Virus record (IMG/VR): IMGVR_UViG_3300034019_000517
Coordinates: 2,056-66,055 of that record
Source: a virus
Lineage: Duplodnaviria > Caudoviricetes
Length of the DNA: 64,000 nt
Strand: one strand, 5' to 3'
Shown: positions 1 to 64,000 of the stretch, piece after piece
Numbering within the stretch: position 1 is the first letter of the stretch
How the letters are laid out: each line of letters begins with the position of its first letter
Made by a program: the position numbers and the translations under genes
Notes under the pieces: generated by a model
Database searches by the model: none
Told to the model about the DNA's origin: nothing
Seen by the model: only the letters and a program-made list of their open reading frames with translations

Positions 1-399
1 TTAGATTTAGTTGCTATATCTAAACGCATAACTCCTGATTTTATTGAATATGGTACTGGGTTAGCAATTGCTGTACCTGACGACCATGTTGGATTACTTT
101 TTCCACGTAGTAGTGTTAGTAAACAAGACTTAATACTTGCTAATTGTGTAGGAGTAATTGACTCTAACTATAGAGGTGAGATTTTAATTCGTTTTAAACG
201 AATACCGAATCCCTCTAATGCAATAACCCATCAAGCGTTGCCTTACTTAACATCTAGTGCTGCTCCAAAATCATATGAAATAGGAGAACGTGTAGCGCAA
301 TTAATTATAATGCCTATTCCTTATATTACATTTGAAGAAGTAGAACATTTAGATGCAAGTCAACGTGGTGATCAGGGTTTTGGTTCCACAGGTAAATAA
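1..399 (+). CDS. dut: Trimeric dUTPase, 5'-truncated by window edge
   Basis: Frame +1 translation (missing from ORF track) reads ...GLLFPRSSVS...GVIDSNYRGEI...GERVAQL...RGDQGFGSTGK*, covering dUTPase motifs 2-5; stop TAA at 397-399. Confidence 0.95.
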   Translation, partial: LDLVAISKRITPDFIEYGTGLAIAVPDDHVGLLFPRSSVSKQDLILANCVGVIDSNYRGEILIRFKRIPNPSNAITHQALPYLTSSAAPKSYEIGERVAQLIIMPIPYITFEEVEHLDASQRGDQGFGSTGK

Positions 400-405
400 C
401 TACTT

Positions 406-669
406 ATGTCTTTTTTTAACCGATCGACTAGTCCTAAAACACGTGTTGCTACTAAGTATAGCTCTATTATCAAGTCTTTTCTTAGTATGAAATTAGAGCT
501 TAAGGCTTTAGTTCAAACTATTGATGACGAAAAAGCTAAACTAGAAGAACAAATGAGAATTTTAAAAGAAGAAGAAACAGAATTAAATTCTATTTCTAAT
601 TCTGCAAAGTATAATTTGTCGCAACTACAAGCTTTTTTAGGTCCTGAAGAAAATGAAGTTGTTAACTAA
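406..669 (+). CDS. Hypothetical coiled-coil protein
   Basis: 87-aa ORF directly after dut and followed by a hairpin; heptad-like E/K/L pattern. Confidence 0.7.
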   Translation: MSFFNRSTSPKTRVATKYSSIIKSFLSMKLELKALVQTIDDEKAKLEEQMRILKEEETELNSISNSAKYNLSQLQAFLGPEENEVVN

Positions 670-678
670 TTCATTAAT

Positions 679-706
679 AAGCCGAGGAATAATATTCTCG
701 GCTTTT
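679..706 (+). terminator. Probable intrinsic terminator
   Basis: Inverted repeat AAGCCGAG-N10-CTCGGCTT followed by T residues, just after the stop at 669. Confidence 0.7.
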
Positions 707-716
707 ACTACATTAT

Positions 717-818
717 ATGGATCCTTCAAAATCTCCTTCTAAGCTCCAAGAGCTTTTAAACGCTTTGTCGAAGTTTGAAAAAAACATCGATACATTATTA
801 ACTTTGTTAAAACCATAG
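717..818 (+). CDS. Small hypothetical protein (33 aa, MDPSKSPSKLQELLNALSKFEKNIDTLLTLLKP)
   Basis: ATG..TAG ORF read manually; fills the gap after the terminator and abuts the next ORF. Confidence 0.45.
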   Translation: MDPSKSPSKLQELLNALSKFEKNIDTLLTLLKP

Positions 819-819
819 T

Positions 820-960
820 ATGCAATTTGTTATTATTGTGTTGTTATTAGCTATTTTATTGGTTGTAGCTATTAAACCACAGAAAAAAGAAGAAGAAAAA
901 ACTACAAAATCTTCTAAAAAACCAAAAACTAAAGATAAATCTTTAACTTCTGAAGAATGA
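820..960 (+). CDS. Small single-pass membrane protein (46 aa)
   Basis: Manual translation MQFVIIVLLLAILLVVAIKPQKKEEEKTTKSSKK...; N-terminal hydrophobic helix and Lys-rich tail; its TGA overlaps the next ATG (ATGA). Confidence 0.65.
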   Translation: MQFVIIVLLLAILLVVAIKPQKKEEEKTTKSSKKPKTKDKSLTSEE

Positions 961-1232
961 AAATCATTGCTAAAACAGATACTGGGGTTTTAATAGAAGC
1001 TTCAAATCTAGAAGTGTTAGCTATTTTACAAGCAACACATGGACCAAATATCAAGAGTGAAGATGTTAAAACAGGAGTACAAATTCCTGCTTTGGATTAT
1101 GCCGGCACTCTTGAAAAAATTAAAAAGTTACATAGTACATATGAATGGACTTCATTAATAGAGCGTTTCAGTAACTTAACTAAAAATATTAACGCCCTTG
1201 ATGAAACTTTAAAAGAAGCTAGTAAACTTTAA
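957..1232 (+). CDS. Hypothetical protein
   Basis: 91-aa ORF in a tightly packed operon. Confidence 0.7.
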   Translation: MKIIAKTDTGVLIEASNLEVLAILQATHGPNIKSEDVKTGVQIPALDYAGTLEKIKKLHSTYEWTSLIERFSNLTKNINALDETLKEASKL

Positions 1233-1240
1233 AAATATAT

Positions 1241-1459
1241 ATGAGCAGGTCATACAAAAAATATCCTCACCATGGGGATTACAACCGCTCATATACTAAA
1301 TGGGCGAAGCGCCAGGCTGCTAAATCAGTTAGGCGAAGTGTTTCTTTTGATACTAAAGGTAAACTCTATAGAAAACTATTTTCTTCTTATGATATTAGAG
1401 ATTATATTTTTGTAGATTTTACTTCACAATCTCGTTGGCTTCATTTTAAACGTAAATAA
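1241..1459 (+). CDS. Small highly basic hypothetical protein
   Basis: 72 aa, K/R/Y-rich (MSRSYKK...KRQAAKSVRR...YRKLFSSYDIRDY). Confidence 0.7.
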   Translation: MSRSYKKYPHHGDYNRSYTKWAKRQAAKSVRRSVSFDTKGKLYRKLFSSYDIRDYIFVDFTSQSRWLHFKRK

Positions 1460-1467
1460 TAAGTACA

Positions 1468-1662
1468 ATGGAACAAATTCAATTTACTGAATCTCAAATT
1501 CAAGTAGTTAGAGATTTAGAACACGCTGCAGAAGAACGTGGGATATGGAAAGGCATAGGACTAACAATTATATTGTTTTTAGCCATATTAATTGCGTTTT
1601 GGTTAGTTGCTCATTTAGCACAATACATTAATTCTGAACAACCTTTTATCCAATTAAGGTGA
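1468..1662 (+). CDS. Small membrane protein
   Basis: One hydrophobic helix GIGLTIILFLAILIAFWLVA; GTGA overlap with polA. Confidence 0.7.
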   Translation: MEQIQFTESQIQVVRDLEHAAEERGIWKGIGLTIILFLAILIAFWLVAHLAQYINSEQPFIQLR

Positions 1663-3560
1663 TTTATTTTGTTGGTCCTGAACCACTTATAAAAAGTGAG
1701 TTATATCAATTAGCCAGTCTCCAAGACGTTATAACTTATTGTGAAGGACGTAAACTATTAGGGTTCGATACTGAAACTACTGGGTTATGTCCTCACAGTA
1801 ATGTTGTAACGATGATTCAAATAGGAGATGAAGAAAATCAATTTGTAATTGATGTTAGAACTATTGATATTACCCCCTTATTCCCTATTCTTACTACTCA
1901 ATCTCTTATTGGGACAAATATTAAGTTTGACTATAAGATGATGAAAGGTACTTTTGGTATTGAACTGTCTGATTCTGTATTAGATGTACAACTTATTGAA
2001 AAAGTTCTACAAACTGGTAAAGATGATTTAGAATTTCGTTTAATCAATCTAGTACAAAAATATTGTCCGGATTACCCTATTGAAAAAGATACTACATTAT
2101 CTTTTACTACAATGGATCCTGGGGCACCTTTTAACGAGGATCAAATAGTTTATGGAGCACGTGATGTTCAATATCCTATGATGATCTATAAACTGCAGTT
2201 ACCTCAAATTGAAGATTGGCAACTACAAAACGTTGTATGGCTTGAATGCTTAGTTAGTTTAGCCTTTGGTGATATAGAGTTCAATGGATTGAATTTAGAT
2301 GTCCCTAAATGGCTAGAATTAGCTAAAGAGGCACAGTCAAATGCAGATAAATTATCAGTGCCTATGGATGCATTCATTTTGAATGATCCTAAAATGTCCA
2401 AGTTTGTTAAAAAAGAAATACAAATGGATATGTTTACTCCTTTTGAAGATCTACGTAAAGTAGAAAGCAAATGGAGTTCTCCAACGCAAGTATTAGAAAT
2501 ATTTAAAGTCTACATACCTGAGTTACAAAGTGTTAATGCTAAAACAGATTTAAGCATACACACAAATCATCCTATAATCGGTTCACTGATAAAGGATTAC
2601 ATTAAGTACAAAGAAGAACTTAAAAAAGCTACATCATATGGGACGGCTTTTCTAAAATATATTAATCCTGTTACAAAAAGGATACATACGCGTTTTAATC
2701 AGATTTTGAATACTGGTAGAGTTGCATCTCTAGACCCTAATATGCAACAAATACCAGCAGATAATCGATACCGAAATTGTTTTATTGCACATAAACCTGG
2801 ATGGGTATTTGTCAGTTCTGACTTTATGTCCCAAGAATTGTGCGTTATTGCATATGGGTCACAGGATCCTGTATGGAAAAAGTGTTTAGCTACCGGTGAA
2901 GATTTACATTCTGTTTGTGCAGATTTACTATTTAAAGAACGTTGGAGTTCTGCAGCGCAAAAAGATTGTGACTATGTAAAAAGTAAACAAAAATGTAATT
3001 GTAAAGAACATAAAAAGTTAAGACAATCTGTTAAAGCTTTGAACTTTGGTTTAGCTTATGGAATGTCTGCACATAAACTAGCAGATACTTTACAGATTCC
3101 TTTGTCTGAAGCTGAAGAATTAATTAATTCGTATTTTAAAGCATTTCCTGCTATAAAAGTATTTTTAGATTCTTTAGGTAGTTATGCTACAACATATGGA
3201 CATATCCGTACGTTTCGTCCTTTTAGACGAGTACGTCATTTTTCTAAATGGAGCAAAGATATGGACTTTAAAACTCGTGGTGAAATTGAGCGTGCTGGAA
3301 AAAACACGCCAATACAAGGTAGTTCTGGAGATATGGTAAAGCTAGCGTTAATTAAAATACGTGAAACTATACGTAAGGAAAGGCTCCCGGTACGATTAGT
3401 TATGACTGTACATGATCAAATTGATACAGAATGCGAAGAAAGTTACGCAAAAGAATGGGCCATTAGACTTACTAGTTTAATGGAACAAGCTGCAGATATT
3501 ATTTTATTAGATAGATCACTTAAATCTGAAACTACAATAACAACTGTATGGAGCAAGTAA
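1659..3560 (+). CDS. polA: Family A DNA polymerase with 3'-5' exonuclease domain
   Basis: ExoI FDTETTG, ExoII NIKFD, ExoIII YGARDV; TGRVASLDPNMQQIP; motif A SSDFMSQEL; motif B RQSVKALNFGLAYG; NTPIQGS; motif C VHDQI. Confidence 0.96.
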   Translation: MIYFVGPEPLIKSELYQLASLQDVITYCEGRKLLGFDTETTGLCPHSNVVTMIQIGDEENQFVIDVRTIDITPLFPILTTQSLIGTNIKFDYKMMKGTFGIELSDSVLDVQLIEKVLQTGKDDLEFRLINLVQKYCPDYPIEKDTTLSFTTMDPGAPFNEDQIVYGARDVQYPMMIYKLQLPQIEDWQLQNVVWLECLVSLAFGDIEFNGLNLDVPKWLELAKEAQSNADKLSVPMDAFILNDPKMSKFVKKEIQMDMFTPFEDLRKVESKWSSPTQVLEIFKVYIPELQSVNAKTDLSIHTNHPIIGSLIKDYIKYKEELKKATSYGTAFLKYINPVTKRIHTRFNQILNTGRVASLDPNMQQIPADNRYRNCFIAHKPGWVFVSSDFMSQELCVIAYGSQDPVWKKCLATGEDLHSVCADLLFKERWSSAAQKDCDYVKSKQKCNCKEHKKLRQSVKALNFGLAYGMSAHKLADTLQIPLSEAEELINSYFKAFPAIKVFLDSLGSYATTYGHIRTFRPFRRVRHFSKWSKDMDFKTRGEIERAGKNTPIQGSSGDMVKLALIKIRETIRKERLPVRLVMTVHDQIDTECEESYAKEWAIRLTSLMEQAADIILLDRSLKSETTITTVWSK

Positions 3561-4675
3561 AAGATAAAATTCAGCGATACGGATTAAACTGTTGGTGGGC
3601 TAATGCAGGTATTGGGACACTTGAATGGGCCACAGGAGTTGGAAAAACCAGAGCCGGAGTTTTAGCAGTTGCCCACGTAGTTAATGTAATTAAAGATGCC
3701 AAAGTGTTAATATTAGCACCAACTCGAGATATAAGAGATCGTGTGTGGCAGCGAGAGTTTAAAAAGTGGGGGTACGAAAGTATTTATGCCACTAATGTGC
3801 AAGTAGAGTGTATACAGACTGCCTATAAGCTATCTGGTATGAAATATGACCTGGTTATAGTCGACGAATTGCATAATGCATTGTCTTCTGAATACATTAA
3901 ATTTTTCTACAATAACAGCTACACCTACCTCTTAGGGTTGTCGGCTACTATTTCAATTCAAAAAAAAGAAATGCAACAAAGTCTATGTCCTACAGTTCAT
4001 AAAATTACTGTAGAACAAGCTTTAGAGTACAATTTAGTATCTTCATTTTGCGTTATTAATCTATCCGTTTCATTGTCAAAAGAAGAACGACGTTTAGTCA
4101 ATTCTTATACAAAAACTATAGATGAATTACAAGAAAAAGGAGTAACTGCATTTGGATTAATTTCTAAACGTAGTACTATTTTACACAATGCTATTCAAAA
4201 ACGACTTATAGTTAAAGACATTGCTGATTTATTTCCTAATGATTATGGATTAGTATTCGCTTCTTTTCAAAAAGAAGTAGAACTATTATCAGATTTGTTG
4301 GGTGAACGAAGTCTGTATTACCATGGGGGTATGTCAGAAAAACAGCTTAATTTAACTATGAAGAGTTTTGAAAATCCTGACTCACCGGTGAATATCTTAG
4401 TTTCTGCTAAAAAGCTAAATGAAGGAGCCGATTTATCTAATGTGTCCTTTGCTATTGTATTATCCGGAACTTCTTCCGGGTTAGTTCAAACACAACGTTT
4501 AGGACGTATTATACGTAGAAGTAAAGATAAATTTGCTGTATTTATAAGAGTGTATGTTAAAGATACTAAAGACGAAGCCTGGTTAAGGCAATCACAGTAT
4601 GATTCTAATTCTACATTGATTAAAAATGTTGATTCAATAGAAGAATTAAAAGAAGTACTTGAAAGCTTTAAATAA
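3548..4675 (+). CDS. Superfamily 2 (DExH) helicase
   Basis: Walker A ATGVGKT, motif Ia LAPT, Walker B IVDELH, motif III LSAT, motif V LNEGAD, motif VI QRLGRIIR. Confidence 0.92.
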   Translation: MEQVKDKIQRYGLNCWWANAGIGTLEWATGVGKTRAGVLAVAHVVNVIKDAKVLILAPTRDIRDRVWQREFKKWGYESIYATNVQVECIQTAYKLSGMKYDLVIVDELHNALSSEYIKFFYNNSYTYLLGLSATISIQKKEMQQSLCPTVHKITVEQALEYNLVSSFCVINLSVSLSKEERRLVNSYTKTIDELQEKGVTAFGLISKRSTILHNAIQKRLIVKDIADLFPNDYGLVFASFQKEVELLSDLLGERSLYYHGGMSEKQLNLTMKSFENPDSPVNILVSAKKLNEGADLSNVSFAIVLSGTSSGLVQTQRLGRIIRRSKDKFAVFIRVYVKDTKDEAWLRQSQYDSNSTLIKNVDSIEELKEVLESFK

Positions 4676-4707
4676 CATTATTTTTTACTAAGACTTAAAA
4701 TCAATTT

Positions 4708-5061
4708 ATGTCTAGCACTGCAATGAAAGCCGCTCCTCTTGCTATAGGAGCTACTGTTAAATTTGTATCCCGAAGTTTAATGGAATCGCTAAAATTCACA
4801 AAGATTGCTGCTGTACTTCCTGCTGTGCATGTGTCTGATAAAAGAGGCAAGCAAGTAAGATATATTATAGAGCATCTTCATGGATGGGTACCTAGTAATC
4901 AGCCTGAATTAAGGGCTAATTTTCCTGAAGTATTTGAATCGTTGAAGCCTGAACGATACCCACCAAAATATTACGCATTTGCATATGCAGATGAACTGAC
5001 GTTGTTAAGTGAAGAAGAATTTAAAGCCTTGAAAAATGTTCAAGGGACCAAGAAACACTAG
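4708..5061 (+). CDS. Hypothetical protein
   Basis: 117-aa ORF in operon context. Confidence 0.65.
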   Translation: MSSTAMKAAPLAIGATVKFVSRSLMESLKFTKIAAVLPAVHVSDKRGKQVRYIIEHLHGWVPSNQPELRANFPEVFESLKPERYPPKYYAFAYADELTLLSEEEFKALKNVQGTKKH

Positions 5062-5218
5062 ATTTCCTATTAGAGCATGTGAAGTTTGTGTATTACTAAA
5101 AAATGTTTGGGATGAAGAGACGCAGTCTTTAATTCCTTGCCCTAATTGTAAAGGAAAAGGAACAGTAAGTAATCGAAACATTACACAAGTAAAACTACGT
5201 AAAAAACCATCATGTTAG
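5036..5218 (+). CDS. Small zinc-finger protein
   Basis: CEVC...CPNCKGKG, a DnaJ-type CxxCxGxG repeat. Confidence 0.65.
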   Translation: MFKGPRNTRFPIRACEVCVLLKNVWDEETQSLIPCPNCKGKGTVSNRNITQVKLRKKPSC

Positions 5219-5757
5219 TTGAAATCGATGTACTGCGGCTTATTGAACTGGGAATAACTGCAGATCAATATATATGGTTAAAATTAATACATTCGAACCA
5301 GAAAAATACCGCTGATAAATTTGCAGCTATGTTAGCTGAAAAACCTTCTTTAGCAAAGTACTTAGTAAGTTCTAATCCTATAACTGTTAATAAAGCTGAA
5401 ATAGCTAAATTATTTCAATTATCGGAAACTTACTTTTGGGAATTTTATAGTACATATCCAATTAAAGTACCTAACGGAAAAGGAGGATCACGTGTGTTAA
5501 GAACAGAGCGTTCTGAAACAAAATTAGCTGAAGATATGAAGGTTAAATATGAGAGAATTATTAAAACGTTAGAAGCTCATAAATATGTCATGCGTTGTTT
5601 GCATGCAGATTTAGATGCCAGAAAACGTTCAAATACTCTCCAGTATTTACCGGCCATCGAGGCTTACATAAATGGACGGGATTGGGAAAAAGCTGAAACA
5701 TTATTAGATTCTGCAAATGCTGTAAGACCGTTGTCTTATGGTCAAGACTTAATATAG
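5212..5757 (+). CDS. Putative replication initiator or helicase-loader-like protein
   Basis: FWEFYSTYPIKV...YLPAIEAYINGRDWE pattern typical of phage replication-protein C-termini; directly upstream of DnaB with a 1-nt overlap. Confidence 0.55.
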   Translation: MLVEIDVLRLIELGITADQYIWLKLIHSNQKNTADKFAAMLAEKPSLAKYLVSSNPITVNKAEIAKLFQLSETYFWEFYSTYPIKVPNGKGGSRVLRTERSETKLAEDMKVKYERIIKTLEAHKYVMRCLHADLDARKRSNTLQYLPAIEAYINGRDWEKAETLLDSANAVRPLSYGQDLI

Positions 5758-6758
5758 TGAAAGAGTATATTCCTAAACCCCTGTCTATTATACCTATTAC
5801 TAAAAGTGTTGAAGATGAACTTGAATATATTGAGCATAGAAAGCTTGGTAAAATTCGTTCACTTAAAACCCCCTGGAGCAAATACAATTATGTTTCCATG
5901 GGCGGTATTGAGTGGTTTACTATTCACACTATCGGAGGTATGTCAGGTTCAGGTAAAACAGCCATTCTTAATCAGTTAGAAACTAAACTTTTTGAGTTAA
6001 ATCCAACTGATGAGTTTGATGTTTTATCCTTTACTTTTGAAATGCTATCCAGAAACTTAATAGGTAGAAAGATTTCAAGTAATTTATCTGTTTCTGTACA
6101 AACGCTACACAGCGGTAGAGAAAATGAAAAACTGGATGAAACTACATTTGAGCAGGCAAAAGCGTATTCTGAACATTTAAAAACTTTACCTATCTACTAT
6201 GTAGAAAATGCAGGTACGGTAGACCAAATTATGGATACAATTTTCGCGTTCGCTAAACAGCAGCAAATGAAAACAGGAGGTAAATATAAGCGTAGTTTAT
6301 TAATTACGTTAGACCATACCACACTAGTTCATGGCAAATCTGGAGAGCTTGAACGTACCATCCTCGTAGAGTTACTTACACGCATAAATAATGCAAAAAA
6401 GTGGTTCTATGCAAATCATCATCAAATAGCGTTTGTCTTACTTACACAAATGAATCGAGAGATTGAAAGTTCTGATAGAATTACAGAACCAACCTTGCAT
6501 TTTCCACAAAAAAGAGATATCTTTGGAGGAGATGCTTGTTATCAATTCTCAGACGTGGTTATGATAGCCATGAATCCATTTGAACGAGGTATTACAGCTT
6601 ATGGTGTAAAAGGTTGGCCAACCCAAGGGTACATTTACTTTCATTTTTTGAAAGTGCGAGAAGGTCAACCGTTGATAGCTCAAATGCTTAACCAGCTTCA
6701 ATTTAATCGAATTGTTGATGCTACAAATTCAGAAAAATCTGTAGCCCTGACATTATAA
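5757..6758 (+). CDS. dnaB: DnaB-like (SF4) replicative helicase
   Basis: GGMSGSGKT Walker A, FTFEM, LDH, LLTQMNREIE, FSDVV, LKVREG; GTG start. Confidence 0.9.
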   Translation: MKEYIPKPLSIIPITKSVEDELEYIEHRKLGKIRSLKTPWSKYNYVSMGGIEWFTIHTIGGMSGSGKTAILNQLETKLFELNPTDEFDVLSFTFEMLSRNLIGRKISSNLSVSVQTLHSGRENEKLDETTFEQAKAYSEHLKTLPIYYVENAGTVDQIMDTIFAFAKQQQMKTGGKYKRSLLITLDHTTLVHGKSGELERTILVELLTRINNAKKWFYANHHQIAFVLLTQMNREIESSDRITEPTLHFPQKRDIFGGDACYQFSDVVMIAMNPFERGITAYGVKGWPTQGYIYFHFLKVREGQPLIAQMLNQLQFNRIVDATNSEKSVALTL

Positions 6759-6791
6759 CCATTATTTTTTTAATCTTTGATGCCTTAGATT

Positions 6792-7472
6792 TTGGCTGAT
6801 ATTGTATTAGTTCTAGGAGAATCTGGAAGTGGTAAATCTACTTCATTACAGAATCTTGACCCAGAAACTACGTTTATTATTAACGTAACTGGAAAAGCAT
6901 TACCTTTTAAAGGCTTTAAAGCTAAGTATTCGCAAGACAAAAATAACTATTATGTCGCGAATGACTATGCTGCAATTAATAAAGCCTTATTAACTCTAAA
7001 TGAAGAAAGGTTTAATCATATCAAAACTATCGTTGTTGATGATTTTCAATATGTTATGAGTTTTGAATATATGAATCGAGCTAAAGAAACCGGGTTTGGT
7101 AAATTTACAGAAATGGGCCAACACGTTTTTAGTATTATCCAGCTTTCTTCAAAACTACGGGAAGGACTTACCGTATTCTTTTTAAGTCACTCATCTACTG
7201 ATAGAGATGAATTTGGTAATCGTTATACTAAAATGAAAACCATTGGAAAACTATTAGATGAGAAAATTACCCTCGAGGGATTGTTTACTGTTGTTTTAGT
7301 AGCTCAAATAGATCCTACAAACAAAGATCAATCTCTTAAACATTACTTTTTAACACAAAATGACGGTACATCAACAGCAAAATCCCCTATGGGAATGTTT
7401 GATAGTTTAAAAATACCTAACGACCTTAATTTTGTGTTAAACACTCTTACAGCCTATAATCTAGGCGAATAA
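6792..7472 (+). CDS. P-loop ATPase, Sak4/AAA_24-like
   Basis: GESGSGKST Walker A, VVDD Walker B, LEGLFTVVL, STAKSPMGMF; TTG start. Confidence 0.85.
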   Translation: MADIVLVLGESGSGKSTSLQNLDPETTFIINVTGKALPFKGFKAKYSQDKNNYYVANDYAAINKALLTLNEERFNHIKTIVVDDFQYVMSFEYMNRAKETGFGKFTEMGQHVFSIIQLSSKLREGLTVFFLSHSSTDRDEFGNRYTKMKTIGKLLDEKITLEGLFTVVLVAQIDPTNKDQSLKHYFLTQNDGTSTAKSPMGMFDSLKIPNDLNFVLNTLTAYNLGE

Positions 7473-7479
7473 ACATTCT

Positions 7480-7920
7480 ATGTTTAATTTATCTTTTATT
7501 GGTAAAAAACAACTTCGTCGTGACGCGACAGAACGTTCAATCATTATCAATCCTATTACCAATCGAATTAGGTTTTCTTCTGATTTGACTGCATCTTATC
7601 CATTGGCTACCACTGGGTTTACTATTGGTTATAACACCGATCAGGTTGGTGCAGTTATTGGTGCAGTTTTGTATCCTCTTGCTACTCAAGATGCAAGCAA
7701 TTTAACTACCAATGAAGCAGGAGACCTTCAGTCTAAATTCCACGTTCAACAATTGTGCAAAGCTTTTAATAAAGCGTTGACTGGAACATTTACATTATAT
7801 GTTGACCCTAACGTAACTCAAGTTGGTGCAGCCCGAGTTTACGTTCTGAGTGTTAACCAATTTGAAGAGGCAGAAGAATTAGTTACTCCTCTTTCAGATG
7901 ACACAGAAACTCAGTCATAA
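7480..7920 (+). CDS. Hypothetical protein
   Basis: 146-aa ORF between the ATPase and the SSB-like gene. Confidence 0.7.
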   Translation: MFNLSFIGKKQLRRDATERSIIINPITNRIRFSSDLTASYPLATTGFTIGYNTDQVGAVIGAVLYPLATQDASNLTTNEAGDLQSKFHVQQLCKAFNKALTGTFTLYVDPNVTQVGAARVYVLSVNQFEEAEELVTPLSDDTETQS

Positions 7921-7922
7921 TT

Positions 7923-8525
7923 ATGAGTATGTTAAATCTCAATGGAGTTAATAACTCCGAAGGTTCAGAATTTAAAGTTATCAATGGTGGTAACCCTGGA
8001 TTTTGTGAACCTATGACATTAAAATCTGTTGAAACTGGAACAAATGATGCTGGAAGCACATTTATTCTATTTTCTTTTGTAGATTCTACCGGAGCTGAAT
8101 TGAAAGCCTATGAATGGGCCGTTGATATGAATAGAGAGAATGCTCAAAATCAAGTAGATTCTCAAATGAAACGATTGAAGCATATTGTTACTAAATTAGT
8201 TCCTGAGGGTATTGTATTACCCTCGGCTGGTTCATTTAGTGAATTGTATTCAGCACTAGTAAACTTAATTAACTCTAGTTCTATGAAAGGAACACAGCTT
8301 AGAGGTAAACTAGTGTACAACAATAAAGGCTTTTTATCATTTCCTAAATATGTACCTTTTCTTGAACCTGCAAGTGTTGCAATTGCTGACACTCGTCTAT
8401 CTATTCGTTCTGAAGCAGATGGAGGTATTGATAAAATGGTTAAACCAGTAGCAGATATGTCTTCTGCGGCTGGAATTCCTTCTGTGTTAATGGGAGGAAG
8501 TGCTGAAGATTTAAAACCTTTTTAA
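7923..8525 (+). CDS. Putative single-stranded DNA-binding protein
   Basis: Beta-rich core, aromatic FPKYVPF segment, flexible tail ending EDLKPF (SSB-like C-terminal PF); follows a Sak4-like ATPase. Confidence 0.65.
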   Translation: MSMLNLNGVNNSEGSEFKVINGGNPGFCEPMTLKSVETGTNDAGSTFILFSFVDSTGAELKAYEWAVDMNRENAQNQVDSQMKRLKHIVTKLVPEGIVLPSAGSFSELYSALVNLINSSSMKGTQLRGKLVYNNKGFLSFPKYVPFLEPASVAIADTRLSIRSEADGGIDKMVKPVADMSSAAGIPSVLMGGSAEDLKPF

Positions 8526-8529
8526 CGTT

Positions 8530-8560
8530 AAAAGGGGGTTAATAGCCCCCTTTTATTTTT
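8530..8560 (+). terminator. Intrinsic terminator
   Basis: AAAAGGGGGTT-AAT-AGCCCCCTTTT hairpin followed by T-rich tract. Confidence 0.85.
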
Positions 8561-8598
8561 AATCTTCGTAAACACTTTAAACAAACAACTTATACAAA

Positions 8599-8895
8599 AT
8601 GAAAGGGTATAAAGTATGGTTAGGTGAAAACTCTACTGAAGAGCAGTTTAGAGAAATTATCAAATTATTTGAACAGTTAGGGTATGATGTTCAAACATCA
8701 AAAGGATGGAATGAACATAGATTAAGTACTGAAAAGCTACCCCATAATGATTGTATTTATGCTAATACAAACGGTCTTGTAGAGATTCATTATCATAAAG
8801 AATCGTTTAATCGTAAAGACTTGAAATTAATAACTGTGGAACAATTACGTACTATGTGTAACAATATAAATCTTTTAAAAATATGTCTAAACTAA
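8599..8895 (+). CDS. Hypothetical protein
   Basis: 98-aa ORF after an A-rich leader. Confidence 0.65.
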   Translation: MKGYKVWLGENSTEEQFREIIKLFEQLGYDVQTSKGWNEHRLSTEKLPHNDCIYANTNGLVEIHYHKESFNRKDLKLITVEQLRTMCNNINLLKICLN

Positions 8896-9047
8896 ATAAT
8901 AAGAGCATATGGGCTCTTGAAAAAAGAGGAATCACTATTGGCGCTATCGTGAAGTGTGCGTGTGAGGCCCGTCATAGAATTGAAATAAAATCATACGATG
9001 ATTTTGAAAAATTAACGTCTGATTCTATTACAGAGGTCGAACAATAA
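8883..9047 (+). CDS. Small hypothetical protein (54 aa)
   Basis: Manual translation MSKLNNKSIWALEKRGITIGAIVKCACEARHRIEIKSYDD...; fills the gap between annotated ORFs. Confidence 0.55.
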   Translation: MSKLNNKSIWALEKRGITIGAIVKCACEARHRIEIKSYDDFEKLTSDSITEVEQ

Positions 9048-9058
9048 ATAAAAACAAT

Positions 9059-9343
9059 ATGATACAACAATTTAGAAAGAAGCCAGTCGTAATTGAAGCA
9101 GTTCAATGGAACTCAAAATCAAAAAATTTTGATGAAGTGATGAACTTTATGCAAAATTTTTATGGTAATAAGTTGAATTATGAAAATGCCGAAGAACTTG
9201 CTTACCAAACAAAACAACTTCAAATACAAACATTAGAAGGGATTATGGTAGCATCTGACGGAGATTGGATTATTAAAGGCGTTAACGGGGAGTTTTACCC
9301 GTGCAAACCTGACATCTTTGAAAAAACATACGAGAAGGTTTAA
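9059..9343 (+). CDS. PGDYG-like phage protein
   Basis: FRKKPVVIEAVQW...TLEGIMVASDGDWIIKGVNGEFYPCKPDIFEKTY, a widespread conserved phage family. Confidence 0.85.
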   Translation: MIQQFRKKPVVIEAVQWNSKSKNFDEVMNFMQNFYGNKLNYENAEELAYQTKQLQIQTLEGIMVASDGDWIIKGVNGEFYPCKPDIFEKTYEKV

Positions 9344-9539
9344 CCTATCAACAGTATTTACTGTTGATTTGAACGGTGTACGTTATTGGTTAGATCCTAC
9401 TTTGCCTATAGAAGATAAATTTCCCCAGATTGTTATGGAAAGATTAACAACTGGGGATTTTTGTTTATGGCAAATTGACACATTGAATGATATTGATCGT
9501 GACAATCAATATGTTATTGTTAAACAAAAAACATTATGA
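9318..9539 (+). CDS. Hypothetical protein (start uncertain)
   Basis: Fills the gap; ATGA overlap with the next gene. Confidence 0.5.
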   Translation: MKKHTRRFNLSTVFTVDLNGVRYWLDPTLPIEDKFPQIVMERLTTGDFCLWQIDTLNDIDRDNQYVIVKQKTL

Positions 9540-9958
9540 GAAACTTTACCCCAAACGATTTTGAAGATTCAGGACAATACATTCTTAGAATGAGTTCTAA
9601 AGAAATTCAAGCTAGAGAACAAAATGAACCTTTTAATGGATACAGCAATACTGGTTATTTAACAACACTTATTAAAAAAGTGGGCTACTTAAATGGAATT
9701 GGTATTGGTAATGGACATGAACGATTAATGACATTAGTTGATATGTCTGATGGCTCTACTATGATAGGTAATTATCCTGTAAAAGATCTTACAATGAGTA
9801 ATTGTAAATTAGTTCTTTGGCAAGGAGATTCTCTAACAAGAAAACAATTACTCTGTGATTGGCTTAACAACAGTGAATTATGTCAAGAACATAGATTCGC
9901 AACTCAAGAAGAAATTGTACGTTGTGTAATGTATCAAAAATCACGTTGGAAAAATTAA
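9536..9958 (+). CDS. Hypothetical protein
   Basis: 140-aa ORF. Confidence 0.7.
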   Translation: MRNFTPNDFEDSGQYILRMSSKEIQAREQNEPFNGYSNTGYLTTLIKKVGYLNGIGIGNGHERLMTLVDMSDGSTMIGNYPVKDLTMSNCKLVLWQGDSLTRKQLLCDWLNNSELCQEHRFATQEEIVRCVMYQKSRWKN

Positions 9959-9963
9959 ATAGT

Positions 9964-10209
9964 ATGACAACACCACAAATCGTAGTTCTTACTGTTTTAG
10001 CTGCTTTAATTATTATAGGCTACTTAGGAACAAATCTTAGTTTAAAAGAAAATAATAGACTTGCCTACGGAGCTGTACAACTTATTAGTACAGGATTGTT
10101 ATTTACAATTACTATAATTATAACTTTTGATCGACAGCGTTGTATAGAAGAGTCTAAAGGTAAATGTCCTGAGTACGAACACATTGACGCTTATCGTTTA
10201 AAAGAATAA
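9964..10209 (+). CDS. Two-helix membrane protein
   Basis: Probable start ATG 9964 (MTTPQ, in frame with track ORF 9922); two hydrophobic segments. Confidence 0.65.
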   Translation: MTTPQIVVLTVLAALIIIGYLGTNLSLKENNRLAYGAVQLISTGLLFTITIIITFDRQRCIEESKGKCPEYEHIDAYRLKE

Positions 10210-10211
10210 CT

Positions 10212-11240
10212 ATGTCTTCTCAATTGTCGCTAGGAATCTCTATTGATACTCCTTTAACTATCGACTATATTCGAAGTAAAGTATCAGACTATGAGATTTA
10301 TTCTTTTTATCTAGGAGTAATAGTTACTGGGCCGTGTTACTTAAATTCGCCTTTTCATACTGATGTACATCCTAGTTTTTCGTTATATCGAAGAAAAAAC
10401 AGCCCATCAGTTCGATGGAAAGATCATGCTACAGGTTCCGGAGGAGATGTATTAGATTTTGTATCAAAACTACATTATAATATATCTATCTCCGAAACTT
10501 TGGCTCAAATTAACCAGGACTTAAAGCTGGGACATTTGAGCAAACCTACAAGATTAACTGAAAAACGTCAGTTTAAAGTTACAGAACTTAAAGCTGCAAA
10601 TGAAACATCAGAACTTAGTATTCAAAGTAAACCTTATGACAAGGAAGAACTAGACTACTGGGGAAAATATGGAATAACAGAAAAACTGTTATTGCAATTT
10701 AAAGTGTTTGCAGTTTTAAACGTGTTTATTAATAACACAGTTGTTTGGTCAAAAAGAAAAGGACAACCTATTTTTGTTTATGTATTTCAAAAAGATGCGC
10801 ATACAACGTTTAAAGTATATCGTCCGTTAAGTCCTAAAAAAGAAAAGTGGTTATCAAATACCGATCATAGTGTTATCCAAGGCTGGGATCAATTAGATCC
10901 TACTGGGGATATTTTGATACTAACAAAAAGCTTAAAAGACGTTATGGTATTACGTACTTTAGGATATAATGCAATCAGTCTTCAACAAGAAGTTGGCTCT
11001 ATTAAACCTAATGTACTAGATCAACTTAAAGACCGATTTAAAGAAATTTTTATTCTATATGATTTCGATAGAGCAGGCGTTATAGGAACTAATAAGCTAC
11101 GTAAGCGTTTTCCTTTTTTACAACCAAGATTTTTACTATGGACTCGAAATAAGCCTTTTAAAGACATTTCAGACTATAGGTCACTACATACATTAGAAGA
11201 AACTAAATCCTTTCTTAAAACTCAGCTATGGCCGAAATAA
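10212..11240 (+). CDS. dnaG: DNA primase (TOPRIM)
   Basis: N-terminal SPFH...PSFS...WKDHATGSGGDV domain; TKSLKDV and YDFDRAG TOPRIM acidic motifs; KDISD. Confidence 0.88.
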   Translation: MSSQLSLGISIDTPLTIDYIRSKVSDYEIYSFYLGVIVTGPCYLNSPFHTDVHPSFSLYRRKNSPSVRWKDHATGSGGDVLDFVSKLHYNISISETLAQINQDLKLGHLSKPTRLTEKRQFKVTELKAANETSELSIQSKPYDKEELDYWGKYGITEKLLLQFKVFAVLNVFINNTVVWSKRKGQPIFVYVFQKDAHTTFKVYRPLSPKKEKWLSNTDHSVIQGWDQLDPTGDILILTKSLKDVMVLRTLGYNAISLQQEVGSIKPNVLDQLKDRFKEIFILYDFDRAGVIGTNKLRKRFPFLQPRFLLWTRNKPFKDISDYRSLHTLEETKSFLKTQLWPK

Positions 11241-13420
11241 ACCCATACACAGAAAAGGTTGAAACAGAAGGTTTACAAGAAGAACTTTCATTTACAATTA
11301 GTGAAGGATCTGCTCCATTGATTATGGACGCCTTAATTAACTTGTACTCAGATCCTTGTGGATCTATTGTTAGAGAATTAGCATCTAATGGGATTGATGC
11401 TATTCGTGAAAAACAGCAAAAATTAGAAGGGTTAAGAGAATTAGAACCTGGAGAAGATGTTAGATATTTTTCTTCTGATTGTTTTGTAAGAATCAGTATA
11501 ACAGAAGAATTGTTTGCTAATAATAATAGTATTTCGTTTAAAGATTGCGGCGTGGGACTCAGTCCTGATAGAGTTAAAAAAGTATTTACTACTTTCGGTC
11601 AATCAACAAAACGAGATGGTAATGTAGAAATAGGAGGCTATGGAATAGGTGCTAAATCTCCATTTGCTTATACTGACAATTTTATTATCTGTACTGTATT
11701 TAACGGTACTAAAACATCATATCTAGTTTACCGAGGAGATCGAGCTCCAATGATGTCTGTAATGTCTACGGAGCCTACGGAAGAACTAAACTCTACGACT
11801 ATAATAATTCCAATTAAGGATGAATCAGATATTTTTCTGTTTAAAACTAAAATCCATGAACAGTTAAAAGCGTTTAAAAATATTCTTTTAAACGATGAAC
11901 CTATTTATGTTTTGGATAATAAAATCGTTATAGAAGACGAGCATTTTTATTTAACTAAAAATCTATTGAACATAGAGGTTTTAGTAGGAAATGTTATTTA
12001 TCCGTTGGATTTTAAATTACTGCGTCAATATCACGCTGATAAATTGCATGTTACTCGTCTTTTTAAAAGTAAAACAATATCTGTAACGTTTACAAATCTA
12101 ACTTCCTCTTGGGTACAATTTCCATCTTGTTTAACTCCACGAATTAAAATAGGAGAAGTTGATTTAATTCCTAGTCGAGAAGCTTTACGATACACTGAAA
12201 AAACACAAACAGTTTTAGTAAAAAAACTTGAACTTGCTTTATTTAGAATATCTGATTTAGTTATAGAAGCTTTGCAACTATCAACAGATGTAGAACTTTT
12301 GTTATTCATCTTAAAATACCCATTTTTAACTTATTTTGATATTAAAATTGCGTCTAAGATTAATGAACTGAATATTCATTATATTATTCCAAAAGTTATT
12401 GTTGAAATTGAAAATTCTATGGGTGGTAGAGTTTTAAAAGCTTTAGAAAAACTAAGAGTACGAACAGGTAAACCTAAATTAAGTGTGGTATCAAAACAAA
12501 ATTATGGATATTGTGTAATTCCTAAGTTTGCTTATGTATGGGATACTGACATTGAAACATATAAACATGAGTTTCTATTTTTACTACAGACTAAAGAATA
12601 TGATGGAGTTTCTATCTTAATTTTTGAAAAACAGTTTGAAGAAAATCCACTAATTCAAAAGTTTTGTGCAGATGAAAATACTATTTCACTTGTAGATGTA
12701 GCTACGGCTTATATAGAAACTAGAAAAAGTGACTATGAAAAGTGGGTGGAAGATTATACTTATGTTCCAGTAAAAACTAAAGATAACACTCTTGTTACTT
12801 TTAAACAAATATTGCTAGTAGATGGAATCTATACTGATTATAACTATAATTTTTATAGTTCTGTAAAAATAGATAATACGACTATAGATAATCTTACTGA
12901 TTGTATTTACGGAACTAGTGATGACCGCATGTTACTGTATTTAGCTTCTGTAATTAAACTGCAGAAAAAAACTCTATACAAACCTGGAATGAGAAGTAAT
13001 GTGATTTTAGTTTCACAAACTCTTAAAAATCAATTAGAAAGTGAAGGACTCGGGCAACGTGTAGAAGATTTTTTAGCAGATTCACAGAAAGAATTACAGA
13101 TCTATTTTACAACTCTTGTATTACATTGGTATTTTTCGTATGATGTAAATCGATCAAATCATACAGTTGCAAGCTTAAAATTCAAGAAATTATACGAATA
13201 TACTTCTTCAGTTCATTTAGAATTCGGTAAGTCTGAATCGAATTTTATAGAATTTCAACTTGCATGTTTAGATAAAATGCAAGAACTCAGGCTTTTAGAC
13301 TATTCTATGTTAGAATTACTAGAAGAAATTTTAAAGCCTACAGATAAGACACATTTAGACAAAGAAGCTCTAAATATACCTATCTTTACACAAAAACCAT
13401 TAATTTACGGTTTACATTAA
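11228..13420 (+). CDS. rIIA: rIIA-like protein with N-terminal GHKL ATPase domain
   Basis: LYSD...RELASNGIDA, FKDCGVGLS, STKR, IGGYGIGAKSPFAY, PSREALRY; adjacent rIIB-like gene. Confidence 0.88.
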   Translation: MAEINPYTEKVETEGLQEELSFTISEGSAPLIMDALINLYSDPCGSIVRELASNGIDAIREKQQKLEGLRELEPGEDVRYFSSDCFVRISITEELFANNNSISFKDCGVGLSPDRVKKVFTTFGQSTKRDGNVEIGGYGIGAKSPFAYTDNFIICTVFNGTKTSYLVYRGDRAPMMSVMSTEPTEELNSTTIIIPIKDESDIFLFKTKIHEQLKAFKNILLNDEPIYVLDNKIVIEDEHFYLTKNLLNIEVLVGNVIYPLDFKLLRQYHADKLHVTRLFKSKTISVTFTNLTSSWVQFPSCLTPRIKIGEVDLIPSREALRYTEKTQTVLVKKLELALFRISDLVIEALQLSTDVELLLFILKYPFLTYFDIKIASKINELNIHYIIPKVIVEIENSMGGRVLKALEKLRVRTGKPKLSVVSKQNYGYCVIPKFAYVWDTDIETYKHEFLFLLQTKEYDGVSILIFEKQFEENPLIQKFCADENTISLVDVATAYIETRKSDYEKWVEDYTYVPVKTKDNTLVTFKQILLVDGIYTDYNYNFYSSVKIDNTTIDNLTDCIYGTSDDRMLLYLASVIKLQKKTLYKPGMRSNVILVSQTLKNQLESEGLGQRVEDFLADSQKELQIYFTTLVLHWYFSYDVNRSNHTVASLKFKKLYEYTSSVHLEFGKSESNFIEFQLACLDKMQELRLLDYSMLELLEEILKPTDKTHLDKEALNIPIFTQKPLIYGLH

Positions 13421-13430
13421 ACTTAACACT

Positions 13431-14411
13431 GTGTTAGTTTTAAAAGAAACGCCTTCTAAGGCAATTTTAATTTTTGAGGATAATTCTCATTTATCATTTG
13501 ATAGAGATCATCCTAATTATCAAGACATTAAAGATAAGGTAGTTTTATACAATTCGACCAAAGACTTAACAGTTAGGAAAGAATGTAAAGAACAACTGGG
13601 TCAATATACAAAAACTCAATACGAAACTGTTTTAACAGAAGATGGCCGTTTGTACAAATCTCATGGCCAATGGTTTGTCCGAGGTAACCCTATTCCTATA
13701 GAAAAAGTACTTGCAGCAAGAATACAAGCCTGTATTGATAACAACCTGGATTTTGATTTTTTAATTAATTTCTGGAATCTAGCATCACTTAACCTTGATG
13801 TTAAAGATCAACTGTTTAGTTTTCTAGTACATAACGGACATCCAATTACAAAAAATGGATACTTTATTGCGTATAAAGCTGTTCAAATTAAGGAAAAATA
13901 CGATCCTAAAACAGGAGAACTTATTAAATATCAAGCATTTGATGAGGATACCGGAGAACAGTTATTAGAAGATTTTTCATGTGATACTGTGTTTGCTCCT
14001 TTTCATCAAGGCCCATATGGGAATATAATTAAACTTGGTGTTCCGGTAACTATGCCACGCGAAGAATGTGATGCTGATTCAAATAGAACATGTTCTACAG
14101 GACTACATGTAGGTTCTATGCAATATGTACGTCAATTTGGTCATAATGAACGTATTATCCTGCAAGTTTTAGTTGATCCGCGTAATGTGGTAGCCGTACC
14201 TGCAGATTATAATAACACTAAAATGCGAGTGTGTGAATACTACCCTATCGCATTAGTTACTAAAGAAAATGACAAAATCTATTTAGAGGAAGATTACATA
14301 AACTACTCTAAATCTGAGGTACAGAAACAAATAGCAAAATTAGAAGTTGAAAAACAGACTAAGATTGCTGAATTGGATCAAACTATTAACGTCTTAGGTA
14401 ATTTATTCTAA
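13431..14411 (+). CDS. rIIB: rIIB-like protein
   Basis: PITKNGYFIAYKAV...VTMPREECD...CSTGLHVGS...VDPRNVVAVPADYNNTKMRVCEY. Confidence 0.9.
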   Translation: MLVLKETPSKAILIFEDNSHLSFDRDHPNYQDIKDKVVLYNSTKDLTVRKECKEQLGQYTKTQYETVLTEDGRLYKSHGQWFVRGNPIPIEKVLAARIQACIDNNLDFDFLINFWNLASLNLDVKDQLFSFLVHNGHPITKNGYFIAYKAVQIKEKYDPKTGELIKYQAFDEDTGEQLLEDFSCDTVFAPFHQGPYGNIIKLGVPVTMPREECDADSNRTCSTGLHVGSMQYVRQFGHNERIILQVLVDPRNVVAVPADYNNTKMRVCEYYPIALVTKENDKIYLEEDYINYSKSEVQKQIAKLEVEKQTKIAELDQTINVLGNLF

Positions 14412-14416
14412 GATTT

Positions 14417-14932
14417 ATGTCGCGTCGAAAGATCAAACCTTCTTCTAAAAGGATTGTTAAAATAACGATCCCTGAATTCATTACTCACTTGCCATATAGC
14501 AAGACTAAATTCAAGAAGATAAACGGTCAATCGGTTTACGCGGGCATGAATAAGTTTGTTAGAGCTACTATAATGCGAAAAATGCATGAATACTTAGAAA
14601 AACATATCCCAACAGGTATGAAGTTTTCAGGGCCAATTCGCACTTCCCTACAAATGCATGCACCGATAAACTATGGAACAATAAGAGGTTCATATAATGC
14701 CGATTTGAAACAATTAGTGCTAAACTGGAAATCCCCAGAGCCTAATTATGTTCCAAATTGGGACGCAGATAATCAATGGATTTGGTTAAAAGCATTTAAT
14801 GATACGTTAGTTCATATGGGTATTATCTCAGATGATAATGTGTCAATAGTGCAAATTTCCGGAGAAGTAAGTTTTTTTCCAGTTTCGACATTAGATGAGC
14901 GTAAGCTCGTATTTATTATAGAAGAACTGTAA
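14417..14932 (+). CDS. RusA-like Holliday junction resolvase
   Basis: WDADN...KAFNDTLV..GIISDDN matches the RusA DxDN...K...D.L...G.I.DD pattern. Confidence 0.7.
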   Translation: MSRRKIKPSSKRIVKITIPEFITHLPYSKTKFKKINGQSVYAGMNKFVRATIMRKMHEYLEKHIPTGMKFSGPIRTSLQMHAPINYGTIRGSYNADLKQLVLNWKSPEPNYVPNWDADNQWIWLKAFNDTLVHMGIISDDNVSIVQISGEVSFFPVSTLDERKLVFIIEEL

Positions 14933-15921
14933 TGGAATTAAATTTATCACGATACGAGACAGAAACTATTAGTCATTCTGGTTTAAATGCATTTATGATT
15001 AGCCCAAGGGCTTTTCGTGCATATAAAGACGGGAGTGATTTTAATGGGTCAAAAAGCATGGATCTTGGGTCAGCCATACATGCTTATATCTTAGAACAAG
15101 AAACGTTCTATGATACGTATTTATTAAACTCTGGGGCTACTCCAAGTCCTATGTATAAGAAGTTTGTTGAAGAATTAGTTGGATATGACGTATTGTCTAT
15201 AGATCAATTAACTCAGAAACATTATGAAGATGCATACACAACTGCGGGATTTAAGAACCCTCTATTACCCAAAGTGATCGAGAATTTTGTGCAAGACAAA
15301 TTAGGTCTTAAAGAATACTATCATTTTCTAAAGTCACTGACTCCTGGAAAAATAGTGCTTTCTGAAGATGACTTTACTAAAGTTTTGTTGTGCACAGAAT
15401 CTATGTCTAACCATAAATTAGCATCCCGTTTAATTATTGGGCTCCCTTTTGAAGAGTCCTATGTTGAAAAAGAAATACTATTTGAATATCCTGGGTTTCG
15501 ATTTAAAATGAGAGCGTTTTTAGATAAACTCATTGTAGATAAAACCAAGAAACGTGTAACTATTATAGATGTAAAAACCACATCAAAGCCTGTAAAAGAC
15601 TTTGCTGAAAGTTTTTCACTATACGGATACCATAGACAAATGTATTTATACTATATTGCAACACAATACTGGCTCAAAGAACAAGGATATGATCCTTTAT
15701 CTTTTACATTTGAGTTTAAAATTGTTACGTTGCAAACTACCCCTGGGTATGAAGTTGCTGTTTATACACCTACGCCTTCTTCTTTACAAATTGCTAAATT
15801 AGCAGTTGAAGAAAACTTAGAACGTTTAAAATGGCACTTTGATAATGACCTCTGGGATTATCCTAGAGAGTATTACGAAGGGGATGGGTCATTACCTTTA
15901 GACCTTATTGATACTATATAA
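14932..15921 (+). CDS. PD-(D/E)xK exonuclease (RecE/exonuclease VIII-like)
   Basis: ISHSGL, GSAIHAYILE, EKEI, LDKL, IIDVKTT, YHRQMYLY. Confidence 0.85.
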   Translation: MELNLSRYETETISHSGLNAFMISPRAFRAYKDGSDFNGSKSMDLGSAIHAYILEQETFYDTYLLNSGATPSPMYKKFVEELVGYDVLSIDQLTQKHYEDAYTTAGFKNPLLPKVIENFVQDKLGLKEYYHFLKSLTPGKIVLSEDDFTKVLLCTESMSNHKLASRLIIGLPFEESYVEKEILFEYPGFRFKMRAFLDKLIVDKTKKRVTIIDVKTTSKPVKDFAESFSLYGYHRQMYLYYIATQYWLKEQGYDPLSFTFEFKIVTLQTTPGYEVAVYTPTPSSLQIAKLAVEENLERLKWHFDNDLWDYPREYYEGDGSLPLDLIDTI

Positions 15922-16478
15922 TGGCACAAGATAAGAAAACACTTTCTACAGTATTTTTACTTCCTTTAACAGGAATAAAAAAGAAGGATTTGGAACCTTA
16001 TTTTGTCGATTGTTATATGGATGATATACGCATGGGAACAACAGAATACTCTGATAACCATGTGTTTATTCTACTAAGATGTGAGATGCTAAAACGTTTT
16101 ACAGACTTAGAGGCTTGGTTAGAAGGCTTAAAGCATTTTAAAGCTTCCTATGATGTATACGACGGAGCTTTAATGATGTATATTTTTGAAGTTCCCGCTC
16201 TTCTACAAGCTGATTATCAAAAGATTAAAAAAGGTCAATACTCTAAAATTTCTGATGATGCAAAAACTCTGATTAAAGAGGTATGGGGAAGTTCTCAACA
16301 AGTATCTCAGATACTAGAAAAACACCCAGATCTGAAAAGAAAACAAGAAGAGAAGATAGGTATGGATATAGGAGATCAAGAAGTATGGTCAATCCCAGAT
16401 CCGGATAAAGAGTTGTTTTCTCCAGAGGTTTTACTATTTGTAATCTCTTCATTACGAACAAAAGGGCGCTTAGTGTAG
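15921..16478 (+). CDS. Hypothetical protein
   Basis: TAATG coupling to the exonuclease; STVFLLP...GQYSKIS motif recalled from crAss-like replication modules. Confidence 0.75.
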   Translation: MAQDKKTLSTVFLLPLTGIKKKDLEPYFVDCYMDDIRMGTTEYSDNHVFILLRCEMLKRFTDLEAWLEGLKHFKASYDVYDGALMMYIFEVPALLQADYQKIKKGQYSKISDDAKTLIKEVWGSSQQVSQILEKHPDLKRKQEEKIGMDIGDQEVWSIPDPDKELFSPEVLLFVISSLRTKGRLV

Positions 16479-16486
16479 CCCTTTTT
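16460..16486 (+). terminator. Intrinsic terminator overlapping the stop codon
   Basis: AAAAGGGC-N10-GCCCTTTTT. Confidence 0.7.
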
Positions 16487-16501
16487 AACTTTTATATTAT
16501 T

Positions 16502-16990
16502 ATGGCAACAACCACAAAATCCAAAACCGCACCAGCTACTACAGCTGCTGCAACTGCTTGTTCATTCGACAAAATTAAAGTTGGAGAACGATTCAGTATG
16601 ACTGATTACTTTACTGTTGTGTCTGTGGACAAAACAAATGAAAGTATGATAGTTAAAAATGCCTCCGGTAACACTCTTACCATTAAGGGTAAAGAGCTTA
16701 TTGAGCAGTCTTTACTTTCTAATCAACAGTTTTCTTCTAAAGTAGCTGTAGGTAAGAATGAAATGGCAGAACGCCTATTAAGTGCCGGTGACAAAATCTT
16801 TACTGTTACTTTTGAAAAACAAGATGGTTCTAAGCGTGTGCTTACTGGCCATTTAATTAGTGGAGAACCTAATTTAGGACGCTCTAATGTTATTGACCTG
16901 GAGATTACTAAAGGTAATGCTCTTCGTCAAGTTGACCACCGTACTATTTCTTCTTTAGTAATTAACGGTGTTTGTTACACTTCTAAATAA
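16502..16990 (+). CDS. Hypothetical protein with possible SH3/Sm-like (WYL_2-like) C-terminal domain
   Basis: FTVTFEKQDGSKRVLTG...DLE...RQVD resembles small phage SH3-like barrels; A/T-rich N-terminal tail. Confidence 0.65.
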   Translation: MATTTKSKTAPATTAAATACSFDKIKVGERFSMTDYFTVVSVDKTNESMIVKNASGNTLTIKGKELIEQSLLSNQQFSSKVAVGKNEMAERLLSAGDKIFTVTFEKQDGSKRVLTGHLISGEPNLGRSNVIDLEITKGNALRQVDHRTISSLVINGVCYTSK

Positions 16991-16998
16991 TTAAACTC

Positions 16999-17832
16999 AT
17001 GCCCACAATGCCTAAATGGGCAGTTAAACAGAGCATGCGAGATTGGATCAACAAAGCCCGTAGGGTTGGGTTGCGTCTAACCGCTTCTGATTTTTCTGCA
17101 CAACAGACTATTTTGTCTAAGAAAAAAAGAGAAATAGAAGCCCTCTTAACTGCAAAAGCAGAAATGGCATCTAAAAGTGTCCCTACTCCAAAACCTAAAA
17201 AAGGTAAAGTAGCTAAACGTGTTGTACATCATGTAATTGTTGCAGATGATTCCGGTTCTATGAGAGGCGAACGTCAAAAAGCTGCACACAAAGGCATAGT
17301 TGAATACGTTAAAACTGCGTGGAATCAAACTACAGAGCTTGATGTTCAAGTGTATTTTCATTTACTTTTCTTTGGTTCTGAGATTAAAGAAGCCTCTTTT
17401 GCTATTACTCCTGGAAATATAGACAATAAATTAGCTGAAATATATACTTGTAAACAAAATAGCACAAGATTAAATGATGCTATTATTGCCGGTATTGAAT
17501 GTGTAAAAAATGTACCTAAAACTGAGCAAGTTTTTATTGTAGCGTTTACAGACGGAGAAGAAAATGCTTCTCGTAGTACAGCGGTATTAACAAGTCAAGC
17601 AGTAAAACTAGCCATTGCAAAAGGTCAGTCTATAAGTTTGTTTAGTGGTACTTCTGCTGGTAAAACATATGCTATGTCTATTGGTATAGATGAAACTAAT
17701 GTATTACTAGTAAATAACACTCAAGAAGGATTTACTCAGGGGTTATTTCAAGCTACACAGTCTATGAAAAAGCAAACAGCTCAATATACTGCAAGTGGGA
17801 CTACGTTTAGTACCGGTTTCTATCAATCTTAA
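16999..17832 (+). CDS. von Willebrand factor A (vWA) domain protein
   Basis: MIDAS DDSGSM, T-x-LxDAI, FTDGEENAS. Confidence 0.88.
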   Translation: MPTMPKWAVKQSMRDWINKARRVGLRLTASDFSAQQTILSKKKREIEALLTAKAEMASKSVPTPKPKKGKVAKRVVHHVIVADDSGSMRGERQKAAHKGIVEYVKTAWNQTTELDVQVYFHLLFFGSEIKEASFAITPGNIDNKLAEIYTCKQNSTRLNDAIIAGIECVKNVPKTEQVFIVAFTDGEENASRSTAVLTSQAVKLAIAKGQSISLFSGTSAGKTYAMSIGIDETNVLLVNNTQEGFTQGLFQATQSMKKQTAQYTASGTTFSTGFYQS

Positions 17833-17849
17833 GCATTATTCTATTTCAT

Positions 17850-17878
17850 AAAAGGGTAGAGAAATCTACCCTTTTTTA
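17850..17878 (+). terminator. Intrinsic terminator with GAAA tetraloop
   Basis: AAAAGGGTAGA-GAAA-TCTACCCTTTTTT. Confidence 0.9.
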
Positions 17879-17887
17879 TTTCTTTTT

Positions 17888-18205
17888 ATGTCTAGTACAG
17901 AAGAATTAGCTATTCGACATAACGCTAGTAAATTACGATGGACTTTAGTAGACTTTGATAGTCTTGAAGGAATGGTAAAAGTATTAGAGTTTGGAGCTAT
18001 AAAATATTCAGTTGATAATTGGAAAAAAGGCTTACCCGTTAAAAGTATAATTGATAGTCTACTAAGACATACAGTTTCATACTTAAATGGAGAAGATATT
18101 GACCCAGAGAGTCAACTACCACACGTAGATCATATTATGTGTAATGCAATGTTTTTATCCTATATGTATAAAAACAGACCTGATATGGACAACAGAAAAC
18201 ATTAA
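17888..18205 (+). CDS. dATP/dGTP diphosphohydrolase-domain protein (DUF5664-like)
   Basis: K.RW.L...VLEFGAIKYSVDNWKKG...SLLRH...GEDIDPESQLPHVDHIMCNAMFL. Confidence 0.85.
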   Translation: MSSTEELAIRHNASKLRWTLVDFDSLEGMVKVLEFGAIKYSVDNWKKGLPVKSIIDSLLRHTVSYLNGEDIDPESQLPHVDHIMCNAMFLSYMYKNRPDMDNRKH

Positions 18206-18224
18206 CCCTATAAAAACCAACACA

Positions 18225-19058
18225 ATGCAAAATTTATCCCCTACTGGACAAGCAGTATTAAAACTTCTTCAAGCCCGGTTTTCTAGTGATGACGATGTAC
18301 CTTTTTCATTACTGTATATTTGTGCTTTAGGTATTGATTATTATATACCTCATACTGCAGCTTATGCCGTAGCAAAAGCCAAACAAGAAGAGAGTGAATA
18401 TGAAGATTTAAAGTCTTTATTGTTTTTTTTATATGGACGATCTACTTCTCCTACTAGTAATTTAACTAAAATTATTAAAGAACTTTATCTCTTACTTCAC
18501 AACTGTTATTCATATGACTTTATAGAAACGCGTTTATATGAGCAATTACTACGACCTTTAAAACCGGCAAAAGAGTTGTGGATTATAAGAGATTCTTTGC
18601 TTTTAAAAAAACTATTCAATGAGGAAAATGGAGAAACTCTACCAGATGAAATGGTGGTTAGAGCGTCTGTAAATCGGTATTTAGCTGGTCGCCATAAAGA
18701 AGAAGACCCAGAAACTTTTTCAGAAGCTATTATGCAAGGATGGGTATGGGACTGTCAAAGTACTGAAGATGAATATAATTATCAACCTGATAACCCTGGT
18801 CAATATTGGGCTTCTGTTCATGCAGGTACTACTGATGTTTTGTATTCTTTAACAGCGCCTAAGTTTTATACTCGCTTTTTTGCTAGTACTTCTGATGTAA
18901 AAGATCATAATGTACCAGAAGAAGTAGAAGTAGATAAACTAGCTCATCTAAGTCATAAAGTAGTTATGCTAAAACAAAAGTCAACAGATGTTAAAGTAAG
19001 ACTACAAAAAGTAAAGAAAACTTTATTAACCTTTCAAACTGAACTAGAAAATGTCTAA
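18225..19058 (+). CDS. Hypothetical protein
   Basis: Probable start ATG 18225 (MQNLS; in frame with track ORF 18144 and avoids the overlap); C-terminal coiled coil. Confidence 0.7.
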   Translation: MQNLSPTGQAVLKLLQARFSSDDDVPFSLLYICALGIDYYIPHTAAYAVAKAKQEESEYEDLKSLLFFLYGRSTSPTSNLTKIIKELYLLLHNCYSYDFIETRLYEQLLRPLKPAKELWIIRDSLLLKKLFNEENGETLPDEMVVRASVNRYLAGRHKEEDPETFSEAIMQGWVWDCQSTEDEYNYQPDNPGQYWASVHAGTTDVLYSLTAPKFYTRFFASTSDVKDHNVPEEVEVDKLAHLSHKVVMLKQKSTDVKVRLQKVKKTLLTFQTELENV

Positions 19059-19488
19059 ACGTAATCTTACTGCTGTCTTAGAGAAAGCAGAGGCCCAGTT
19101 TCGCAGTGAAATTCCTGCTAAAATTTTTAATCTTTGGAAACAGCGTTTTTCAGAATATGCAACACAAGAACTAATAGATAGATTCCATAAAGCTATGCCA
19201 CACAGTTGGCACGATCTTTTAGTTCGTGGTTTTACTTGGGATCATACCCCAGAACGTTCTAGATTTTGGTCTCCGGTAGGAATGAAAGATTGGGATGATT
19301 ATACAGTAAAAGAGTTTTTAAATGAACTAGAAGATGATACTTCTCTTCTTTTAAAACGAAAACTTACTAAATTACGCTTGACTCAAAAACAAAGTACTAC
19401 AATTAGATTAAGTACTTTAAAAGAGACTATTGCTGAAGCGCACGATAAAGAAGCTAAATACTTACAATCTTTAGTAGGAACATTTTAA
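19051..19488 (+). CDS. Hypothetical protein
   Basis: 145 aa; GFTWDHTPERSRFW motif; last gene of the + arm. Confidence 0.7.
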   Translation: MSKRNLTAVLEKAEAQFRSEIPAKIFNLWKQRFSEYATQELIDRFHKAMPHSWHDLLVRGFTWDHTPERSRFWSPVGMKDWDDYTVKEFLNELEDDTSLLLKRKLTKLRLTQKQSTTIRLSTLKETIAEAHDKEAKYLQSLVGTF

Positions 19489-19498
19489 AAAGGAATAT

Positions 19499-19532
19499 AG
19501 ACCCAGTACTAACGCTACTGGGTCTTTTTTTT
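19499..19532. terminator. Terminator at the convergence of the two gene arms
   Basis: AGACCCAGTA-CTAACGC-TACTGGGTCT then a T-tract, in the 50-bp gap between convergent genes; T-tract strongest on +. Confidence 0.85.
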
Positions 19533-19538
19533 CACTGG

Positions 19539-22500
19539 CTATTCAAGTATAGAATCCGCTTGAGTTTTCCACTTGTTAACGTTGTTTACTATCGGAAATG
19601 CCTTATAAGTATTACGTTGTACTTTTTCCCAGTCAGTATCTTCTGTAAACAATTCTTCCTGTGTTGTATCAAAGGCCTCTACAAAGTCAATGACCGTTCT
19701 AAATACAGGTAGTGGATTTTTTATAATTTGCTCAAACGTAGAAGGATTTATATAAAAGTATAAATCTGCAGCAACACGAGAAAACTGGTTCATCATCATA
19801 TGATAAGCAGCTTTAGTTACTTCGTCTTCATCATCTTCAAAAGCATATTTTAATCCCCACATAAATGCAGTAAGTAATGCTAAGAAAGCTAATTCAGATA
19901 AGTTCTTTCTCATATTTTCAATAGCTGTATCTACATTAAATTCTCCACCTTCTGCAGCAGATTTACGTATAAGCTCAAACGCTTTATCAGGATCGTTCAT
20001 ATAAAGTAACTGACGGCCCAGGGTAAACAAAGACCTTAACGCTCCTATATCTCCGTATGTTGCCCAACGTCCTCTTACTACACGTCCTAGTTGTTCATCC
20101 ATATCTTCTTTTTCAAAGCGAGAAGCAATACCTTCCGGCATCCAACTTCTGAACTGCATAAGCATTTGTCCTAGTATGGTCTTCTTAATCAAAATAGGAG
20201 AGTTAGGATCATAGTTACCGTGGATACGTTTAATTAACTGTATCATCTTATTTCTGAAAGCTTTAAAGTCTTTCATCTCAGTATCTATGTCTCCGCTCCA
20301 GTTTTCATTTAAACCAAACTCTGTAGCATTCCATTCTCCATCTGCGTTAAATGCCTCAAAAAGCGTACGTTCTTTACCGTTTACGTCAGTTACTTTTTCA
20401 TGTAGTAACATAGCAACCATGGTCATACCTTGTACAAAATATTCAGAACGTTTTTGTAGTTCATATGGGGCCCACTTAGAAAACCAAGTTCTACGTTTTG
20501 AAGACTTATTATATGCAGCTTCGTTTACTTCAAATAACACGTCAAACTTATCCATTAGTGCGGCTACCTTTTTAGCTACATCTGATGTTAATGGAATTCC
20601 GGTATTGTCTTGTACTGATTTACCGCTTGCATGTAACATAATTGTCCAGGCTTTCATCATTGAAGAGTTGTCAAAATCTCTACGTCCATTAGCATGGATA
20701 AAGTTTGCCATAACTCCAAATCCGATATTACTGAAAGCACTGAAGATATTGTATCCCATTCCTTTTAACTGAGTTACTTGCATAAGTTGTCTCAGTGCTT
20801 TAGAATGAGTATATAAACGATAATCCAGAGTTTTCATCTGTTCTTCAAGCTCTTCTTTCTTTTCTAAGTAGTCAGCTAAACTCATAGAATCTTTAGACTG
20901 TTCAAGCTCTACTAATTCTCGTACGATTGCTTCATGTAGTTTTTTCATTTCAGGATCAGCAAACAATTTCTGATTAGTCTGTCCTATTTCTACGTTTCTA
21001 TTACCGTATAAGCTAGCATCTATTAAGTACTGAAGACTTTTGTTTAGATTTTCCAGACCTTTAGACTTGGTAAAGAACTTCTTTTTTGTTTTATCGTAGA
21101 TATTTTTACCGCCGGCATCTACTACAACTTCAGCAGCATTTTCTACAACACGCTTAGTTAATAGAGATATATCTTCTACTACACTCTTATGCTGATAGTT
21201 ATACGCCATATGACCGAATAATCCTAAGATGTCAAACAAATCTTTAGATTGCATTTCATCCGCTGCATTTACTTCTTGTACGTGTTTACTATCTACACCT
21301 GACACTAATCTATTTTCTACAACTACTTTTTTAGTTATAGGGTTTAAGTAGTTAAACGGTACTTCTTCAACTGTACGGTCACCAATAGTTAATGCGCTAC
21401 CAGTAATAGGAGCAGTTCCTAATCCAAAAATTGCTTCACTCTTTAAATGTTGCATACCTATTTTAGTTCCACCTTCTAGGAAGCTTTTTAAAAGATCTTT
21501 ACGAACCTTAGGTAGGAAGTTATCATAGATACGATTTTTATGCTTTAAATGAGCTGGAATTAAGTCCATAAACATAGAAAGCTTATCTCTGTACCAGTTA
21601 TAAAACTCTTTTAGATCAGGATCATTTTGAATAGTAGTCCAGTTAGAATCAAAGTACTTAGTATTAGCTGAGTTTCTAGGAGCTATTACAAGACGGCTAT
21701 AATTCTTACGATCGTGCATAATATCAGATACCTGGTCATTCATGATTTCATCAAATGCTGCGAATGGAGAATTACGTTCTTTCCATTGTAATAAAGCTTC
21801 ACTTTTCATACTATCAGTAAATGAAGAATCTAAAGTTTGCTGAATATCTAAGTTTAACTTAATGCTAGCAAGCTGTTTCCAATAGTGCTCTACTTTAGAT
21901 TTAGCTTGAGCAACTAATTCTGTAGCTCTTTCTGGACCTACTTCTTGCTCGAGATATTTTAAGTACTCATCTTTTTGGGCTGCATCGTATAGTTTATAGA
22001 TGTCAATAATAATAGCCTCAGTATTAGCAAATCGTCTAAATTGAGCAATCTTACCTTTTACTTTATGTAGTTTATTACTACCGGCTGCAAAAGCTACCGA
22101 GCGTTTAAGTGCACTAACATCTTTATGCCATTGAACACTTTCTAACGTAACCATATTACCAGTCCATTCTCCTTCATGACGTTGTAAAAAGACTTCGAAT
22201 TTATGTTTACGATAGCCTTCGGTACCCATAAACCACGTACGTTTGTCTTCTATTTCTTTAAGGAGCGCTGCAGATTTATAGTTTGCATCCCTAGCTGTAC
22301 TTTGAAGTACTTTGGCTAAGAAAGAGGTTACTGGGTTACCTTGTCTTGAAGCATCTAATCCATAGGCAGCACCTGTGGAAATGTCTTTAAGTTGTTTAAG
22401 CCCAGAAGGCGGCATATTAGCACTAGTTTCATTAGTAATACGGTTAGCTACTAATGTTCTAGCTATCTTTTCCCACTTAATCTCATTAGCAGTTATTCTA

Positions 22501-25500
22501 TTTTCAAGTAAATCCAACGTACGTGCAAACTCATCATTAGGTGTTTCAATATCTAGGTTGAATAATGCAGTACGAATGTTTTTCCATGCATCCAGAGTCT
22601 CAATAATTTGTTGTAGTTGGCTATCGGTAAGATGGCTTCTATTCAACATATTTTCTACCCAGGTTAAACTACGTCCTACGGCTTCTAGTATTTCTGCAAT
22701 AGTAGGAGTCTTATTAAGATTATTAATTTCAGCTTCGAGTCTGGTAATTTCTAGTTCATACACAGCAGCATTTTTCTGATCTTTTAATGCTGATTTTTTT
22801 AACTGATGTATACGTGTTCTAATACGTCCAATAATCTCTTTGTACGTTGAATCTTGATTACTACTTATTGCAAACTCGCTGTCTTTAAACTGGTTATCGT
22901 GTTCAGTAGTTTTGCTTGATAACGAGTATACTTTTTTAGTAGTTCTTGTAAATGCAGTATACTTTGCACGGTTTATGGTTTTGTAGTCTGTCTCAAGTCG
23001 TGTAGTTACTTTACCATTAACGACTACATTTTTCTTCATCTTTTCTAAATTGTTCTCATCTACGAATACATGGGTTATATCTTGACCTTGTACTTTATGT
23101 GCAGTAGTAGCATATGAATAGTCCATGTTACGTGTAAGAGTTTTTGTAGTATTATTTTTTGTTCTTAACACAGTATCTGTAAGAATAATAATACTACCAT
23201 GCAAATCCCAAAATGCATCCCAGTTTTTAGTCAATTTAGCATTAGCACGTGCTTCTTCTAGTAATTCAGAATACATTACTATGTTATCTGGTTTTGTATA
23301 GTCTAAGACAAAGAATTTTTTATTTACGTCTTCAAACATTACTGTATACCCAGTTAATCCAGTATGATGTGTATCTGGTTTAACGTAGTTAATACGTTGA
23401 TAACTAGAATTTGGCATAACTACATCATAACCTTTTTTAAAGGATGCGTATGTAAATAATACTTCACCAACAGAAACTAAATAAGGGTCTGTGGGTCTTA
23501 ATTTTTTACGCAACCACTTATTATATTGTTCTACTTTAGGATTAGTAAACGCTATAACTTTTGCATGCAGTGGGTTACTTTGAAATTCTTCAGAACTAAA
23601 AGCAGCCATTAATGTATCTTCCCATGCTTGTCTATCTGTTTCAGTATCAGAATTAAAAAATACAATTCCTTCTTCTGTATTAGGGTTAACCATAGTAGCA
23701 TGAGTAAATGCATCTTTAGTAGATTCTAGATCATTCCTAATAGCAGTTACAACATCTAAGATAGGATTACTATTATTTTGACGTTCAACTATAGTTAGTT
23801 GATAACTATTAGGCAGTATATAAGACACAGGAGATTCATCTTCTCCAGGAGGGGGTAACTGTGCCGGATCTCCTATAAATATAATTTTAAGATTAGTATG
23901 CTTTTTCATTTCTAAAAGCAGGAATTTTAAAAGGTCTTTATTCACCATAGAATACTCATCTATAATAAGAATATCCAATTTTGGCAATAAAGGAGGATTT
24001 TTAGCATCGAATTTTATATTATCGATATCAAATTCATCTGCTTTATAATCTGGGGCTAATCCTAAAATTGAAGCTAAAGTCGTACCAGGAAACTGAGTAG
24101 TTTGCTTAACTTTATTTGTAGCAGCATGTGAAATAGCACTAACTGCTATTTTTTTACGTCTGCCTTTTAAAACTTCTTTAATGATAGTAGTTTTACCAGT
24201 TCCTGCATATCCTTTTAGTACAAATGTTCTTTGATCTGGGGTAGCATCAGAAGGTATAACTTTATCTAGAAATACATTGATAATACTAAGAGCTTCTACT
24301 TGTTGAACATTCAGTGTAATTTGTTTTCCAGACTCTAATTTAACTACGTGTTTAGGTGCTTCTACTACAGGACTATCGTTTACAGGAGGGCCTACAGGTG
24401 CTGTTTTTTTCCCAGGGCCCATTTCAGTAGAGTCTTTTTTGTCAATAAGCGAAAGTATATCATGAATAGATGAATATAGAACTGTGTTGTCAATATTCTT
24501 CCCTAATTTAGCTGCAATTGTTTCAATGTATTTAGTAAATAACTCTACAATACGTTCCCATAATGTCTGAGTGCTATTAAACGGCATTTCAGCTAATACT
24601 TTTTGAAAATCTTCATTAGTCATAACTCCGGTTATAAACTCATGAATATTAAACAACGGGTACACAGTTTTAAAGTAAGGCTCATCTGTAGGAAACTTAG
24701 GAGTTCCAGTCTCAGAATCTCTTTGTATCTCCGCTTCCATAATTAACTTAGTTACTTTAGCATACTTTGGATCTTTAAGCAGTTTTTGACGTGCTATATC
24801 CATTAAAGTATATAAGTTTCTAATGAGTTTTTTATCGTACTCTGATAATGGAGGCAGGCTTTCTAGATACTCTTTAAATACTTTATCCCTTTTACTTCTA
24901 AAAAATCCTCTACCTTTTTTATGTTCAAACTCGTATTGGTATAATTTAATAGAACTTAGCCCATGGAACAACTCATGAAAGACTGATTCTGCATAATGTT
25001 CTAAGCTTCTAATCTTAGGTTCATTAATAAAGATATCCATCTTAACTTCATTTGTACTAGTGTACAGACCCCAACTAGCTGTAGAAATGAATTCAGGGTT
25101 ATTGATAGTACTGAATGTAGTTTTTTTAGCAAATATGTCTTTAAAAAACTCCATTGTCTCTATTAACAACATGTTACTAGGAGTAGGAATTTTACTTTCA
25201 ATCTCACTAAATATTTTTGGTAATGCAGATTCTAAAGTTTCCTGTTCAGCAAGATCTGGTATAAACTTAAGTTTCGGCTTATTGTCAAATGTGAGTAGTA
25301 CATTTGTGGAACCAGCTGGGCTTTCAGGATTTGGATTTAACGTATCATCAGTAGTTTTTGTAGGTGCAGCAATTTTAACTACAGGAACTAAACTCTGTGG
25401 AATATTTACTTTTGGATTATCAGCTAAAAGACTTGGTTGATAGTCTGTTAGAGTTAAATTACCATCGTACTCACTTATAAAAGAATTACCTAATACAGGA

Positions 25501-28500
25501 ATTCTTTTGTAAATTATATCGTTGTTCACATCTACACCTTGACGTTCGTACAAAATCCATGTGTTGTTCTGTAGATTCCTAACTGATAAATAGGTAGGAA
25601 CCACAGTTCCTTGCACCCCAGGGATAGTTAATTTTAATCTATCTGCTGATTTAGGGAAGGTATCTTTTTCCGGATTAGTAAGACGAATTACGCTTTGATC
25701 TGCAGTAACTAAAGATACTTGATTAGTGATATTCACATCTAACTGAATAGCTTCTTCTGGATTATGCTGAAAGAATTGCTTTAATAAAACTTGTGGATCG
25801 TCTTCAGTGTTTTCAAATTCTTTTAGTTTCGCAACGACCCCAGTTTCAATTAATACTTGAACAGGAGCGTATTTTAAGAAGTTAAGAGCATTTTGAACTC
25901 CTCCGGTAACTATTAGATATGTTACTAAATCTAACGCTAGTTCTTTTTGTATAGGGTCATTAGATACTAATAAATCCACAAAAGCTTTAATGTTATCGCT
26001 TTCATCGATGTTAGTAGATGTAGCAGCATAATAAGATACGGTATCTATATCATTTAATTTACCGGCAAATTTTGGGTTTAAACGTTGTAAAAGAATGTTA
26101 CGTTTACCCCATTCTGTTGTTTTAGCTTGATGCAAACGTTTAGCCAGAGATTGGTCTCCAAACAGTAATTGCGTTCTTACAGCGTTTACATTTGGAATAG
26201 TTTTAGAAAACCCATAGGATTTATATGCTCGTGCTAATAGTCTTAATTTATCACTATTTACATGAGGTTCTCCGGTATTAAACTGATATACTCTACTTAA
26301 GCTTTTAAAGAATGGAGTTTCATAGAAGAACAATGGATTAAATAAAGACAAAGCCAAACGAGGCCCAAGGCGCAATGCTGTACCTATTTCTGTTTCAGTA
26401 TCTATTTCTGTCACAGGGTCTGTATTATAAATAAGGGCCTTAGAGTTAGCAATTAATGGGTTATCTAGTACTGTGTCAACTAATCCATTTCTATATACGG
26501 CATCAAATAAATCTTGGCCGGCACCTTTAGAATCTGTATTTATAACACTTTGAATTCTACTGAGTTCGTCTCCGTACGCAGATAATTCACTGAATAAAGC
26601 TAGTACTTTTAACTGATTAGTAATTTGTTCATCTGTGGGGTTTTCTAGAACTAACATATCTTTTAGCTCTTGAGGAGAAAACGATTTGTTTTCCATACCA
26701 TCAGAATCAACAACTCCGTTACTTAATTTTTCAATCCAACGTTTTGTTACTCTGTAAAACGCTTCATTTTCAAAATTACTGGTTTCACTACGAATTACTG
26801 TACTACGAAGTTTTTGTAGTTCATCTAAAAATTCTTTTACAACAGGTTGAGTTAAGAAGTACGCAATGTAATCTGGTGAAAGAATAGTTCCGTTATCAGT
26901 TTCTAATAAAGCTAGAACGATAGCTACTTTAAACGTATCGCTGTTAAGATTCAATTTATCTAACAATTGATCTTTAGCATTATCTACAGCTGCGGACTGA
27001 ATAGCAGAAATAATCTGTTGTTTTCTTATTGTAACTCCATTATATTCTACAGTTCCAACACCTGAGATGTTACTCATTAACAATTCGCCGGCCGGTCCTT
27101 TAAATCTAAAGTAACGCTTACTATCTCCAGCTTTTAAGTACATGTTTTTATCCTGGATAATAGCATTAAAGGTTGAAGCCAAAGACATTACAGCTACTCC
27201 TTTTTTACCATATCTGTTAGAAATAAATCCTACTTGTTGTCCGCGACGAGTAAAGAACCCGCCACTTTCTGTGTCTTGTTGGATTTCAGATACTTCTTTA
27301 GCTAAGTCTTGTAAGAATGGTTGATCTAAAGGTTCAACAATTCTAGAAAGCATTTTAGGATTAGTTAATACACTTAAGTGTATATCTACGTATAAGTTTT
27401 GAAGTTCTTTAGGATCTTCTCCTACTACAGTTGTTTTATTAGTTACTGCAGCTGAAGTTACTTTAGAAAACTTACCGTCTTTATAAGTATGATGGTACTG
27501 ATATACATAGAGTTTATCTACGTCAAAGTCAGCACCCATTTGAGTAGTAATACCGTTTGGTACTATAATCAAATTACCCATAGACTCTGGTAAAAAACCT
27601 ACAACTTCCATTGGTAACATTGATGAATGCCCTTGGTTAGGAATACGTGCACCGACCATAGTAAGAAGTTCTGCAGGTACCTTTTCAGGATCTAGTACAG
27701 TTCTTCCATCAGGAAGTTTCTTAGTTAATAGTGATACATCTACTAGGTTACCATTATCATCTCTAAAGAAAGAAGGAACTAATACTTGAGCTCCTAATAA
27801 CTTAGTTTTATTGTGGTTATTTCTTACATACTGGAGACCTTTAGAGAAATCAAAACCTTCGACAAATATGATACTGCTTTGGTCAGCTGCTTCTAGTTCA
27901 TTCCATTCTTTCATACCCTGGAGCCCTATACCGGCCGAACCTTGTACATATGAAAGTCCTTTCATCTTTTGATGTAGAATACGATTAGTAATCAAAGACA
28001 TCAACATACTTTCTAGTTTAGCTGCAGATGCGTTGAATCCTAGAGGAATAATAAACCCAGTTTTATCTGCGTTTAATTGTAAACTCATGATATCGTTTAT
28101 AGGGTATTTTCTACCCTTGGCCTCTTCTACTAGTGCTTTTTGAAGCTTAGTTATATCCTGAATACGTAAAACTCCTTCGTCATTAACTACGCCTAAATCA
28201 TCGAATAACTTATCAGCACCCATAGACATTAAACGTTGCTTAATGCCTTCCTTTAAAGCCTTTAATTCATGTCCTACATAGTTTTCTTTTTGACCAGGAA
28301 GAACGAACTTAGACATATTAAGAATACCCTCAAATAATAGTTTATTCATTTGACTAACTGTTACAATCTTCTGTTTATCAGGATCATAAGGGTTTTCTTG
28401 CTGTATTCTAAATCCACTTCTTGGAAGTTCAATAATAGAGTTACTTAAATCTAAGTTGTCTTTAACAGTTCCATCAGGATTATGAATCTCTGTGACTTTC

Positions 28501-31500
28501 ATAATACCTAATTTACTTGCAGATACGTAAGCAGCTCTATCTACACCGGCAGCTATCATAGCATCTAATAGCTTTTTAGTTTCGGTGTTTTTAATTAATT
28601 GAGGTATTAACGGGAATGAAGATGATTTGATATAATGCATTCTTCTAATAGAACGCTCAGAATCAAATACAGATTCTACATATACTGGTTTAACTGCACT
28701 CATAACAAGAGTGAGTTCTTCCGGAGTTAAAATAACATCTTCTTTATTAGCTTTAGCATTATCAATACGGTCTTTGAAGTTTTTGTATTCTTCATCTGTA
28801 AGCTGTCCGTATTTATGCATAACATGCAAATGTTCAGCTAATGTAGTAACCTCCTGGGCATCTGTGGTATTGATTTTATCATACCCAGATGCTGCACCCA
28901 AAGCTTCGGTGTATTCTGCTAATTGATAAGAAGCTACGACATTGTCTTTGAGTATGATGTATTTAATACGTTCATTTGGGTCAAAGTTACCATCTAACCC
29001 AGGAGCAATATCTTTAGCTAAACGTTTTTGATATTCAATAACTGCAGCTGCAATTCGTTCCTTACTTGGCTTATTTCTATCACTTGGTTTTTTAAGAGGC
29101 TTATGGTGTAATGCAGGATCTCCAGATACTAACTGAGCCATGTTCATATAAGCTACAATGCTATTAAATTCAATATCTAATGCTGCGTATAGAACTTTAT
29201 TGGCTAAAGAAACTGCTTGTATTTTAGGTATATTATTTAAGTAAGAAGCATCCATAAACACTTCTTTAGTCTGTAAATTAACAATACCCATCTGTGTCCA
29301 CCTTTCAACTGTTTTTAAAGCGGTTGTTTTAATATGTTCACTTACTAGTTTTACTGCTTTTTCCATGCCTGCAGGAGTTAATGTTAAATCATCTCCTGAC
29401 CAGATACCATCAGTATTTTCTAATTGATCTTTATTTAAAAATGGGAAGAAGTGAAATAACTCTGCACCTCCGTCATCATATCCGTTGATTTTATTTTCCG
29501 GAGTAATTTTATGTCTATTTTTTTGGTATTCAGTAATACGATGTGCTTCAGCTTGAATAAGCTTAACAATCGTAGCTTTAGTTTCATTGATAAAGCTTAA
29601 CTCATTATCTTCAATAACATATGCTAGTTCTTCACGTATTGTTTTTAAAATAGGAGTTGTAGTTTTATCTGAAATAGTTAACCATGGAATATAACAAACA
29701 CGTTGATCTTTACCTGTGGCCCCTTTAGTATCAAACAGTTGATTACGATTTTGGAATAAACCTAATACCCACACTTCCATATCTATGTCAGTCATTTCTT
29801 GACGAACAATCCCAGGACGTGAAGATTTTTGTTTCTTAATCGTATCAGCATAAAATACTTTGAACACTGAAGTACGGAACTTTTCACTCTCTTTTAATCG
29901 TGCTAAATAGATCGAATTTTTAGAAAAAGGATCTGCTTCTAACTGTTTAATAAGTGTTTTATCGTTATCTTTTAATCTTCGTAAAGTATGAGATAGATAA
30001 GTAGGTTTAGTAAACGACTGTTTAGTCTTACCATCTCCTCCTCTACTAGATGTAGGATATATATTTTTAGTAAACCTTTGTTCAATCTGTGCTAACTTTT
30101 TAAATGCACTATCGTTAATCAAAGGGTTGTTTTCTGTAAACGACTGGTCTTCGTTTGCATCTACTTCAGTATCTTCACCATCTATATAAGATAAACCTTG
30201 CATACTACGTCCGATATAGGAGAAGAGGCCTTTGGTAAAAAGAGCTTCGAATGAAGTGTTAAGTTCTTTAACGCTGTTTTTACGTAAATGGTCTATAGAC
30301 TCGTGACTTAGACTGATACCTATGATTTCTAATACTTCATTGATCTCAGCATTAGTTTTATTTGGATTACTAGCTAATCTAGCAAGTCCTTCATTATACC
30401 TAGCTACTTCATCCTGGTTAATAATTGCACCTTCTGCAGTAAAACGAACTAAAGGAAGTAACTTTTGGTTCTCAATCCAGATACTTAAAATACGTCTATC
30501 TAAACCAATACGGTTTGTTTCTAAAGGCGTTATTTGAGTCTTTTTAGTTTTTGTAGAACCTTTTCCTTCTGACCTAGTAATATACTTTACAGTAAGAAAT
30601 TCAGCTAGTGCATTTGAAAATGTAGTTACAAACTGGTTACGAAGACTTTCACTATCTAGTTTTTCTAGCTTTTCTACTACTTGCTGTAAACGAGGATTTA
30701 ATGCATGCTCCGTTTTCAATATAAGAAGCATAGATGCAAAATCATGTGGTTTACCCTGTAATGCACTTAATAACTCATTAAATACAATATCCACAGGTAC
30801 TAATACATTTAGTCCTAAATGGTTTTTTAGTTTATGAATAGTTCCATCTGGTTTGTACTCAGCATCTACTACTGTACGTAAAAAGAGTTTAAGCTTACCA
30901 GAGGCTGTTGACCGTTGATCTATTTCAAAGTGAGCACCATCATTAAACTTTACACGTTCATAGCTTGAACCTTCATATTGAAAATCATCCTCTAGTTCTT
31001 TTAATTCTCCTTCTGTGAGTACTTCTGAATGTGTACTCATATTGAATTTACCTTTTTTCATGGTAATTCCAATAGCTGTAAGTTCTTCTTTTGTATTCAA
31101 CACAAAAGCTTTCCAGTTACGTAAAACTAAGTCATACTCTTCTGCCATATCAGCTGCGGCGTCTTTTAATACTTCTGGAGACGCTGTTAAAGAGTCAATT
31201 CCAATAGCTTTGTAACGTGTAACAACTTCAGGTTTTGTAAAATCTATTTGACCACTGGTTAATAGATCCCATCTTTTTTTAGAATTCGCGTATACTTCAA
31301 ATGTTAAGTCGAATATTTCCGTAACAGTTTTACCTTGTTCTTGTAACCTAAATACATTAGCTAAAATACCGTCTATAATTGCTTTTTGCTTATAGCCTTT
31401 AATAGGTAGTTTAGTTTTAGAATCTACTATATATAAGTTTTCTACACTCTTAGTTAGTTTAACTTCTTGTTCAGAAGTAAGAGTGAGTGCAGAAGTAGAT

Positions 31501-34500
31501 GGAGTAGAAGGAGCTACTGGGGTTTTATCAACTGGTTTAGGTTGACGTTCGTTTAGCAATTCTGCAAGTGCTCTAGCTTGAGAAATATCTGTATTAGCAA
31601 ATTTATCTGTTAGTACTTTTCCTGCAGCTTTAGTACGCAAATCAGTTTCAAGGTCTGGGTTTTCATCTAAGTAAAGAGCCCATAAAGCTTTATACTCTGT
31701 CCAACTTTGTTCTTTAGTTATTGAACGTAAAGGCGCTTTTCCTTTACCTAATTTCCAATCATTGCCTTGAGCTCTATAACCTTTTACATCTAGTTGGTAT
31801 GCTTCTTCTATAGTACGACCATCTTTTAATTTAGCAAACAAAGCACTGAATCGTTTATCTCCAGCAGAAGATACTTCATATGAATTAGCATCTGTTCTAG
31901 CCCATGTAATTAAAGGTTGTGAAGTAGATTTAGGTTGATTAGTTGATTTAGATAAAGATGCTTTAGTTAAAGAATAAACATCTTTAATAGCTTGTATAGA
32001 CTCAGGAGTCATTTTTCCATTATCTTGTCTACTTCCAATTCCAGCAAAATTTTTATGTAATATAGGTACAGTTGATTTTTCAAAAGTAGTTCCATTCCAT
32101 TTGTACCACTGGTTAGTTTTAGTATCAAAAACATTAACTTCTTTACCGTTAGCGATGGCCATTTCTACAGCATATCCGGTACCACCATCTACTGTGGTTC
32201 TTTTTGCATTTACTTTATAACCTTTTGAATTAATTTCATTTGGATATACAATAGGAGCAATAGCTATGACTTGTGTAGAGTTTTTAACTTGAAACCAGTT
32301 TCTACCTAATAAATTTGCATATTTATCTACCCAGGGTCTACCTAATACTTTAGCAGCTTCTTTTGCATGAGAAATTCCTTCGGCTAATTGTTCGTTGGTA
32401 AGCTCTTTATTACCTAAAGGTGTTTTATTATTAGACCAATAGTGATTGTGATTATTAAACCCAAAAGTTCTACCTATTGCATCAAACATACTATCAGCTC
32501 CAACAGCACCTCCACTGTGGTTTACAAAAGAATCTGTAGTATCTTGCGAATTTGAATCTGGTAGTAACTCAATATATTTTAGGTCTCTGTCTTTATTTAA
32601 AACTACTTCATTCCAAGTATTACCATATTCATCTGTAATTGGTTTAGGATTATATCCTTGTTTTTCAAGAACTCTTTTTACTTGATTTTCATAGAAATTA
32701 TAAATAGGTTTTAAAGCTCCAAATCCTTCAGGGCCTTCTATTCTAGCAAGTTCAGCTTTAATTTGGGTTATTTCAGTGTTTATGTTTTCGTTAGAAGTTA
32801 AAAACTGTAGATTTTCTTTGTATGCGTTTAATACATCTTCATTTGTAGGACGAGCTACTTTAAATTCACCTTCATTAGTTATTTTTTGTTTTGCCCAAAC
32901 TCCTCCTCTTTTACTATAATCTACTCTTTCTCCTTTGTCATTTTTAATAGAAAAATCTTTTACTGTAATTTCTTCAAAAGAAGCAACAGATTGTTTTTCA
33001 ATATTAGTTTGGAGCTCTTGTTCAAGTTGTTTAAGCCTAGTCTCTTTCTGCTTCTTAAACTCTTCCAATGTAGTATGTCCTTCTATTTTAGAAGCTGTAT
33101 TACCACTAGGAAATAATATTTTTTCATACCCTTGTTTAACGGCATCTTGAATGATTGAACGTATGAAGAATCCTACCCAATTGTTGTCGGTGTTTAGGAG
33201 TTGTAAGAATTGATTTTCTTTAGTATAATCTTGAGTTTCATTTAAGTAAGCTAAGTAAGCTTTATCGTAATCTTCTTGGGAATCAAAATTATGTGGATCA
33301 GGAACTTCTAACCCTTGAACCTCACTTACTAACTCCGTTTTATTTCTACCCTTCTGAAACAAATCAGATTGTATTTCTTGTACTCGGAGGGTTTTACCAG
33401 CCACTCTTTCATCTCTAGTAGCAGTTTCAAATTCTTTTCTCTGTTGCTCTACTAACTGATTTGCTTCTTCATTAGTTTTTCCTTCATACTCAGTTAAATG
33501 ATAAAAATATCCATCTAAATAATCTTCAATTGTAGTAGATCCTATAAACCCATCAAAATCATCTGTTTGTAATTGTCCTCCTAAAGGAAGTTGATTACCT
33601 GTTTTTTCGAGTTTATCATCCACTCTAACCCACCCAATTCCATTGTTAGTACTAAACTGAGCATGTCCTTTAATTGAAGGCATTATCAACGGAGTTCTGA
33701 ATTCTCTTTCTCTGTAGTTAGTTCCTCCAGGTGCTGCCATGTTAGCGTAATACTGAGTTGGTGCTCCTTTTGGTATTATCTCACCTTCACTATCATACTC
33801 AGGATCAGTAGAATCATAACTATAAGTTTGTGCAGAAGTATTAATATCAACCACAAAATTATAATTAAGTAACAACTCTGTTATTAATTGCTCACGATCT
33901 GTAGTACCTAAGTTTAATAAAATATTTTTTTGCTCTTTAGGAACTTCTAATTCAGTAAGTATTTTATCTAATGACCAATTATTTTTAGCACCTTTATTGA
34001 ATACCTGTACTCCTTTAGGTGACATTAAAAGATTCAGTGCTCTAAGCCTAAAATCAATTTTATTTTCACGAGTATTCAAACTCTGTTCAATAGCATCAAT
34101 AGGATCAAACATGAATTCCATATCCATATCTGAGGCATCTTTTAATGAGTCAAACAGATCATTAGGATTTGTTATAGAATCCGGTTCAGGTTTAGTTTCT
34201 GTAGGTTGTTGTGATTCTAAAGCAGCTAGTTCTGCATCATATTTAGCAATTATTTTTTGTTGTGCTTTTATTACTCTTTCTTTAGATTCTTTTTCTCTGT
34301 CAAATTTATCAGATTGATAAAATTCTAATAATTCTTTTTCTATAGGTATTCTTTCTTGTAACCATTCTTTTCTAAATAAATCCACATACTCTTTAATTTT
34401 ACCTTGTTCAAATTTTTCTTGATTTTCAATTCCTTTAATAGATTCAGCTTGTTCTATCAAATCAATAAGTTCTTTAGGTAAATACTTTTCTACCGATTTT

Positions 34501-37500
34501 CTACCTTGTTCTTTATTAATTATTAAAGCATTGCCTGTTTCAGGGTCAGTTGCTTGAAATTCTCCATTTTTTTGTTTAGGAAAAATATCCCATTTTTTGC
34601 CTGTAAATTGAACAAGAACTTCATATTTATCTCCTTTTATTTTTATTCTATAGCCTCCAGATTGGTCGGGAGGATAAATATTTAATACTTTTTGTAATCC
34701 TAATTCTTGTTTTCTTTTTTCTATATCAGCTTTTTTAGCTTCTATATCTAAACTACTTGACTGAGATTGTTTAGCTAATTCAGCGTTTCTTAATGCATCG
34801 TATTTGGCGTTGATTTTGTTTAAATAGTTTTTATTTGCTTGTTCTAATTTTTCTTTTCTTTCTTTTAACCAGTTGTCAGCTTGTTCTTTGTTTTTGAACG
34901 ATGCTGTTCTTACAATAGGTGCTTGAATCATTTTATCATTAGAATCAAATTTTGTTTCTTGAAGAACTTCTACTACTACTTCATAAGGATTATTGTTATA
35001 TTCTTCTTGCTCTTTTTTTGATAATTTATCAAATTCTTCTTTTGATAATGTAGCTAAAGGAATATCATTAGACTCTACAATAGCTTTATAACCAGTATTA
35101 AATTTATCACCTACATTTAAACCTTTTCTATTGGTTCTTGTTTTTGTACTTATTCTATCAGTATTTAATTCTTCTTGTCTACTATCTTCAATCTCTTTTA
35201 GTTTAGCTTCTATAGCTGAAATGTTAGGTTGAACTGATGATTTTGATTTTAGTTTAGTAATACTTTCTTCATATGCTGCAATTAAATCAAAAGCCTTTCT
35301 AGGTGCATTTAGTGTACTTGAAATTTCATCTCCTAATTTACCATCTCCATTATTTTGTAACCAACTAATATATGTTCCTTTAGTTAGATCTTCTGTAAAC
35401 TTAGGAATACCATTAACTTCTGCAAAGTAATCCAATAAAGCTTGAGTTACTGCAGTTCTGGTATTTGATTGAGTCTCTGGAAAAGAATCGCGTTTTCTTT
35501 GATTTGTAGGAATAGGAGTAGATTCAACCTGACTAGATTGTGTTGGAACGTTCGTTGGAGTACTTTCAACTGGGGCAGGAGTAGTTTTAATTGCAGTTTT
35601 AGTTAATTGATCTCCAATAACTTCTACAAAATCAAAAGTAATAACTGGTTGATCGAAAAAATTATATTCTTGAGTTTCAGAGATATACGTTTCCTTAACC
35701 TTAGTTAAACTATTATTGACTATGAAGTTTCTATAAGAGCCGTATTTTTGAACTTTAAGCTCTCCGTTATGTAAATATATAAACGAATAAGGATCTTTTG
35801 ATTGTAGACGTCCTAATTGAATCTGGAGGGGTTTAGAACCAAAGAGTGTTTTAATGAATGAAGGATCACTAATAGAAGCAGCTGTTAATTTTTGAGCTTT
35901 AGTTCCTTTTCTACCAATGTAAATACCGCCTTCGGTAATATTCATATAGAATCTATTACCTGGGATGTTGTCACCGTTTAATAGATCTTGGAAGCTTTCT
36001 CCTGACATTCTAGATACACTCATGTATTCGCCTATGAAATCTCTTAGGCCGGCAAGTGTAGATATGTCATGAGAAGTTAGTTTATAAACCTCTTTTTGGA
36101 CTGCTTTATCATTCGTTAAGTGTGCATTTAACGCATATTGAATGGTATCTAATACAGCACCATTCTTAGTTTTTTCCAGAGTAGTTGTAACAAAAGGTAC
36201 AGCTGCGAATTTACCCTCTACCGGAGTAGGCAGTACAATTGCTGGTGTACCATCGAATATTTTAGACCCATCTGTAACAATATTCTTAGTAGAACTTGTA
36301 GAAGGTCCTAAAAACGGAACTCCGGCTTTATAGATAACTATTTCATATTCAGAATGGTTAGTTACTCTAGTAGCTAGAATATCTGGGGTTTTAGTTTGAT
36401 ATAATTTACCAATTGACTTAAACTTAATAGAAAACTCAGGAAGGTTATCCATGTTTGCTAAAAGCCATTTTCTTAAAGCTAAAGCCAATTCAGCTTGTTT
36501 TTTAGGATGCCCAGGATCTTCGTCAGCTACGTTAGCATAACTTACTGTACCATCCGGATTTGTTACTTGTTGCAATATCCATGTAACATCATGAAGATAA
36601 CCAATTTTGTTACCTTCTTCATCCATAATTTTAATAGGAATACGTCCAACTTCGTTTTTTAAATCGTTGTAAGTTTCACGTACTCCTTGTGAGTTTACTA
36701 CATTATATTCAGTATCTATAGCAAGAGTTACAGTATCTCCTTTTTGGAAAAATATAGAAGACTCTATAAGTTTAAATAGCCCAGGATGTTTAGTATCAGA
36801 ATCAGAGACTTTGTAAATAGGAATTTTACCGCGTTTATTTACGGTACCTTTTACAAACTTCCACGCCCTTGATAAATAAGCTAATGCAGTTGCAGCCGGT
36901 ACTAACTTTTCTCCTACGAAAAGTATATTACCATTCTCTTCATATGCTCCATCTTCTTGTAGTTTATTACTTACAATTTCATCGAACATGTATGAAGTCA
37001 TATCTACTGTATCTGGGTCAGGTTCATTAGAAGTATTTATTTCTGCAGATCCTGTGACTGTTGGGTCTCCGGGGGTAGTTGTGTCGGTATCGGTTTTACC
37101 TTTTTCTTCATCGGTATCTTCGACCGGCGTTTCAGTAGTTGCTGAGTCTTGCGGGGTTTCTGGTTTTGGTTCCTCTTGGGTTGATGTCGTTGCATTCTTT
37201 GCATTAGCTATTTCTTCTTCAGCTTTACGTTTAGCTTCAGCTGCATCTGCGGCTTCTTTAGCTTTTTTAGCAGCTTCTTCTTGGAGTTTTCTCCAACCTA
37301 AAATAGTTTCAATATATTCTTCTCGCCCTTCTTTGCTTAAATGCTTAGTATAAGCTGAATTTGCAGTATTATAGCTATGGCGTAACTCTGCTAGTTTATT
37401 TTCATAGTCTTGTACTTCTTGTTCTTCAAATACAGACTCTTTGATTAACTCATTATATTGTTCTGCAGTTAAACCTACTCCATGGATTTTCTTAGCTTCC

Positions 37501-39572
37501 TCTTGTTTAGCATCTAAAGCTTTTAAAAGACGTTCTGCTTCTTTATTTGCATTGCTGAAAATGTATTCAATACGTCCTTTTACATAATCTTTAAAAGCTA
37601 CATTCGGAACTACTTCAACTCCGTTTACAAAGTGTGGAGGAATTTCTCCGTATTTATTAGCAAAACGTTGTCTAACAATAGGATCGCTTAAATCTGCTTC
37701 CTCTAGTTCTTTAAGCTTACGTTCTTCTTGTTCTAGTAAAGATTTTTGTGCTTGTAGCTTAGTTCCTAATTCTCGTAAATCTTTTAGCTCTTTAGAATCA
37801 ATCCCACGAGCCCGCATGCTTTTAAAGTTCTCATTTCTAATACGTTCTAGCTCTTCTGTAAAAGCCAACATAGTAGTTTCTAAACTGTATTTATTTAGAA
37901 ATAAGCGAAATGCTTCATTTCCATAACCTGCAAGGTTAGAGTTTAAATCAGCAAGATCATACTTATCCATAATATCTACATACTTCTTAGATAAGAACTT
38001 TATGTCTTTAGCCTTCTGTGCGGCTATTTTCTTGTAGTATAAGTAAGATTTAGGATCAATATCAAACCCAGCAGCTTTAGCTTCTTCTGGAGACATATTT
38101 GCAATGTCTTCAAACTCCTGTGCTAATACCTCTTGATGTCCATTTACAAAAGAGTCAAACGCTACTACATTAAATAAATCCTGTGTAGCTTGTTCATACT
38201 CTGGGGTATTCTTAGCCTCTTGCATCCTGGTTTGAGCGTCTTGCATCTTTTGAAGCTTATTGATTAAATACTCACGTCCTTTATTAAAACGTGTTGTATT
38301 CTCTTCAAAATGACTTAAGAATGCCTTAGGATTCATGGCTCCTAATACTGTTTGTTGACCAACACCACCAATTGCACCCAAGGCGGCTGCTAAGTGTGTT
38401 TCATCTTCTCCCAATGTACGTAATACTCTATCTAAAAAACTTAGTTGCTGTTCGCCCTCGGTAAGAGTACCTGCGGACTTTTTACCTTGATATTCTCCTT
38501 CTCTTTGAGCAATCTGGGTATTTACTTCTTCCCATGCTTCTAACCCACTTTCACGTAACATCATAGATGCTATCTGTCTTCCTGTACCTGGGGTATCTAT
38601 ACTTTTAAGATACTCCATATAATCAGTACGGTTCATGCCTGCAGGACGACGTAACTTAGGATCTATTTTATTATATGCTCCTTTTACTTTAAACAACGGA
38701 GCAATACCTGTAAAATTTAAAGCAGTATTAAACGAAGTAGAAAGTCTTACAGTAGTGGCTGCAGCTTCTGCTGCTTTTTTCTCTGCATCGTGTGCAGTTA
38801 GTTCACCGGATTTAACTTTAGCTTGTAATTCTTTAAGTGTACTCTTATATACATCAGCGCCGGCCATTGCTCCTTCTACATATGCTAATTCTGCAGCAGT
38901 AAAAGTTTGAGCACCTGCAGTTAATGCATTTCGCATAGACTTACCAGCTTTTAAAAATGAAGCCAATGCTCCAGCAGTGCCTTTAGTTAAGGCACCTACT
39001 CCCATACCAGTTATTGCAAACTCTCCAATAGATTCAATCAAGTCAGACCCATGAGAAATCCACCACGCATTATCTCCTAAGTCATATACTTCATTTGGGT
39101 TCTCCCTATAAATAGGAAACTGTTCTCTTAACGATTGACGTTGTTCTTGAGCCCATTCAGTAATTTTGTTATTGTAGTCGTTTCCAACTCCAGAGATGGT
39201 TTGAGCTTTTGCTTCTAAATCACCTAAGAATCCTAAGTTTTCTACAAGTCCTACTCCTATCCCACCTAGTACATTAGGTACGGCATACGATAGTTGTTCC
39301 CCTGTTGTCTGTGCTATCGCTCTTGTTTTATCAAGGGCCTTTATACCACCTATAGGTACAAAAACATTATTCAGATAGCTTTTATAGTCATCAGGATTAA
39401 ACCCTTCAAAAATGTTCGAATTTCGTACAATAGAAGACACACGTTCGCCCTCAGTACCCATTAAAGAGTTGAGAGGGCGAATAGTTGGTTTTTCTAAAGG
39501 TATTGAACTGGGGGTAGTAACGTTTGGGCTTAATGATTGTCTAGGAAGGATGCGTGGTTTGGGTTGATCCAT
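19539..39572 (-). CDS. Giant (6,677 aa) virion polyprotein: crAss-type virion RNA polymerase, zincin metallopeptidase, RecD-like SF1 helicase and accessory domains
   Basis: RIPNQGHSSM...QMGADFDVDKLY (two-barrel RNAP catalytic DxDxD, ~27,510-27,540); VFHELFHG...HEFI (~24,630-24,990); GYAGTGKTT, IIDEYSMV, IGDPAQLPP, YATTAHKVQG, YTAFTR (~22,930-24,330); located at the end of the structural arm as in crAss-like phages. Confidence 0.92.
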   Translation of the reverse strand: MDQPKPRILPRQSLSPNVTTPSSIPLEKPTIRPLNSLMGTEGERVSSIVRNSNIFEGFNPDDYKSYLNNVFVPIGGIKALDKTRAIAQTTGEQLSYAVPNVLGGIGVGLVENLGFLGDLEAKAQTISGVGNDYNNKITEWAQEQRQSLREQFPIYRENPNEVYDLGDNAWWISHGSDLIESIGEFAITGMGVGALTKGTAGALASFLKAGKSMRNALTAGAQTFTAAELAYVEGAMAGADVYKSTLKELQAKVKSGELTAHDAEKKAAEAAATTVRLSTSFNTALNFTGIAPLFKVKGAYNKIDPKLRRPAGMNRTDYMEYLKSIDTPGTGRQIASMMLRESGLEAWEEVNTQIAQREGEYQGKKSAGTLTEGEQQLSFLDRVLRTLGEDETHLAAALGAIGGVGQQTVLGAMNPKAFLSHFEENTTRFNKGREYLINKLQKMQDAQTRMQEAKNTPEYEQATQDLFNVVAFDSFVNGHQEVLAQEFEDIANMSPEEAKAAGFDIDPKSYLYYKKIAAQKAKDIKFLSKKYVDIMDKYDLADLNSNLAGYGNEAFRLFLNKYSLETTMLAFTEELERIRNENFKSMRARGIDSKELKDLRELGTKLQAQKSLLEQEERKLKELEEADLSDPIVRQRFANKYGEIPPHFVNGVEVVPNVAFKDYVKGRIEYIFSNANKEAERLLKALDAKQEEAKKIHGVGLTAEQYNELIKESVFEEQEVQDYENKLAELRHSYNTANSAYTKHLSKEGREEYIETILGWRKLQEEAAKKAKEAADAAEAKRKAEEEIANAKNATTSTQEEPKPETPQDSATTETPVEDTDEEKGKTDTDTTTPGDPTVTGSAEINTSNEPDPDTVDMTSYMFDEIVSNKLQEDGAYEENGNILFVGEKLVPAATALAYLSRAWKFVKGTVNKRGKIPIYKVSDSDTKHPGLFKLIESSIFFQKGDTVTLAIDTEYNVVNSQGVRETYNDLKNEVGRIPIKIMDEEGNKIGYLHDVTWILQQVTNPDGTVSYANVADEDPGHPKKQAELALALRKWLLANMDNLPEFSIKFKSIGKLYQTKTPDILATRVTNHSEYEIVIYKAGVPFLGPSTSSTKNIVTDGSKIFDGTPAIVLPTPVEGKFAAVPFVTTTLEKTKNGAVLDTIQYALNAHLTNDKAVQKEVYKLTSHDISTLAGLRDFIGEYMSVSRMSGESFQDLLNGDNIPGNRFYMNITEGGIYIGRKGTKAQKLTAASISDPSFIKTLFGSKPLQIQLGRLQSKDPYSFIYLHNGELKVQKYGSYRNFIVNNSLTKVKETYISETQEYNFFDQPVITFDFVEVIGDQLTKTAIKTTPAPVESTPTNVPTQSSQVESTPIPTNQRKRDSFPETQSNTRTAVTQALLDYFAEVNGIPKFTEDLTKGTYISWLQNNGDGKLGDEISSTLNAPRKAFDLIAAYEESITKLKSKSSVQPNISAIEAKLKEIEDSRQEELNTDRISTKTRTNRKGLNVGDKFNTGYKAIVESNDIPLATLSKEEFDKLSKKEQEEYNNNPYEVVVEVLQETKFDSNDKMIQAPIVRTASFKNKEQADNWLKERKEKLEQANKNYLNKINAKYDALRNAELAKQSQSSSLDIEAKKADIEKRKQELGLQKVLNIYPPDQSGGYRIKIKGDKYEVLVQFTGKKWDIFPKQKNGEFQATDPETGNALIINKEQGRKSVEKYLPKELIDLIEQAESIKGIENQEKFEQGKIKEYVDLFRKEWLQERIPIEKELLEFYQSDKFDREKESKERVIKAQQKIIAKYDAELAALESQQPTETKPEPDSITNPNDLFDSLKDASDMDMEFMFDPIDAIEQSLNTRENKIDFRLRALNLLMSPKGVQVFNKGAKNNWSLDKILTELEVPKEQKNILLNLGTTDREQLITELLLNYNFVVDINTSAQTYSYDSTDPEYDSEGEIIPKGAPTQYYANMAAPGGTNYREREFRTPLIMPSIKGHAQFSTNNGIGWVRVDDKLEKTGNQLPLGGQLQTDDFDGFIGSTTIEDYLDGYFYHLTEYEGKTNEEANQLVEQQRKEFETATRDERVAGKTLRVQEIQSDLFQKGRNKTELVSEVQGLEVPDPHNFDSQEDYDKAYLAYLNETQDYTKENQFLQLLNTDNNWVGFFIRSIIQDAVKQGYEKILFPSGNTASKIEGHTTLEEFKKQKETRLKQLEQELQTNIEKQSVASFEEITVKDFSIKNDKGERVDYSKRGGVWAKQKITNEGEFKVARPTNEDVLNAYKENLQFLTSNENINTEITQIKAELARIEGPEGFGALKPIYNFYENQVKRVLEKQGYNPKPITDEYGNTWNEVVLNKDRDLKYIELLPDSNSQDTTDSFVNHSGGAVGADSMFDAIGRTFGFNNHNHYWSNNKTPLGNKELTNEQLAEGISHAKEAAKVLGRPWVDKYANLLGRNWFQVKNSTQVIAIAPIVYPNEINSKGYKVNAKRTTVDGGTGYAVEMAIANGKEVNVFDTKTNQWYKWNGTTFEKSTVPILHKNFAGIGSRQDNGKMTPESIQAIKDVYSLTKASLSKSTNQPKSTSQPLITWARTDANSYEVSSAGDKRFSALFAKLKDGRTIEEAYQLDVKGYRAQGNDWKLGKGKAPLRSITKEQSWTEYKALWALYLDENPDLETDLRTKAAGKVLTDKFANTDISQARALAELLNERQPKPVDKTPVAPSTPSTSALTLTSEQEVKLTKSVENLYIVDSKTKLPIKGYKQKAIIDGILANVFRLQEQGKTVTEIFDLTFEVYANSKKRWDLLTSGQIDFTKPEVVTRYKAIGIDSLTASPEVLKDAAADMAEEYDLVLRNWKAFVLNTKEELTAIGITMKKGKFNMSTHSEVLTEGELKELEDDFQYEGSSYERVKFNDGAHFEIDQRSTASGKLKLFLRTVVDAEYKPDGTIHKLKNHLGLNVLVPVDIVFNELLSALQGKPHDFASMLLILKTEHALNPRLQQVVEKLEKLDSESLRNQFVTTFSNALAEFLTVKYITRSEGKGSTKTKKTQITPLETNRIGLDRRILSIWIENQKLLPLVRFTAEGAIINQDEVARYNEGLARLASNPNKTNAEINEVLEIIGISLSHESIDHLRKNSVKELNTSFEALFTKGLFSYIGRSMQGLSYIDGEDTEVDANEDQSFTENNPLINDSAFKKLAQIEQRFTKNIYPTSSRGGDGKTKQSFTKPTYLSHTLRRLKDNDKTLIKQLEADPFSKNSIYLARLKESEKFRTSVFKVFYADTIKKQKSSRPGIVRQEMTDIDMEVWVLGLFQNRNQLFDTKGATGKDQRVCYIPWLTISDKTTTPILKTIREELAYVIEDNELSFINETKATIVKLIQAEAHRITEYQKNRHKITPENKINGYDDGGAELFHFFPFLNKDQLENTDGIWSGDDLTLTPAGMEKAVKLVSEHIKTTALKTVERWTQMGIVNLQTKEVFMDASYLNNIPKIQAVSLANKVLYAALDIEFNSIVAYMNMAQLVSGDPALHHKPLKKPSDRNKPSKERIAAAVIEYQKRLAKDIAPGLDGNFDPNERIKYIILKDNVVASYQLAEYTEALGAASGYDKINTTDAQEVTTLAEHLHVMHKYGQLTDEEYKNFKDRIDNAKANKEDVILTPEELTLVMSAVKPVYVESVFDSERSIRRMHYIKSSSFPLIPQLIKNTETKKLLDAMIAAGVDRAAYVSASKLGIMKVTEIHNPDGTVKDNLDLSNSIIELPRSGFRIQQENPYDPDKQKIVTVSQMNKLLFEGILNMSKFVLPGQKENYVGHELKALKEGIKQRLMSMGADKLFDDLGVVNDEGVLRIQDITKLQKALVEEAKGRKYPINDIMSLQLNADKTGFIIPLGFNASAAKLESMLMSLITNRILHQKMKGLSYVQGSAGIGLQGMKEWNELEAADQSSIIFVEGFDFSKGLQYVRNNHNKTKLLGAQVLVPSFFRDDNGNLVDVSLLTKKLPDGRTVLDPEKVPAELLTMVGARIPNQGHSSMLPMEVVGFLPESMGNLIIVPNGITTQMGADFDVDKLYVYQYHHTYKDGKFSKVTSAAVTNKTTVVGEDPKELQNLYVDIHLSVLTNPKMLSRIVEPLDQPFLQDLAKEVSEIQQDTESGGFFTRRGQQVGFISNRYGKKGVAVMSLASTFNAIIQDKNMYLKAGDSKRYFRFKGPAGELLMSNISGVGTVEYNGVTIRKQQIISAIQSAAVDNAKDQLLDKLNLNSDTFKVAIVLALLETDNGTILSPDYIAYFLTQPVVKEFLDELQKLRSTVIRSETSNFENEAFYRVTKRWIEKLSNGVVDSDGMENKSFSPQELKDMLVLENPTDEQITNQLKVLALFSELSAYGDELSRIQSVINTDSKGAGQDLFDAVYRNGLVDTVLDNPLIANSKALIYNTDPVTEIDTETEIGTALRLGPRLALSLFNPLFFYETPFFKSLSRVYQFNTGEPHVNSDKLRLLARAYKSYGFSKTIPNVNAVRTQLLFGDQSLAKRLHQAKTTEWGKRNILLQRLNPKFAGKLNDIDTVSYYAATSTNIDESDNIKAFVDLLVSNDPIQKELALDLVTYLIVTGGVQNALNFLKYAPVQVLIETGVVAKLKEFENTEDDPQVLLKQFFQHNPEEAIQLDVNITNQVSLVTADQSVIRLTNPEKDTFPKSADRLKLTIPGVQGTVVPTYLSVRNLQNNTWILYERQGVDVNNDIIYKRIPVLGNSFISEYDGNLTLTDYQPSLLADNPKVNIPQSLVPVVKIAAPTKTTDDTLNPNPESPAGSTNVLLTFDNKPKLKFIPDLAEQETLESALPKIFSEIESKIPTPSNMLLIETMEFFKDIFAKKTTFSTINNPEFISTASWGLYTSTNEVKMDIFINEPKIRSLEHYAESVFHELFHGLSSIKLYQYEFEHKKGRGFFRSKRDKVFKEYLESLPPLSEYDKKLIRNLYTLMDIARQKLLKDPKYAKVTKLIMEAEIQRDSETGTPKFPTDEPYFKTVYPLFNIHEFITGVMTNEDFQKVLAEMPFNSTQTLWERIVELFTKYIETIAAKLGKNIDNTVLYSSIHDILSLIDKKDSTEMGPGKKTAPVGPPVNDSPVVEAPKHVVKLESGKQITLNVQQVEALSIINVFLDKVIPSDATPDQRTFVLKGYAGTGKTTIIKEVLKGRRKKIAVSAISHAATNKVKQTTQFPGTTLASILGLAPDYKADEFDIDNIKFDAKNPPLLPKLDILIIDEYSMVNKDLLKFLLLEMKKHTNLKIIFIGDPAQLPPPGEDESPVSYILPNSYQLTIVERQNNSNPILDVVTAIRNDLESTKDAFTHATMVNPNTEEGIVFFNSDTETDRQAWEDTLMAAFSSEEFQSNPLHAKVIAFTNPKVEQYNKWLRKKLRPTDPYLVSVGEVLFTYASFKKGYDVVMPNSSYQRINYVKPDTHHTGLTGYTVMFEDVNKKFFVLDYTKPDNIVMYSELLEEARANAKLTKNWDAFWDLHGSIIILTDTVLRTKNNTTKTLTRNMDYSYATTAHKVQGQDITHVFVDENNLEKMKKNVVVNGKVTTRLETDYKTINRAKYTAFTRTTKKVYSLSSKTTEHDNQFKDSEFAISSNQDSTYKEIIGRIRTRIHQLKKSALKDQKNAAVYELEITRLEAEINNLNKTPTIAEILEAVGRSLTWVENMLNRSHLTDSQLQQIIETLDAWKNIRTALFNLDIETPNDEFARTLDLLENRITANEIKWEKIARTLVANRITNETSANMPPSGLKQLKDISTGAAYGLDASRQGNPVTSFLAKVLQSTARDANYKSAALLKEIEDKRTWFMGTEGYRKHKFEVFLQRHEGEWTGNMVTLESVQWHKDVSALKRSVAFAAGSNKLHKVKGKIAQFRRFANTEAIIIDIYKLYDAAQKDEYLKYLEQEVGPERATELVAQAKSKVEHYWKQLASIKLNLDIQQTLDSSFTDSMKSEALLQWKERNSPFAAFDEIMNDQVSDIMHDRKNYSRLVIAPRNSANTKYFDSNWTTIQNDPDLKEFYNWYRDKLSMFMDLIPAHLKHKNRIYDNFLPKVRKDLLKSFLEGGTKIGMQHLKSEAIFGLGTAPITGSALTIGDRTVEEVPFNYLNPITKKVVVENRLVSGVDSKHVQEVNAADEMQSKDLFDILGLFGHMAYNYQHKSVVEDISLLTKRVVENAAEVVVDAGGKNIYDKTKKKFFTKSKGLENLNKSLQYLIDASLYGNRNVEIGQTNQKLFADPEMKKLHEAIVRELVELEQSKDSMSLADYLEKKEELEEQMKTLDYRLYTHSKALRQLMQVTQLKGMGYNIFSAFSNIGFGVMANFIHANGRRDFDNSSMMKAWTIMLHASGKSVQDNTGIPLTSDVAKKVAALMDKFDVLFEVNEAAYNKSSKRRTWFSKWAPYELQKRSEYFVQGMTMVAMLLHEKVTDVNGKERTLFEAFNADGEWNATEFGLNENWSGDIDTEMKDFKAFRNKMIQLIKRIHGNYDPNSPILIKKTILGQMLMQFRSWMPEGIASRFEKEDMDEQLGRVVRGRWATYGDIGALRSLFTLGRQLLYMNDPDKAFELIRKSAAEGGEFNVDTAIENMRKNLSELAFLALLTAFMWGLKYAFEDDEDEVTKAAYHMMMNQFSRVAADLYFYINPSTFEQIIKNPLPVFRTVIDFVEAFDTTQEELFTEDTDWEKVQRNTYKAFPIVNNVNKWKTQADSILE
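34213..35215 (-). repeat. Two tandem protein modules bracketed by repeated helical caps (IEAK...RQEEL/RKQEL and KI[N/I]AKYDA...ELA)
   Basis: IEAKLKEIEDSRQEEL (~35,166-35,215) to KINAKYDALRNAELAK (~34,771-34,820); DIEAKKADIEKRKQEL (~34,701-34,750) to KIIAKYDAELAALES (~34,213-34,258); the interiors are unrelated. Confidence 0.75.
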
Positions 39573-39573
39573 T

Positions 39574-42087
39574 TTATTGGGGCTTTAAAGAGTAGTAACG
39601 TAAAGACGCTTGTTCTTCTGCAAATTTAGTAGCTTTTTCTGATTCTACACCAGATTCCATCAATTGCTTTTTAACTTGCTGATAAGTTTCATGAAATGCT
39701 TGAGTAGCTTGTAGTTCTAACACCAGTTGTTCTTGGGAACCTATAATTAAAGGTTTTACTTCTTCTTTACCATTTACAACTACGGTTTGTGTTAAATAAG
39801 GTTCTCCATTGCTATCAACTACTTTCCATGCTTTTTTAGCTCCGGGCACAGTAGGTTCAGGTACAACCTTTAACATTTGGTTATTATATTTACTTCTAAC
39901 AGCCATAGTAAAAGGAGCATTAATTGTTTCTAATGGTCTACCTCCCAATACTTTACCGTATTGATAATTAGCATTAGCTACAACTCCTAAACGATGTTTA
40001 TCCTGGTCTGTAGAATTCATTAATTCATCTGCTACTACTTTTAAATCTGCATTTCCTCTAGGGCCTTTACTAACTCTAAAAGTTTTTACAGGAACTTCTG
40101 TAGTACCGGTTTTTCCTTTAGTTCCGTATCCATATACAGTAAGTTCATATACTGGGTCGCCATTCAAATCTAAAGCATCAGGTACAATTACCATATTAAA
40201 CCCAGTTGCTAATGTTTCGTCATTAGCTATGTTAAATGGACTCTTTGTTCCTTCAGTTAATATGTCGTCCAGATCTTCAGCAAGAATGTCTGTAATAGGC
40301 ATTCCAGTTAATGCATCACTCCATCCTAATCCTTTAGTAGCTGCAAAATCTAGGGTTACGTTTTTATTCTGTATACCAATTGGTGTAGCTGAAGGGCCTG
40401 AATCAGGAGCATGAACTGCTGTTCCTTGATGCGCAATAGGATTTTGTTCAACATATTTTACTACTTTACGATTTCTATTTTCGTATGCTTGTTCAATTTG
40501 AGTTGGAGCCCTATTACCAATTTCTCCATATCCTAGGATTTCAGTATTATACAATCCTAAAACTTTTCGTTTGTCCTCTTTACTAGTCAGTCGTCCCATT
40601 AAAAGTTGACGTTGTAAGTCACCTAAATGTACATATAAGTTAGAACGTTCTTCTTTTTCTCTGGCTGTTAAACTATTTGCTTCATTTTGACCTGCAGGGC
40701 CTACATAAATAAAACCATCTGTATCACTTTCACCCCAAAGTTTTGCTAGCATAAATGCCATAGCTTTAGGACTATTAACATCTTCAATACCATTTTCTTC
40801 AAAATGTTTAATTACACTTTGATCTTGTTTACTTAAAGTTGGGTCTACTTCTTGTTGAAGTGCTTCCATGGTAGCTTTGGTATTATTATAAATAGATTGA
40901 GCATTTAAGTGCTCGGCTTTCATTTCTAATAACACATCTTCACTATACTTAGGAGTGCCATCTGGGTTTTTAGCTTCAATGGCTGCTTTATAATCTCCTT
41001 CGAGTTTTTGTAAGTTTTGAGAAGCTTCAGTCAATACAGTTTGGTAGTCTTCTAAGTGTTGTGTACTAATATCTACTCCTAGAGAAGGACGTAGTATATT
41101 ATTTAAACCTTGAGTTATTCTATCTGCTTGTGCTTCGTACTGTATCTTTAATTCTTCATTGGTTCTTACTTTAATATCAGAATCATAGTCTTGATATGAA
41201 CCTTGTTCTGCAGTACCTAGTAGTGCTTGTTCAAAGGGAGAAGCTACGTGTTTTCTAGATATTGGATTACCTTTTTTATCTAAATTGTATACTGGGTTTC
41301 CTTCTTCATCATATTCAAATATATTTCCCCAGTTTTGTCCAGGCTTACCTGCTAACATCCATTCCGCTTCTAAAGACCTACGTAGTTCAGTATCTCCTGC
41401 AGCTTTTTCTGATAAACTATCATAAATCTTTTGTGCAGATATTCCAGTAATCATGTTTTTCTTCATGGCAGTTTCAAGTCCATTTAATTGAATGGCTTGT
41501 TTTTCTGCAGCACTAAGTCCACTATACCAACTTTGAGTTTCAGGTTTTATCCGTGCTAATTCTTCTCCTAACCAAGTACGTGTACTGATATAATTAGGAA
41601 GTAGTTCTCCATGAAATTGATTGTAGTTTTCAGTAGATGGATCAAATTCTGTTCCCTCAAAACCTTTTATTTGTTCTTGAATGAACTGATCTGCTCGTTG
41701 TGGGTCCCATTTTGCATCAATAAACAAATCTTTGTTTTTTAGATACTCTTGCGCAGCTTGATAATTAGAAGCATAAGCATGCAGAGATCCTCTAGTGAGT
41801 TCTTTTTGAGCTTGTTTTTTTAACAACATGGCCTTTGGTAAAGCTCCCATAGGATCTGACTTAAACATAGGATTAAGTTCAGCTATTTTAGCTTCCATCT
41901 CTGCAATCTTTGCATTACGTTTTTCTCTGTCTTGAGGTAAAACTGGAACATTGTATTGATCAAGAATTTCCTGAGACAGTTGTTCTGCAGCAAGTTCATT
42001 TTGTTTGAACTGTTGACCAACTTGAAAAAGTCCTTCTAAAGGAAGCGGTATGAATCTCGATTCTACTGGTTTATCGTAAACGTTCAT
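39574..42087 (-). CDS. Putative virion cargo (ejected) protein
   Basis: 837 aa, directly upstream of the RNAP polyprotein; N-terminal FIPLPLE motif and helical N-domain as in crAss-like RNAP-associated cargo proteins. Confidence 0.65.
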   Translation of the reverse strand: MNVYDKPVESRFIPLPLEGLFQVGQQFKQNELAAEQLSQEILDQYNVPVLPQDREKRNAKIAEMEAKIAELNPMFKSDPMGALPKAMLLKKQAQKELTRGSLHAYASNYQAAQEYLKNKDLFIDAKWDPQRADQFIQEQIKGFEGTEFDPSTENYNQFHGELLPNYISTRTWLGEELARIKPETQSWYSGLSAAEKQAIQLNGLETAMKKNMITGISAQKIYDSLSEKAAGDTELRRSLEAEWMLAGKPGQNWGNIFEYDEEGNPVYNLDKKGNPISRKHVASPFEQALLGTAEQGSYQDYDSDIKVRTNEELKIQYEAQADRITQGLNNILRPSLGVDISTQHLEDYQTVLTEASQNLQKLEGDYKAAIEAKNPDGTPKYSEDVLLEMKAEHLNAQSIYNNTKATMEALQQEVDPTLSKQDQSVIKHFEENGIEDVNSPKAMAFMLAKLWGESDTDGFIYVGPAGQNEANSLTAREKEERSNLYVHLGDLQRQLLMGRLTSKEDKRKVLGLYNTEILGYGEIGNRAPTQIEQAYENRNRKVVKYVEQNPIAHQGTAVHAPDSGPSATPIGIQNKNVTLDFAATKGLGWSDALTGMPITDILAEDLDDILTEGTKSPFNIANDETLATGFNMVIVPDALDLNGDPVYELTVYGYGTKGKTGTTEVPVKTFRVSKGPRGNADLKVVADELMNSTDQDKHRLGVVANANYQYGKVLGGRPLETINAPFTMAVRSKYNNQMLKVVPEPTVPGAKKAWKVVDSNGEPYLTQTVVVNGKEEVKPLIIGSQEQLVLELQATQAFHETYQQVKKQLMESGVESEKATKFAEEQASLRYYSLKPQ

Positions 42088-42092
42088 TGTTC

Positions 42093-44252
42093 TTAAATGG
42101 TTGAGGCTGAACCACCTTGGTTCTTGTTGTTATATCCTGCTTTTAATAACATTTGTAACATTGGGTTATATGAACCATATAGTTGATATAACATGTCCAT
42201 AGTCATATTTTGACCTTGTTGATGTTGATAGTTTTCAGCTGCTTGAGTTAAACCTGTTCCTATTATACCACTTTGAACAGCGTCAGTTCTTAATATGTTA
42301 TCTTGAGCATATCTGTTTTCAGCACGATCTTGTTCTCCCATTTGGTTTAACATTCCTGCAGCACTCATACGTACACTAGCTCTATGACGTGCATCTTGTT
42401 CATATAAACCTTGTAAAGAACTATCATAGTTATTTTGTAACGCAGCTAACCTATTTACTGTACCACCGCGATTGCCTGGCATATTACTTAACGCGTTTAA
42501 CATACGTGCACGATTTTCTTTTAAACCGGCTAGTTGTGGGGATAGGTTATAGTCTAATGCTTTAGACATCTGTTCTTTAGCTAATGCATTTTGTTGATTA
42601 GGCATTGCATCATAATAGTCTTTTTTACCAAAGGCACCTACACCATTTAATACATTGAATGCAGCACCGACATAAGGCATTGCACCGCCTATACCACCAC
42701 CAATTTTTGGAGCATTTGCATTGTTACCCATTCCTGCAGAAGCTAAACCACTTAGTAAAGTCCCAGTATCTCTTTTAGACCCAGGAGTTGTTAGTGGTGC
42801 AGTAGTTTTAAATTCAGGAAGTGCAGATTTAGTTGTATTTCCAGATAATAAAGGACCTTGTCCTAACATATTATCATTCATAATAAGTCCAGGTTCTTCA
42901 TTAAAATTATAATAGTTACTTGGACCATAACCATCTGCGTATGGAGGATCTCCGGGTAAAGTGCCACCACGAATATAGTTAGGTAAACCTCCACCATAAT
43001 GAGTTGCAGAACCAAATCTATTTTTACCTATTGCAATTTCATCTCCATTTGGTAGATAACCACCATAACGTTTTTGAAATCTATTTACAGCTTTAGCTAG
43101 TTTTTCTTGTTTTACAAGTTCTTGTTCTTGGAACAGCTTATCTAACATCATACTGTTAGTCTTTTTTGTTATACTATCTGCTCCTTTATGGTCTTTAAAT
43201 TTCAAAGATTCTTTATAGAACGTTTTTCCAGTTTTAGGATTTTTTACATTATCACTAAATACACGAGCAGTTTGTTGAGATCCTTGTCCAGTAGACATTA
43301 AACCTGTTTCTTCACCTTCTACTTCAGCTGAAGCATTCAGAGGATGTGTTGGACTACCTTGTGCATTAACTGGAATTCCACCTTCTTCGTGAGAGGGTCC
43401 TTGATAGTTTATAAGACCGCCCATTTGTAGTTGTGGAAGGGCTCCACCATATTTGAATTGCATTTGCGGATTTATTTCATCTTGTAAAGGTACAGAATTT
43501 AGTGAAGCAGGCTGCATTGCTTGTTTAGGGTTTTTATTTAACAACGTTGCTCCCATACTAATAGCAGCACCTGCGGCAGCACCCCAAGGACCAAAAGCAG
43601 CACCTGCGCCTCCACCTCCTATACCTGCTTGTAATAAGTCTCCACCTAATGAAAAAATAGGTAATTGACCTCCGTATTTAAAATTAGGAGCTTTTACTTT
43701 TTGTGATTCTGGATAATCCCTATTAATATGCTGCGCTCCAAATATAGGATCATATGTTCCTTCTATTTTACCAAGTCCATTCATAAATAATAGTGTATTA
43801 TTTTGAACATTTTTAGGTATATCTGGAGTTCCTATCTTAGCTTTTTTTGAAATTAATTTAGCTGGAGCTTTTGGACGTGGTGCACCATATTTAATAGGTT
43901 GAGTGGGTTCTGTATATATAGGAATTCCTAAATCATCATAAGGAGATTTGTTGGGGTTGCCATAAATAGCTTCTGGAATAGCTAATTGATTTGTTTTAGG
44001 ATTTCGATAATAATAGGTATCGTTTGGTATTGTAGATGCAACATCAAACTTTTGCATAAACACCTCATGTGAAGGCAATAGACGCTGATGCCCTAGTGTT
44101 GTAAGAAAATCTTTACCATATACATTTTGAGCATGAGGTAATGTATTATTAAAATAATGATTATACGCAGCTAAACTATCATTATATGCAATAAGTCTTG
44201 GATCATTTTTATCCGTAACGTATATAGGTTTTTTTGGTTTTGGGTTTGCCAT
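42093..44252 (-). CDS. Putative virion cargo protein with Gly-rich membrane-inserting segment
   Basis: GPSHEEGGIP...AEVEGEE motif, Gly/Ala hydrophobic hairpin GIGGGGAGAAFGPWGAAAGAAISMGATLL, repeated xYGG/xxGG motifs; lies between muzzle and RNAP genes. Confidence 0.65.
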   Translation of the reverse strand: MANPKPKKPIYVTDKNDPRLIAYNDSLAAYNHYFNNTLPHAQNVYGKDFLTTLGHQRLLPSHEVFMQKFDVASTIPNDTYYYRNPKTNQLAIPEAIYGNPNKSPYDDLGIPIYTEPTQPIKYGAPRPKAPAKLISKKAKIGTPDIPKNVQNNTLLFMNGLGKIEGTYDPIFGAQHINRDYPESQKVKAPNFKYGGQLPIFSLGGDLLQAGIGGGGAGAAFGPWGAAAGAAISMGATLLNKNPKQAMQPASLNSVPLQDEINPQMQFKYGGALPQLQMGGLINYQGPSHEEGGIPVNAQGSPTHPLNASAEVEGEETGLMSTGQGSQQTARVFSDNVKNPKTGKTFYKESLKFKDHKGADSITKKTNSMMLDKLFQEQELVKQEKLAKAVNRFQKRYGGYLPNGDEIAIGKNRFGSATHYGGGLPNYIRGGTLPGDPPYADGYGPSNYYNFNEEPGLIMNDNMLGQGPLLSGNTTKSALPEFKTTAPLTTPGSKRDTGTLLSGLASAGMGNNANAPKIGGGIGGAMPYVGAAFNVLNGVGAFGKKDYYDAMPNQQNALAKEQMSKALDYNLSPQLAGLKENRARMLNALSNMPGNRGGTVNRLAALQNNYDSSLQGLYEQDARHRASVRMSAAGMLNQMGEQDRAENRYAQDNILRTDAVQSGIIGTGLTQAAENYQHQQGQNMTMDMLYQLYGSYNPMLQMLLKAGYNNKNQGGSASTI

Positions 44253-47200
44253 TATCTTTCAGATATTCTAAACAACACTTTCATATAATGAAGTAGTTGT
44301 TTTATGTTAGTATCATTGCTCCAAGTTAACTTAACAAAGAGATGCTTGTCTCGCATTCTATCTTTAAATGTAGTTGTAGAATCTACATCTACAAAAATAT
44401 CAGGGTTTGTTACAGTTGGATCAACTATATTTCTAGGAATAGCACATTGCCATTCTCTTTCAACTTGTTTAATGTTGGTACCTTGAACTAAAGTTATCTC
44501 TCCAGAGTTTTGATAATTATTCCATACTTGCAATGTAGCAAATTCTCCTGGAAGATATTGTTGACCTGCAGAGTTAATTCCATGAAACTCAAAAGCTAAG
44601 TTATCAAATACTTTAGTTTTTAATGGACTATGATTAACAATACTAGTTACATAACTATCATAACTTGTTCCATATAAAACTCCGCGTTCTCCTTCGTAGT
44701 GAGAGTATATATCTAAGGCATTGTTATTAAAGTTAGCACTAAATAACACTGCAGTATTATTCATATACCCAGTAGGTGTAATACTATCGAATGAAATAAA
44801 AGCATCCGCCATTTCATCATAGACTAACGTAGTAGTAAGTCCAGGAGTCAAAACATTGAATAGTACTTCACTGTTTTTATTGTACGACATTGATACTACT
44901 CCGTGTGATAGCAATGGGTTATCATTTGTGTATAGACTATCTGGTAGTTGTAAGAACCAGTCACTAAGGCCCTGGGTATCAGAAATGATTAGGATCCCAG
45001 ATCCGTTAGTTCTACAGAAATTCTTATTTAGGATATCTAACCAGTAAATTCCACTATGTCCAGTTACTACTGACCATTGATGCAAAGTCCCACTAGTTGT
45101 ACTTAAATAACCAAAGGAATCTAAAATTCCCCCAGAGCCTAAATTCACAGGACCAACGGATGAAGATACTGCAGCTGTAGGATTTACACTAATAAGACCT
45201 ATTGAACGATCTTGTAAAAAGAATACTTTATCGTTATGAGTAATAAGTTTATTAATAGGTCCCCAATGTCCGTCTACGTCTAAATAGTTTTCAGATTTAA
45301 ACAAGGTCCAAGAATCTTTGAGTTCGCCATTTACTTTAACTTCTGATGCAAGTATTCGATTATCAAATACTGTAGGGAATGTGTAATCTAAGAAATTAGA
45401 AAAGTACCTAGGATGTTTTACAAATACATGTGTAGAAGGATTTAAGTTAATACTAAATGGATTAACTACACCGTTAATAGGATTAGCTGTATTTGTACCC
45501 AAGGCAGTTAAAGTAGCGTATCGATTAACATTTCGTACGTCTAAATTATAACGAGTTTCTAATGGAACTAATTGTGCACCCATTAGTGCTTGGTTAGCTG
45601 AAGATAAATCAAATACTCGTCCACTGATAGTTTTAACTTGATCATACACACAAATAAACATATCTCCGCCGAATACTTCCGCTTCATACGTATTTGTATT
45701 ATCATCCACTACAGAATAATGTCCGGTTGATATATACACATTAGACGCACGTGCTCCAACTGTGTTTCCGTTATACTGCTGGGATAAACGTCTTGTAACG
45801 TTTACTACTAGTTTTCTAGTTAAACTTAAAGACTCATCTGTAGTCCAACCAGTATTTGCGTTATCAAACTCTACATCATTTAACACACTATGATCAGCAT
45901 CTAAAAATAAGTTAGGATCAAATACGTGTGAGTTATGTGTATAAACTGAATTTTGGTTAGTTTGAGTTTTTACATATAACGTAGTACTGCCAAATCCACG
46001 ATTACTTGGAGAGACATGTTTATAGTTTATAGATGTACCTAAAAATAAATCATAATCAGGATTAGTATAGTTAGATTGTAGTTTTTGGTATTTTTCTATC
46101 GTTGTAGTTTGTCCAACAATACTACTTGAGTCATTGAAATCTTCGTAATAAGTAGGCGTACGATAGTACTTATGTTGCCACCCATGGTCTTCTGATAATG
46201 TTCCAGATGAAAATAACGAACTTGCTCCAGTGTCTTTATCATACATCACACGTCCTGGGCTAACTGCATATAATGGGGTAATTTGTAATCCTTCAAAATT
46301 TACTGTTAATCCCGAAGCTATATAGTCTGGTAAATCAAGTGATTTAATACGTGGGTGTATAACACGTTTAAATGAAGCTATTCTATCATACTGGCGCCAT
46401 CCATCATCTACGTCAGAATCGTTTCCTATATCACTCATTAGCCCTTGGAATAACACAGTAGAATTAGCAAAGTCGCGTTCTACTCTAACTATTGAGTATC
46501 CACTAATAAAAGGTTTTATACTATCAGGTATATTGATAGTAAATTTTATTCCTAATGCTTGTACTATACGCTGTGTAGTGCCATCATTATCAGGATGGAA
46601 TACTGGAACATCATAATGATCTGGAAATCGTATATCAGCAATCCATTTAACTGGATAAGGTCGTCCTATTGTATCATAAAATAAAAGACCAAAACGATAT
46701 ACTTCACCTCTCATATAACTTTTAAGTAAAGCATCGATATAAGGATTCTTATAAGATCTCCATAGATCTTGAGTACTATACGTAGTTCCGTTTAGTTCGA
46801 TAAAATCTAAATCTTTATTCGAAGTAACTACTGAGGCTAAATTAGTTAATTCTGTGGCTCCATTAGCATCCACTTGAATTTCTCTGGTTATAAACTCAAA
46901 AGACACATTAGGTCCTGTGCCTCCAAGAACTCCGTTTATATTAAACTTATGTTGTTGAGCACTGTTAGTAGCTCTTGTTAAAACGTCGTTATATGGGTTA
47001 ATTTTATCTGCAGTGAGTTCATACCCGTTTGTTGATCCATCTTGTCTATATCTATAACAATGAGCATCATAATCTAAGTCTTCTAGTTTATCAAATACAT
47101 TTCCTACTAGTAAACGATTATCTTTAATAGTTATAGTTTTAGCATGGAGTAGCATGCTTTTAAATTCTAAGAATTCTTCCAGGCTGTATTCAAAAGCTAA

Positions 47201-48352
47201 ATCAGAGTTACTACCGTATGTATATGTAAAAAATGAATTTCCATTTAGTACTTCAGTTACTACGCTGGTTATAGTCGGAGAATCAGTGACTACTGAATAC
47301 TTAACTACAACAACTTCTATTTGATCATAATCAGTTTCTGGGAGATTGATGAGAATTGAAATGCTTTTAGTAGTAGTTTGATTTAAAGTACCAGAACTAT
47401 ATGACTCCCAATCATTATCTAAGCTACTAGTATAAATAGGAACTGCAATACTTAAGGGTGCAAATTCTGTACTGGCGCCGTTTAGTTTTTTAAGACGATA
47501 AGTTACTGCATAACGACCGGCCGTTAAAGTACCACCAGTGTTTAAAATAGATGTAATTTCTGCAGGAACTAATGTTATAGATGGTTGAATATTTAGTGTA
47601 TCTGTAAACGTAGTAGTTGATTTAATATTCAACGTACGTAAAGGATTGTTATTATCTGTGAAATAAATCTTTTGAATATCTGCAGTTTCGTATCTACCTA
47701 ATATTTCTACTACGGGTTTAGACAATGTAATAGATATATCAGAATGTCGCAGTAAGTTCAAAGTTGGGGTCCCATTAGGTAAATAGTCTAAGGTCCAAAT
47801 CTGAGTTGTTCCAGAAGTTTCGTGTTGAGTAAATACAACAAGTGTATTTCGTATTAAACCTGAATTCATGTACACAGGGCCCTCGGTAAGAGAAGGGGCA
47901 TATTCAGTTATTGAAAAGCCTGCATCAATTACAAGAGTAATTACATGCGAATTTATATCATTAACAAATAGAATTACATCGTTTTCGGATGCCTGTGTAC
48001 TAATTCCAGGAACCAGGTTACTTATATATGTTGCAAGTCCTTTATAAAACTCATCTCTATCAGTGGCTGGGTTTACATAAGTTCCAGAAAATGGAACTCC
48101 GTCTAGTGTAATAGTGATGTTAGAAATTGCTGGCAATAGAGTAGGGCTTAATAGCGTCGCTTTTATGACGTTACTAACCCCTGTGATACTTGCAAGTAAC
48201 TTAGTACCTTGGATGTTTGTTAAAGCACCAAACGCAAGTCCTGTTTGGTCTAACAGTCTTACGTTTTGCGCATCGTAGTAAGTTTCGTCATTTACAGAAG
48301 AGGTCCGTAAATTTCTATTTAGTCCTTTTAAAAAGGTTTTGAGTAATTCCAT
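44252..48352 (-). CDS. Tail stabilisation/muzzle protein
   Basis: 1,366 aa, beta-rich; YYDAQNVR N-terminus, KSYMRGEVYRFG, FDNRILASEVK.NGE..DSW, KTKVFDN, RMRDK C-terminus recalled from crAss-like stabilisation proteins; synteny. Confidence 0.8.
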   Translation of the reverse strand: MELLKTFLKGLNRNLRTSSVNDETYYDAQNVRLLDQTGLAFGALTNIQGTKLLASITGVSNVIKATLLSPTLLPAISNITITLDGVPFSGTYVNPATDRDEFYKGLATYISNLVPGISTQASENDVILFVNDINSHVITLVIDAGFSITEYAPSLTEGPVYMNSGLIRNTLVVFTQHETSGTTQIWTLDYLPNGTPTLNLLRHSDISITLSKPVVEILGRYETADIQKIYFTDNNNPLRTLNIKSTTTFTDTLNIQPSITLVPAEITSILNTGGTLTAGRYAVTYRLKKLNGASTEFAPLSIAVPIYTSSLDNDWESYSSGTLNQTTTKSISILINLPETDYDQIEVVVVKYSVVTDSPTITSVVTEVLNGNSFFTYTYGSNSDLAFEYSLEEFLEFKSMLLHAKTITIKDNRLLVGNVFDKLEDLDYDAHCYRYRQDGSTNGYELTADKINPYNDVLTRATNSAQQHKFNINGVLGGTGPNVSFEFITREIQVDANGATELTNLASVVTSNKDLDFIELNGTTYSTQDLWRSYKNPYIDALLKSYMRGEVYRFGLLFYDTIGRPYPVKWIADIRFPDHYDVPVFHPDNDGTTQRIVQALGIKFTINIPDSIKPFISGYSIVRVERDFANSTVLFQGLMSDIGNDSDVDDGWRQYDRIASFKRVIHPRIKSLDLPDYIASGLTVNFEGLQITPLYAVSPGRVMYDKDTGASSLFSSGTLSEDHGWQHKYYRTPTYYEDFNDSSSIVGQTTTIEKYQKLQSNYTNPDYDLFLGTSINYKHVSPSNRGFGSTTLYVKTQTNQNSVYTHNSHVFDPNLFLDADHSVLNDVEFDNANTGWTTDESLSLTRKLVVNVTRRLSQQYNGNTVGARASNVYISTGHYSVVDDNTNTYEAEVFGGDMFICVYDQVKTISGRVFDLSSANQALMGAQLVPLETRYNLDVRNVNRYATLTALGTNTANPINGVVNPFSINLNPSTHVFVKHPRYFSNFLDYTFPTVFDNRILASEVKVNGELKDSWTLFKSENYLDVDGHWGPINKLITHNDKVFFLQDRSIGLISVNPTAAVSSSVGPVNLGSGGILDSFGYLSTTSGTLHQWSVVTGHSGIYWLDILNKNFCRTNGSGILIISDTQGLSDWFLQLPDSLYTNDNPLLSHGVVSMSYNKNSEVLFNVLTPGLTTTLVYDEMADAFISFDSITPTGYMNNTAVLFSANFNNNALDIYSHYEGERGVLYGTSYDSYVTSIVNHSPLKTKVFDNLAFEFHGINSAGQQYLPGEFATLQVWNNYQNSGEITLVQGTNIKQVEREWQCAIPRNIVDPTVTNPDIFVDVDSTTTFKDRMRDKHLFVKLTWSNDTNIKQLLHYMKVLFRISER

Positions 48353-49116
48353 TATGAAGAATTTCTAGCATTTGGAGTTATAAAACTTTCAAATGCGCTA
48401 TTGTGTGCATTTGGATTGGGCCTTAGTCGTACCCACATACGTTTAATGCTTTCCATTTTATCATAGCTAGGCATTTGAGCCATACCACGTGCACGTCTTG
48501 AAAACTGTTCCCATTGAGATTCTGAATCTCTATAAAACTGTTCAGGTGCGCGTTGTGATCTCCACTCAATTCTATCTAGCATCATTTGAACGTATGCAGT
48601 TAAAGCCTGGAGATATTCAGTTCTATTAGGTATCATAGGATATCCTTCTTTATCAACACGTACTTTAGAGTAGCTTATAGTCAATTCTCCAGAGGGTAAA
48701 TTAGTATGTAAGTACCCGTTACTAACAATATAGCTATACGGAAAAGCTGAACTATTTACTCCTGTTCCTATCATAGGAAAGGTGTCGTCAGTTACTTCTT
48801 CATTTAAAACAGTATTAGTATCTGATTCTGTTTGAGCATTGTAAGAGGGCCCATGGGTCCCAGTAGAATACAACAACGGAATGTCATTATACTTAATCCC
48901 ATTAATGTATCTAAAGTCACATGGAAGTTTTGCTTTATGATTTTCTACAGTTAGAACTTCATTATACACTTGTTCTAATGATGCGCCGGCACCAATTAGG
49001 TCCATGGCTTCGGCAATCCATTCAATAACATCCCATACAGGAAGTTCTTTTTTGTGCGGATAATCTCTGTAGAGCTTTTCAACTATGTAAAAAGAAGATA
49101 TGAAGTCGTATATCAT
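48352..49116 (-). CDS. Tail ring/tubular protein
   Basis: EWIAEAM..IG, AKLPCDF, D..GYPMIP motifs; upstream of the muzzle gene. Confidence 0.7.
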   Translation of the reverse strand: MIYDFISSFYIVEKLYRDYPHKKELPVWDVIEWIAEAMDLIGAGASLEQVYNEVLTVENHKAKLPCDFRYINGIKYNDIPLLYSTGTHGPSYNAQTESDTNTVLNEEVTDDTFPMIGTGVNSSAFPYSYIVSNGYLHTNLPSGELTISYSKVRVDKEGYPMIPNRTEYLQALTAYVQMMLDRIEWRSQRAPEQFYRDSESQWEQFSRRARGMAQMPSYDKMESIKRMWVRLRPNPNAHNSAFESFITPNARNSS

Positions 49117-49589
49117 TATATAAAATAGTCAACTCGTGATGTAGGGTCTTTTAATAAAGTAGTTAAAAAGCGTGCATATTGTCGAGCAACTCTAAATCTG
49201 TATTGGCTTTTATTTTTAACAATTGCTTTGCTTTTATCCCAGTAAAAATGGTAAGCAAAGCCATTAGTATGTTGGTTTAAATGGAAAATTCGTTTTCCTT
49301 TTTGTTTAGTTAAGTGCCAGTCTACTCTAAGACTGTTTTTGTTTTTCAGTTGTATTTTACGTTTTTTAACACGTATTAAACCACAACGATGAGGTAAAGC
49401 TAACGTACCTGAGTTTTTAATAACGAACTCTTCTAATAGAAGTTCATTTAACCGGCTATTAACTTTTACGTAAGTTTGATAAGAATGTAACGTAAGATTC
49501 TTTTCCAGGATCATTTTCTTATAATCTGGATAAAAGTTTCTTAGAGTCACGGCTCCTTTAACTATACCTTTTCCTCTTCTAATTATCAT
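49116..49589 (-). CDS. IHF/HU-like basic DNA-binding protein
   Basis: Probable start ATG 49,589 (MIIRRGKG; track ORF extends to 49,622); LPHRCGLIRVKKRK and VDW..T...HT.G motif; very basic; syntenic with the crAss IHF-like gene. Confidence 0.7.
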   Translation of the reverse strand: MIIRRGKGIVKGAVTLRNFYPDYKKMILEKNLTLHSYQTYVKVNSRLNELLLEEFVIKNSGTLALPHRCGLIRVKKRKIQLKNKNSLRVDWHLTKQKGKRIFHLNQHTNGFAYHFYWDKSKAIVKNKSQYRFRVARQYARFLTTLLKDPTSRVDYFI

Positions 49590-50238
49590 TCTTTGGAGAT
49601 TGAGTAGCATTATTATGTTCATCGGTAGGCATTTGATGAACTATGTTAAACCTTTCCTTTAAGATGATATTAACGATCTCATAGGCCATTTTATTAGATA
49701 CTGGGTATTCAGCATCTGGGTCAAAACAATTAGAGGTTTCACAAAACTCATTAACAACATCTGGGTCTTCAAAAACTCCTGACACTGAAATGGTTTCCAT
49801 TAAGTGTTCATTCGTAATATACAAGTAACCATCTTGTAAAAACCAACGTCTGGCTTTAGACGTAAATCTATTAAATTGATTTGTACGTTGTCTAAATGCA
49901 GAAGATTCAGTAAAAAACACCGCGCTGTTTCCAGATCCGGCGTATACTGAAACAAGAGTATTATTGGCATTTCCTCCAATAGTATTAGGCAGCTTTACAG
50001 TAGACCTTAGAATTTTACATGTGTCTAATTGAGTAACTGTTTCAAGATTTACACATTGTAAATGTTGAATAAAAGAATCTGGAATGTCTCCAGGTTTATT
50101 AAACTTACGTTCAAGCAATAAAGCCCTCTGTTGTTTAATCCAGAGGGCAATTTGTGATTCGCTGATAGCATTATCGTCAGACGGATGTCCACCGTATGCT
50201 ACGTTTAATATATCAAAAACTATTTGATTAAGTGTCAT
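49579..50238 (-). CDS. Tail ring protein
   Basis: MTLNQIVFDI...QQRALLL...DGYLYI...GVFEDP...EYP; head-tail ring-like. Confidence 0.65.
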   Translation of the reverse strand: MTLNQIVFDILNVAYGGHPSDDNAISESQIALWIKQQRALLLERKFNKPGDIPDSFIQHLQCVNLETVTQLDTCKILRSTVKLPNTIGGNANNTLVSVYAGSGNSAVFFTESSAFRQRTNQFNRFTSKARRWFLQDGYLYITNEHLMETISVSGVFEDPDVVNEFCETSNCFDPDAEYPVSNKMAYEIVNIILKERFNIVHQMPTDEHNNATQSPKNDN

Positions 50239-51143
50239 TACAAATCCATAGGTATTACAATAGGTAACTTACCATCTAAAACAACTCCGCAAGATACGAT
50301 AAATTTTTTATTCCAATCTTGTGTATATGCCATTGCATAAGAAGTTTGATCAACTCCGCATCCAACTTGCATACCAAAGACTTTATCCATTGAAGAAGCA
50401 CTCCATTGAACATTTGCTACGGTGTGTAAATGTCCCTGTACAATATTCTTTCTAAAACTTTGGGCTTTAGCTAATGCTGCATTAGGACCAGAAGTCCCAG
50501 TACCGTGAGTATAAAGAACTCCATCTTGTTCATAATTAAGCACCCATTCCCATCCGGATGGAGCTGACCATAGTTGAGCATAAGGTTTCATAAACACAGA
50601 AGCTATCCCATGGGCTTTAGCACGTCTAAACGGCAACGCGGAATGATTTCCTACGATTACTTTTACGTTAGGAAATGTTTCATACCATTTTTTCATAGCA
50701 GCTAAAGCTTTATCAGCTTCAGTACCGGCAGACATTCCATCAGGATCAGGTGTATGAAATGAAATAGCATGATTATCTACTTCATCTCCTATATGTACAA
50801 CTGTACCGCAATCAAAACGCTCTTGTATTTCTCTACAAAACTCTCTATACCCAGGTCGACAAAACGGTTCATGAGTATCTCCTATAACTAATACGTTTTT
50901 AGGATTACCTATGTATGGTGGTATATCTTTAGGAGCTTCAAGAGATTCATCATATTTAGCTTCTCCTATAGACAAAGTTTTAAAAACAAAGCCACCGCAA
51001 GAATTGCTGTGGCCGTTTAAGTTTTTGGAAATCGCTGTCCTATCTAAATTTAATACTCTAGCTGCTTCTCTAATAGAAGGAAAGATTTGTACCGGCACAG
51101 AAGCGTTTGGGTTAAAAACCCCAATTACTTTTTGAGTGGACAT
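50238..51143 (-). CDS. NUMOD1-like HTH fused to a calcineurin-like metallophosphoesterase
   Basis: N-terminal FPSIREAARVL..DRTAISK.L.G...SCGGFVF; phosphoesterase motifs GDTH, GDEVDNH, GNH, HG, GHLH. Confidence 0.88.
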   Translation of the reverse strand: MSTQKVIGVFNPNASVPVQIFPSIREAARVLNLDRTAISKNLNGHSNSCGGFVFKTLSIGEAKYDESLEAPKDIPPYIGNPKNVLVIGDTHEPFCRPGYREFCREIQERFDCGTVVHIGDEVDNHAISFHTPDPDGMSAGTEADKALAAMKKWYETFPNVKVIVGNHSALPFRRAKAHGIASVFMKPYAQLWSAPSGWEWVLNYEQDGVLYTHGTGTSGPNAALAKAQSFRKNIVQGHLHTVANVQWSASSMDKVFGMQVGCGVDQTSYAMAYTQDWNKKFIVSCGVVLDGKLPIVIPMDL

Positions 51144-51478
51144 AGTACAAAATTTGCTGGATCAGACAACCCTAAAAATGAATTATTAGCAAGTTCAACA
51201 GGAACCTCTTTCATGAAGATTTCCCAGTTATTAATAGGAGCTACTTTATCAAGTAACCTAGTTACTGGGATTACTACTACAGGAGCATTAGCCAAAGACA
51301 CGGGGCCTTTTTCTGTAGATAGTGACAATGTTGCTAAAACTACACTTTTTACAGGATCCATGATGATACCAGTAATAGTAATCAACACAAAATCTTTAGT
51401 TGTAGGGTCTAATAGATTCGTTACCACGGCTTCTGTGGTTTTGTACTGAATCGTTGGAATGATGTTGTTAAAAAGCAT
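51125..51478 (-). CDS. Hypothetical protein
   Basis: 117-aa ORF tiling the - strand operon. Confidence 0.6.
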   Translation of the reverse strand: MLFNNIIPTIQYKTTEAVVTNLLDPTTKDFVLITITGIIMDPVKSVVLATLSLSTEKGPVSLANAPVVVIPVTRLLDKVAPINNWEIFMKEVPVELANNSFLGLSDPANFVLCPLKK

Positions 51479-51482
51479 TTGA

Positions 51483-51770
51483 TTAAATTTCAGAAGGATG
51501 GTATCCTTCAGTTTCTAAATTGGTAACAAGCTTTACATAAACGTCTGGTAATACCAATGTGGATTGAATTAAAGAAAGTATGTAAGTCCTTAAATCAATA
51601 TTTTCACAGCAATGATAAATACTCGTTAAATTAATCCAGTAAGTATTTGGATCTGAGGCTTTTACCTTAATGATTTCTACCGTATGAGTATCAGGTAGGT
51701 TTAGCAAAGATACTAAATGATTTAGTACTTCCACCAATTTCTCAGAATTTGTTGATTCTAAAATATACAT
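51483..51770 (-). CDS. Hypothetical protein, possibly a fibre chaperone
   Basis: TAATG-coupled to the upstream receptor-binding gene. Confidence 0.6.
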   Translation of the reverse strand: MYILESTNSEKLVEVLNHLVSLLNLPDTHTVEIIKVKASDPNTYWINLTSIYHCCENIDLRTYILSLIQSTLVLPDVYVKLVTNLETEGYHPSEI

Positions 51771-52609
51771 TAGTAAAGTACAAATTTAGTGTTTTGATTA
51801 TTTCGAATAAAGTCCCTGGTTGTATTAGAAGGCGCTGCATCTATCCAAATCCATTCAGCGATATGTCCTTCCCAAGGATGCGTACCTGTGTTAGTAGAAC
51901 ACCCCATTACAAAAGAACCTTCATCATTGGATGAGGCTATAGCTACTGAGGCACTATCTGTTCCGTTATCAATATCAAAGCCGGCATTGGCTCCATCCCA
52001 ATAACAATAAACCTGTTGAGCAGTATTAACTGCATAAGTTACATCTGTGGCTAAAGCTGCGGTCCAATATAATCTTGCGTTGTTTAAGTATAGATTTAAA
52101 CGGAAGTGCGCAGTCGTACTAGTTGTTGGAGAAGCTGCAATAATACCAATAGTAGTAAATGCAGTACTTATAGGTTTCATGGCAATAAATAACATAAACT
52201 GAGAACCACAAAACGCTGTAGACCCTAAAGTATCATGCCATAGGTTATCTCCTAATCCATCGAAATATACCGTTCTTGTATTAGCCAGTCCACTCCCTGT
52301 TGACAGTAAAGGTTGGTCTGCTAATGTGGTATTTGCAATATGATACGCGTTTCCACTTTGATCATACCACGTGTCTATATAACAAGCACCTCCGGCCCAA
52401 GTATCAATAGCTGCCCAGTCTACAGGAGTTCCTAATCCTGAAGTAGGGTAAAAATCTGAAGTAGCGTTATCAGAAGCTCGCCTTAATTTTACCAAAGGCC
52501 CTGAATACACAGCGTTTAGTAATCTAAAGCCGTAGCCCATTTTAGCACCAGTAATGGTATTCAAATTAATTGTAGTACCAAATTGATAAGGATTAATAAT
52601 AAAACTCAT
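51770..52609 (-). CDS. Putative receptor-binding protein with a ConA/arabinofuranosidase-B-like lectin fold
   Basis: GYGFRLL...YSGPLVKLRRASDNATSDF...WYDQSGN...FDG..D...GHIAEW pattern; N-terminal INPYQF. Confidence 0.65.
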   Translation of the reverse strand: MSFIINPYQFGTTINLNTITGAKMGYGFRLLNAVYSGPLVKLRRASDNATSDFYPTSGLGTPVDWAAIDTWAGGACYIDTWYDQSGNAYHIANTTLADQPLLSTGSGLANTRTVYFDGLGDNLWHDTLGSTAFCGSQFMLFIAMKPISTAFTTIGIIAASPTTSTTAHFRLNLYLNNARLYWTAALATDVTYAVNTAQQVYCYWDGANAGFDIDNGTDSASVAIASSNDEGSFVMGCSTNTGTHPWEGHIAEWIWIDAAPSNTTRDFIRNNQNTKFVLY

Positions 52610-54657
52610 TATGGGACCCTATTTCCAATTAAATATACTTTTAACCCTGCACCTGCTACAGTAGAACCAACGGTATCAATATCTATTGTTATTTCAGCAT
52701 CATCAGATAAACCAGTGTCTGAAATAACAGCCGGAGTAGCAGCAGTAGTAGAGGTTTTTTCACTAATGTCAATAGTTAATTTAGTACTTAAAATTGTAGA
52801 ACCGTTTTCATTAATATCTACGGTTAACACAGCACCTGTGGGTGCAGTAGTTACAGAAGCCTTTACAGCTCGTAAACTAAATTTATAAGGCATTCTAAAT
52901 GTTACTTTAGCAGTCCCAGTAGTTAATGCTGTTATTTCATCAGAACATGCAACAATAATTGCTTCTTCAGGATATGCAAAACTTAATCCTCCAGTACCAT
53001 TAGTTGAAAGGAATTGACCAGAGACCCCATCTGCATTAGGAAGTTTAAAAGACACAGATGCAGCTAATGCTGTAGATGCACTTAAGCCTATATAACTACT
53101 ACCATTTGTTGTTGCTTCATAAAAACGAAGTTCTGAAACAGTTGAAGATGTTGCACCATTAACACGAATACCCTGTGAAGCAGTCATATTAATACGTCCA
53201 GTATTCATAACTTGCAGAAGTGATGAATCTGTACTATCATCTGCTGTTATATAAACACCTGTTTTGTTAACGATCAATTCACTATAATCTGGAACTGAAG
53301 TTAAATATATATGAACTTCACCATCAGCACCAGTGAAGTGAAAATCAAAGTTATCTAATTGATGTATTCTATTTGCGACCAACGTTAAATTATCAGTAAA
53401 TAAATTTTGTCCAGTTGGAACAGCTTCTTCAGTTATAACACCTGTAGCAGTTACGCCTAAAAAATAAACAGCTGTTCCTGTGTAAGTTCCACTGCCATAT
53501 TTATTAGCTTTAAGTCCACCAGTAGGAAGTATTTCAAATAATTTATCTGTGAGACCTGGGGCTATGGGATCAGCGCCTTTGGCAAAAATAAAGCTGCCTT
53601 CACCTGCAGAAGATTCGTGAATATACCAAACAACACTTTCTGCACCTGTTAAAAAATTAGGATCTTTCCAAGCTGTATGTAAACCAAAATGAGTAGAATT
53701 GGAAAAGGGAACTGAGTTTAAAATAGAACTATCTCCTATAATAAAACAAGAATCACTAAGAACATATGAAGTATTAGTTAATACAATAGGTCCGGTATTG
53801 GAATTGATTATAGTTTGTCCACTACCAATATTACGCATAGTAAAGTCTCCATTAGTCCCAGAGGCTCTTATAATACGTGCATCGAAGTTAAAGTTACCCG
53901 CTGCTCCTGATTCAGAGTAAAAGTCAATATAAGTATCAGAATCTATTCTTGCTTCTGAAGCATACGCAAACGTATCTCCATAAAAGCCTAAATGTAATTG
54001 ATTAGAGCCTGGATTACGATTGATCATAGCATGATTGACTCTAATATGATCAGTAGTAAAAAAGTCTTGTCTAGAGCTGGATTTTACTTGAAACATACCT
54101 GTTCCAGTCCCAGTTACTCCATTCCAGTTAGTTACAACGTCTTCAGTAAATAGTAAATTTTTACCTGCAAATCCTACACTTCTATGCGCCGCTAAGAAAC
54201 CATTATTACCATAAATATGACTATCAACTGCTTGGTTTACAAGAAAATAAGCAGACATAGGTCTCCATGTATCAACTACTGGGTCATATCCTATAAATAC
54301 TAATTTACTTTGAAGATTTGCTGCAAAGTCTAAATATGTAGCAGATACGGGCTTATTAGTTTGCCAATCTACTAGTGTACCTAATACAAAACCAATAGGG
54401 GTCATGATCGCTTGGTCAGATGCATCAGTATGATCAGCGATTAAAGCATGGGCTCCACCTCCGCCTCCTCCTCCTAATGCGTCTATTTCTGTATAAATAG
54501 CGTCTAACTCTTCATAGATAACGTCTACAAGATTATCTAAATGGTGAAATCTTGGATGAATATCATAGTCCCATTTACGAGCGTCCAGGTGAGTATTGTA
54601 AAGTGGAGTACCTGGCTTTAATAAATGATGGTCTTCCGGTGAATATATTAAGGGCAT
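52609..54657 (-). CDS. Tail fibre protein
   Basis: 682 aa, G/T/S-rich; YIDFY...FDARI and LPNADG.SGQFLSTNGTGGLSF fibre motifs; C-terminal SDE.TALTTG...FRMPY domain. Confidence 0.75.
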   Translation of the reverse strand: MPLIYSPEDHHLLKPGTPLYNTHLDARKWDYDIHPRFHHLDNLVDVIYEELDAIYTEIDALGGGGGGGAHALIADHTDASDQAIMTPIGFVLGTLVDWQTNKPVSATYLDFAANLQSKLVFIGYDPVVDTWRPMSAYFLVNQAVDSHIYGNNGFLAAHRSVGFAGKNLLFTEDVVTNWNGVTGTGTGMFQVKSSSRQDFFTTDHIRVNHAMINRNPGSNQLHLGFYGDTFAYASEARIDSDTYIDFYSESGAAGNFNFDARIIRASGTNGDFTMRNIGSGQTIINSNTGPIVLTNTSYVLSDSCFIIGDSSILNSVPFSNSTHFGLHTAWKDPNFLTGAESVVWYIHESSAGEGSFIFAKGADPIAPGLTDKLFEILPTGGLKANKYGSGTYTGTAVYFLGVTATGVITEEAVPTGQNLFTDNLTLVANRIHQLDNFDFHFTGADGEVHIYLTSVPDYSELIVNKTGVYITADDSTDSSLLQVMNTGRINMTASQGIRVNGATSSTVSELRFYEATTNGSSYIGLSASTALAASVSFKLPNADGVSGQFLSTNGTGGLSFAYPEEAIIVACSDEITALTTGTAKVTFRMPYKFSLRAVKASVTTAPTGAVLTVDINENGSTILSTKLTIDISEKTSTTAATPAVISDTGLSDDAEITIDIDTVGSTVAGAGLKVYLIGNRVP

Positions 54658-55097
54658 TATGTTAGCAAAATATAGAGTGTAGCGCCTTCTACGATGACGG
54701 CTATAATAATGATTTTAGCAACCTTCCATTTGGCTTTTCTTAAAGCTTTCTTAGCCGAGTCTACTTCTTGCTGCATCAGCTTGATCTTCTCTAACAAAAG
54801 CTTTTCAGAACCTGACCAAGACTCGTTTTTTTCATTGAGCCATTTTACTTGTCGCTCTAGTTCTTTCTTTTGGAGCAAATACGTATTTCGTTCTTCAATA
54901 ACTTCTTCTAAATATTGAACAACCGCATTTTTAAATGTAAATTTTTCCCGAATAGTCTTAATATCTTCAATAGGAAAACCTACTAAAGTATCACCATGGA
55001 AAAGAATCTTTACGGGAAAGTTCTGTGCGGATAGCGTCGATATGCTCATCAATAGAGCTAGTAGTATGAATGATATATATTTGGTAATTGTAATCAT
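54657..55097 (-). CDS. Putative spanin-like lysis protein (signal peptide, coiled coil, C-terminal hydrophobic helix)
   Basis: Overlaps the upstream membrane gene by 107 nt in another frame; downstream of the endolysin. Confidence 0.55.
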   Translation of the reverse strand: MITITKYISFILLALLMSISTLSAQNFPVKILFHGDTLVGFPIEDIKTIREKFTFKNAVVQYLEEVIEERNTYLLQKKELERQVKWLNEKNESWSGSEKLLLEKIKLMQQEVDSAKKALRKAKWKVAKIIIIAVIVEGATLYILLT

Positions 55098-55365
55098 TAC
55101 GAATACGTGTTTTAGTAACTTGTATATCAGGAAGAGTAGCTTCTAAAGAATCTACAATTCCATCTGAGTGGATAATTAGTTTATCTAGACTATCTCTTAC
55201 AGCTTGTTCTAAGCCTAACTCTAATGTTATTTCTTTTATTCTGGCTTTTCTAAGTTTCTTTTCAAGACTTAGGTTTTCTTCTAGAATGTCTGTTATCTGT
55301 ATAGATAACCAAACTACTCCAATTATTCCTACAAGAACCAAAATGCTGGTTATATTGCTATTCAT
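54991..55365 (-). CDS. Putative inner-membrane spanin (Rz-like)
   Basis: N-terminal TM helix ILVLVGIIGVVWLSI then coiled coil; directly follows the endolysin. Confidence 0.6.
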   Translation of the reverse strand: MNSNITSILVLVGIIGVVWLSIQITDILEENLSLEKKLRKARIKEITLELGLEQAVRDSLDKLIIHSDGIVDSLEATLPDIQVTKTRIRNDYNYQIYIIHTTSSIDEHIDAIRTELSRKDSFPW

Positions 55366-55808
55366 ACTAATTCAAAATGTACTAGATCATCAAAACCTTG
55401 GTCATACAATAAAACCCCATCTCCGTTCCAATTACCTCCCCAACGTAAGTCATGAGATATTCTTCCCTGAGATTTAAGAATTTTAGCTGCAGATTGCATA
55501 ATGCCGGCAATATAACATAAGTGAGACACGTCGTATGCTAACTTAGTTCGAGTGTTTTTATCAGGATGATAGACAAAGATATCTATGGCTAAAGAAGGAT
55601 TATAGTTATGTTTACCTTTTTTAGTAATTCCGTCTATTTGAGATTTACCCTCTTTAAACAGTTGTTGTTGACGTTCAACAGAACGATGCCCTTCAGCAAT
55701 ACCAAAATCAATTTCAGATAGTTGAAGAGCAAATGTAACAATGCGTCCTAAATCAATATGACAATCTTTTAGTTTGTCTGCAGAGTTTTGTCCTAATTCG
55801 TATCCCAT
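55362..55808 (-). CDS. Endolysin, peptidase M15 (L-Ala-D-Glu peptidase-like)
   Basis: EGHRSVERQQQL, KHNYNPSLAIDI (H...D zinc ligands), RWGGNW, DLVHFEL. Confidence 0.92.
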   Translation of the reverse strand: MGYELGQNSADKLKDCHIDLGRIVTFALQLSEIDFGIAEGHRSVERQQQLFKEGKSQIDGITKKGKHNYNPSLAIDIFVYHPDKNTRTKLAYDVSHLCYIAGIMQSAAKILKSQGRISHDLRWGGNWNGDGVLLYDQGFDDLVHFELV

Positions 55809-56077
55809 TATTTATCTGGTATTACTTCTTTGCTTTTATTATGTCCTCCAATAGAATAATCCACAGGACCTGACATACCGTTTTGTAATGCATTTCCACC
55901 TATGTATGCAGTGCCAATGGCTACTACAACCCAGGCCCAACTAGTAAATGCTTGATGCTTTTCTTCAAATGTAGAAGCTGAACGATCTAACCGGAAATAA
56001 ACAAACGTAACTACAGCAACTAATGCTAGTGCTAAGAAGTACTTACGGGACCTTTTTATTTCTGATATTGATCTCAT
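55808..56077 (-). CDS. Putative holin
   Basis: 89 aa with two TM helices, SRKY N-terminus and YIGGN; directly upstream of the endolysin. Confidence 0.65.
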   Translation of the reverse strand: MRSISEIKRSRKYFLALALVAVVTFVYFRLDRSASTFEEKHQAFTSWAWVVVAIGTAYIGGNALQNGMSGPVDYSIGGHNKSKEVIPDK

Positions 56078-56373
56078 TACTTTCTTTTATATAGTTCTTG
56101 TATGTTAGCATCAATTGTCTCTATTTGTTTCTTAAACGCATTTTGTTCAGACATTTGATGTAACTGGTTAGTTTCAATTCTAATTAGACTATTGCTAATT
56201 TGAGTTTGAAGATCTTTATAAACATCTAGTTCTTTTCTTACTATAGATACTTCTTGTTCTAATAAAGACATTCTAATTTGTGTGTGTACATAAGATCCTA
56301 AAATCCCCGCAGCTAACGTAACAGAAATTGCTAAGACTTGACCAAATGTAATACTTGCATCAAAACGTAGCAT
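56077..56373 (-). CDS. Single-TM coiled-coil protein (lysis-associated, possibly antiholin)
   Basis: TM GQVLAISVTLAAGILGSYV followed by a coiled coil; start of the lysis cassette. Confidence 0.55.
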   Translation of the reverse strand: MLRFDASITFGQVLAISVTLAAGILGSYVHTQIRMSLLEQEVSIVRKELDVYKDLQTQISNSLIRIETNQLHQMSEQNAFKKQIETIDANIQELYKRK

Positions 56374-56855
56374 TAACTATCAAGTTTTATTTTTTCAATA
56401 ACCATTCCGTATGTAATAATATCATTAGCTGCAACACCTGTGATTTCAGCTGTAATTCTAGGAGTACCTGAGGTAAGTGTAATAGTCCCAGTACCTGTTT
56501 GAATTTCATCAGCTATACCATCAAAAGTTATACGTGCATCGTAAACTACTGTAGAACCAGATTGAATTAACATTGTAACATCTACTATAAAATCTTTAGC
56601 ATTTGGTGCAGCTGTAGTATTGTTTTGAATGTTAATAGTCGTACCACCGGTACATTCTAGTTTAATAGTTTTGTTATTTGCATTTCCAGCAGTTGTACCG
56701 CGAAGTTTAATTCGTATACCTTCTCCTGTAGTTATATCAAGAGGCTGAAAACTTAATACGTACGCATCTTCGGTAGCTCCTGCGCTAAGAGTATATGTAG
56801 CAGCACTTTGCGCTACTATGGCATTTTTACCTATACCTGTTCCTGAATAACTCAT
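56373..56855 (-). CDS. Putative virion/fibre-associated beta-rich protein
   Basis: Probable start ATG 56,855 (MSYSG) in TAATG overlap; T/G/I-rich. Confidence 0.6.
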   Translation of the reverse strand: MSYSGTGIGKNAIVAQSAATYTLSAGATEDAYVLSFQPLDITTGEGIRIKLRGTTAGNANNKTIKLECTGGTTINIQNNTTAAPNAKDFIVDVTMLIQSGSTVVYDARITFDGIADEIQTGTGTITLTSGTPRITAEITGVAANDIITYGMVIEKIKLDS

Positions 56856-57916
56856 TATACAATAAACCAATCGGATCCATCTGTTACTAATGTTATAGAC
56901 TTATAGTCTGAATTAAGAACTGCATATAGTCCGCCATCAATTGTTTCTCCACTAGTTGTTGAGATTGTTTGACTATTACTACCTGCATTACCGCCGGAGT
57001 CTTTTATAATTACTCTTGTGCGGTGTGACGCACTTAAAGTAGCTGCGGATGGAAGTATAATGCTTCCAGTGGCCGTTGCTGATCTGGATGATAGAAGTAC
57101 TAATGTACCCTCTAAATCAGAAGCTAATATGGTATAAGGAGTACTTGACGTTGAAATAACTTTGTTTAAGTCATCTAACATAGTATCAATTCCATCCATA
57201 TCAGGGTATACATCAGCACCTGCAAATGCAGCGAGTTCTGCGGCAGAAGCTTTTTCTACTAAACCTTTAACAGTTGTAGTAGCAAGATTTCTGTAACTGT
57301 CTAATACCATGTAGTTAGCGCCCACGGTAGCTTCATCGCCTCCGGTAGCATCATCTACGATACATAGTACTAAATGGTCGATTTCTACTGATTTACCAGA
57401 AGCTCCTCCGATTTTTCCAGCTACGCTAATACGATAAGTATCCCCTGCATTACTAATAGGATAATCAGGATCTGTTGAGGCATCAAAATCTGTAGGAACT
57501 TGAATTGCTCCATCTTGTACAGCATCTACGTATTGTTTAGTTGCAGGATGCATAGCATTAGTAGGATCAGCATGCAGTACAATGTACCCAGTCATAGTTC
57601 CACCGGCTTTAAGTAGTCTTAGTGCATCTGCAGTATCTACATAGTCTTTACGTGTTAAATGTGCTGCTAGTGTTGGAGCAATTCCTGAAATCTGTCCAGT
57701 CATTGTACCACCGGCCAGGGCTAAATATGTATTAGGAACTGTAGTAGTTCTAAATGTGGTATTTAATCCAATGGCAACACCAAATGCAGCATCATTAGTT
57801 AAATAAGTAATCATCTCTTGCCAAGAGATTTTATAGTCTGAACCACCTCTATTTATAGGAAATTCGTCTCCTAGTGCAATAGATCCTGGGTTTGTTTTAC
57901 TGGTTATTGTTGCCAT
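56855..57916 (-). CDS. Tail fibre/spike protein with internal repeat
   Basis: Two copies of AGGTMTG...PT...H...K.YVD; ATTTVKGLV; C-terminal IKDSGGNA...ETIDG...DGSDWFIV domain. Confidence 0.75.
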   Translation of the reverse strand: MATITSKTNPGSIALGDEFPINRGGSDYKISWQEMITYLTNDAAFGVAIGLNTTFRTTTVPNTYLALAGGTMTGQISGIAPTLAAHLTRKDYVDTADALRLLKAGGTMTGYIVLHADPTNAMHPATKQYVDAVQDGAIQVPTDFDASTDPDYPISNAGDTYRISVAGKIGGASGKSVEIDHLVLCIVDDATGGDEATVGANYMVLDSYRNLATTTVKGLVEKASAAELAAFAGADVYPDMDGIDTMLDDLNKVISTSSTPYTILASDLEGTLVLLSSRSATATGSIILPSAATLSASHRTRVIIKDSGGNAGSNSQTISTTSGETIDGGLYAVLNSDYKSITLVTDGSDWFIV

Positions 57917-58329
57917 TATACGAGTTCGTTTGTATCAATTGTGTCGTTGTCGTTCCACTGAATATCAGTACCGGCCGGAGAATTAAATTCCCAAGGTACA
58001 TAATCTGAAGCAGGGGTAGTTACATCCACCCAAGGAGATTGTTTTGGATAAAAACAACACCCAGTCATTTTGGAAATCTGCTCTAAAATATGATCAATTT
58101 CAGCTTCTGTTAGACAGTTTAAAGCCTCTTCTGTTGCGTTTGAAGGATTCTCATAACGCAAAAGGATATCAACCCATTGAGTTAATACCACTAGTTTATT
58201 AGTATCGCATGTTGTATACTGTCCATACTTTATTTTATTCAAGACAAAATCTAAGTACGTCTTTGCGCAACATATAGCCTGATAACGTCTAACTAATAGA
58301 TCATCATCAGACATATATAAAGTTGTCAT
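57916..58329 (-). CDS. Putative tail/fibre-attachment protein
   Basis: 137 aa, Cys-containing (NCLTE, GCC); TAATG-coupled. Confidence 0.55.
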   Translation of the reverse strand: MTTLYMSDDDLLVRRYQAICCAKTYLDFVLNKIKYGQYTTCDTNKLVVLTQWVDILLRYENPSNATEEALNCLTEAEIDHILEQISKMTGCCFYPKQSPWVDVTTPASDYVPWEFNSPAGTDIQWNDNDTIDTNELV

Positions 58330-58781
58330 TAGCCTATAATTGTTACTCTGTAACCAGCAGCTGCATACCCACTAGGTACCCCAGGTACTGTGATGGACAT
58401 AATATTAGTTGCGGCAGAGACTTGAATGGCTGCTAAATGCGTAATCTCATCCCATAAATTAACTGATAAGTTATTAGGGTCGTATAAATTACGTTTTACA
58501 GATATAACATAGTCTGTAGTTTGTAGATAGCTTCCTAAGTTTTCATTATTAAACAAAGTCATATCATCTAAATCAATTGATATTAAATGAGTTGCTCCTA
58601 CGGTTACAAACGTATATTTATTTACAGTTGGATTAGCATTAACACCGGCGGGTCCCTGAGGTCCAGTTATAGACTCTCCTGCGGGTCCTGCAGGTCCTTG
58701 AATACCTTGAATACCTTGAGGTCCGGTAGGGCCTACAGGAAGTTCAAAAGGAGTTACGCCACACGATCCACAATCGCACAT
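58329..58781 (-). CDS. Collagen-repeat virion protein
   Basis: GPTGPQGIQGIQGPAGPAGE...GPQGPAG; N-terminal CDCGSC. Confidence 0.75.
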   Translation of the reverse strand: MCDCGSCGVTPFELPVGPTGPQGIQGIQGPAGPAGESITGPQGPAGVNANPTVNKYTFVTVGATHLISIDLDDMTLFNNENLGSYLQTTDYVISVKRNLYDPNNLSVNLWDEITHLAAIQVSAATNIMSITVPGVPSGYAAAGYRVTIIG

Positions 58782-59359
58782 TAGCCACAGTTATTACAGT
58801 ATTTACTATTTGCACAAAGTTTTGACAACTTTGCTTTAATGTTATCTGCCTCTGTGGTGTTACCACATGAAACATGATATGAAATTCCTCTTAATAGCGC
58901 GAGAGCTAATAAAGCTTCGTCTATTTGATCTGATACACAATCACACCCAGTAAAATCAATGTTGGCAAATAGTTTATCTACACAACATTTAGCACCGCAA
59001 TAAAAATACAACTGTTTTGTAGTTGTATATGTAGTAGTTCCTGTGGTTACAGAGTACACAAACTCATAGAGTCCGTCAGGAAAATTGGTATTTTCACCAA
59101 CTCCTGTGACTAAATCTCCAGTAATTTCGAATGTACTAGTTCCATCAGAAGTGGGAAAATCACTGTACAAATCAATTACAGTTGCAGCGCCTCCTGGAGG
59201 TGTAACACTTAACGTAGCTGCAGTAGCGTCTGCTACGGCTTCGTTTGGGTTACCCCAACCTGTTACATTACTGGCGGCATATGCACCTGTGGTATCGGTA
59301 AACGTCAAAGTCTTGCAATTACAAGACTGACATATGGAGAAATTTAGTTTTGTAGCCAT
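58781..59359 (-). CDS. Cys-rich putative tail hub protein
   Basis: FTDTTGAY...PDGLY; KCCVDK, CDC and C-terminal C..C; structural operon. Confidence 0.6.
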   Translation of the reverse strand: MATKLNFSICQSCNCKTLTFTDTTGAYAASNVTGWGNPNEAVADATAATLSVTPPGGAATVIDLYSDFPTSDGTSTFEITGDLVTGVGENTNFPDGLYEFVYSVTTGTTTYTTTKQLYFYCGAKCCVDKLFANIDFTGCDCVSDQIDEALLALALLRGISYHVSCGNTTEADNIKAKLSKLCANSKYCNNCG

Positions 59360-59360
59360 T

Positions 59361-59397
59361 AAAAATATAAATAGAAGGGAGACCGAAATCTCCCTTC
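59361..59397 (-). terminator. Intrinsic terminator after the capsid genes
   Basis: GAAGGGAGA-N6-TCTCCCTTC hairpin (59,374-59,397) followed on the - strand by TATTTATATTTTT. Confidence 0.75.
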
Positions 59398-59405
59398 GTG
59401 TTTAA

Positions 59406-59780
59406 TTATGCATCAACGTATTCAACATAAAAGTCACAAACACCTGCAGTCAGAGCTGCGGTGCCGATAGTTACTTTTAGATCTCCTTTAGCAGTGAGCT
59501 CAATAGCTTCTGCAGAAGATGCTAGAGCATGAGTATCTCCGGCACCTGTGAAACCTGTATCATACGCAAGGGCACTTGTTAATGCAGTACTACCACATTG
59601 CAAAAGCACAGTTGCAGAGCCGCTAGAAGTAAATGGAGTACGTTCATTAGAAAATACTCGCAATACAATAGCACCGGCCGGCAATGATTCTGTTTTTGCA
59701 GGGGTAATAGTGGAAGCAGTACCACCATCAACAGCGAAGTTATAAGTAATCTTCGCAACTTTAATTCTCATTTTAGACAT
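59406..59780 (-). CDS. Putative capsid decoration protein
   Basis: 124-aa beta-sandwich-like (LPAGAIV...VEY) upstream of the terminator closing the capsid operon. Confidence 0.55.
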   Translation of the reverse strand: MSKMRIKVAKITYNFAVDGGTASTITPAKTESLPAGAIVLRVFSNERTPFTSSGSATVLLQCGSTALTSALAYDTGFTGAGDTHALASSAEAIELTAKGDLKVTIGTAALTAGVCDFYVEYVDA

Positions 59781-59792
59781 TAGTCAATTAGA

Positions 59793-60800
59793 TTAGAGTG
59801 CAACGTTAGAGAATCCTACAGAACTAATATAAGGGTTAAGAATACTTTCGAGATAAGTAGTCATACCTGTATTAGAAACTGGGACAGCAATTAATGTCAC
59901 GTGAGGGAAATCCCTAGTACGAAGCAATTCATCTGTTTTATGACGATCGAAATGTTCGATTGCATAAATATCATATGTTTCACCAGCTACAACATCTTTT
60001 GGATAGTTTGGTACTGGGAATTTGATCAGATTAGTTACACCCATAAAAGCAAGTGCACGACGCTCCAAGTCTTCAACCAAAGCTGCAGTACCTACTCCAG
60101 GAGAAGGGTTTACAGATTGATTACCAGTGGCAGTTTGAGATCCATTAGTTTGGATATAACCGAACTGGTCAACAGGAACAGTAGAATCAAAACCTTTATC
60201 GATGGCAATTTCAAAACGAACTTGCATGTAGTCATCAATAAATTGTTTAGTTAAAGCCAACCCTGTGATACGGATACCGTAATCAGCACCAGAGTTAACT
60301 GTAGCAGCTACTGCTTGACGTGCGAATTCTGCATCAGCATTCATCAACGCTACAAAAGCAGCAGCGATTTCAGCTTGAGTTGCAGAAGCATCAGAAGTGT
60401 AATGGTAAGTACGTTTTGCTGGTTGTTTACTCCACAATTCTTTGTCGTGTTTGAAAACAACACTCAAAGAGTATTCAGTAGAGTTGCTTGCATTAATAGC
60501 ACCTGCGTTGGTATTGTAACCAATATAGGATACTTGTTGTACAGCAGCAGCATACGAAGTACCGGCGAATTTAGTAATATTTTTGCCTACAATTTTAGCA
60601 GACATTTTGTGTGCATTACCGGATGCATTACCCTTAACGATATAAATCTCAGGAGCATCCTCAGTGGTGTCACCTGGGGTAAGTGGAGTAAATGTATTAT
60701 CCACTACCAACAGTTCACCTTCAGCAATATCAGTAAGACCAGTCGCGTCACTTGTGACACCGGCTTTTCCGATAAGGATTCTGTAAATGTAATCAGTCAT
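59793..60800 (-). CDS. Putative auxiliary capsid protein
   Basis: 335 aa; YAAAVQQV, PGVGT...V.DLE, YP...TYD motifs; syntenic with the crAss-like auxiliary capsid gene. Confidence 0.65.
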   Translation of the reverse strand: MTDYIYRILIGKAGVTSDATGLTDIAEGELLVVDNTFTPLTPGDTTEDAPEIYIVKGNASGNAHKMSAKIVGKNITKFAGTSYAAAVQQVSYIGYNTNAGAINASNSTEYSLSVVFKHDKELWSKQPAKRTYHYTSDASATQAEIAAAFVALMNADAEFARQAVAATVNSGADYGIRITGLALTKQFIDDYMQVRFEIAIDKGFDSTVPVDQFGYIQTNGSQTATGNQSVNPSPGVGTAALVEDLERRALAFMGVTNLIKFPVPNYPKDVVAGETYDIYAIEHFDRHKTDELLRTRDFPHVTLIAVPVSNTGMTTYLESILNPYISSVGFSNVAL

Positions 60801-60814
60801 TACAAGTTGTTTTG

Positions 60815-61504
60815 TTATTCTTGTTTGTTTAATTCATTGAGTATTTTTTGATACTCAGCCGAAGATTGTGTAGTTCGAATAGCTGATGCTACTGCGGTTT
60901 TAACAACTTCTTGGTGAAGGTAATCCGGTAACTCACAATCTACATCCAAAGATAAACTAATTCTCTGTGGTTTTCTAATGTAACGTAACTTATAATTAGT
61001 TATTGTTACACCCGTAGGGAATATAAGTTCAGCACTGTTTTGATACATGAGTCTTAGAAGTTCCTTCTTAGACGGCCCTTTGAATGGATCCCTGATTACT
61101 TTCGTGTATTTATCATGTGTAATTGGTTTTACATTGATACGAGAAGTAGTAGACGCTCCTGAACAGTCCTCATATGATATATTTGCTTCCTCATTTATGG
61201 CGAACCAATAATCAGTAGGCAAAGTAAAAAAGAGGGCATTAGGCTTGTTTGCCACATTAACGGCTTCTGGTAAAATAGTAACATCTGTGATCAACACACG
61301 CAAGTCATCTGTACGTTTTTGAGTTTCCTCTAGCGCTTGAGACTTAGCATCCACCCGGCCTGAATAGCGTTGTTTTACCAACACATCTTGTCCTTCTTCA
61401 TTTAGGAAGTAATCAATATGTTCAGGTTCGAAATTAGGAAAGTTTAAAGTATCTTCTTTGTCAAGAAGAATCTTAAAACTTGTATGCATTTCAGCAACTG
61501 TCAT
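60815..61504 (-). CDS. Head-tail ring protein
   Basis: MTVAEMH..F....DK, EETQKRTDDLRVL, LRYIRKP, CELP..LHQEVV..AV pattern. Confidence 0.7.
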   Translation of the reverse strand: MTVAEMHTSFKILLDKEDTLNFPNFEPEHIDYFLNEEGQDVLVKQRYSGRVDAKSQALEETQKRTDDLRVLITDVTILPEAVNVANKPNALFFTLPTDYWFAINEEANISYEDCSGASTTSRINVKPITHDKYTKVIRDPFKGPSKKELLRLMYQNSAELIFPTGVTITNYKLRYIRKPQRISLSLDVDCELPDYLHQEVVKTAVASAIRTTQSSAEYQKILNELNKQE

Positions 61505-62280
61505 TATTTAACTGTTAAGACTCCGTCTAATTGTGACATAAGGTTAATTCTAATATCTTGGTTTTCAGGATCATCCAGGTAAGCTGCAGCTCGTTCAATA
61601 TCATAACCGATATCAGTTGTACCATGGAGATAATGACCACCTTGAACACGTAATAAGTTATTACGCACTAAGTCAGTGATTAATACTCGAGTTTTAAAGT
61701 CTTTTAGTTGAGCAAGTCGCAAAAAGTTTTCAGGGGCTACGTCAATTTCTTGCCATAGTTTGTTTTTTACAACTTCACCACTAGTTGAACTTCCATCTAA
61801 TCCTAAGAGTTTTAGATAGTTTCTCATTTCTTCGTGAGTCAACTTACTAAAAATCATGATCGCTTCAGTTTTAGTTTCAACTTTTTTGTTGGCACGTTTA
61901 GCTTCTGCATTTTCATCGGAAATAACATAGTCAGCTTTTGGAGTTACTAAAAGCCCTTCAATAGAAGGAGCTACTCGATTAGACTTAAGACATAGTTTAT
62001 AATCAATGAGATCTTTAGGATTGTTTAGATCTAGTACTAATTCTTTATTTGTCAGACGTACTGCATAATTTTTCCAGTAGTCTGAATATGGTCCTAATGT
62101 CCCTTCTTTAAGGTTCATCTTTTTTTCTAGGTCTCTCTGTTCTTTATCTGAAAGCCCAGTATCATAGCCCGACCTACCTAGTCGAGCTATGATTGTATCC
62201 TGGCATTTCGGAAAACGTTGAAAACCTGACCATACTCTCCTGTTTACAGGCTTAATGGTAATTTTACTGTTTTCGTTCAT
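61504..62280 (-). CDS. Conserved virion-associated protein downstream of the major capsid gene
   Basis: 258 aa; YWKN...LDLNNPKD motif; syntenic position next to MCP in crAss-like phages. Confidence 0.65.
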   Translation of the reverse strand: MNENSKITIKPVNRRVWSGFQRFPKCQDTIIARLGRSGYDTGLSDKEQRDLEKKMNLKEGTLGPYSDYWKNYAVRLTNKELVLDLNNPKDLIDYKLCLKSNRVAPSIEGLLVTPKADYVISDENAEAKRANKKVETKTEAIMIFSKLTHEEMRNYLKLLGLDGSSTSGEVVKNKLWQEIDVAPENFLRLAQLKDFKTRVLITDLVRNNLLRVQGGHYLHGTTDIGYDIERAAAYLDDPENQDIRINLMSQLDGVLTVK

Positions 62281-62290
62281 AAACTAAATA

Positions 62291-63754
62291 TTAACCTTTT
62301 TCGGCTGTGCAGATAAGCTCTCCACAAGCCATTGGGTTTTTAATCATAATACCGCATTCAGTAAGCATGTTTACAGAGTAACCATCCTCGTTGTTAGAAC
62401 GCATTGTTGAAACACTCTTTGCAGTGTTACCAAAAGGATCAATAGAACCTGAGGTATGCCACATAAGGTTTTCAGAATCGCGTTTGTAAACTTTCTGAAT
62501 GTTAGATTCGCCACCATGAAGACCGAAATCAAGAATTGTGAAACGGTAAGATTCAAGTGGGCGATTTGATTTGTAATGGAGTTGACGGTTAGTGACAACG
62601 TTGTCATACAATGGAAGGTGTTTAAGAGTAATACGAGTTCCGTTAAGACCTTCGTAAGTTTTAAACTGTCCACCAAGAGACAAAGATTGACCGCTACCGG
62701 TTACGAATTTAGAATCAACGAGAGTATACTGAGCAGCAGCATCTTTCATAGCACGGTCGAATTCAGCAAAACCAAATTCACCAGTAAAACATACGAAATC
62801 GCGGCTAGCTTCTGGAACAACGTTGTAAGACAAATCGATCAAAAACTCGCGGATAATATCTTCAGTAAGTTCAGTATACTCACGTTTGTTTGCCGGAGCA
62901 ATTTGTTCGCGAATACCTGCACCTTCATAAACTGGGAGATTGTTGTTACCCAACATATCTGTAACACCCTGGGCGTTTGCAGAGTAAGTAGAGTACCATA
63001 AAGAACGTTCTACTTCTTTGTACCACTGAGCAAGAGCTTCCCATTCAGCATAACGAGTCCACAATTCAGTGTCTTTTCCGCTATTAGGGTCTTTCAATTT
63101 GATGATCATAACATCAGTTGCAGCGCTACGAGATACGGTATATGCTTTACGCAAGGTAGTCATATGATTACGCATCTTGAAAGGAGTGCTGAAATGAGTT
63201 TGTCCACCTACTGAAAGTTCAGGTACGGTAGTGTATTCTTTAGAAAGTTCGCGACCTACTTCCAAAAGAGAAGGATCAACGAATGCAGTTTCTGAAGGAT
63301 TGGTAGATTTAAGAGTATACACGTATCCTTGACCGTTAAAGTAAGGATCATCGATTACTCTTACACGATAGTCACGGTCATCTAATGCAAGAACTTCTTG
63401 ATTAGCAAACCATTTTTCTGCAAGTACGATACGGAAAGTAGTACGGTTTAACCCTGGGGTTGCACCACCATCTCCGAAGTTTGCGATAATAGGAACACTT
63501 TTTTCATCGTCACCTTGTAACATCCATTCGTATTCACGATTAGAAAGTTCGGTTTTACGTCCCATACCATCAGTAAGATACTGAATAGGGTTCATACCAT
63601 AACTATATCCAAATACACGTGAAATAACGGTAGATATTAGTTGAGGCTGAGTCAGATAAGCGGAAGAAAGGTGACCTTGTACGGTTAAACCTGCATGCCA
63701 TTTTGTTTTATACAGCTGGAGGTTGTTAACACCTTGATTGACTGTTGCGGCCAT
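62291..63754 (-). CDS. Major capsid protein (HK97 fold, crAss-type)
   Basis: 487 aa; YEWML, GAGIREQI, TGEFGFAEF, HLPLYD, DGY, GIMIKNP motifs; codon usage suggests high expression; synteny. Confidence 0.88.
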   Translation of the reverse strand: MAATVNQGVNNLQLYKTKWHAGLTVQGHLSSAYLTQPQLISTVISRVFGYSYGMNPIQYLTDGMGRKTELSNREYEWMLQGDDEKSVPIIANFGDGGATPGLNRTTFRIVLAEKWFANQEVLALDDRDYRVRVIDDPYFNGQGYVYTLKSTNPSETAFVDPSLLEVGRELSKEYTTVPELSVGGQTHFSTPFKMRNHMTTLRKAYTVSRSAATDVMIIKLKDPNSGKDTELWTRYAEWEALAQWYKEVERSLWYSTYSANAQGVTDMLGNNNLPVYEGAGIREQIAPANKREYTELTEDIIREFLIDLSYNVVPEASRDFVCFTGEFGFAEFDRAMKDAAAQYTLVDSKFVTGSGQSLSLGGQFKTYEGLNGTRITLKHLPLYDNVVTNRQLHYKSNRPLESYRFTILDFGLHGGESNIQKVYKRDSENLMWHTSGSIDPFGNTAKSVSTMRSNNEDGYSVNMLTECGIMIKNPMACGELICTAEKG

Positions 63755-63775
63755 TCATAATTGTTGTTTTATTGT

Positions 63776-64000
63776 TTATTTAGCGAATCCTTCTAATACA
63801 GAAGAATCGTATCCTTTACCCGTATCACGCGTTGTTCGCTGAGTTGGGGTACCTGTTTTTGCTTTAATGTTCTGTAAATTAGCTTTTAACTTATCTACAG
63901 CTTCGCTTTCTACTTTTTTAGCAAGAGTTTTAAAATCAAACTTTGCATAATAAAGATAAGCCATGAGTAATTGTTTATCAGCATCTTGAGCATCTTTTTG
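63776..64000 (-). CDS. C-terminal part of putative scaffold-like protein (truncated by window edge)
   Basis: Frame open to the window end (...KDAQDADKQLLMAYLYYAKFDFK...); immediately upstream of MCP. Confidence 0.6.
   Translation of the reverse strand, partial: QKDAQDADKQLLMAYLYYAKFDFKTLAKKVESEAVDKLKANLQNIKAKTGTPTQRTTRDTGKGYDSSVLEGFAK

What the first reader, a model, noticed from the sequence alone, without database searches (positions are those of the whole stretch)
34213..35215. Cassette-like modules with shared helical caps inside the virion RNAP polyprotein: candidate domain-swapping system
Seen in sequence: two consecutive ~150-180-aa segments open with the same motif (IEAKLKEIEDSRQEEL, DIEAKKADIEKRKQEL) and close with another shared motif (KINAKYDALRNAELAK, KIIAKYDAELAALES). 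Their interiors look unrelated and they are joined by a short S/Q linker. The DNA here looks by eye richer in A/T runs than the flanking RNAP-coding DNA. Inference: the two caps pair as an antiparallel coiled-coil stalk that displays an arbitrary payload domain, and the conserved cap-coding DNA gives homology for in-frame gain, loss or exchange of payloads. That would be an integron-like, in-frame cassette array of effectors packaged and injected with the RNAP. This is my best candidate for an undescribed system.
Basis: partly seen in the sequence, partly recalled or inferred. Interest (0 to 1): 0.85.

Follow-up and report, generated by a model that had tools for sequence, protein, structure and literature searches.

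The report
Swappable capped modules in phage protein
Two neighbouring pieces of a giant phage protein that also carries the virus's RNA polymerase are each framed by the same pair of short helices, and in related uncultured phages the same frames surround dozens of unrelated inserts that have been exchanged whole, with the breaks falling in the frames.

Summary
In the 6,677-aa ORF (19539-39572, minus strand), aa 1454-1601 and 1609-1787 each begin with an IEAK..IE.R.QEL helix and end with an I.AKYDA..L helix. Their interiors are unrelated. The DNA is the most A/T-rich 1-kb stretch of the window.

The caps are widespread. The C-cap coding pattern occurs in at least 120 IMG/VR stretches and the N-cap pattern in 101. 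Of 121 ORFs with a C-cap, 100 also have an N-cap, almost always in the order N then C. They bracket 97 distinct payloads of 15-266 aa, which fall into 73 sequence clusters.

Cassettes move, and the breakpoints lie in the caps:
- Window module 2 is 93-95% DNA-identical to copies in two otherwise unrelated giant genes.
- It is 99-100% identical to copies in other freshwater contigs whose flanks differ.
- Near-identical backbones carry different payloads, or different numbers of modules, between the same caps.
- Cap codons are conserved at synonymous sites, rare codons included.

Three parts of the reading are not shown: cap-to-cap pairing in 3D, what the payloads do, and any integron-type machinery. 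I found no prior description. Verdict: a real, apparently undescribed, cap-bounded in-frame cassette system in giant polyvalent proteins of crAss-like phages.

The parts
19539..39572 (-). Giant 6,677-aa ORF (polyvalent virion protein) that holds the two modules
   Evidence: Domains found: crAss-type RNAP; AAA_30/PIF1/Dda-like helicase; DprA-like phrog_768; phrog_9995; virion structural phrog_16227.
35166..35213 (-). N-cap of module 1 (IEAKLKEIEDSRQEEL, aa 1454-1469); a degenerate copy of the cap
   Evidence: It gives only a partial HMM match. It lies in predicted helix 5-25 of the module 1 model.
34818..35165 (-). Payload 1 (aa 1470-1585): a small alpha/beta domain with no known family
   Evidence: Pfam and PHROGs give nothing. 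AF2 pLDDT is 78.8. Foldseek against PDB finds no hit at E<=0.001. The family recurs in 9 other proteins, always between caps.
34770..34817 (-). C-cap of module 1 (KINAKYDALRNAELAK, aa 1586-1601)
   Evidence: HMM score 10.5 bits. It forms the end of predicted helix 116-161.
34749..34769 (-). S/Q-rich linker (QSQSSSL) between the modules
34701..34748 (-). N-cap of module 2 (DIEAKKADIEKRKQEL, aa 1609-1624)
   Evidence: HMM score 13.0 bits. Predicted helix 2-22. DNA identity to L001 and L002 starts here. Contig loose ends pile up at 34748.
34257..34700 (-). Payload 2 (aa 1625-1772): a four-stranded sheet plus helices, with no known family
   Evidence: AF2 pLDDT 88.8 and pTM 0.79. Foldseek against PDB finds no hit at E<=0.001. 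Pfam and PHROGs give nothing. 80-87% aa and 93-95% DNA identity in otherwise unrelated genes.
34212..34256 (-). C-cap of module 2 (KIIAKYDAELAALES, aa 1773-1787)
   Evidence: HMM score 21.5 bits. Predicted helix 159-185. DNA identity to L001 and L002 ends here. Contig loose ends pile up at 34215.
32583..34190 (-). Conserved domain just downstream of the modules (aa 1795-2330); it starts a separate ORF in most relatives
   Evidence: 62 IMG/VR relatives at 31-52% identity. In most of them the match begins within about 130 aa of an ORF start.
27453..29180 (-). crAss-type RNA polymerase catalytic region (aa about 3465-4040, includes DFDVD)
   Evidence: PDB 6VR4, E 3.7e-30. Homologues are present in 10 of 10 cap-bearing contigs tested.
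6792..7472 (+). Sak4-like single-strand annealing protein; a candidate recombination function (link to the cassettes is inferred)
   Evidence: phrog_2872, E 2e-73.
14932..15921 (+). Exonuclease VIII-like protein; a candidate partner of the annealing protein (inferred)
   Evidence: phrog_412, E 1.1e-32.

Best explanation
Each of the two segments is one copy of a modular unit used by crAss-like, RNAP-carrying uncultured phages in their giant multi-domain virion ('polyvalent') proteins. The unit has three parts:
- a conserved N-terminal amphipathic helix, consensus (S)DIEAKKADIERRRQEEL;
- a freely variable payload of about 15 to 270 aa;
- a conserved C-terminal helix, consensus (K)INAKYDAELAALE.
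A short flexible linker usually follows.

Shown:
- The caps are a coupled, ordered pair.
- They bracket very many unrelated payloads.
- Whole modules, or the payloads between caps, have been exchanged between otherwise unrelated or otherwise near-identical genes, with breakpoints inside or at the inner edge of the caps.
- The cap-coding DNA is conserved beyond what the amino acids require.

Inferred:
- Exchange happens by homologous or homeologous recombination between cap-coding DNA of co-infecting phages. One crossover in each cap replaces a payload in frame.
- The phage's own Sak4-like annealing protein and exonuclease are plausible catalysts.
- The two helices pack together, so that the payload's ends meet and any insert is tolerated and can fold on its own.
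- The payloads are accessory host-takeover or counter-defence domains delivered with the RNA polymerase.

In this window both modules look like imports from a more A/T-rich donor, module 2 recently.
For: Caps are coupled and ordered.
- 442 ORFs of 150 aa or more were scanned. Among them 121 have a C-cap, 100 of those also have an N-cap, and the order strings are NC 83, NCNC 4, NCNCNC 2, C-only 21 and others 13.
- In an independent sample chosen by the N-cap pattern there were 101 stretches, 43 of them new loci. Of those 43, 22 have a downstream C-cap, 10 hold too little downstream DNA to judge, and 11 have none. Seven of the 11 are an unrelated ADIERSRQE family and 2 show a degenerate C-cap by eye.

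Payloads are diverse.
- The 97 distinct payloads of 15-266 aa fall into 73 BLASTP clusters.
- Only 3 of 98 modules hit any Pfam family, and no PHROG is hit by more than 4 of 98.

Modules are mobile.
- The window protein resembles 19 other giant proteins only in module 1 or module 2; two of them also share the RNAP region.
- Module 2 DNA is 94.6% identical to L001 over 520 nt and 92.7% to L002 over 533 nt. Identity starts in N-cap2 and ends in C-cap2, and the flanks are unalignable.
- In freshwater runs from other studies, a 26,990-nt contig holds 34215-34733 with 4 differences and a 2,779-nt contig holds 34221-34733 with none. Both have unlike flanks.
- In the same runs, loose ends cluster at 34215 and 34748, depth peaks in the cap bins, and contigs in 3 runs carry both caps with 353 other letters between them.

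Swaps occur in shared backbones.
- L018 against L019 and L060: flanks are 80-84% identical in protein, the modules are 121 aa and 172 aa with unrelated payloads, and homology stops at the inner edges of the caps.
- L008 against L119: flanks are 97% and 85% identical. L008 has one 77-aa module where L119 has two abutting modules.
- L005 against L055: the payloads differ while cap DNA is 97.7% identical over 43 nt.

DNA-level conservation.
- Codon homozygosity in the caps is 0.79 (N) and 0.73 (C), against 0.54 and 0.53 gene-wide.
- It is position-specific and includes rare codons. The C-cap Ile is ATC in 45 of 71 (gene-wide share 0.10) and one C-cap Leu is CTA in 40 of 72 (gene-wide 0.10).
- Among 72 modules with unrelated payloads, 30% of pairs (N-cap) and 34% of pairs (C-cap) share an exact run of 20 nt or more, up to 51 and 49 nt.

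Foreign composition: lowest GC in the window, with GC3 at half the gene's value.

Host class.
- 10 of 10 cap-bearing contigs tested encode the crAss-type RNAP.
- The window encodes a Sak4-like annealing protein and an exonuclease.
- Caps are predicted helices with pLDDT mostly above 85 in a compact module 2 model, pTM 0.79.
- In crAss001 the RNAP-associated proteins are detected in virions, and the authors propose that they are stored in the capsid, partly unfold during ejection and refold in the cell (PMC10172136, passages read).
Against: - Cap-to-cap contact was not observed; the structure tool returns no coordinates.
- Module 1's caps are degenerate, and its N-cap falls below my HMM threshold. 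The window's two cap pairs share only about 12 identical bases, so they are poor substrates for exchange within this genome.
- No close orthologue of the window's own backbone was found. Gain or loss therefore cannot be polarised for this gene itself.
- Module 1 has no near-identical copy; the best is 74% aa.
- Arrays are short, and 49 of 62 loci related through the neighbouring domain have no cap within about 10 kb.
- Breakpoints at caps would also arise if recombination were random and only in-frame, fold-preserving products survived.
- Codon conservation could reflect recent common descent of caps that travel with their payloads, rather than selection for homology.
- Most loci were chosen by an exact cap motif, which inflates apparent C-cap conservation.
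- Payload function is unknown.
Confidence: 0.7

Rival explanations
1. The caps are conserved for a job of their own, and cassette exchange at them is a by-product. Possible jobs are a signal for proteolytic processing by the polyprotein's own metalloprotease, a capsid-targeting or anchoring element, or a nucleic-acid-binding basic helix.
For: - Natural modules with almost no payload exist, with 15-18 aa between the caps in several loci. This suggests the cap pair can stand alone.
- The N-cap is strongly basic (KK..RRR).
- The giant protein has an HExxH motif (HELFH, seen).
- Polyvalent proteins are proposed to be autoprocessed by embedded metallopeptidases (PMC5512222, passages read).
Against: - A peptide signal does not explain the position-specific conservation of synonymous codons, rare ones included.
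- It does not explain why the two caps always come as an ordered pair around an insert.
- No cleavage data exist either way.
Confidence: 0.2
2. The two window modules are a tandem duplication, or all modules are one old domain family whose ends stayed conserved while the cores diverged beyond recognition.
For: Both modules share the same end motifs and a helix-core-helix layout.
Against: - There is no similarity between the interiors by BLASTP or by profile-profile comparison.
- Each interior has its own family, found alone in other proteins.
- Payload lengths run from 15 to 266 aa in 73 clusters.
- The two models differ in the order of their secondary-structure elements.
- Caps that keep synonymous codons next to cores with no detectable similarity are not compatible with uniform divergence.
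Confidence: 0.04
3. The similarity of the caps is chance resemblance between charged, low-complexity helices.
For: The motifs are short and rich in K, E, R and A. BLASTP gives E 0.33 for the N-caps alone.
Against: - An exact nine-residue C-cap coding pattern occurs in at least 120 viral stretches, but in only 24 stretches of 185,579 prokaryote genomes, all of them MAG contigs.
- The caps are ordered pairs.
- DNA-level identity begins and ends at them.
Confidence: 0.01

Closest known systems
Polyvalent proteins of phages and conjugative elements (Iyer et al. 2017, PMC5512222; abstract and searched passages read)
   Same: Both are giant multi-domain proteins delivered with the DNA, combining RNAP, helicase, peptidase and many uncharacterised domains. 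They show strong mosaicism between relatives. The authors raise the possibility of recombinational variability like polymorphic-toxin cassettes for one subgroup.
   Different: In the passages I searched (terms linker, coiled, helical, hairpin, shuffl, recombination), no conserved flanking element around the domains is described. Here a specific two-helix frame with conserved coding DNA delimits the exchanged units. The paper's supplementary files could not be seen.
crAss-like virion RNA polymerase and cargo proteins (phi14:2 gp66, PDB 6VR4; crAss001 gp47/gp49/gp50, PMC10172136, passages read)
   Same: The window protein contains the same RNAP catalytic region. It lies in a virion gene block with the major head protein.
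   Different: The window fuses into one 6,677-aa ORF what relatives split over two or three genes. The capped modules are not part of the solved polymerase. GenBank phage records gave no match to the modules or to a minimal module.
Polymorphic toxin cassettes (CdiA-CT after the VENN motif, Rhs tips; PMC3150448, search listing and start of abstract only; the role of the motif as recombination boundary is recalled)
   Same: A short conserved motif marks the border of a hypervariable, exchangeable protein segment. Its conserved DNA allows in-frame replacement by recombination.
   Different: Those systems have one boundary at the start of a C-terminal tip, plus a cognate immunity gene and orphan cassettes downstream. 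Here there are two boundaries around internal segments of a phage protein, no immunity gene, and no orphan array was seen.
Mosaic tail-fibre adhesins of T-even phages, with conserved motifs between hypervariable segments (recalled, not searched here)
   Same: Conserved short motifs act as recombination points for swapping variable protein segments between phages.
   Different: The protein class (receptor binding), the motifs, and the purpose (host range) are all different.
Integron gene cassettes
   Same: Both are arrays of exchangeable units with conserved boundaries.
   Different: Integrons need an integrase and attC/attI sites and move whole genes. Here no integrase was found among the ORFs scanned, the units are in-frame protein segments, and arrays hold at most three modules in my sample.

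Membership tests
Polyvalent protein (Iyer et al. 2017) | One polypeptide of a phage or mobile element that combines several unrelated enzymatic or binding domains | tested here: met
   RNAP region; SF1 Dda/PIF1-like helicase, DprA-like domain and phrog_9995; HExxH motif seen in the translation; and the two capped modules.
Polyvalent protein (Iyer et al. 2017) | Packaged in the virion and delivered into the host with the DNA | not testable with these tools
   Inferred from homology to the virion RNAP of phi14:2, from the crAss001 proteomics described in PMC10172136, and from the gene's place beside head genes.
crAss-like virion RNA polymerase | Sequence similarity to the solved gp66 polymerase, including the metal-binding Asp motif | tested here: met
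   PDB 6VR4 chain A, E 3.7e-30, query 165-739 against chain 874-1402. DFDVD is present in the translation. That DxDxD is the catalytic motif is recalled, not tested.
Integron-like cassette system | Site-specific tyrosine recombinase next to the array | tested here: not met
   No integrase family appeared among the 30 neighbouring window ORFs and the giant ORF scanned with PHROGs or Pfam. Not every small ORF was scanned.
Integron-like cassette system | Cassettes are whole genes bounded by attC recombination sites | tested here: not met
   The units are in-frame segments of one ORF, bounded by helix-coding DNA.
Polymorphic-toxin-type cassette exchange | Conserved boundary motif where homology between variants stops | tested here: met
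   Homology stops in or at the caps in every comparison made.
Polymorphic-toxin-type cassette exchange | Variable part is the C-terminal tip, followed by an immunity gene and orphan cassettes | tested here: not met
   The modules are internal, at aa 1454-1787 of 6,677, and the next gene is a large virion-block ORF.
Tandem duplication | The two units are homologous over their length | tested here: not met
   only the caps align.
Antiparallel helical hairpin (stalk) displaying an insert | Both caps are helices | tested here: met
   AF2 with DSSP: helices 2-22 and 159-185 in module 2, and helices 5-25 and 116-161 in module 1.
Antiparallel helical hairpin (stalk) displaying an insert | The two helices contact each other | tested here: inconclusive
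   The models come without coordinates. The only indirect signs are the compact pTM of 0.79 and the high pLDDT of both terminal helices in module 2.

The most novel reading that the evidence does not exclude
The cap pair is a dedicated system for in-frame cassette exchange, a protein-level counterpart of an integron, and it works at two levels.
- In the protein, the two helices zip together. They close the payload off as an independently folding insert that can pass through the tail partly unfolded and snap back.
- In the DNA, the same 40-50 bases serve as homology arms, kept uniform by continual recombination and used by the phages' own annealing proteins.
Together these would let freshwater and other crAss-like phages trade injected host-takeover or counter-defence domains as plug-in units.
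Probability: 0.4. Interest if true: 0.9.

Novelty: new variant of a known kind. Interest (0 to 1): 0.8.

Why it matters
Giant virion-packaged proteins of crAss-like phages are among the least understood phage proteins. How their domain content turns over is also unknown.

A recognisable frame that marks exchangeable units has three uses:
- It gives a search handle (two short HMMs) for cataloguing hundreds of unannotated payload domains. These are presumably delivered into the host at the first moment of infection, which makes them prime candidates for new host-takeover or anti-defence functions.
- It is a natural example of how recombination can be channelled to protein-domain borders.
- It suggests a scaffold for inserting foreign domains into phage cargo proteins in laboratory phage-host systems.

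It also makes an open question testable: whether domain shuffling in polyvalent proteins is random or guided.

Tried and rejected
- **Cap pairing by complex prediction.** I submitted N-cap2 (31 aa) and C-cap2 (36 aa) as separate chains with the family alignment. The tool gave no verdict (score 0.12, mark 0.32). This is neither for nor against pairing.
- **Reading contacts from the AF2 models.** This was not possible, because no coordinate files are provided.
- **Function of the payloads.**
  - Pfam and PHROGs on the two window modules gave nothing, even at E up to 10 and up to 1.
  - Foldseek against PDB gave best E 0.25 for module 2 and 0.75 for module 1. The top rows are not significant.
  - The ESM Atlas gave no usable lead.
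- **GenBank phage records.**
  - No match to the 450-aa region by tblastn, nor to 10 kb of DNA by megablast.
  - No true match to a 62-aa minimal module at E up to 10.
  - BLAST's low-complexity filter may hide caps.
- **Close orthologues of the window's upstream backbone (aa 880-1445) in IMG/VR.** None were found.
- **Earlier findings of this scan.** Nothing turned up by sequence.
- **Uncovered parts of the window in the laid runs.** In X17 and X18 the flanks have no cover at 90% likeness. I do not use this as evidence of absence. Only the contigs that run on into unlike sequence are used.
- **Hand-written regular expressions for the caps.** They were too stiff and I replaced them with HMMs.

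Full report
**1. What is in the window**

The finding lies inside one ORF on the minus strand, 19539-39572, which encodes 6,677 aa.

| Motif | Sequence | Residues | Window |
|---|---|---|---|
| N-cap1 | IEAKLKEIEDSRQEEL | aa 1454-1469 | 35166-35213 |
| C-cap1 | KINAKYDALRNAELAK | aa 1586-1601 | 34770-34817 |
| N-cap2 | DIEAKKADIEKRKQEL | aa 1609-1624 | 34701-34748 |
| C-cap2 | KIIAKYDAELAALES | aa 1773-1787 | 34212-34256 |

The linker QSQSSSL joins the two modules.

The interiors are not related.
- BLASTP aligns only 14 N-cap residues (E 0.33).
- A profile-profile comparison of the two module families aligns only 24 columns at the C-cap.

The A/T claim holds.
- GC is 0.269 against 0.337 (sd 0.022) for the gene.
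- This is the lowest of 1,260 sliding windows in the 64 kb.
- Third-position GC is 0.10 against 0.20, so the region looks compositionally foreign and is not merely rich in Lys and Glu.

**2. The host protein and phage**

- Residues of roughly 3465-4040 match the solved virion RNA polymerase of the crAss-like phage phi14:2 (PDB 6VR4, E 3.7e-30).
- Other recognisable parts are a Dda/PIF1-like helicase, a DprA-like domain, phrog_9995 and a 'virion structural protein' PHROG.
- The gene sits in a block with a major head protein and other virion proteins.
- The window is most of a 66,055-base IMG/VR virus record, estimated 75% complete.
- The phage also encodes DNA polymerase, helicases, primase, RIIA/RIIB-like proteins, a Sak4-like annealing protein and an exonuclease VIII-like protein.

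The protein is therefore a very large polyvalent virion protein in the sense of Iyer et al. 2017 (PMC5512222; abstract and passages read).

**3. Each module has its own family, found alone in other giant proteins**

A full HMMER scan of 1.84 billion representative proteins with aa 1440-1800 gave 18 hits at E<=0.001.
- Nine cover only module 2.
- Nine cover module 1; in two of these (P0015, P0018) the match runs a little way into the N-cap of a following module.
- None has the window's pair of payloads side by side.

BLASTP of the whole 6,677-aa protein against these proteins finds similarity only in module 1 or module 2. The exception is the RNAP region in two of them. In the partners the module sits anywhere from residue 26 to residue 1681.

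**4. The caps are a widespread, coupled pair**

I built HMMs of both caps (consensus SDIEAKKADIERRRQEELNA and LEDKINAKYDAELAALEQT) and scanned 442 ORFs of 150 aa or more from 123 loci plus the window.
- 121 ORFs have a C-cap, 102 have an N-cap, and 100 have both.
- The order strings are NC 83, NCNC 4, NCNCNC 2, NNC 5, C-only 21 and 8 others.

*Sample chosen by the N-cap.* The pattern for ADIERRRQE gave 101 stretches. Many are the same loci as before; 43 are new. Of the 43 new loci:
- 22 have a C-cap downstream;
- 10 hold too little downstream DNA to judge;
- 11 have none above threshold. Seven of these are an unrelated ADIERSRQE protein family, two show a degenerate C-cap by eye, and one is cut short.

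*Where the caps are not found.*
- In 185,579 prokaryote genomes the C-cap pattern occurs in only 24 stretches. All are on MAG contigs of scattered taxa, which I read as mis-binned phage DNA.
- GenBank phage records gave nothing.
- No Pfam or PHROG family covers the caps.

*Which phages carry them.* All 10 of the 10 cap-bearing contigs I tested encode a homologue of the window's RNAP region in giant ORFs.

**5. Payload diversity**

- The 108 N-to-C modules contain 97 distinct payloads of 15-266 aa.
- These fall into 73 BLASTP clusters at E<0.001 and at least 50% cover.
- Some clusters are probably distantly related, for example a recurring small beta-rich type, so 73 is an upper bound.
- Only 3 of 98 modules match any Pfam family.

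**6. Cassettes move, and the breaks are in the caps**

(a) *Window module 2 in unrelated genes.* Its DNA is 94.6% identical to L001 (520 nt) and 92.7% identical to L002 (533 nt). In the three-way alignment, identity begins at the IEAKKADIE codons and ends in the AKYDAELAAL codons. The flanks do not align, and the three proteins are otherwise unrelated.

(b) *Freshwater metagenome contigs from four other studies*, none flagged as a possible source.
- A 26,990-nt contig holds 34215-34733 with 4 differences.
- A 2,779-nt contig holds 34221-34733 with none.
- Both run on into unlike sequence.
- Loose ends cluster at 34215 and 34748, the outer edges of the two caps.
- Summed contig depth peaks in the two bins that hold the caps.
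- Contigs in three runs carry both caps with 353 other letters between them, which means the same frame with another payload.
- The tool warns that such joints at 90% likeness come from other organisms or repeats. That is exactly the reading here.

(c) *Shared backbones with different cassettes*.
- L018 against L019 and L060: flanks are 80-84% identical in protein. The modules of 121 and 172 aa have unrelated payloads. Protein and DNA homology stop at the end of the N-cap and resume at the start of the C-cap.
- L008 against L119: flanks are 97% and 85% identical. L008 has one 77-aa module where L119 has two abutting modules (C-cap, 6 residues, then the next N-cap).
- L005 against L055: flanks are 60-65% identical, the payloads differ, and a 43-nt stretch of cap DNA is 97.7% identical.

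(d) *An unbiased sample.* Among 62 loci related through the neighbouring domain (aa 1795-2330), 13 carry caps and 49 do not. Module content is therefore variable in this phage group.

**7. The cap DNA is conserved beyond the protein**

Across 72 modules with unrelated payloads:

| Measure | N-cap | C-cap |
|---|---|---|
| Mean DNA identity (first 45 nt of payloads: 34%) | 65% | 71% |
| Pairs sharing an exact run of 20 nt or more | 30% | 34% |
| Longest exact run | 51 nt | 49 nt |
| Codon homozygosity at consensus residues | 0.79 | 0.73 |
| Gene-wide codon homozygosity | 0.54 | 0.53 |

The conservation is position-specific and includes codons that are rare in these genes.
- The C-cap Ile is ATC in 45 of 71 (gene-wide share 0.10).
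- One C-cap Leu is CTA in 40 of 72 (gene-wide share 0.10), while another is TTA in 55 of 65.
- One C-cap Ala is GCA in 56 of 71, while another is GCT in 64 of 71.

This shows that the caps are homologous as DNA. It is what frequent recombination or homogenisation would produce. It does not by itself prove selection for homology.

**8. Structure**

| | Module 2 (aa 1603-1794) | Module 1 (aa 1447-1608) |
|---|---|---|
| Alignment rows | 10 | 12 |
| pLDDT | 88.8 | 78.8 |
| pTM | 0.79 | 0.57 |
| N-cap helix | 2-22 | 5-25 |
| Between the caps | four strands and four helices | a small sheet and two short helices |
| C-terminal helix | 159-185 (C-cap) | 116-161, ends in the C-cap |

- Neither model has a PDB match at E<=0.001.
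- The caps are helices, and in module 2 they belong to a confidently compact model.
- Whether they touch each other could not be read, because no coordinates are given.
- Natural modules with only 15-18 residues between the caps argue by inference that the pair can form a helix-loop-helix on its own.

**9. Mechanism and odds**

*Shown:* an ordered cap pair, many unrelated payloads, exchange with breakpoints in the caps, DNA-level cap conservation, foreign composition of the window's modules, and occurrence in crAss-type RNAP phages.

*Inferred:*
- Exchange is by recombination between cap-coding DNA of co-infecting phages. The Sak4-like protein and the exonuclease are plausible agents. That such annealing proteins tolerate short, imperfect homology is recalled, not tested here.
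- The helices pair and make any insert structurally tolerable.
- The payloads are delivered accessory functions.

For crAss001, passages of PMC10172136 report that the RNAP-associated proteins are detected in virions by mass spectrometry. The authors propose that these proteins are stored in the capsid, partly unfold during ejection and refold afterwards. A self-closing frame would suit such domains, but this is speculation.

I put 0.7 on the cassette-exchange explanation as a whole. I put about 0.5-0.6 on cap pairing. I put 0.2 on the rival that the caps primarily serve another role (processing, targeting or binding), with exchange as a by-product.

**10. Comparison with what is known, and novelty**

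- The host protein is a member of the polyvalent-protein class and contains a crAss-type RNAP.
- The exchange principle works like polymorphic-toxin tips bounded by a conserved motif, and like mosaic tail fibres. It is not a member of those systems: the modules are internal, two-sided, and have no immunity gene.
- It is not an integron. No integrase was found among the scanned ORFs, and the units are in-frame segments.

I found no description of these caps.
- The motif strings occur in none of about 8.4 million papers and preprints.
- Topical searches gave nothing relevant.
- The polyvalent-protein paper has no passage on flanking helices or linkers. Its supplements could not be seen.

I rate it a new variant of a known kind, conserved-boundary cassette exchange in injected multi-domain proteins. 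It has a realistic chance of being a dedicated system.

Noticed in passing
window 19539-39572 (-); L001 5324-13405 and 13407-20582; L002 6128-12238 and 12245-19879: The window fuses into one 6,677-aa ORF what relatives encode as two or three consecutive giant ORFs. The domain at aa 1795-2330 starts its own ORF in most of the 62 related loci. The two capped modules therefore sit just before what is a gene boundary elsewhere.
   Followed up: partly
window 36850-37450: There is a local composition anomaly: GC up to 0.44 and AT skew down to -0.54. It coincides with an Ala/Glu/Lys- then Thr/Pro/Asp-rich low-complexity stretch of the giant protein (about aa 710-900). This is probably a flexible linker.
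   Followed up: no
window 6792-7472 (+), 14932-15921 (+), 11228-14411 (+): The phage encodes a Sak4-like single-strand annealing protein, an exonuclease VIII-like protein, and RIIA- and RIIB-like proteins.
   Followed up: partly
P0010 about aa 250-275; P0018 and L028 between its two modules; L120 before its third module: A longer inter-module junction is shared by otherwise different giant proteins. It reads C-cap, then ..SGVSGSALKDVE or ..SSSALKDVE, then the next N-cap. Some linkers may therefore travel with the caps.
   Followed up: no
L018, L027, L047, L057, L069, L077, L079, L083 payloads: Many small payloads share a beta-hairpin-like theme..V.V.TYKDGSK..-like. They may be one distant family, so the count of 73 payload clusters is an upper bound.
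   Followed up: no
L124-L147 (genome contigs): All 24 prokaryote-genome hits to the C-cap pattern are on MAG contigs labelled as very different taxa, including Saccharibacteria, Nitrososphaeraceae, Chlamydiales and Woesearchaeota. They are most likely phage contigs binned by mistake.
   Followed up: no
L217, L220, L222, L224, L226, L227, L239: A separate family of giant proteins carries ..QREADIERSRQEYVQAQ.. and matched the N-cap DNA pattern by chance. It has no C-cap.
   Followed up: no
window 34701-34748 vs 34212-34256, and cap consensus: The cores of the two caps resemble each other (IEAKKAD against INAKYDA; GCTAAA is shared in the DNA). They could be an old duplication of one helix.
   Followed up: no
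L007, L019, L037, L060 payloads; also L036, L120 and P0002: Some payloads contain ..LFHGGP...SFSATP.. or ..YHHTK...QFG.GLN.. motifs. From memory these recall ADP-ribosyltransferase-like domains of polyvalent proteins. Pfam did not report them at E<=0.001.
   Followed up: no
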